A model generated the notes under the pieces. The model saw only the letters and a program-made list of their open reading frames with translations, had not been told where the DNA came from and searched no databases. DNA of 24,000 nt from Lysinibacter cavernae (lineage in GTDB: Bacteria > Actinomycetota > Actinomycetes > Actinomycetales > Microbacteriaceae), in NCBI RefSeq assembly GCF_011758565.1, contig NZ_JAAMOX010000001.1, forward strand, positions 821,838-845,837. The letters are read 5' to 3'. The translations under genes and the position numbers were made by a program. Position 1 is the stretch's first letter, and each line of letters starts with the position of its first letter. Below, in pieces: positions 1-24,000 of this stretch.

Positions 1-523
1 CATTTGTCGTGATCACAACAAATAACCGGTGGCTCTCTGTGACCAGTCTGATGAGGTCGTGCACAATTTCGTCTGGTGCCCACTGGAGGTCTTCGATGAC
101 CAGCGTCGCCGGGGTTGAGTGGGTTGCCAGGACGTCAAGAAACTGTTCCATCAGGTTTTCGGGCTCAATGCCCCGCTGCAGCATTCCGAGGAGCGCCCGG
201 TTTCCGAACGCCTCATGATCAGGACTCTTCTGCAGCGTGCTCTCAACAACTGCGGCCCAGATGGACAGGCGTGTTGTGAGGGTCGAGTTCAGGGAGAGCC
301 TCACCGTTGCCGCAACATCGTCGCTGTGCTGCCCGGCGAGCCACTCATTAATGAGGGTACTTTTGCCGGAACCGACGATGCCACTCACCAGTGTGAGTGG
401 TGCTTGCCGTTGCAGCCTGCGGACCAGCCGTGGGCGCGGCAGGAACACGGCACCCATTTCGCTGTGCGTACCGGCCATCACCGTTTGTGTATGTTCAACA
501 TCCTGAATTGATTCCTCGAACAT
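1..523 (-). CDS. P-loop NTPase, N-terminal part of a large LuxR/MalT-like (LAL/STAND-type) ATP-binding regulator. Partial: the 3' end lies outside the window
   Basis: My translation of the minus strand from ATG at 523-521 gives MFEESIQDVEHTQTVMAGTHSEMGAVFLPRPRLVRRLQRQAPLTLVSGIVGSGKSTLINEWL...ATLVIEDLQWAPDEIVHDLIRLV. Walker A GSGKST is at 356-373. The Walker B-like motif LVIEDLQWAPDE resembles the LVLDDLHWAD signature of LAL regulators. The ORF is open to the window edge, which is why it is missing from the supplied track. The plus-strand ORFs at 9-511 are its antisense shadows. Confidence 0.6.
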   Translation of the reverse strand, partial: MFEESIQDVEHTQTVMAGTHSEMGAVFLPRPRLVRRLQRQAPLTLVSGIVGSGKSTLINEWLAGQHSDDVAATVRLSLNSTLTTRLSIWAAVVESTLQKSPDHEAFGNRALLGMLQRGIEPENLMEQFLDVLATHSTPATLVIEDLQWAPDEIVHDLIRLVTESHRLFVVITTN

Positions 524-736
524 GCCAGATGGCACATAGGTATCACCCCAAATTGAGTCCACGATAAATCATCCCCCCGGAAGACCGTCGATATCCCTAG
601 TACAGCGAATCGCGTCTTCGCGAAACAAACTGTCTTTCAACCATAGGTTGGGGCAGGGCCAGAAGCAAGCTGAGCCGCAGGCGCGTCGGGAGAAAAAATC
701 GAGGTCAGACGTCAGGTTCTGTGACCGAATAGACCA

Positions 737-1864
737 TTAGGCTTCCCAAATAATCCCCCTCGTTGTCATCTCAGCTGCCTCGGCGATCACGGTGTCAAGC
801 CTGCCCGTGGCACGAAGGCGTTTGCGCTGCCAGTCGGCCCCGTTCCCCCGCTCGAGGATACGGGCGATGCCCTCGCTGATGGCCACATCGTCACCATACA
901 GCGCTAACGCTGGCGTGATTCGGTCGAGCAAGCCCTTGATAACATCCGCTGCCGATGCTGCGCTGCCGGTTCGGGGATCAACAAGATCGCCGCGTACGCC
1001 TGACTGCGCGGCCATGACAGAGGCTAGTCGGACCGACGGCGTTGAGACAAGCGGGGCTGGCATGCCTCGTTGCCACTCCTGCGCCGCAATCTCAACAAGG
1101 GCCCGCACGACGCCAGCAATGACCGCGGAATCTTCCGCAAGCAAGCAGACATCGGAAATGCGAATCTCAACCGTCGGATACGAGCGCGACAGCCTGGCAT
1201 CAAAGGTCAGCAGGCCCTGATCAAGAAGGGCGCCCGTTGCCAGCAGCTCTGCCTCGAAGGCGTGATAGGCCTCTGCCGAGCCAAACAGGTCGAGCGGGCC
1301 AGCGCACGGCCAGCGATACAGCCTGCTGTATCGATAACTCGCGTGACCGGTATCCTCGCCGTCGTACAGCGCGGAGTTGGCGCTGAGCGCAAGCACTGCA
1401 GGGAGCCACACCCGCACGCGATCGAGGATGCCGGCGCCCTCATCCGGGGATTCAACGGAGACGTGCACATGAAGCCCGCACATGAGGCTCTCTCGAGCGG
1501 TACGACCCCACATCTCGGCAATGGTGGCGTAGCGCTCCGACTCGCTCGGATGCGGTTGCACCGGATAGGGCGAGACAGCAAGCGCAACCGCCCTCGCCCC
1601 ATGCTCACGGGCGGCGGCATCGGCGGTGAGGCGCCCAGCGATCAGTTCAACCCTGAGCTCATCGAGCGACGAATGTGGCGTTGTCACCGCCTCGACCATC
1701 TCCTGCTGCAACTCACCGGTGAGCGACGGACCCGAGGCCGCATCGACCTTCGCTTCAGAAAGCCGTTGCTCGTGGACGCGAAGCAGCGTCGTACCGATGG
1801 CAACGGGAACGCCAGAGGACTGGCTCATCAGTAGGAGCTCTTCTTCACAACCAAACGTACGCAT
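737..1864 (-). CDS. ybdK: Carboxylate-amine ligase, YbdK / glutamate-cysteine ligase family 2 (GCS2)
   Basis: 375-aa ORF. The N-terminus MRTFGCEEELLL matches the FG-x-EEE-x-x-L start typical of GCS2/YbdK enzymes. An internal GLHVHVSV motif is present and the length is typical. Start is ATG at 1864. Confidence 0.7.
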   Translation of the reverse strand: MRTFGCEEELLLMSQSSGVPVAIGTTLLRVHEQRLSEAKVDAASGPSLTGELQQEMVEAVTTPHSSLDELRVELIAGRLTADAAAREHGARAVALAVSPYPVQPHPSESERYATIAEMWGRTARESLMCGLHVHVSVESPDEGAGILDRVRVWLPAVLALSANSALYDGEDTGHASYRYSRLYRWPCAGPLDLFGSAEAYHAFEAELLATGALLDQGLLTFDARLSRSYPTVEIRISDVCLLAEDSAVIAGVVRALVEIAAQEWQRGMPAPLVSTPSVRLASVMAAQSGVRGDLVDPRTGSAASAADVIKGLLDRITPALALYGDDVAISEGIARILERGNGADWQRKRLRATGRLDTVIAEAAEMTTRGIIWEA

Positions 1865-1928
1865 ATGGCCAGTTTGCGGCAGTTGACGAATGGCTGCCAG
1901 GCCGTTGCCGCGCGGCCGCTGCCTCTTC

Positions 1929-1934
1929 TATAAT
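1929..1934 (+). promoter_or_regulatory. Candidate -10 box (perfect TATAAT) in the divergent ybdK / AI-2E intergenic region
   Basis: TATAAT at 1929-1934 is preceded by TTGCCG about 18 nt upstream. It lies about 110 nt upstream of the AI-2E transporter start. Sequence pattern only, and orientation is ambiguous. Confidence 0.3.
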
Positions 1935-2043
1935 CGCGGCAAATGTCTGGGCCGAGCTTCCGCAAGTTGTCCATCCTCGCTAGGGTCGTAGGTCTACTGT
2001 TGGACTCAGTGCGCCACGTCGCAGCGAACCCAGAGGGGACCTC

Positions 2044-3186
2044 ATGAAGAAACGCCAGAAGCGGTCAGTCACCCGGCCGACACTCGCGCCAACGCCAACG
2101 CCTGATGTCACCATCCAGACGGATCAGACCAGGGGCGGCGTTCATGTGAATGCGTTCCGCATCGGTCTGGTTGGCGGACTAGGTGTACTCCTTTCCCTCG
2201 TCATCGGAGGGATTGTCAGCCAGCTCGGCACGGTCCTCATCTATATCGGTGTTGCGCTGTTCCTCTCGCTCGGGCTCGACCCACTGGTGTCGTGGCTCGA
2301 AAAGAAGATGCCTCGCGGACTCGCCATCGGCGTTGTTGTTGTCACCGTCCTCGCGGCCTTTGCTGGCCTCATGTTTGCGGTGATCCCCGTAATCGTGTCG
2401 CAGGCAACCAAGCTCATCAACGATTTCCCGAGCATCATTGACGATGTCTCAAACAATGGCTTTGTGCAGGACCTGCAGCACAACCTCAGGGATGTTGTTG
2501 ATATCGATGCTGCCATCGAACAGGTGCAAAAATTCGTTGGTAATCCGGATAACCTGCTCAATATCGGTGGCGGCTTGCTGTCCGTCGGCGCAGGCGTGGC
2601 AGGTGGCTTCACAGGCGCGGTCATCGTTGTCATCCTGACCCTCTATTTCCTCGCCTCGCTCCGTTCGATGAAGGCCGCCACATACCGTTTTGTGCCCGCT
2701 AACAAGCGCCTCAAGTTTGTGCAGGTGAGCGAGGAGATTACGCAGGCAGTTGGCCGCTACGTGGTAGGCCAGGTTGGGCTCGCTTTGGTCAACGGAGTGC
2801 TGAGCTTCATTTTCCTCACCATTATCGGCGCGCCGCTTCCGGTGCTCCTCGCGGTTGTTGCGTTTATCGCTTCGCTTATTCCGCTCGTTGGAACCCTGTC
2901 TGGCGCGATCATTATCAGCCTGATCTGCCTCTTTGCGTCGCCCCTCACGGCACTCGTTGCGGCGATCTACTACATCATTTACATGCAGGTTGAGGCCTAC
3001 GTGCTCAGCCCACGCATCATGAACCGAGCGGTTTCTGTTCCGGGATCGGTTGTTGTTATTGCGGCCGTTGCTGGTGGAGCCGTTGGTGGCGTCCTGGGCG
3101 CGCTTGTTGCGATCCCGTTTGCGGCGTCGGCGCTCATCATCATCCAGAAGGTCGTCTTCCCGGCCCAGGACGCAAAGACCGACTGA
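2044..3186 (+). CDS. AI-2E family transporter (PerM/YhhT, UPF0118-type polytopic membrane protein)
   Basis: 380-aa ORF with multiple hydrophobic helices and the overall layout typical of AI-2E/UPF0118 proteins: N-terminal TM pair, soluble insert, C-terminal TM cluster containing the GTLSGAIIISL and YVLSPRIM regions. GAGGGGA ribosome-binding site lies 5 nt upstream of the ATG. Confidence 0.8.
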   Translation: MKKRQKRSVTRPTLAPTPTPDVTIQTDQTRGGVHVNAFRIGLVGGLGVLLSLVIGGIVSQLGTVLIYIGVALFLSLGLDPLVSWLEKKMPRGLAIGVVVVTVLAAFAGLMFAVIPVIVSQATKLINDFPSIIDDVSNNGFVQDLQHNLRDVVDIDAAIEQVQKFVGNPDNLLNIGGGLLSVGAGVAGGFTGAVIVVILTLYFLASLRSMKAATYRFVPANKRLKFVQVSEEITQAVGRYVVGQVGLALVNGVLSFIFLTIIGAPLPVLLAVVAFIASLIPLVGTLSGAIIISLICLFASPLTALVAAIYYIIYMQVEAYVLSPRIMNRAVSVPGSVVVIAAVAGGAVGGVLGALVAIPFAASALIIIQKVVFPAQDAKTD

Positions 3187-3202
3187 CGCGGCAGTCCAAT
3201 CA

Positions 3203-3252
3203 GGTAGGCAAAAACCGCTCCAAACCCGTTGGTTTGGGGCGGTTTTTGCCTA
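3203..3252. terminator. Long, near-perfect hairpin downstream of the AI-2E gene; likely a bidirectional intrinsic terminator
   Basis: GTAGGCAAAAACCGCTCCAAACC (3203-3225) pairs with GGTTTGGGGCGGTTTTTGCCTAC (3230-3252) around a CGTT loop. That is 23 bp with one G-U wobble. It starts 17 nt after the stop codon at 3186. There is no classic U-tail, which is common in Actinobacteria. Confidence 0.5.
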
Positions 3253-3367
3253 CTCGCTACGGACTTGCACGTTGTGGAACGGACGCGCGCCTTCGGTGAG
3301 ATTTGCATGATGCTGATGGTATGCTGGGAAACGGCTCAATACTGACTTAACCGGGGGGTACAAGTAC

Positions 3368-4192
3368 ATGAGGCAACCGATATTTGGCGCGCGCTCGCGC
3401 CGCAACGGAGCACCCGACGCGGACGCAAACGGCGTTGCGCAGCGGGCCGGCGACGCGTCGCAGCGTGCAGCCAGGCCAGCATCCGATTCGTCGCTTCGCT
3501 CCACGCGCATCAAAGCATTGCTCGCCGGCGCAACGGTCCTTGTTGCCGGAGGTTCGCTCACACTTGCCGCTTGGACCACCGGTTCGTCGGTGTCAACACC
3601 AACTCTCAACGCCGGCGACTTTGGCGTTGAGCTCTCCGTCGACAACGGCGCCACCTGGAAAAAAGCCTCAGGAACAACGCCTGGCGGATCACAGGTGCTG
3701 AGTTTCAGCGGGCCAGTCAGCACGCTCAAACCAGGCGTCGACCTCTACTCGCCGTTGCTCGTCCGGGGCACTCCTGGCTCGTGGTCTACCTCAACCGTGC
3801 TCACGCAGCAGGGGCTCGCGCCCGGCAGCAGCCAGGCACTTATCGATGGCCTCAGCTACGAGCTCTACGAGGTTACGGATGCCTCCGCCTGCGCGGCACC
3901 ATACGTGACGGATGCCTCCCGCTACCTGCTCAGCAAGGGCGCGAAGGCGACCCCTGCCTCGGCAACACCGGCAGCGGCCGTTTCAGGGGCAAGGCTCACC
4001 CTTGCCGCAGCAACGGACAGCACGGCTGGCCCAACCTCGACCGTCTGCCTCCACGTTCGAATGGCGAAGTCTGAGTACAACAACCAGTCCTCACTTATGA
4101 AGACCACAGGCGGTTTTGTGTTTGACCTGACGGCAGAGGAAGTTGTGGTTGAAGAGGCGGCGGGCGCAGCATCCGCTGTCACCGGTGATTAG
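3368..4192 (+). CDS. Exported protein with a SipW-cognate / alternate-type signal peptide; possible TasA/camelysin-like (Peptidase_M73-like) fibre or matrix subunit
   Basis: 274 aa. A 47-aa charged N-region is followed by the h-region ALLAGATVLVAGGSLTLAAW, then TTGSSVSTPTLNAGDFGVE. This fits the A-[YW]-x-T...AG-x-[FL] pattern of SipW-dependent signal peptides such as TasA. The C-terminal strand GGFVFDLTAEE resembles the F-x-F-x-x-x-A-x-Q ending of TasA-family proteins. The gene sits directly upstream of, and overlaps, a SipW-type peptidase gene. A GGGGGG ribosome-binding site lies upstream of the ATG. Confidence 0.7.
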   Translation: MRQPIFGARSRRNGAPDADANGVAQRAGDASQRAARPASDSSLRSTRIKALLAGATVLVAGGSLTLAAWTTGSSVSTPTLNAGDFGVELSVDNGATWKKASGTTPGGSQVLSFSGPVSTLKPGVDLYSPLLVRGTPGSWSTSTVLTQQGLAPGSSQALIDGLSYELYEVTDASACAAPYVTDASRYLLSKGAKATPASATPAAAVSGARLTLAAATDSTAGPTSTVCLHVRMAKSEYNNQSSLMKTTGGFVFDLTAEEVVVEEAAGAASAVTGD

Positions 4193-4706
4193 GCGCCGTT
4201 CCTGGCCGCTCACCGTCCTCGCCGCCCTTGGCACACTGAGCCTGGTTGGGTTTGCGTGCTCCCTGTTGTTCGGCATCCGACTCTTTGCGTTCCAGACGGA
4301 TTCGATGGAGCCGACCGTGCCCCGTGGTGCACTTGGCGTCAGTATCCGGGAGTCCGCAGAGGACATCGGCCCCGGGGACATCGTGACGGTCACGCGGGAA
4401 AACGCACTCCCGGTCACCCACCGCGTTATCACGGCGACCCCCTCTGGCGGACGAGTTGACCTCGTACTGCGAGGCGATGGTAACTCGGCTAACGACGCAA
4501 CCGTCTACAGCGTGACCGAGGTGCATCGGCTCCTCACGTTTGTTCCCTTGGTCGGATATGCGGTTGGGGCGGCGCTTTCGCAGCCACTCTTTCTTGGCTT
4601 CGCCACGGTCGCGCTTGCCGCTCTCGTCACGTGGTATTGGTGGCCGACCGCTGCCGGGCGACACGCCGGCGGGTCGCGCAGCGGCGCTGACACGGGCAGC
4701 CAATAA
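4143..4706 (+). CDS. sipW: Signal peptidase I, SipW / ER-archaeal type (S26B, Ser-His dyad)
   Basis: The order is N-terminal TM helix (WPLTVLAALGTLSLVGFACSLLFGI), catalytic Ser box FQTDSMEPTVPRG, GDIVTV box, His box PVTHRVITA, then a C-terminal TM helix (LFLGFATVALAALVTWYWW). This motif order is diagnostic of SipW-like peptidases rather than LepB-like ones. The start is uncertain: ATG 4143 overlaps the upstream gene by 50 nt, and GTG 4185 overlaps it by 8 nt. Its stop overlaps the next start in TAATG at 4704-4708. Confidence 0.85.
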   Translation: MWLKRRRAQHPLSPVIRRRSWPLTVLAALGTLSLVGFACSLLFGIRLFAFQTDSMEPTVPRGALGVSIRESAEDIGPGDIVTVTRENALPVTHRVITATPSGGRVDLVLRGDGNSANDATVYSVTEVHRLLTFVPLVGYAVGAALSQPLFLGFATVALAALVTWYWWPTAAGRHAGGSRSGADTGSQ

Positions 4707-7474
4707 TGCAACGCCGAAACGGCGCATCCGGTCGCCACTCCAACACGTCACAACGGGAATCCCCCGCCGGTCTGCGCAACGCGAGGACAAGCCTTGCAGC
4801 AGCGGTAACCGTTATCGCACTCGTGCTTGCCGTGCCGCTCAGCGCCTCGGCCGGCTGGGTCACGGCAGAGAGCGTCGCAACAACCGAGGTGGCCGCAGGA
4901 AGCTTTGAGCCCCAGTCCCGTGCGCCTGGGCAGGGCTGGGTCGATTGGGAACAACTCCAGGATGTGTGGGGCGCGCAAACCGATCTGCCGGTCTTCGACC
5001 GCGCCCCGGTCGTCCCAGGTACCACCGCATTCACCGAACGCGAGTTGCGCAATGCCGGCTCACTCGACGGGTCAAGTTCGATTGGGGCAGCGGCGGTTGA
5101 GTGGGCCGCCGCCTCCGAACTCAATGTGACGCACGTCGCCGCTGGGGTTCGACACTCCCTCATCTTGACCGCCGACGGCACAGTTTTTTCGTTCGGTTCA
5201 GGGGCAGACGGCCAACTCGGCGTTGGCCTCTTCTCAAGCTCAAGCGTTCCCGTTCAGGTGCGCGCTGGCGCCCAGGCCTCCGGCACGCCGTACCTCACCG
5301 GTATCGTCTCAATCGCTGCAGGCGACAACACCTCCTTCGCGGTTGCGGCTGACGGATCAGTGTACGCGTGGGGGTCAGGCTACTGGGGCAGCCTTGGCGA
5401 TGGAACGAGTGGCGACGGCAGACGACAGCCGCTTCCGCTCAGGGTGAAGGGAGGCTCGCAGGGCGGCCAGTACCTCACCGGCATCACTCAGCTCGCCGTC
5501 GAATCGTGGCGAGGCGGCGTTCTCGCGCTCGGCGCCGACGGGTCTGTCTACGGCTGGGGCAGCTCGGTTGCCATGCTCAACGCAAGTCGGCCGCTCGTTC
5601 CCGCTCGCATCGTTGGTGGCGAACAGGGCGGCACGTATCTCACCGGCATCACGAAGGTCAGTGCCGGGGTTGGTTTTGCGCTCGCGCTGACCAACGATGG
5701 CAGGGCTCTCGTCTGGGGCAACCGTGACGGCAACAGCGGAGAGATGGGCAATGGCGCAATCGGCGGCAACCCGGGCGCTTCCTCGGATGTCCCAACATGG
5801 CTCAAGGCAGGGCAACAACAGCCGGCGCAACCGAACGCGAACATGACAAACATCGTCGATGTGTCTGCCGGCGGCATCATGAGCATCGTTGATCGCTCTG
5901 GCAACGCCTATCTCTGGGGCGGCGGCAATCCAACGCCAACGCGCGTGGCGATCTCCGGGGCTGCGACGGTCACAACCGGCCAAGGATCACCAGTGCTGTT
6001 CACAACAACAGCCGGCGAGGTCTGGGCTGGCGGGCCTGCGGATGCCTCCGGCGCTGGCGGCGGCGCTGGCTCAGCGTACGCGCCAGTTCGGGTGCTTGGC
6101 GGCGCGCAGGGCACAACGATGCTCAACACCATCGCGCAGGTCTCCGGCGGTTCCGGGTTTGGGCTGGCGCGAACAACGACCGGTGAACTCTACACCTGGG
6201 GCCTCAACGAGCTTTCGCAGCTCGGTGTTGGGAGCCGCGTCGAGCAACTCATTGGGGTCGGCCGGATCTCGCGCGACGCAACAACGGCCAACGTCACGCT
6301 CACAACAACCATGAACGTTCAGCGCAGCGAAACCGCTCGAGCGAGCCTCGCCGTTCGGGATGACGGGACCAACCGCATCCAAGCAACCTTCCAATCGATA
6401 GATAACGGTCGCCTCACCCTCGAGACACAGGTTGGCGGAACAAACCGAACACTCTTCTCAAGCGTTGGCGAGGTTGCCTCAGAGGTTGCTGGGCTCTCGA
6501 TCACCGCCATCGGCCAATCGGTGACGCTCTATCTCAACGGCAATGTTGTCTACACGGGCGACCTGGAACCGGCAGAGGCTGCCGCGCTGGTCTCGCCGCG
6601 AGTGTCGCTCAGTGTTGAGGGAGCATCCATCTCGCAGACGGGTATCACGGCCCCGGCGGTGTGGCCAACGCTGAACGAGTGGACGGCGCGCAGCATCGGC
6701 GGCGGAACCTCCTACGGCGGCAATTTTCATTCGATCCAGTTCTCCCTTGGCAGCATGGCGTTCATGCCGGGGATGATGTACCGCAAACCAGTGCTGCACT
6801 GGAGCAATGCGTCTGGAACGCACGAGCGGGTGCTCGACCTGGCCGAATGGGCGCCCTCAGGCAACGCGGTGGTCACGGGCGGGGTCGCCTCTATGACAAG
6901 CGGTAGCGCGGTCTCCTCCCCCAAATACGTTGTTGAACAGCCCACCGTGTGGTGGATGACGTTTGAAAGCGCCATGACGGTACCCTCGCCCCTGAACGCC
7001 GACTACACGGGATTCAACGCGGGCTCGTCGTACTACGATGCGGCGGGCGCACCGATGAAGAACAACGCAAGCTGGGCGGCAAACGGCTACGCCGACGGGG
7101 TCCCACGCGAACGTATCATCCTTGCGGAAGGCTGGGAGGATCTGCGCAACTGGGCGACCGTTTCAGGATCGCCGCGCGTCACCACATCCGACTCCGCAGG
7201 CGGCATCATTGGCACGCAGTACACGCCCGTTCGGGTGCGCCGCGCACCGGTCCTGCTCTACTCGGCCTATCTCGATCCAACGTCATGCACCGCGGCAGGG
7301 GTGGGCCAGAGCTCAAGGATTGTGGATGGCTGGGACGTCCGTATCGCCCCTGGCAAGGTTGTGGATCTTGAGGCAGACGGGCAAGGGCATTCCGTCTGCC
7401 TCCAGATCAGCACTGACATCTCAGGGGTGCTTTCCGTCACATGGCCGATCACCGCCGAGGTCACGCTCGACTAG
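4706..7474 (+). CDS. Large exported RCC1-repeat (seven-blade beta-propeller) protein with a SipW-cognate signal peptide and an uncharacterised C-terminal half of about 400 aa
   Basis: 922 aa. The N-terminus has LAAAVTVIALVLAVPLSASAGWVTAESVATTEVAAGSFEP, the same motif as the 3368 gene. Seven RCC1-type blades are visible: HSLILTADGTVFSFGSGADGQLG, TSFAVAADGSVYAWGSGYWGSLGDG, GVLALGADGSVYGWGSS, FALALTNDGRALVWGNRDGNSGEMGNG, IMSIVDRSGNAYLWGGG, PVLFTTTAGEVWAGG and FGLARTTTGELYTWGLNELSQLGVG. A LamG/ConA-like stretch follows (GQSVTLYLNGNVVYTGDL). The last 270 aa or so are unrecognised. Confidence 0.85.
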   Translation: MQRRNGASGRHSNTSQRESPAGLRNARTSLAAAVTVIALVLAVPLSASAGWVTAESVATTEVAAGSFEPQSRAPGQGWVDWEQLQDVWGAQTDLPVFDRAPVVPGTTAFTERELRNAGSLDGSSSIGAAAVEWAAASELNVTHVAAGVRHSLILTADGTVFSFGSGADGQLGVGLFSSSSVPVQVRAGAQASGTPYLTGIVSIAAGDNTSFAVAADGSVYAWGSGYWGSLGDGTSGDGRRQPLPLRVKGGSQGGQYLTGITQLAVESWRGGVLALGADGSVYGWGSSVAMLNASRPLVPARIVGGEQGGTYLTGITKVSAGVGFALALTNDGRALVWGNRDGNSGEMGNGAIGGNPGASSDVPTWLKAGQQQPAQPNANMTNIVDVSAGGIMSIVDRSGNAYLWGGGNPTPTRVAISGAATVTTGQGSPVLFTTTAGEVWAGGPADASGAGGGAGSAYAPVRVLGGAQGTTMLNTIAQVSGGSGFGLARTTTGELYTWGLNELSQLGVGSRVEQLIGVGRISRDATTANVTLTTTMNVQRSETARASLAVRDDGTNRIQATFQSIDNGRLTLETQVGGTNRTLFSSVGEVASEVAGLSITAIGQSVTLYLNGNVVYTGDLEPAEAAALVSPRVSLSVEGASISQTGITAPAVWPTLNEWTARSIGGGTSYGGNFHSIQFSLGSMAFMPGMMYRKPVLHWSNASGTHERVLDLAEWAPSGNAVVTGGVASMTSGSAVSSPKYVVEQPTVWWMTFESAMTVPSPLNADYTGFNAGSSYYDAAGAPMKNNASWAANGYADGVPRERIILAEGWEDLRNWATVSGSPRVTTSDSAGGIIGTQYTPVRVRRAPVLLYSAYLDPTSCTAAGVGQSSRIVDGWDVRIAPGKVVDLEADGQGHSVCLQISTDISGVLSVTWPITAEVTLD

Positions 7475-7481
7475 CCGCCGA

Positions 7482-7504
7482 TGTGCGCGACGCGCAGGCG
7501 CACA
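7482..7504. terminator. Weak GC-rich hairpin just after the RCC1 gene stop
   Basis: TGTGCGC (7482-7488) and GCGCACA (7498-7504) form a 7-bp stem with a 9-nt loop, 8 nt after the stop at 7474. There is no U-tract. Confidence 0.3.
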
Positions 7505-7661
7505 GCGTTCCGGGTCGTTCCCCCAATCGAGGCGCTCATCACGTTGCGTCACAAATGCGTGCGAGTGCTTGTTTCAACCAGGAAACTCACAGTATTCTCT
7601 GAATATCAGGTACGCCGATCTTCTCTTCTTCCGGGAGGAGGGGCCCCGGCGCGGTCCCCCC

Positions 7662-7683
7662 ACTGATGCGAACACACATCAGT
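7662..7683 (+). promoter_or_regulatory. 5'-proximal hairpin immediately upstream of the aquaporin ribosome-binding site
   Basis: ACTGATG (7662-7668) and CATCAGT (7677-7683) are a perfect 7-bp inverted repeat with an 8-nt loop. The repeat abuts AGGA (7685-7688), 18 nt before ATG 7701. Function is unknown. Confidence 0.3.
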
Positions 7684-7700
7684 TAGGAATGGGAAACCTC

Positions 7701-8456
7701 ATGACGACCGAAACCGTTACCCCACGAACCTCGCCGAGCTTCGGCTCCAAACTCGCCGCAGAAACCACAGGCACCTTCCTCCTCGTCTTCGGACTCATCG
7801 GAACCGCCACCTTCGCCGCAACCCTCGACGGCGGAGCAGCCAGCGTCGGCACCCTCGGCGCCTGCCTCGCACTCGGCTTCGCCGTCATCATCGGCGCCTA
7901 CGCCTTCGGCCCCATCTCCGGCGGCCACTTCAACCCAGCCGTCACCCTCGGCCTCGCCGCCGCAGGACGCCTCCCCTGGAAAAACACACTCCCCTACATC
8001 ATCGCCCAACTCATCGGCGGCATCATCGCCACAACCCTCATCTACCTCCTCGCCCTCGGCGGACCAGACGGCTTCGCCAAAACAGCAACCGACTCAGGCT
8101 TCATCTCCAACGGATTCGGCGACCAATCACCAGGCGGCTTCGGACTCACCTCAGCCATCATCATCGAAACCATCTTCACCGCCATCTTCATCTACGTCAT
8201 CCTCGGCGTCACCCACACCCGCGCCGCAGCAGGATTCGCCCCCATCGCCATCGGCCTCACACTCACCCTCATGCTCATGATCCTCATCCCCATCGACAAC
8301 GGATCAGTCAACCCAGCCCGCTCCATCGCAACCGCCATCTACGGCGGACCAGACTGGCTCGCCCAAGTCTGGGTCTTCATCATCTTCCCCATCCTCGGCG
8401 CCCTCATCGCAGGCTTCAGCTCACGACTCATCTTCGACCGCGTGACGTCACGCTAA
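7701..8456 (+). CDS. aqpZ: MIP-family channel, AqpZ-like aquaporin
   Basis: Two NPA boxes are present: SGGHFNPAVTLG and DNGSVNPARSIATAIYGG. The second matches the AqpZ-type SVNPARS context. Six TM segments are visible and the protein is 251 aa. An alternative in-frame ATG at 7689 has a poor ribosome-binding-site context. The long in-frame upstream extension back to 7122 overlaps the RCC1 gene and is rejected. Confidence 0.9.
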   Translation: MTTETVTPRTSPSFGSKLAAETTGTFLLVFGLIGTATFAATLDGGAASVGTLGACLALGFAVIIGAYAFGPISGGHFNPAVTLGLAAAGRLPWKNTLPYIIAQLIGGIIATTLIYLLALGGPDGFAKTATDSGFISNGFGDQSPGGFGLTSAIIIETIFTAIFIYVILGVTHTRAAAGFAPIAIGLTLTLMLMILIPIDNGSVNPARSIATAIYGGPDWLAQVWVFIIFPILGALIAGFSSRLIFDRVTSR

Positions 8457-8523
8457 GCAACGTCCGCGTGCTGGCGGTGCGCTCACGCTAGCCTTGGCGA
8501 GTATCCAACCCGTCAGGAGTATC

Positions 8524-9249
8524 GTGAGCGCCACTGCCAAGCCACCCGTTCCAGCATCCGCACGCCCCGTAGCCGTCGTCACGGGGGCGACGGGAGGGAT
8601 GGGCTCGCAAATCGTCGCCGATCTCGCGAGGGATCACATCGTCATTGCGCTTGGCCGAAATCCGAGCGCGTTGTCAGAACTCGGCGCCCTCGACGGTGTG
8701 ACCGCGGTGAACGTCGACGTCACGACGTATGCCGCTGCGGCCAGCGCGGTTCTTGCAGCGACCGACCGGGTTGACGTGCTCATCCATGCCGCCGCGACCT
8801 CAGGAAGGTTCAGCGTAGAAGAAGCGGATGCCGACGAATGGAACCGTCAGCTCTCACTCAATGTGATCGCGCCCGCACTGCTAACCCGTGCGTTGCTCCC
8901 CTTGCTGCGCTCGGCAAGGGGCACGGTTGTGTTCATCAACTCTGGTGCAGGAACCAACGCCGCAGCAGGGCACGCCGTCTATGGCGCAACCAAGCACGCG
9001 CTCAGGGCCGTGGCGAATTCGCTGCGACTCGAAGAAGGTGAGCACGGGGTACGGGTCTCGACGGTGAGCCCAGGCCCCACTGACACCGAGATGCTGCGGG
9101 CAGACTTCGCCAAACAGGGCGCTGAGTACGAACCGTGGCGCTATATCCGCCCAGAATCGGTGGCGAAGGCCGTTCGCCTCGTTGTGGATGCCACTGACGA
9201 CACGCAGATCACCGAGGTTGCGGTTCGTCCTCGGGCGGAACTGGTCTAA
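8524..9249 (+). CDS. Short-chain dehydrogenase/reductase (SDR) family oxidoreductase
   Basis: Rossmann motif VAVVTGATGGMGSQIV, NSGAG, and catalytic YGATKHAL (YxxxK). I prefer GTG 8524 as the start because AGGAG (8515-8519) lies 4 nt upstream. The track ORF begins at TTG 8494. Confidence 0.85.
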   Translation: MSATAKPPVPASARPVAVVTGATGGMGSQIVADLARDHIVIALGRNPSALSELGALDGVTAVNVDVTTYAAAASAVLAATDRVDVLIHAAATSGRFSVEEADADEWNRQLSLNVIAPALLTRALLPLLRSARGTVVFINSGAGTNAAAGHAVYGATKHALRAVANSLRLEEGEHGVRVSTVSPGPTDTEMLRADFAKQGAEYEPWRYIRPESVAKAVRLVVDATDDTQITEVAVRPRAELV

Positions 9250-9358
9250 CGGCCGCAGCCGGCCTCGCGCGATCCTCGGGTAAGGGGCAGAGAATTGTCA
9301 CACATCCACCCATAACCACGCCGTTGAGTGGATCGGTGACCAATCTCACGCGACGAGG

Positions 9359-10597
9359 TTAGGCCCTAGCCGCAAGAACCGCGTCAAGTACGGCTTCAGC
9401 GACGTCGCGCTTCGAGCCAGTGGCCTCGTCCGCGATATCACCGGCGGCGTTAACAACAACAACGGTGTTACTGTCGGTGCCAAAGCCCTCGCTCCAGCCG
9501 ACACGGTTAAGCACCAGAAGGTCTGCCCCCTTGCGTTTTGCCTTGGCCCGACCAAGCTCGAGCAGGTTCGCTCGGTCAGTCGCCGTTTCTGCGGCAAACC
9601 CAACAACCGTCTGACCCGGTCGTTTGGTTGAGGCGAGGCCTGCAAGGATGTCTGGGTTCTTGACCAGCTGAAGCGTCAGTTCGTCGCCGGCATCCTCTTT
9701 CTTGATCTTGAGCTCGGCAATATCCGCGGGACGGTAGTCGGCAACCGCCGCCGCCATGACGATGACGTCGGCGGTGTCGGCACGCGACCGCATGACGTCG
9801 TTCAGCTCTGCAGCGGTTCCGACCGGAACAACCTCCGTGTTTGGCAACCGGCCTGCCATCGTCTCGACCGTCTGGTCAACGTGCGCGGCGACAAAGGTGA
9901 TCCGCGCACCACGCGCAGCCGCAACCTGGGCAAGAGCCAAGCCCTGTTTGCCGCTTGATCGGTTGCCGAGAAAACGAACCGGGTCGAGGGGCTCGCGCGT
10001 GCCACCGGCCGAGATCAGCAGATGGAGGCCCGCGAACTGTTCGCTGTTGTTGGCGTTGCGGCCGGCAACGATGGCGAGGGCGCCCTCGACGATATCGCCA
10101 GGTTCGCTCATCCGGCCGGCGCCAACGTCGGTGCCAGTGAGTTGCCCAACAGCTGGGCCGATGAGATGGATACCGCGCCCACGCAGCGTCGAAACGTTGG
10201 CGACGGTTGCCGCGTTCTCCCACATTTCGGTGTGCATCGCTGGGGCGAGCACGATCGGCGCGTGCGACGCAAGAATCGTGGTGCCAAGTAGGTCGTCGGC
10301 GATACCCGCCGCGAGCTTCGCGATGGTGTTTGCCGTTGCGGGCGCAACAATGATGAGGTCGGCCTGCTGCCCAAGGGCAACGTGACGGACCTCGGCAACA
10401 TCGTCAAAAATCGACGTGCTGATGGGGTTCCGGCTCATCGCTTCAAGCGTTGGAGCCCCAACAAAACGAAGCGCGCTTTCGGTGGGAATGACGTGCACAT
10501 CGTGCCCTGCCTTCACGAGGCCGCGCACGACGCCGACCGCCTTATACGCGGCAATGCCCCCGGTGATCCCAACGACGATCTTGAGCGATTTCGGCAT
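9359..10597 (-). CDS. coaBC: Bifunctional phosphopantothenoylcysteine decarboxylase / phosphopantothenate-cysteine ligase
   Basis: The flavoprotein N-domain has IVVGITGGIAAYKAVGVVRGLVKAGHDVHVIPTESALRFVG and PAMHTEMW. The CoaB domain has LISAGGTREPLDPVRFLGNRSSGKQG and AAVADYRP. I prefer ATG 10597 because GGAAAGG lies 8 nt upstream. The track ORF starts at GTG 10615. Confidence 0.9.
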   Translation of the reverse strand: MPKSLKIVVGITGGIAAYKAVGVVRGLVKAGHDVHVIPTESALRFVGAPTLEAMSRNPISTSIFDDVAEVRHVALGQQADLIIVAPATANTIAKLAAGIADDLLGTTILASHAPIVLAPAMHTEMWENAATVANVSTLRGRGIHLIGPAVGQLTGTDVGAGRMSEPGDIVEGALAIVAGRNANNSEQFAGLHLLISAGGTREPLDPVRFLGNRSSGKQGLALAQVAAARGARITFVAAHVDQTVETMAGRLPNTEVVPVGTAAELNDVMRSRADTADVIVMAAAVADYRPADIAELKIKKEDAGDELTLQLVKNPDILAGLASTKRPGQTVVGFAAETATDRANLLELGRAKAKRKGADLLVLNRVGWSEGFGTDSNTVVVVNAAGDIADEATGSKRDVAEAVLDAVLAARA

Positions 10598-10738
10598 TCG
10601 AGTGACCTTTCCCACCGCTTGCAGCAGCTAATGCGTTTCTGTACACGTCCACGATGCCATACTTGGACTGTTCGCGATGCACACCGGCATCGCTCGAACC
10701 GTTTTCTGCCGCACTTTCCCCCTCACAAGGAGCTTCCC

Positions 10739-11485
10739 GTGTGCACCGTCGTTGTCAGTATCGATCCTGATGCCGAGTGGCCGGTTGTGCTGCTCGGCCT
10801 CCGCGATGAGTCCCCCAGCCGGCCATGGGATCCGCCGGGGGCATGGTGGCCTGACCTTGGGACGCATGTGCGCGGCATCCACGATCAGGAGGCTGGAGGG
10901 GCCTGGCTCGCGGTTCGCGACGATGAGCAGCGCCTTGCTGTTGTACTCAATCGGGCAGAACAGCCAGCTGAGCCGGCGGGCGGTTTTGTGTCGCGTGGCA
11001 CCATCCCCCTTGCCGCAGTGACGAACGGCCTCACCTATGAAGGCACGTTCCCGACCCGCACGTTCAACCTCCTCAACGTCTCGGGAGCCACGGCCGAATA
11101 CGCCTGGTGGAACGGCACAGACGCTGGCACGGTGCCGCTTCCGCCTGGCGTCCACATGATTACGCACGAAGGGCCAAACAACCGCTCCGTTCCGCGCGTG
11201 GCCCGCTGGCTCGATGCGTTCACGTCTGCCGAACGCCCGACGGGTTCCATCGCTGACGGGATAACCGGCGCGAGCTGGAACGACTGGCTGTCGGTCCTCC
11301 GTGACAGCGCGGCGCTGCCGAGCAACCACGAGGATGCGCTGCTTCGCGCCGAGAGCGTGCACGGGCATCCGCTCGCCTCGCTTTCTGTCACCGCCGCAGC
11401 CATTGGCCACACGACCGTCGCCCTGAGCCACGCACGGCTGAGTTCGCCCGGCCATTTGGACGCCACACTCGACTGGCGCTCCTAG
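10739..11485 (+). CDS. NRDE family protein (TANGO2/DUF833-like)
   Basis: From GTG 10739 the protein begins (M)CTVVVSIDPDAEWPVVLLGLRDE. The MCT start and the (N)RDE box are the family hallmarks. AAGGAG (10727-10732) lies 6 nt upstream. The 119-codon upstream extension in the track ORF overlaps coaBC and is rejected. Confidence 0.75.
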   Translation: MCTVVVSIDPDAEWPVVLLGLRDESPSRPWDPPGAWWPDLGTHVRGIHDQEAGGAWLAVRDDEQRLAVVLNRAEQPAEPAGGFVSRGTIPLAAVTNGLTYEGTFPTRTFNLLNVSGATAEYAWWNGTDAGTVPLPPGVHMITHEGPNNRSVPRVARWLDAFTSAERPTGSIADGITGASWNDWLSVLRDSAALPSNHEDALLRAESVHGHPLASLSVTAAAIGHTTVALSHARLSSPGHLDATLDWRS

Positions 11486-11575
11486 TCGGGCGGTCTCCGA
11501 TCACATGAGGCCGGATGTCTACGGCCGTCGTTCCCCCTCCGCAGGTCCTCAGCTAGCGCTCGACAGCCGCCAACC

Positions 11576-12430
11576 CTAGGGCCGCGACCCAATAGCCAGC
11601 ATCGCAACACCAACGGCCGCAAGTACGCCGCTCGCACAACGCGTGACGGTCAGGCGTTCCCCAAGGAACACGACCGCGGCGGCACTCGCCAGAACAATGC
11701 TGCTGCTCCGTATGGCGGCGACCACGGCAACCGGCGTTGTGCCGAGGGCGACTAGGGCAAACAGGTAAGACGCAGGCACCAAAACGGCGAGCGACACGGT
11801 AATCACTGGGTGCGCACGAGCCGAGCGAAGGCCCTCTCGCATGCGGCGCCGCACAAGAACGCTGAGTACCGCGGTTTGCAGGGCGCCGAGCACCACGTAG
11901 TAGGCAAGAGGGTCAACGCCGAGCGTGACAACGACCCAGGCATCCCAGAGGGTGTAGGCGGCAATCGCGCCCCCGAGGGCGAGGGTCACTGCGACCTGCC
12001 TCGCCAACACCTCCGCGGCGCGAAGCCCACCGCCAACGAGCCCAACCGCGGCCAAGGATACACAAGCGATGCCGGCCCATCCTGTCAGGCTGAGCGGTTG
12101 CTGCCAGAGCGCAAGCCCGGCAAATGCAACAAGGACGGGGGCGATGCCGCGGGAGACCGGATACACAAACGCGGCGTCGGCGACCGAGTATCCGCGCTGC
12201 AGCAGAACCGAGTATGCGGTGTGTAGGAGCGCGCCAACCGCCCCGGCCAAGAGCCAGTCCCAGTGTGGTTCGGCGTCATGCAGCGCGAGCACGGTCACAG
12301 CGATGGGTAACAGCGCGCCAATGGCGATCAGGTTGCTGACCCAGAGCAGTGGAAGGCCGGCACCGGCTCCGCGTTTGGCCACGGTATTCCAGGCGGCGTG
12401 CGAAATGGCTGACATCAGGGCAAAAATCAT
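11576..12430 (-). CDS. DMT superfamily (EamA-like) transporter
   Basis: From ATG 12430 the protein begins MIFALMSAISHAAWNTVAKRG. It is about 284 aa and almost entirely hydrophobic, with about 10 TM helices, consistent with the EamA duplicated-domain layout. ACGGAG lies 6 nt upstream. It is divergent from a TetR gene. Confidence 0.8.
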   Translation of the reverse strand: MIFALMSAISHAAWNTVAKRGAGAGLPLLWVSNLIAIGALLPIAVTVLALHDAEPHWDWLLAGAVGALLHTAYSVLLQRGYSVADAAFVYPVSRGIAPVLVAFAGLALWQQPLSLTGWAGIACVSLAAVGLVGGGLRAAEVLARQVAVTLALGGAIAAYTLWDAWVVVTLGVDPLAYYVVLGALQTAVLSVLVRRRMREGLRSARAHPVITVSLAVLVPASYLFALVALGTTPVAVVAAIRSSSIVLASAAAVVFLGERLTVTRCASGVLAAVGVAMLAIGSRP

Positions 12431-12457
12431 TGTTGACTCCGTAGGACATTCACTCGA

Positions 12458-12470
12458 TAGACAGTGTCTA
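12458..12470. promoter_or_regulatory. Palindromic candidate TetR operator in the DMT / TetR divergent intergenic region
   Basis: TAGACA-G-TGTCTA has perfect 6-bp arms at 12458-12470. A related half-site, TAGACTGTA, is at 12478-12486. The site lies between divergent starts 12430 (-) and 12491 (+). Confidence 0.5.
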
Positions 12471-12477
12471 CTCTCGG

Positions 12478-12483
12478 TAGACT
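12478..12483 (+). promoter_or_regulatory. -10 box (TAGACT, TANNNT class) placed for a leaderless TetR transcript
   Basis: TCGGTAGACT is followed by 7 nt and then ATG 12491, with no Shine-Dalgarno sequence in between. The same GTAGACT box is seen at 15616-15621 (-) and 21567-21572 (+). Confidence 0.45.
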
Positions 12484-12490
12484 GTATGCC

Positions 12491-13102
12491 ATGGCCCATT
12501 CCCCAAACGGCACGAGCGCACACCAACGCGGCACCGCAGCCGAAACCCGCTCGCGCCTCATCGCAGAAGCCATTGCACTCTTCGAAGAAGCAGGCCTCGC
12601 AGGCTTCACCGGCAGAGAGGTCGCCAAACGCGCAGGGGTATCCCACGGCGCGCCCCGCCGCTACTTCCCTAGTAACGCGGCGCTGCTCTCAACCGTTGCC
12701 GCAAACGGCTTCGCTAGGCTCAACGAGCGAGTGGATGCCGTCGCCAGCATCGAGCGACCAGCCGCAGAGGCCCTCCAAGCGGTCGCGAGCGCTTACATCG
12801 ATTTTGCCCGCGAACAGCCAAACCTGTTTGACCTCATGTTTCGACACGATTTACTCGAACACTCAGGTGAGTCCCTGCGCGAGAACAGCCTTCCGCTACT
12901 TGGTCGCCTCCACACGTTTGCCAACGAGGCATACCCCAACGCGCATCCGGCAGCGGCAGTTGACCTGTGGCTCAACCTCCACGGCATCGCCGTACTGCAC
13001 AGCCGAAACTCACTCGAACTCGTTGGCATCGACGCAGCGGCAGCGGTCAGCCGCGCCATTCGCGCGCAGCTCGCCGAAGATTCCAGGCCTGCCGAGGACT
13101 GA
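12491..13102 (+). CDS. TetR/AcrR family transcriptional regulator
   Basis: N-terminal HTH: TRSRLIAEAIALFEEAGLAGFTGREVAKRAGVSHGAPRRYFPSNAALL. The C-terminal part is helical. The start is uncertain. I favour ATG 12491 because of the -10 box 7 nt upstream, and because GTG 12464 sits in the centre of the operator palindrome. Confidence 0.85.
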   Translation: MAHSPNGTSAHQRGTAAETRSRLIAEAIALFEEAGLAGFTGREVAKRAGVSHGAPRRYFPSNAALLSTVAANGFARLNERVDAVASIERPAAEALQAVASAYIDFAREQPNLFDLMFRHDLLEHSGESLRENSLPLLGRLHTFANEAYPNAHPAAAVDLWLNLHGIAVLHSRNSLELVGIDAAAAVSRAIRAQLAEDSRPAED

Positions 13103-13156
13103 CTTGAGAGCGGCCGTCGAGGAGAAGCCCAACAGGCAGGTCAAGGCCGCTTCGCG

Positions 13157-14851
13157 CTACCCAGCGATTGAGGCGTCGGTAATTGTTCCGTCAGGCTCGA
13201 CGGAGAGCAGGATCACGTGGCCGCCAAACATATTGCCGTCGTCGTAGTACGGATTTACTGAGCCGTCCTCGTCGATACTGAGCTCGCTAAGTCCGATCCG
13301 CTCGGCGAACGCTTCGACGGTAATCGGTGCCGATGCCAACGATTCCTCGTCGTCCTGTCGCCAGTCTTCGGCACCGTCGGCCAGTTCCGCAGCAGCAAAT
13401 GCGCGCCAGCGGGAATCAACATTCGGCATTGCTGCAACAAGCCCGACCAAGCTGGAGAGGGCCACCGCACAGGTCTCAGCTCCCTCGATGGACCCGTCAT
13501 CGACCGAGAGCGACACCGATACGTCCCGCCCGCACCACTGAATGTGACCGGAAAACCATCCGAAGTTTCGATCAAGCTCGAACTCGCCCATATCTGTCGC
13601 GATACGGACAGGCTGCGTCCAGCGCGCCAACCGCTCGTCGAGGTCCCGAACATGAACGTCTCGTTCAATCACTTGGTCGAGCGCAAATTGGTGCACCGCG
13701 TTTGGCTCGGCTGCCCCTCGCCGTAGCTGTTCCGTTTGGCCGGGGACGAAGCGACGAGCTCGCACCACATATTGACTGAACGGTTTGAGATCGTAGGTGC
13801 TTGACGTCCGCTGCCCATCTGTGGAGAGCCACGAGAGCCGCCCCTTCTCGCTGACCGAGCCGTCTTCGTCGACATAGGCGAGGAGATTCGTAGACGAGGC
13901 CCAGAGGCTACCCCCGCGTATGTGAGCCGCTCCACCAACAATTCCGCTCGTGAGTACTACGATCTCACTGCTCTCTGACGCATACTTCGCGTCAAACGCC
14001 GCGCGCTCCTGTTGCTCGGTTCCCCCGGCAACATCAGCAGCAGGGCGACGCTCAACCATCGGCGCTTTGGCGCGGAGGAAGACGGGCGCGGGAACGGTGT
14101 TGGCGTGCGTGCTGACGGCGACTAAGACCTCATCTCGAACCGCAGGCGCACCGGTATCGGACCGAAGCATCCCGACCATTGGGATGACGATCATCCGGTG
14201 GCTTGGATGCCTGGCAAGAATAAAGTCGCCGCGTGCAGCTGTCTCGGTGATCTCGGCAAGTGGGATCTTAATCGTCTGCCCGTTGGATGATGCGATGACG
14301 TGTGCATCAGTGATCCACCAGCGCGGGGCTGGCTGGGTCAGGTAGTCCTTCTCGCCCTGCCGCGATTTAACCAACAGGGTACCCCAGACAAGCGCCAGTA
14401 CCCCAAGGAAAAACAGCGCGACAACGATGCCAAGCACCGACACAACACCCAACAGCAGCGGGACCACAAGCAAGACAAGGGAAACTATCCCAATCGCAAC
14501 GGAAACCCCCACGAACACCCGGTAGTTGCGTGAGTGCATCGAGACGTTGATGAGTGACGACCACGCCGGCTTCGTCTGGTTTCTATACAGCGACCCCGCG
14601 CGATGCAGCTCCTGCGCAACCCGTATGACGTGGCCAGCTTCAAGGTCGTCAATGCTCTGCAGCGCGGGCACGTATGTCATCGTGGCCTCGCCCTCCTCGA
14701 ACAGGATGCCGTACTCTGCTTGTCCCGTCTGGACGCCGTCGTCAAAACTTACATCATCGTCAGAGCGATCCGCGTCACTGGGATTCAGTTCACCGCGTCC
14801 AACCCAGTAGCCATGCTGCCACGCGCGGGAGTGAAATTTGAGGTTGGGCAT
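13157..14851 (-). CDS. Hypothetical membrane protein: acidic N-domain, TM hairpin, YcxB/bPH-like segment, and a C-terminal domain resembling DUF2262
   Basis: 564-aa ORF with consistent coding character. A hydrophobic block (VFVGVSVAIGIVSLVLLVVPLLLGVVSVLGIVVALFFLGVLALVWGTLLV, nt 14357-14530) is followed by WWITDAHVIASSNGQTIKIPLAEITE..FILARHP, which resembles the PH-like fold found after the TM pair in YcxB-type proteins. The C-terminus (FELDRNFGWFSGHIQW...YYDDGNMFGGHVILLSVEPDG) matches my recollection of DUF2262. The domain names are low-confidence recollections. Confidence 0.65.
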   Translation of the reverse strand: MPNLKFHSRAWQHGYWVGRGELNPSDADRSDDDVSFDDGVQTGQAEYGILFEEGEATMTYVPALQSIDDLEAGHVIRVAQELHRAGSLYRNQTKPAWSSLINVSMHSRNYRVFVGVSVAIGIVSLVLLVVPLLLGVVSVLGIVVALFFLGVLALVWGTLLVKSRQGEKDYLTQPAPRWWITDAHVIASSNGQTIKIPLAEITETAARGDFILARHPSHRMIVIPMVGMLRSDTGAPAVRDEVLVAVSTHANTVPAPVFLRAKAPMVERRPAADVAGGTEQQERAAFDAKYASESSEIVVLTSGIVGGAAHIRGGSLWASSTNLLAYVDEDGSVSEKGRLSWLSTDGQRTSSTYDLKPFSQYVVRARRFVPGQTEQLRRGAAEPNAVHQFALDQVIERDVHVRDLDERLARWTQPVRIATDMGEFELDRNFGWFSGHIQWCGRDVSVSLSVDDGSIEGAETCAVALSSLVGLVAAMPNVDSRWRAFAAAELADGAEDWRQDDEESLASAPITVEAFAERIGLSELSIDEDGSVNPYYDDGNMFGGHVILLSVEPDGTITDASIAG

Positions 14852-15162
14852 GGGTCAACCGTCCCTGTTTGACGTCGGCGAGACGAGTTTGAAAGCCGTA
14901 ACGAACCCGCTGGCGCGTTTGGCTGCGGCAGCCACAAAGGTGGTGCAGTCCGCTGCAGGCGCCTCGCGGAGGCGCGTCTCGGCTCGAAGACGCGGTTCCA
15001 CTCGGCTACCGATACCGGCACGGTCGGTCGCGTCCCATTCGCACACATTCACACCATTAACGCTAACCGATTACCCTGAACCTTCGCCGCAGTGACCGGC
15101 CAGGTTCGGCCGCTCCGATACCGCATCACTGTCTCGCGTACGCCAGTGTGTTCGGCCCCGGC

Positions 15163-15609
15163 CTAGCGGCCGTATCGAAGGTGGATAATCGGAAACGGAC
15201 GTCCGTCGCCGTCAGTTTCTGACCGGCCGACTCGCAAAAACCCGCTGTGCTCGTAGAAGCTGAGCGCCGCTGGGTTTTGCTCATTGACGTCAAGCACAAG
15301 CTGCGGCGAACGCAGCTGCGCGGCATGCAGGAGCGCGGTGCCAACTCCCCTTCGCATTGCACCGGCATCAACAAACAGCATTTCAATAGAGTCGTCAACC
15401 CAACCAAGAAACCCAACGGCGTGGCCATCGATTGTGGCAATATCTAGTTCGACCGCTGGCAGGTAGTGCGTCACCATGCGTAACTCGTACCGGTTAATAT
15501 CTTCGACCGTGAGGAACGTGTGCGTTGCCTCAACCGAACTGCGCCAAATCTTCACGATGGTTGGCCACTCGTCTTGGCCAAAACACGGCCTCACCAGCAA
15601 TTGCGACAT
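15163..15609 (-). CDS. GNAT family N-acetyltransferase
   Basis: 148 aa. Acetyl-CoA binding motif A is MLFVDAGAMRRGVGTALLHAA (Q/R-x-x-G-x-G/A). The C-terminal NPAALSFYEHSGF matches motif B. Confidence 0.85.
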   Translation of the reverse strand: MSQLLVRPCFGQDEWPTIVKIWRSSVEATHTFLTVEDINRYELRMVTHYLPAVELDIATIDGHAVGFLGWVDDSIEMLFVDAGAMRRGVGTALLHAAQLRSPQLVLDVNEQNPAALSFYEHSGFLRVGRSETDGDGRPFPIIHLRYGR

Positions 15610-15615
15610 ACCCCA

Positions 15616-15621
15616 AGTCTA
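15616..15621 (-). promoter_or_regulatory. -10 box (TAGACT) placed for a leaderless GNAT transcript
   Basis: The minus strand reads CCGTAGACT-TGGGGT-ATG, leaving 6 nt between the box and ATG 15609. No Shine-Dalgarno sequence is present. Confidence 0.45.
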
Positions 15622-15653
15622 CGGAACGCGCGGCGGACTGGCACAATGATTTC

Positions 15654-16418
15654 ATGACCGCATCCTTTGAAGAGCTTGTCGCCGAGGCGCAGTCGGCCTC
15701 CGTCGACGGTTGGGATTTTTCCTGGCTCGACGGGCGGGCCACTGAGCAACGCCCCTCGTGGGGGTATGCGGAGACCCTCGGCCGCCGATTGGCGACGGCA
15801 TCCGCTGCCCTTGATATCCAGACGGGCGGCGGCGAGGTCCTTGCTGGCCTCAGTCAGTTACCGAGGCTCATGGTGGCCACCGAGTCCTGGCCACCAAACG
15901 TTGCCAAGGCGACCGCGCTCTTGCATCCGCTCGGCGTTGCCGTTGTGGCCGATGCGGACCAACCTCCGCTGCCGTTTGCGAGCGAGGCCTTCGACTTCGT
16001 GTCCAGCCGCCACCCCGTGACGGTGTGGTGGGACGAAATCGCAAGAGTGCTTCGTCAGGGCGGAACCTATCTTGCGCAACACGTCGGTCACTCAAGCGTC
16101 TTTGAGCTTGTCGAGTATTTCCTCGGCGAACAGCCAGAGCACATCCGAAACGCGAGGCATCCCGATGCCGATGTTGCCGCGGCAACGGCGGCAGGACTCA
16201 GCATCGTTGACGTGCGGTTTGAGCGCCTCCGCTTGGAGTTTCACGACATTGGAGCGGTCATCTACTTCCTGCGGAAGGTGATCTGGATGGTGCCCGGTTT
16301 TACGGTCGACGCCTATCTGCCACGGCTTCGTGAGTTGCACGAGCAGATCAGCAACGAAGGCCCGTTTATCGCTCACTCGACTCGGTTCTTGATCGAAGCA
16401 ACCAAACCAACGAGCTGA
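15654..16418 (+). CDS. Class I SAM-dependent methyltransferase
   Basis: From ATG 15654 the protein begins MTASFEELVAEAQSASVDGWDFSWLDGR. SAM-binding motif I is ALDIQTGGGEVL, followed by the acidic loop/post-I FDFVSSRH and by GGTYLAQ. The upstream extension of the track ORF overlaps the GNAT gene and is rejected. Confidence 0.8.
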   Translation: MTASFEELVAEAQSASVDGWDFSWLDGRATEQRPSWGYAETLGRRLATASAALDIQTGGGEVLAGLSQLPRLMVATESWPPNVAKATALLHPLGVAVVADADQPPLPFASEAFDFVSSRHPVTVWWDEIARVLRQGGTYLAQHVGHSSVFELVEYFLGEQPEHIRNARHPDADVAAATAAGLSIVDVRFERLRLEFHDIGAVIYFLRKVIWMVPGFTVDAYLPRLRELHEQISNEGPFIAHSTRFLIEATKPTS

Positions 16419-16485
16419 GGCCAACTCGTTACGTTCAGACACAGTTGTTTCCAAACGCTATGCCTGAAGCCGTCGGGCGTTTAGC

Positions 16486-17982
16486 ATGTCCAGTATGGCG
16501 GTCATCTGCGACACACATGATTCTCGTAGCTTCAGCACCCGCATCGTTGCGGTGGCCGTTGCGGCCTTCTGCGTTGTGGGCATCGGCTTTGGCCAGGGCG
16601 GCACGGCCGCGCATGCCGCACCCTCTGACGGATACGCAACGCTGACGGTGAGCGGCGACCCCGGTGCGCGCACTGGCTCCGTCGCGCTTCCCGGCGATCT
16701 CCCCACCGCAGCTTTGACCTCAACGTCGCGCATTGGCACGGTCTCCTCGGGCGCAACATCGTGGGTGCCAGGGTCCGCACCCTTCGGCACGTTTGCCGGA
16801 TCGAGCCAGAACAAGAGCTACCTCTCGCTCGACTCCGGCGGCCAGACAGCAGGCTCGGCATCCGTGACAACCTACACCTTTGCGACACCGGCGCCAGCCG
16901 GCAGCTGGGGATTTGCCCTTGGCGACGTCGATGCAGAAGCCCTCACCGTAACGGCCATCGACGCCAACGGCGACGCTATACCTTCGGCCTCGCTCGGCCT
17001 CGTCACGGCCTTCAATTACTGTGACGCGTCGCCCCGCGCCTCAGCATGTGCATCCGAGAACGCCCCCTATGCAATTCCGACCGTGTCAACTTCGGCCGAA
17101 AGCGTCACGCTCGCTGAGCCCCGCTGTATTGCCGCTAATGCATTCTGCGACACAACTGGCGCGGCGGCCTGGTTCAAACCGCTTGTACCAATTTTGTCGC
17201 TGACGGTCACCTCCGCATGGGTTTCCGGCTCGCCGAGCTACCAAACCTGGTTCGCCGACGCGAGTGCGGTGAGCGGGAGGGTTGATGCCACGTGCCTTCC
17301 AGCAGGAGGCCTTGGCCTTGACCTGCTGGATGGCTCCGGCAGCCAGGTCGCAACGACGGTAACGGCCGAGGACGGCTCGTTCGCTTTCCCCTTCGTTCTG
17401 CCGCTTCGCGACTACGCGGTCAGACTGTCGGTGGTGCCTCCTGGCAGTGAATCGGCACCTGCCACGCCGATTGATGCGGTCACCAATGGGCCTGCAGTCG
17501 GCGTCGCACTCGCGGTAGACGGCGTCTATCCGATAACCGGTTCCGTGACGGGCCAGCTACGCGCTGACCTGACCGTGACGCTCGCCGGCCCAAACGGAAC
17601 AGTCACAACCACAACGGATGCGGTCGGCGACTACGCGTTCCCACCACAGGCATCCGCTGAGTACACCGTCACGGTCACGGCTCCAAACGGCGCAACGGTC
17701 GCCCCTGCGAACCGGGTGGCAACCGTGAACTGCGCGGCAAACAACATGCTGCCGTTTGCAATCGAGGACGAACGGGCAACCGAGACCCCAACACCGCCAA
17801 CCAACCAACCACCAAGCACCGGCTCCAACACGCAGGCCTCCCAAACAACCTCGGCTGGCGGCGCAGGAAGCCTTGCCGCAACCGGAGGACAGCAGAGCGT
17901 TGGGTTCCTGACCGTTGGCCTTCTGGTCATCCTCGCTGGCATGACGCTCAGACTGAGACGCAAACCCTCGACCATGCACTGA
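16486..17982 (+). CDS. Cell-wall anchored surface protein (LAXTG sortase-E type sorting signal) with SdrD-B / carboxypeptidase-regulatory-like beta-sandwich repeats
   Basis: N-terminal signal peptide: RIVAVAVAAFCVVGIGFGQGGTAAHA-AP. Two repeats follow the pattern G-x-V...G..V.L.....G..VATT.T...G.Y.F. (GRVDATCLPAGGLGLDLLDGSGSQVATTVTAEDGSFAFP and ITGSVTGQLRADLTVTLAGPNGTVTTTTDAVGDYAFP). A Pro/Thr linker precedes the C-terminal LAATG, a hydrophobic helix and RLRRK. Confidence 0.8.
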   Translation: MSSMAVICDTHDSRSFSTRIVAVAVAAFCVVGIGFGQGGTAAHAAPSDGYATLTVSGDPGARTGSVALPGDLPTAALTSTSRIGTVSSGATSWVPGSAPFGTFAGSSQNKSYLSLDSGGQTAGSASVTTYTFATPAPAGSWGFALGDVDAEALTVTAIDANGDAIPSASLGLVTAFNYCDASPRASACASENAPYAIPTVSTSAESVTLAEPRCIAANAFCDTTGAAAWFKPLVPILSLTVTSAWVSGSPSYQTWFADASAVSGRVDATCLPAGGLGLDLLDGSGSQVATTVTAEDGSFAFPFVLPLRDYAVRLSVVPPGSESAPATPIDAVTNGPAVGVALAVDGVYPITGSVTGQLRADLTVTLAGPNGTVTTTTDAVGDYAFPPQASAEYTVTVTAPNGATVAPANRVATVNCAANNMLPFAIEDERATETPTPPTNQPPSTGSNTQASQTTSAGGAGSLAATGGQQSVGFLTVGLLVILAGMTLRLRRKPSTMH

Positions 17983-18011
17983 TCACATCATCCAACGAAA
18001 GGTCCAAACAG

Positions 18012-19313
18012 ATGCCAGACAGCGCGACAGCCGTAGCGGCCTACACCTATTACTACCCACTCGTTGAAAACCTGCGGCAGGTGAACCGTTACGTCACAAC
18101 CGGCGTAGGCTCCAATCCCGCCACCCCTTTCAACACATTCTCGCACGCCCGCAACCTTGCCGGCCCGCAGGACACCTTCGTCACCATCAACAACGACACC
18201 GTGTACTCGATGGCACAGCTGGATCTCTCGGGCGGCCCGCTCCGCCTGACGGTACCTGCGACGGGCGACCGCTACTACGTACTCCAGTTTGTGGATGCCT
18301 GGACCAACAACATTGCCTATATTGGCACGCGCGCGACGGGCAATACCTCGGGCTCGTTCCTCATCGTCCCGCCGGGGTGGACAGGAACGGCAGCCGAGCC
18401 AATCGTCCAGGCCTCCACCAATGTTGTGTCCATCGTTGGGCGCTTCGCGTGCACCGGCCCGGACGATATCCCCGCGGTCACCGCGGTGCAAGACGCCACC
18501 ACCATCACGCCGCTTCATCCGGAGAACGCGCTCGCCGGCATCCCGTCCCCGCCGGAGCAGGCCGATGACGCACAGCAGTTTTGGGCTGAGGCTCAGGCCT
18601 GGTCTGCGGCCTTCCCAGCCCCACAGGAAGAACAAGAACTCGTCGACTCGTTTACCTCGTTCTGGTCAGCCACCAGCGACACCGATGCCCGCCGAGCTGG
18701 GTATGCCGAGGGAATTGCCCAGCTTGAGGAAGCGACCAAACACGGCAATTCTCCCGTCTATAACGGGTGGACCGTCGGGCTCCACCTCTTCGACTACAAC
18801 CTCTACAACCTTGGGCTCGGCACCATCGATGAGCCACGCTGGCGAAACGAGAACCAGGAGCAACGCATTCTCGACCGGGCCATCGCCTGCCGCCTCGGCC
18901 TCTGGGGCAATCACGCGTATGAGGCCGTCTACGCCCAAGCGTTCACCGATATCGAACAGAATCCACTAGTCGGGGCGAACACCTACAGCATGACGTTCGA
19001 TTCCGAGCCTCCCGTTGGCGCCTTCTGGTCGATCACGCTCTACGACATCCCCCGCTACTACCTGGTTGACAATCCCATTGACCGCTACTCAATCGGCGAT
19101 AGGACCGCAGGTATCAAGTATTCGGACGACAGATCGCTGCGCATTGTGATCTCACACGCCCAGCCGATAGACCCAATCGATCTCGCAAACTGGCTCCCTG
19201 CACCCGACGCGGCGTTTCGGCTCGTGTTCCGGCTGTACGTGCCCGGCGAGTCAATTCTCGACGGGACCTATGAGTATCCTCAGGTGCTGAAGGCGAGTAG
19301 CGAGGGTCAATAG
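18012..19313 (+). CDS. DUF1254 / DUF1214 domain-containing protein
   Basis: 433 aa. The N-terminal YTYYYPLVENLRQ and FVTINNDTVYSMAQLDL..GPLRLTVPATGDRYYVLQFVDAWTNN match the DUF1254 signature. The C-terminal FWSITLYD...YLVDNPIDRYSIGDR...NWLPAP matches DUF1214. It lies 29 nt after the preceding gene and is probably co-transcribed. No signal peptide is evident. Confidence 0.8.
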   Translation: MPDSATAVAAYTYYYPLVENLRQVNRYVTTGVGSNPATPFNTFSHARNLAGPQDTFVTINNDTVYSMAQLDLSGGPLRLTVPATGDRYYVLQFVDAWTNNIAYIGTRATGNTSGSFLIVPPGWTGTAAEPIVQASTNVVSIVGRFACTGPDDIPAVTAVQDATTITPLHPENALAGIPSPPEQADDAQQFWAEAQAWSAAFPAPQEEQELVDSFTSFWSATSDTDARRAGYAEGIAQLEEATKHGNSPVYNGWTVGLHLFDYNLYNLGLGTIDEPRWRNENQEQRILDRAIACRLGLWGNHAYEAVYAQAFTDIEQNPLVGANTYSMTFDSEPPVGAFWSITLYDIPRYYLVDNPIDRYSIGDRTAGIKYSDDRSLRIVISHAQPIDPIDLANWLPAPDAAFRLVFRLYVPGESILDGTYEYPQVLKASSEGQ

Positions 19314-19326
19314 CCCAAATACGACA

Positions 19327-19367
19327 ACATGCGCCGCCGCTCCAACATTTGGAGCGGCGGCGCATGT
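19327..19367. terminator. Perfect 19-bp hairpin between convergent genes; bidirectional intrinsic terminator
   Basis: ACATGCGCCGCCGCTCCAA (19327-19345), loop CAT, TTGGAGCGGCGGCGCATGT (19349-19367). It sits between the stop at 19313 (+) and the stop at 19378 (-). Confidence 0.65.
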
Positions 19368-19377
19368 GTGCGGCGGC

Positions 19378-21429
19378 CTAACTTGCGCTGGCCCTGCGAC
19401 GCAAACGTGTCGTGGCCAAGACGGTAGCGCCAAGCAAGAAGGCAGCGATCCCTCCTGCGATAGCGGCGAACTCCGACTCGGCCCCTGTCACGGCAAGGCC
19501 GCCGTTTCCTGCGGCAGCACCGACTCCCGTGACGGGAACAGTTGCAACGGGCACGGCGGGCACCGAGTCAACAGCTGCTGCAACGGAGAGCGGCGCCCAG
19601 CCAAGCAGGCGGCCCTCTGCGTCCGTCACCGCGAGGCGATGCTGGCCGATAACGGTCGCAAGCGGGATCGTGACCGAGAATTCACCGGCAGCGCTTGCCG
19701 TCGCGCTTCCTAGCGGGGTTGGGGTGGAGAACAGGATGGCCGAAACGGTTGTGTTTGCCAGCTCGGCTCCAACCCCAACCGTCATAACCTCACCAGGTCG
19801 AACGGATGCCGGAACCGTCACCGTTCCTCGCGTTGCGTCGGTCAGGTCTGCCTCTGAAACTGGTTCAACACCGGGATTCGGCGTTGGCTCGGTCACGGTC
19901 GTGACGCAACGAATGAGGCCTTCACGCAGCGAGTGGGAGTCGGTTCCATTGTCGTCAGACCAGAAAGCCGACTTCATCCCGTTGACACACGAGGCCTCTG
20001 TGGCAAGGGTAAACCCTTCGTTGTTCACGTTTGGCATGTTGGCAGGTCGCTCGTAGAGTGCGGTGATGTTGAACGCCCCATCGGCACCAACGGCAAGCGT
20101 GGCAATTTGACCATCACAGGTGTCGTCACAGACGGCAAAGAGCGAGTTGCTCTCTGCCTCGTATTCGAGGTCCATGATGCCGGGGAATCCGCTCGAAATC
20201 GTGGCAAGTAGCGCGAACGTTCCATCGGTATTCAGCGCGAAGGCATACACGTTGCCGTTGGCTTCAATCCCAACAAAGAAGAGCCCGTCGCCGTGGCCCG
20301 CGTAGCGTGCTGGGTCGTATGCTGTGCCGGTCGACTGGTCGATAAACCCGGCCGAGACGAGGGCTGCATCGGGAATCCACTCGATAGCCTCAAGCCCAGA
20401 GTTTGGCGCAACAACGGGAAGCGCGCTCGCGAGGTTCCATTCCTGGGCCGCGGCGAGGGATGTGCCAGCGGCGCTCGGTGCGTAGCGCAGCACCGAGGGC
20501 CGGCTGACCTTACTCTGCGAGTTGTTTCGCTCACTCGAGACGTAGATGCTCGCACCAACGGCGACAACACCCTCTGCGTCAACGTCGCCCGTGCCATCCT
20601 GGTAGTGCAGGGTCTTGCCCGCTGCCCATCCATCAGCAGCGACCGGGTTCCAGTTGTCTCCGTCTGCACGCAACTGGTACAGGGTACCGGGGCCGTTCTT
20701 CACAGCCCAGATCGTGTCGCCGCCAGAGGCAAGAGGTGATCCGGCGCCAACAATGTCGAGGCCGCTGAGATTGTCTCCGTAGAATCCGGCCTCGTCAACC
20801 GTTCGAACGGAGGCCGCGCCGGGCCAGGCCACCGCGCCAACGCCTGGCTGCGGCGTTGGGTCCGGCGTTGGGTCGGGCGTCGTGCCTGGGGTACCGGGGG
20901 TGGATGTGGAACACGCATTTGCCGCGCCCTTGGTCACCGCAGTGGTGAGCCCGAACTCCCCTGTCCCATCTGGGCAGCGGCCAAACAGGCTTGCGTGCGC
21001 GGTCCAGGTCACGCTGTCGATGAGCGTCACACCGTCAGGCGCGAAGAGGCGCGCGGCGTCGTCCTTGCCAAGCCCAAAAGCGGCCTCGGTGTCGATCGCC
21101 AAGAATTGCCCGGCGGAGAGGGTCGTGCCTGCCGAGAGGACAAGCTGATGGTCATCCTCACTGTCCTTCAGCACATAGCCGGCGAGATCAACGGTTTCCG
21201 GGCCGATGTTCGTCAGCTCGACCCAGTCCCCTGGAACGCCTCCGGTTGAGACAACCTCGTTGATCCGGATACTCGAGGCAGCTGCAGCAGTGGTCTCAGC
21301 TCCTGCGGGTGCGGCGATCAACGCTGGCAACACAATGAGGGAAAGCGCAACGGTGGCGACTGGTGCAGCAACACGTGCTCGAATGAAACGTGGCGCGGTA
21401 GACAGAGTTCCGCGTCTGGCGTATGGCAT
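19378..21429 (-). CDS. LAXTG-anchored surface protein: lamin-tail domain (LTD), predicted beta-propeller (phytase-like / SdiA-regulated-like) and an Ig-like domain
   Basis: From ATG 21429 the protein begins MPYARRGTLSTAPRFIRARVAAPVATVALSLIVLPALIAAPAGA (signal peptide). LTD region: IRINEVVSTGGVPGDWVELTNIGPETVDLAGYVLKDSEDDH...ARLFAPDGVTLIDSVTW. A PTPDPTPDPTPQP linker is encoded by a 12-nt tandem repeat at 20852-20880. A long Gly/Asp-rich repetitive beta region ends in NNEGFTLA. The C-terminus has LAVTG, a hydrophobic helix and RLRRR. The 80-codon upstream extension in the track is rejected. Confidence 0.8.
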   Translation of the reverse strand: MPYARRGTLSTAPRFIRARVAAPVATVALSLIVLPALIAAPAGAETTAAAASSIRINEVVSTGGVPGDWVELTNIGPETVDLAGYVLKDSEDDHQLVLSAGTTLSAGQFLAIDTEAAFGLGKDDAARLFAPDGVTLIDSVTWTAHASLFGRCPDGTGEFGLTTAVTKGAANACSTSTPGTPGTTPDPTPDPTPQPGVGAVAWPGAASVRTVDEAGFYGDNLSGLDIVGAGSPLASGGDTIWAVKNGPGTLYQLRADGDNWNPVAADGWAAGKTLHYQDGTGDVDAEGVVAVGASIYVSSERNNSQSKVSRPSVLRYAPSAAGTSLAAAQEWNLASALPVVAPNSGLEAIEWIPDAALVSAGFIDQSTGTAYDPARYAGHGDGLFFVGIEANGNVYAFALNTDGTFALLATISSGFPGIMDLEYEAESNSLFAVCDDTCDGQIATLAVGADGAFNITALYERPANMPNVNNEGFTLATEASCVNGMKSAFWSDDNGTDSHSLREGLIRCVTTVTEPTPNPGVEPVSEADLTDATRGTVTVPASVRPGEVMTVGVGAELANTTVSAILFSTPTPLGSATASAAGEFSVTIPLATVIGQHRLAVTDAEGRLLGWAPLSVAAAVDSVPAVPVATVPVTGVGAAAGNGGLAVTGAESEFAAIAGGIAAFLLGATVLATTRLRRRASAS

Positions 21430-21566
21430 TAAATCTTCTTTCCGTGAGAAAGGCTGAAGGCCGGTTTGGCCCGCTCTAGGCTCTCCAAGCCAGGTGTCTG
21501 GTCGGTGAATGAGTCGTGAATCCGAAGGGTCAGCATCATTGCCGGTGGGTTCTTCCTCCTCGTCGG

Positions 21567-21572
21567 TAGACT
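21567..21572 (+). promoter_or_regulatory. -10 box (TAGACT) placed for a leaderless nitronate monooxygenase transcript
   Basis: TCGGTAGACT is followed by 8 nt and then ATG 21581, with no Shine-Dalgarno sequence. The 10-mer TCGGTAGACT is identical to the one at 12474-12483. Confidence 0.45.
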
Positions 21573-21580
21573 CTGAACCT

Positions 21581-22612
21581 ATGAACCCGCTGCTCGATTC
21601 TCTCGGCATCACCAACCCCGTTCTTGCGGCTCCTATGGCCGGTGGCGCGACGACACCCGAGCTGGTCATCTCCGCGGGTGAGGCAGGCAGCCTCGGATTC
21701 CTTGCGTCCGGTTACACACCTGCGGATGCGCTCGCCGCGCGAATGGCGGCCGTGCGTGACTCTGGCGTCGCGTTTGGCGTCAACCTGTTCGCGCCGAATC
21801 CGGTTCCGATCTCCGCGGGCGAGTTTGCCAGCTACGCTCGCCGCCTCCAGGCCGACGCGGATGTGTTCGGCCTTGACCTCAGCACCTCAAGCCCGCTCGA
21901 CGACGATGACGACTGGCAGAACAAACTTGATGTTCTGCTCAGCGACCCTGTCCCCGCTGTGAGCTTCACGTTCGGCATCCCCTCGACCGAGGTTATTGCG
22001 GCCCTCAAACGGGCCGGCAGCCGGATAATCCAGACCATCACGAGCGTTGACGAGGCGAAGCAGGCCGCCGAGGCAGGGGTGGATGCGCTTGTTGTTCAGT
22101 CCTGGGAGGCCGGCGGACACTCCGGCACGCTCACGCCGAATCTACTCCCCCTGCCTATTCCACTCGCTGACCTCGTCGCTTCCGTTTCCCAGGCTGTGAC
22201 GATCCCTCTGATTGCGGCCGGCGGCATCAGCTCCGCTGGGGACGTCGCTGTCGCCCTTCGCTCCGGTGCGAGCGCTGTGTCCGTCGGCACGGCGCTGTTG
22301 CGGGCCAACGAAAGCGGCGCATCGAGCGCCCACCGCGCGGCCCTCGCGGACCCGGCGTTCGCGGGGACCGCAATTACCCGCGCGTTCACCGGCCGACCGG
22401 CTCGCGGGCTCTACAACGGCTTTATGATCGCCCACAGCGACGAGGCGCCGCTTGGCTATCCTGCCGTTCACCACCTCACCTCGCCGTTGCGTAAGGCAGC
22501 GGCTGCCGCGGGAGACACGCAGCGCATGCACCTCTGGGCCGGCACCGGATTTGCGTCAGCGGAGGCCGGCCCGGTGGAGGACATCCTGAACGGGCTGGCC
22601 GCCGGAGCGTAG
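21581..22612 (+). CDS. Nitronate monooxygenase (NMO / 2-nitropropane dioxygenase family, FMN TIM barrel)
   Basis: From ATG 21581 the protein begins MNPLLDSLGITNPVLAAPMAGGATTPELVISAGEAGSLGFLASGY, a classic NMO N-terminus. Later motifs are VVQSWEAGGHSG and IPLIAAGGISSAGDVAVALRSGASAVSVGTALL. Confidence 0.85.
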   Translation: MNPLLDSLGITNPVLAAPMAGGATTPELVISAGEAGSLGFLASGYTPADALAARMAAVRDSGVAFGVNLFAPNPVPISAGEFASYARRLQADADVFGLDLSTSSPLDDDDDWQNKLDVLLSDPVPAVSFTFGIPSTEVIAALKRAGSRIIQTITSVDEAKQAAEAGVDALVVQSWEAGGHSGTLTPNLLPLPIPLADLVASVSQAVTIPLIAAGGISSAGDVAVALRSGASAVSVGTALLRANESGASSAHRAALADPAFAGTAITRAFTGRPARGLYNGFMIAHSDEAPLGYPAVHHLTSPLRKAAAAAGDTQRMHLWAGTGFASAEAGPVEDILNGLAAGA

Positions 22613-22919
22613 TCACGTCCGCGACCTCGTCGGGCGAAGCTGTACACACGCACCAGCAGGAGTTGGCAGGCAAAGACGCCAAGCAACACGACACAGACAA
22701 TTCTCATGATGGGAGGGATCGCGTCGATGCCAAGGTAGCCAAGCGGATCCCAGCTGGCGATGCCGCGCACGACTGCGGAATATTCAGAGCAGTCCGTTCA
22801 GGTATCGCGCTGCCCGATTCGACGCGATCTGGGCAAAAGCGCATTCGAGGATCATCAGGTGCTTGCAGACGGGCTGGATACTCAGGCAATACTCACGCGG
22901 CGGACAACACAGACCTCAA

Positions 22920-22968
22920 TGTCAACGAAAAGTTGACAAGACGATCTTGTCAATATAAAGTTGACAAC
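22920..22968. promoter_or_regulatory. Array of four alternating TGTCAA / TTGACA boxes (two overlapping palindromes); candidate operator
   Basis: TGTCAAC-GAAAA-GTTGACA is at 22920-22938. TTGACAAGA-CGA-TCTTGTCAA is at 22933-22953 (9-bp perfect arms). A further TTGACAAC is at 22961-22968. Box starts are 22920, 22933, 22948 and 22961, spaced about 13-15 bp with alternating orientation. The patch is AT-rich within a GC-rich genome. Confidence 0.55.
22933..22961 (+). promoter_or_regulatory. Near-consensus sigma-A type promoter driving a leaderless transcript
   Basis: -35 TTGACA (22933-22938), a 17-nt spacer, -10 TAAAGT (22956-22961, TANNNT), then 7 nt to ATG 22969. No Shine-Dalgarno sequence is present. 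Confidence 0.55.
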
Positions 22969-23202
22969 ATGAACAACACACCATCCCCCCGAACCCCAGC
23001 CCTGGCCGTCGCCCGCACCCTCTTCTTTACCGTGTGCGCAGCATTCATCATCGCCGTCGTCTCCGTCCTCCTCGCAGAAGGCCCCGGCGGGCTCAACAGC
23101 ATTGCCCTCCCCTTTATGTCGGCAATCGTCATCGCCTCGATCGGCTGGGCCGCCGCCAAAAAGCAGGCAAGCTCAGCGGGCAACTCGAAGAAGGAATCAT
23201 GA
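22969..23202 (+). CDS. Small membrane protein (77 aa, two predicted TM helices), hypothetical
   Basis: MNNTPSPRTPALAVARTLFFTVCAAFIIAVVSVLLAEGPGGLNSIALPFMSAIVIASIGWAAAKKQASSAGNSKKES. There are two hydrophobic helices and a basic tail. The stop overlaps the next start as ATGA (23199-23202). Codons are C-rich. I recognise no family. Confidence 0.55.
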   Translation: MNNTPSPRTPALAVARTLFFTVCAAFIIAVVSVLLAEGPGGLNSIALPFMSAIVIASIGWAAAKKQASSAGNSKKES

Positions 23203-23813
23203 CCCAAGCATCCGGCAACAAAGCGCCTGCGGAGTTGCTCGACGCGACCGAAATAAGCTCAATCCGGGATACGGTCGCCCGCGCAGTCCTTGATTCCTCA
23301 TCAACCCTGCGCGCCGAGCTCGAAGCCAGCGACGAGGCCTACCTCAAACTCGTTGCGGCAAGCAAAATCGCGGCCGACGAAGCGGCGAACATCCTGCAAG
23401 AATCCATCACGGGCGCCCGTTCAGCCGGCCACAGCTGGGATACCATCGGCGCCATCCTTGGCATCAGCCGCCAGGGAGCACAGCAGCGATTCAACTCCCC
23501 CAGCGCAACGTCATCCTCGGTCAAGACAAACGTTGCACCCGGCAGAAAGATCCTCAGCCCGCTCACGGCCTTCAACGAGATGGCCGCCCTCGAACGCGAA
23601 GGGAAACTCGGCTGGCATTCCGTTGACTACGGCACGCTGTACCACCTGGTCGAGGCATCCCCAATGCAGTGGGAGCATAAGCGATTGCCGTGGACGCCGG
23701 GGCAATCGGCGCGAAAGCGCATGGAGGCAGACGGCTGGGTTCAGATTCGCGAAGAAGGCTTCCCCTGGGCCTACTTTAAGCGGCAGCTCGACCTGCCAGC
23801 ACTATCCGGATAG
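23199..23813 (+). CDS. Hypothetical protein with a central helix-turn-helix motif and an uncharacterised C-terminal alpha/beta domain
   Basis: 204 aa. The HTH-like segment ARSAGHSWDTIGAILGISRQGAQQRF (about nt 23430-23492) is of the type seen at the N-terminus of many actinobacterial small regulators and Clp_N-associated proteins. The C-terminal half (EREGKLGWHSVDYGTLYHLVE...ADGWVQIREEGFPWAYFKRQL) loosely resembles DUF4177-like folds; that is a weak recollection. GAAGGAA ribosome-binding site is present, and the gene is ATGA-coupled to the upstream gene. Confidence 0.65.
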   Translation: MTQASGNKAPAELLDATEISSIRDTVARAVLDSSSTLRAELEASDEAYLKLVAASKIAADEAANILQESITGARSAGHSWDTIGAILGISRQGAQQRFNSPSATSSSVKTNVAPGRKILSPLTAFNEMAALEREGKLGWHSVDYGTLYHLVEASPMQWEHKRLPWTPGQSARKRMEADGWVQIREEGFPWAYFKRQLDLPALSG

Positions 23814-23837
23814 GTATTCGTAAGCCGAGGCTTCTTC

Positions 23838-23903
23838 ATGAGTCGTAACTGTATGAGGCAATCCCTTTGGGTTGCTCATTATCACAACAGAAAGTACTCA
23901 TGA
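23838..23903 (+). CDS. Candidate 21-aa upstream leader ORF (MSRNCMRQSLWVAHYHNRKYS)
   Basis: ATG 23838 is preceded by GAGG (23827-23830). The stop TGA (23901-23903) overlaps the downstream ATG (23900-23902) as ATGA. The ORF lies in a 44% GC patch. It is very short, so coding status is unproven. Confidence 0.3.
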   Translation: MSRNCMRQSLWVAHYHNRKYS

Positions 23904-24000
23904 AGAAGCAAAGTCTCAGCATTATGTCAATGGTCCTTGCCGGAACGGTTGCGATGGGCGGTATCTCAGCCACGATGCTCACGGTGGATACCTCAGCCGC
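23900..24000 (+). CDS. Secreted or membrane protein, N-terminal fragment (runs off the window)
   Basis: MKKQSLSIMSMVLAGTVAMGGISATMLTVDTSA has a lysine-rich n-region and a hydrophobic h-region typical of a Sec signal peptide. AGAAAG lies 5 nt upstream. Only 33 codons are visible. Confidence 0.5.
   Translation, partial: MKKQSLSIMSMVLAGTVAMGGISATMLTVDTSA

Follow-up and report, generated by a model that had tools for sequence, protein, structure and literature searches.

The window (the whole 24,000-nucleotide stretch of DNA that was analyzed) comes from Lysinibacter cavernae, an actinobacterium. It contains three same-strand genes with overlapping boundaries (genes 1 to 3; Table 1), an arrangement proposed in an earlier model-generated annotation of this DNA (the sequence-only reading) and confirmed here by the ORF coordinates and the junction sequence. 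Gene 1 ends at a TAG codon, read at 4190-4192, and its overlap with gene 2 depends on the start chosen for the latter, as that reading had stated: GTG 4185, which is used in the NCBI record (173 aa), gives an overlap of 8 nt and TTG 4143 one of 50 nt, while a further possible start, TTG 4149, lies 9 nt 3' of a GAGG. In Plantibacter, the longest ORFs for the peptidase share 11 nt with gene 1, and their conserved first residues are MSTD. Direct reading of the sequence also bore out the TAATG stop/start proposed for the junction of genes 2 and 3 at 4704-4708 (1-nt overlap); the corresponding overlap is 4 nt in one Plantibacter species and 1 nt in another.

The cassette had also been described as bracketed by a strong hairpin upstream and a weaker one downstream, and only the first of these held. 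The upstream hairpin follows an AI-2E transporter gene ending at 3186 and folded on the plus strand with a dG of -43.1 kcal/mol (z -8.4; 0 of 200 shuffles as good) and on the minus strand with a dG of -39.2 kcal/mol (z -7.5), and terminator-like sites were predicted on both strands. No second copy was present in the window, and no match was obtained in Rfam. The element probably acts as a terminator in both directions or as an insulator, setting the 5' edge of the unit. For the downstream hairpin (dG -18.2, z +0.5), 134 of 200 shuffles folded equally well or better, and it is therefore not above chance as a 3' bracket.

Table 1. Coordinates of the genes, protein segments and hairpins at the L. 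cavernae locus (a slash marks the predicted cleavage site).
Feature	Position	Strand	Description
Upstream hairpin	3203-3254	none	Perfect 24-bp palindromic stem between AI-2E transporter gene and cassette
Gene 1	3368-4192	+	ORF, 274 aa
Gene 1 residues 67-85, A/AWTTGSSVSTPTLNAGDF	3566-3622	+	Predicted SipW-type cleavage A67/A68, then putative donor strand
Gene 2	4143-4706	+	ORF, 187 aa counted from TTG
Gene 2 catalytic codons	Ser 4302-4304, His 4419-4421, Asp 4476-4478	+	Boxes kept in homologues
Gene 3	4706-7474	+	ORF, 922 aa
Gene 3 residues 49-67, A/GWVTAESVATTEVAAGSF	4850-4906	+	Predicted cleavage A-S-A49/G50, then donor-strand-like motif
Gene 3 residues ~50-137	4853-5116	+	Homologous to N-terminal half of TasA-like family, including V-P-G-T-T box
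Gene 3 residues ~136-510	5111-6235	+	RCC1-like beta-propeller
Gene 3 residues ~515-842	6248-7231	+	Conserved in orthologues, no family match
Gene 3 residues 843-922	7232-7471	+	Candidate C-terminal half of split TasA-like domain
Downstream hairpin	7482-7504	+	Not a significant feature; 'weaker hairpin' of the sequence-only reading

The predicted peptidase and the gene 1 product

Gene 2 scored 51.3 bits against TIGR02228 (sigpep_I_arch; cutoff 51.85), 45 bits against the Bacillus SipW model NF046067 and weakly (15.7 bits) against Pfam S26. Across 18 homologues, the Ser of SMEP, the His of THR, GD-x-N and one more Asp were all invariant, and hydropathy placed two hydrophobic segments at residues ~20-52 and ~133-167, in agreement with the SMEPT Ser box, THRV His box and transmembrane helices at both ends seen earlier. 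The predicted identity of gene 2 as a SipW/archaeal-type (S26B) signal peptidase I of the Ser/His rather than the Ser/Lys LepB type, also as proposed, is largely supported by these sequence matches. LepB-type enzymes are the essential housekeeping signal peptidases of Actinomycetota. That gene 2 instead encodes the type I signal peptidase that serves the cell as a whole, lying between two secreted proteins by coincidence, is highly improbable given its catalytic type and its distribution: close orthologues were found only within this cassette, in four species with differing genomic contexts, and the more distant homologues (E 1e-61 to 1e-66) adjoined gene 1 family genes in every locus examined.

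The gene 1 product belongs, as a divergent member, to a large family of actinobacterial proteins that NCBI names 'SipW-dependent-type signal peptide-containing protein' and that comprises 659 clusters at 50% identity. In HMM searches, 117 of 121 relatives matched TIGR04088 and gene 1 itself weakly matched TIGR04089 (21 bits, cutoff 60), but its own scores lay below the cutoffs of both models. The suggested likeness of the 274-aa protein to TasA/camelysin likewise stood in its fold but not in its Pfam assignment. Gene 1 had no match to Peptidase_M73, which is the commonest weak Pfam match among its relatives (13 of 121), and none to the TasA structure at the sequence level. The AlphaFold monomer model (mean pLDDT 72, core 85-94), a check that the sequence-only reading had called for, supported that reading: the best Foldseek PDB match was the AbpA bundling pilus of Pyrobaculum (7ueg; E 3.9e-4, probability 1.00) and the second best the TasA fiber (8aur; E 1.5e-3, probability 0.99), with chaperone-usher pilins listed below them, TM-scores being modest (0.31-0.51) and the N-terminus of the model disordered. 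Two Cys residues, C175 and C227, are invariant. The designation of gene 1 as a candidate TasA-like fiber subunit is largely supported by this modeled fold.

The neighborhood survey agreed with the earlier expectation of synteny in related genomes. The intact three-gene cassette was present in three Plantibacter species, with flanking genes different from those of L. cavernae, and every locus inspected, across six genera, had a gene 1 family gene immediately 5' of a homologous peptidase. In Kineococcus, a locus carrying the same gene 1 family has GGDEF, EAL and PAS genes on its flanks, a biofilm context elsewhere that we count in favor of the fiber reading.

The N-terminal motif and the gene 3 product

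An extended motif had been noted in both flanking proteins. The pattern A.W.T..SV.T....AG.F was searched for in the 759 ORFs of the window and 11 loci, which total 179 thousand residues; only gene 1, gene 3 or gene 1 orthologues matched, and a looser pattern also recovered the gene 3 orthologues from the same set. The motif sequences of the latter are GWSSGASIADSGVTTGSF, GWSAAATTSTAVLETGSF and GWSAGGTVADSGVTTGTF, and conservation in orthologues, on which the shared-motif claim had been staked, was thus observed. The N-termini of genes 1 and 3 aligned in BLASTP (E 0.007), and the gene 3 motif keeps gene 1's spacing of W, hydrophobic residue and F. WTDxE, a box whose D and E are 99% and 94% conserved across 118 other family members, has lost both residues in genes 1 and 3, a derived change common to the two.

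In hhalign, the TLAAWTT of gene 1 fell on TasA GTWAAFND and its LKPG box on TasA LKPGD, as the earlier comparison of that box with TasA implied, and the conserved W/F/F of gene 1 aligned with TasA F29, F39 and L44; the shared motif is thereby laid over the cleavage site and donor strand of TasA. TasA residues 28-38, immediately past the SipW site, form the donor strand, and the hydrophobic residues named as its contacts include F29 and F39 (PMC9674648); the N-terminus of TapA resembles that of TasA and complements TasA (PMC9674648, PMC10151520). In the monomer model the putative donor-strand residues of gene 1 had a pLDDT of ~45-55, that is, they were unpacked. These observations bear on whether gene 1 might encode a monomeric secreted or wall-associated beta-sandwich (a surface coat protein or a protease of the camelysin kind, for example), with the cassette serving solely as a private secretion route. 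Such a protein would fit the metalloprotease annotation of the Pfam family that its relatives weakly match, and the TasA monomer is itself soluble (PMC9674648); we nevertheless consider it quite unlikely, as the mature N-terminus is unpacked, the two top structural matches are subunits in the fiber state, with chaperone-usher pilins ranking next, two of the three aligned positions are donor-strand contacts in TasA, and no HExxH-type metal site was seen on reading the gene 1 sequence.

Gene 3 is conserved over its full length (~60% identity) in the three Plantibacter species. The gene 1 family HMM aligned its residues 14-134, and residues 61-140, with the signal peptide left out, matched the family N-half in hhalign (probability 72%, E 3.5e-5, 65 columns). 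The propeller that follows was recognized by Pfam WD40_RLD (156 bits, cutoff 150), RCC1_2 (105 bits) and RCC1 (76 bits) and by comparison with UVR8, HERC and RCC1 structures (E down to 1e-29). Residues ~515-842 had no match in Pfam or NCBIfam; weak Foldseek matches of a low-confidence model to CBM66, LNS and glucanase folds suggest that part of this segment may be a lectin/LamG-like jelly roll. The C-terminal residues 843-922, with the pattern LLYSAYL..SC....VCLQI....VTWPITAEVT, were colinear with the family C-half, both Cys included (hhalign score 18, E 0.02), and were the best non-signal window of 57. Joined, the N- and C-terminal parts aligned over 163 columns (probability 52%, E 1.4e-4), whereas the HMM scores of the C-terminal part alone were at noise level. 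The gene 3 model was poor (mean pLDDT 44), and the proposed association with the fiber therefore rests on sequence only.

Gene 3 might instead encode an independent secreted RCC1-propeller binding protein (e.g. a lectin or inhibitor) with no part in the fiber or its nucleation, having only the peptidase and the signal-peptide type in common with gene 1. Over most of its length (residues 136-842) the protein has no relationship to the TasA-like family, the C-half match and the structure model add little for the reasons just given, and peptidase recognition alone could explain the common motif. The TasA-like similarity, however, runs ~70 residues beyond the motif, into the fold; a lone half beta-sandwich is unlikely to be stable; the position directly 3' of the peptidase is held elsewhere by smaller proteins with a similar, donor-like N-terminus; the strand changes common to genes 1 and 3 are derived; and TapA provides a precedent (PMC10151520, PMC9674648). 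On this evidence we judge an independent gene 3 unlikely and propose that gene 3 encodes a secreted multidomain protein that nucleates the fiber in the manner of TapA or serves as an adhesin at its tip.

A proposed fiber system and its relatives

We consider it reasonably probable that the three genes form a co-transcribed, likely translationally coupled unit that makes an extracellular TasA-type fiber. Genes 1 and 3 would be exported through long signal peptides, and the membrane-embedded Ser/His/Asp peptidase, with a TM segment at each end, would cut gene 1 behind T-L-A67 and gene 3 behind A-S-A49, exposing new N-termini that correspond to the donor strand of TasA. Polymerization would follow as each gene 1 subunit places this strand in the beta-sandwich of its neighbor. 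Gene 3, combining the same strand with a TasA-like N-terminal half-domain, the RCC1 propeller and ~400 more residues, could give the first strand as nucleator or lie at one fiber end as adhesin. The concept of actinobacterial SipW-cognate cargo is already present in NCBIfam/TIGRFAM; what is new here is a cargo protein with an RCC1 propeller and a TasA-like N-terminus, and no experimental description of such an actinobacterial cassette was found in the literature.

The Bacillus subtilis tapA-sipW-tasA operon likewise comprises three genes, for a SipW-type peptidase of its own, a fiber subunit of jelly-roll or Ig-like fold, whose fibrous form the gene 1 model matches, and an accessory that resembles the subunit donor strand at its mature N-terminus. 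There too, a stop and a start codon overlap at the gene for the peptidase (PMC10151520, PMC9674648). The order differs (here subunit-peptidase-accessory, in B. subtilis accessory-peptidase-subunit), as does the accessory, which here is an RCC1-propeller protein of 922 aa whose N-half is TasA-like, as against TapA of ~250 aa with an Ig V-set domain; gene 1 also falls below Peptidase_M73. The TIGR04088/TIGR04089 loci with TIGR02228-type peptidases (Leucobacter, Microbacterium, Paenarthrobacter, Kineococcus) share the homologous subunit, then the homologous peptidase, and farther downstream a protein whose N-terminus reads A-x-[WF]-x-D/T.... They usually carry two paralogous ~200-aa subunits, where L. 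cavernae has one of 274 aa, and a last protein of 176-567 aa in place of the RCC1 giant; both L. cavernae cargo proteins have also lost the D and E that are near-invariant in the family. Also usual there is a peptidase extended at its C-terminus or a protein that is anchored; in the L. cavernae cassette no gene for a cell-wall or membrane anchor is obvious, in contrast to the Microbacterium or Leucobacter loci.

Although no sequence similarity of the cassette proteins to AbpA/AbpB was detected in this analysis, the Pyrobaculum calidifontis pilus that supplied the best structural match of gene 1 offers a further parallel. AbpB, a larger multidomain neighbor of AbpA, is the proposed filament initiator and an adhesin via its distal domains, which is the role proposed here for gene 3; the archaeal operon, unlike the L. 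cavernae cassette, is without a dedicated peptidase (PMC9245690), and AbpB domains are beta-sandwiches where gene 3 has an RCC1 propeller. Chaperone-usher pili belong to an unrelated lineage, and their assembly machinery is unrelated because the L. cavernae cassette has no chaperone or usher, but their tip adhesins (e.g. FimH) work in the way proposed for gene 3, with a strand-complemented pilin-type domain joined to a separate binding domain, and their pilins occur among the gene 1 structural matches.

Layout and boundaries of the cassette

In the window, which comes from Lysinibacter cavernae (Microbacteriaceae), ORF calling recovered the three genes that the sequence-only reading had grouped as a cassette, encoding a TasA-like subunit candidate (gene 1), a SipW-type signal peptidase (gene 2) and an RCC1-propeller protein (gene 3). 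A product identical to that of gene 1 is listed in GCA_042651105.1. Both junctions read from the sequence as first described: genes 1 and 2 overlap by 8 or 50 nt depending on the start taken for gene 2, and genes 2 and 3 are joined by TAATG at 4704-4708. A further plausible start for gene 2 is TTG 4149, with GAGG 9 nt before it. An AI-2E transporter gene lies upstream of the cassette and an aquaporin gene downstream, at about 7700.

Coordinates of the cassette genes and associated features in the window
Feature	Position	Strand	Description
Gene 1	3368-4192	+	ORF, 274 aa
Gene 2	4143-4706	+	ORF, 187 aa from TTG; NCBI start is GTG 4185, 173 aa
Gene 3	4706-7474	+	ORF, 922 aa
RCC1-like beta-propeller	gene 3 residues about 136-510	+	Pfam, structure matches
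Upstream hairpin	3203-3254	both	perfect 24-bp palindrome, dG -43 / -39 kcal/mol

The hairpin between the transporter gene and the cassette is strong, as had been claimed (z -8.4 for the fold of -43 kcal/mol versus shuffled sequence), while the weaker hairpin proposed after gene 3 (7482-7504) folded no better than shuffled sequence (z +0.5) and was dropped as chance. The palindrome (TAGGCAAAAACCGC...GCGGTTTTTGCCTA) folds equally well on either strand, is longer than is usual for intrinsic terminators and has no second copy in the window. No Rfam families were found within 2800-8000, and no sigma-70-like promoter was called on the + strand. The cassette would be transcribed as a single unit with the strong hairpin as its 5' limit, and the overlapping junctions would favour coupled translation of its genes.

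Peptidase type and fold of the candidate subunit

Gene 2 scored 51.3 bits (E 1.1e-13) against TIGR02228 (sigpep_I_arch, archaeal/SipW-type S26B), just under the cutoff of 51.85, and only 15.7 bits against Pfam Peptidase_S26, below 22.9. Against NF046067, the Bacillus SipW equivalog model, it reached 45 bits, below the threshold of 190; by this model gene 2 counts as a relative rather than an equivalog. Catalysis by SipW uses Ser/His/Asp. Across 18 aligned homologues the SMEP Ser, the THR His, G-D-x-N and another Asp never varied, nor did a Trp within the hydrophobic segment at the C-terminus; gene 2 carries the Ser (SMEP) and His (HR) boxes in place of a Ser/Lys dyad, together with a GD-x-N...D box, and hydropathy placed one hydrophobic segment at each end. 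From HMM scores, invariant residues and the two hydrophobic segments, therefore, the original typing as SipW rather than LepB was right. No second S26 gene was present within the window. A word-indexed search for peptidase homologues returned 12 proteins without the Plantibacter orthologues, and linkage was therefore read from the loci themselves.

The closest relatives of gene 1 were in Plantibacter (56-58% identity), followed by a large set of actinobacterial proteins of ~200-220 aa that NCBI names 'SipW-dependent-type signal peptide-containing protein', here called the family. A profile search of 1.84 billion representatives put the family at 659 clusters. Common to the family are T-L-A-A-W-T-D-x-E, F...F-G-I after it, an M-S-P-G-T box and a pair of invariant Cys. 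Gene 1 itself had no Pfam match, PF12389 (Peptidase_M73) giving nothing at E <= 1, and neither gene 1 nor gene 3 matched TIGR04088 (cognate_SipW) at E <= 1. TIGR04089 (exp_by_SipW_III) reached 21 bits on residues 53-103 of gene 1 (E 2.9e-4), missing its cutoff of 60, and 14 bits (E 0.038) on the gene 3 N-terminus of one Plantibacter. TIGR04088 was matched by 117 of 121 aligned homologues of gene 1, and Peptidase_M73 (TasA/camelysin) was the commonest weak Pfam match among them (13/121, best E 0.004). A local family HMM scored gene 1 at E 1e-50, and by such sequence comparison gene 1 is unambiguously homologous to the TIGR04088-matching proteins despite its own missed match. The older JGI name for such proteins, 'predicted ribosomally synthesized peptide with SipW-like signal peptide', was rejected as unfit for confidently folded proteins of ~200-270 aa.

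An AlphaFold model of gene 1 made with the family alignment had a mean pLDDT of 72, with a core at 85-94 and the mature N-terminus unpacked. In the PDB, Foldseek ranked 7ueg first (AbpA, a bundling-pilus subunit of Pyrobaculum; E 3.9e-4, probability 1.00) and 8aur, the TasA fibre, second (E 1.5e-3, probability 0.99); TM-scores were 0.31-0.51, and chaperone-usher pilins ranked after these two. The modelled fold of gene 1 is a TasA-like beta-sandwich (jelly-roll), in agreement with the resemblance to TasA first proposed. Gene 1 profiles compared with the sequences of solved structures did not find TasA and returned marginal FN3-type matches only.

The shared N-terminus and the proposed role of gene 3

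[quoted passage not shown] The family residues W, F and F (conservation 100%, 91% and 100%) align with F29, F39 and L44 of TasA. By hhalign against the TasA sequence, TLAAWTD fell on GTWAAFND, ATFTASTFGI on ATFASGTLDL and the xSPG/LKPG box on TasA LKPGD, all at the low probability expected with a single-sequence template. Alignment predicts cleavage between A67 and A68 in gene 1 and between A49 and G50 in gene 3, so that both mature proteins would start with the motif noted at the outset as common to genes 1 and 3. That motif proved real: its spacing is equal in the two proteins (W69/L80/F85 and W51/V62/F67), its exact pattern was absent elsewhere among 759 ORFs, and a looser form was kept in all gene 3 orthologues.

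Following W-T, 99% of the 118 other family members have D and 94% have E, and where the family has these residues genes 1 and 3 of the cassette have T/S/A and S/T in all four species. Because D and E are replaced in each cargo in every species, the two N-termini have changed together, as would be expected if they were served by the same peptidase, by the same acceptor groove, or by both. The cassette peptidases (window 4302-4330 and the two Plantibacter loci L002 and L003) read SMEPT-x-P-R-G, and at that Arg 13 other homologues have A/S/T/Q and two distant ones K. The Arg accompanies the D and E losses in the cargo WTDxE, which may reflect co-adaptation of enzyme and substrate.

The identification of gene 3 as an RCC1 propeller protein stood, with three Pfam models above their gathering scores (WD40_RLD, 156.1 bits, cutoff 150; RCC1_2, 105.3, cutoff 22; RCC1, 75.8, cutoff 21.7) and UVR8 and HERC structures matching the propeller at E about 1e-29. 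The remaining ~400 residues had no family match in Pfam or NCBIfam, nor did these collections give a TapA-related match anywhere in gene 3, and these ~400 residues are well conserved across the four orthologues. Gene 3 falls, by its sequence features, in the class of putative TapA-like nucleators: it is co-encoded with the subunit, is probably processed by the same peptidase and has a donor-strand-like N-terminus. The proposed mechanism is that the products of genes 1 and 3 would be exported, that the membrane peptidase would cut off both signal peptides, so uncovering the donor strands, and that gene 1 would polymerise by strand exchange. We infer that gene 3 would act as first-strand donor like TapA, or as fibre end, with its propeller displayed as a binding module.

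The likeness of gene 3 to the TasA-like family extends, in profile comparison, beyond the motif. Residues 61-140, taken without the signal peptide, aligned with the N-half of the family by hhalign (probability 72%, E 3.5e-5). The last 80 residues (LLYSAYL..SC...VCLQI...VTWPITAEVT) aligned colinearly with the C-half, both Cys included, in a weak match (score 18, E 0.02) that ranked first of 57 windows when artefacts of the signal peptide were discounted; HMM scores for the C-half were at noise level. When the two ends were joined they aligned colinearly as one over 163 columns (probability 52%, E 1.4e-4), and joining the N-part to a control region did not extend the alignment. These alignments would fit a TasA-like sandwich interrupted in a loop by an insert of ~700 residues. 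On a somewhat unlikely reading, gene 3 would itself be a fibre subunit split in this way in a surface loop, its insert comprising the RCC1 propeller and a lectin-like region, with residues 50-137 and the last 80 folding as one pilin-type domain strand-exchanged into the gene 1 fibre. If true, the fibre would have a built-in tip adhesin that arose through domain insertion into a TasA-type subunit and assembles with neither chaperone nor usher.

A complete second TasA-like domain at gene 3 residues 640-922 found no support (hhalign probability 0.3%). A stretch at residues ~620-690 (window 6570-6660, with equivalents in L002 and L003), AVWPTLNEWTARSIGGGTSYGGNF, weakly echoes the N-terminal TLAAWT...G.F and reads 'LAAWTTTGSAT' in one Plantibacter orthologue. 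AlphaFold of gene 3 with a mixed alignment was set aside as uninformative (mean pLDDT 44, confident only at family-aligned, partly misaligned, regions), and Foldseek found nothing at E <= 0.001 with this model, which is too poor to judge the split domain. An alignment of the family N- and C-halves separately to gene 3 was discarded, as MAFFT piled both on the N-terminus.

Related loci in Actinomycetota and other genes of the window

The intact three-gene cassette was found in Plantibacter sp. Mn2098, P. flavus and Plantibacter sp. YIM 135249, where the flanking genes are unrelated to the Lysinibacter neighbours; synteny in relatives thus held across three species with different flanks. Relatives of gene 3 were confined to these species in a GTDB scan of one genome per species, and neither gene 3 nor the gene 1 subtype had a relative in two metagenome scans; these scans use short conserved peptide patterns, which distant relatives could escape. 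Loci were inspected in six genera (Lysinibacter, Plantibacter, Leucobacter, Kineococcus, Paenarthrobacter and Microbacterium), and in every one a family gene was followed directly by a gene 2-homologous peptidase (E 1e-61 to 1e-66). Most carried two paralogous subunits, and with them either an anchored protein or a peptidase extended at its C-terminus. The last protein at most loci had an N-terminus of the form A-x-[WF]-x-D/E... and then an unrelated body, as in the 567-aa 'choice-of-anchor G' protein of Kineococcus; gene 3 stands in that last slot.

The Leucobacter peptidases (L005 5340-6551 and L004 7116-8903) carry a C-terminal extension of 200-400 aa with a transmembrane segment at its end, and the equivalent in Microbacterium (L011 8237-8866) seems to have a gene of its own, whose product shows a weak sortase-type anchor signal at the C-terminus, a difference that looks like fusion or fission of an anchoring component. 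A 427-aa protein from an ENA metagenome, P0107, combines a complete TasA-like subunit (1-194) with a complete SipW-type peptidase (200-378), and is either a true fusion or a gene-calling or read-through artefact across overlapping genes. The Kineococcus radiotolerans locus (L009; CP000750.2, 4550750-4565508) is flanked by GAF-PAS-GGDEF, PAS, GerE-type and GGDEF-EAL genes, which suggests control by c-di-GMP; this would fit a biofilm-matrix role of the family.

From sequence and model, the cassette would work like the Bacillus tapA-sipW-tasA operon. Its components fall in the actinobacterial SipW-cognate class, which is already known and captured by NCBIfam models, and TasA homologues have been recorded in Actinobacteriota (PMC9245690). 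Our literature search found no paper and no experimental work on such actinobacterial subunit/peptidase loci. New in the cassette are the RCC1 accessory with a TasA-like N-terminus, a single long subunit, the lack of an anchor gene and a changed strand motif. Donor-strand fibres of the TasA type have only recently been recognised as a route to biofilm scaffolds in monoderm bacteria and archaea, and because TapA is not conserved, their nucleation, anchoring and binding specificity outside Bacillus are of interest. Actinomycetota hold hundreds of subunit clusters adjoining private SipW-type peptidases, and the cassette is a minimal three-gene version, with one subunit and one accessory bearing a recognisable binding module, and therefore a convenient test system. 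It could show whether the peptidase is needed for donor-strand exposure, whether fibre initiation or capping falls to an accessory that shares this strand, and whether an RCC1 propeller can act as a fibre-borne adhesin.

Elsewhere in the window, long ORFs without a Pfam match lie at 10628-11455 (-), 12069-13247 (+), 22663-23202 (+) and 23034-23813 (+); some overlap annotated-looking genes on the opposite strand and, the genome being GC-rich, may be spurious. A 563-aa DUF7021+DUF2262 protein is encoded at 13157-14851 (-), a 498-aa protein with SdrD_B and CarboxypepD_reg-like domains at 16486-17982 (+), and a 762-aa protein with lamin-tail and phytase-like domains at 19378-21669 (-). The latter two appear to be secreted or surface-located and to have no link with the cassette.
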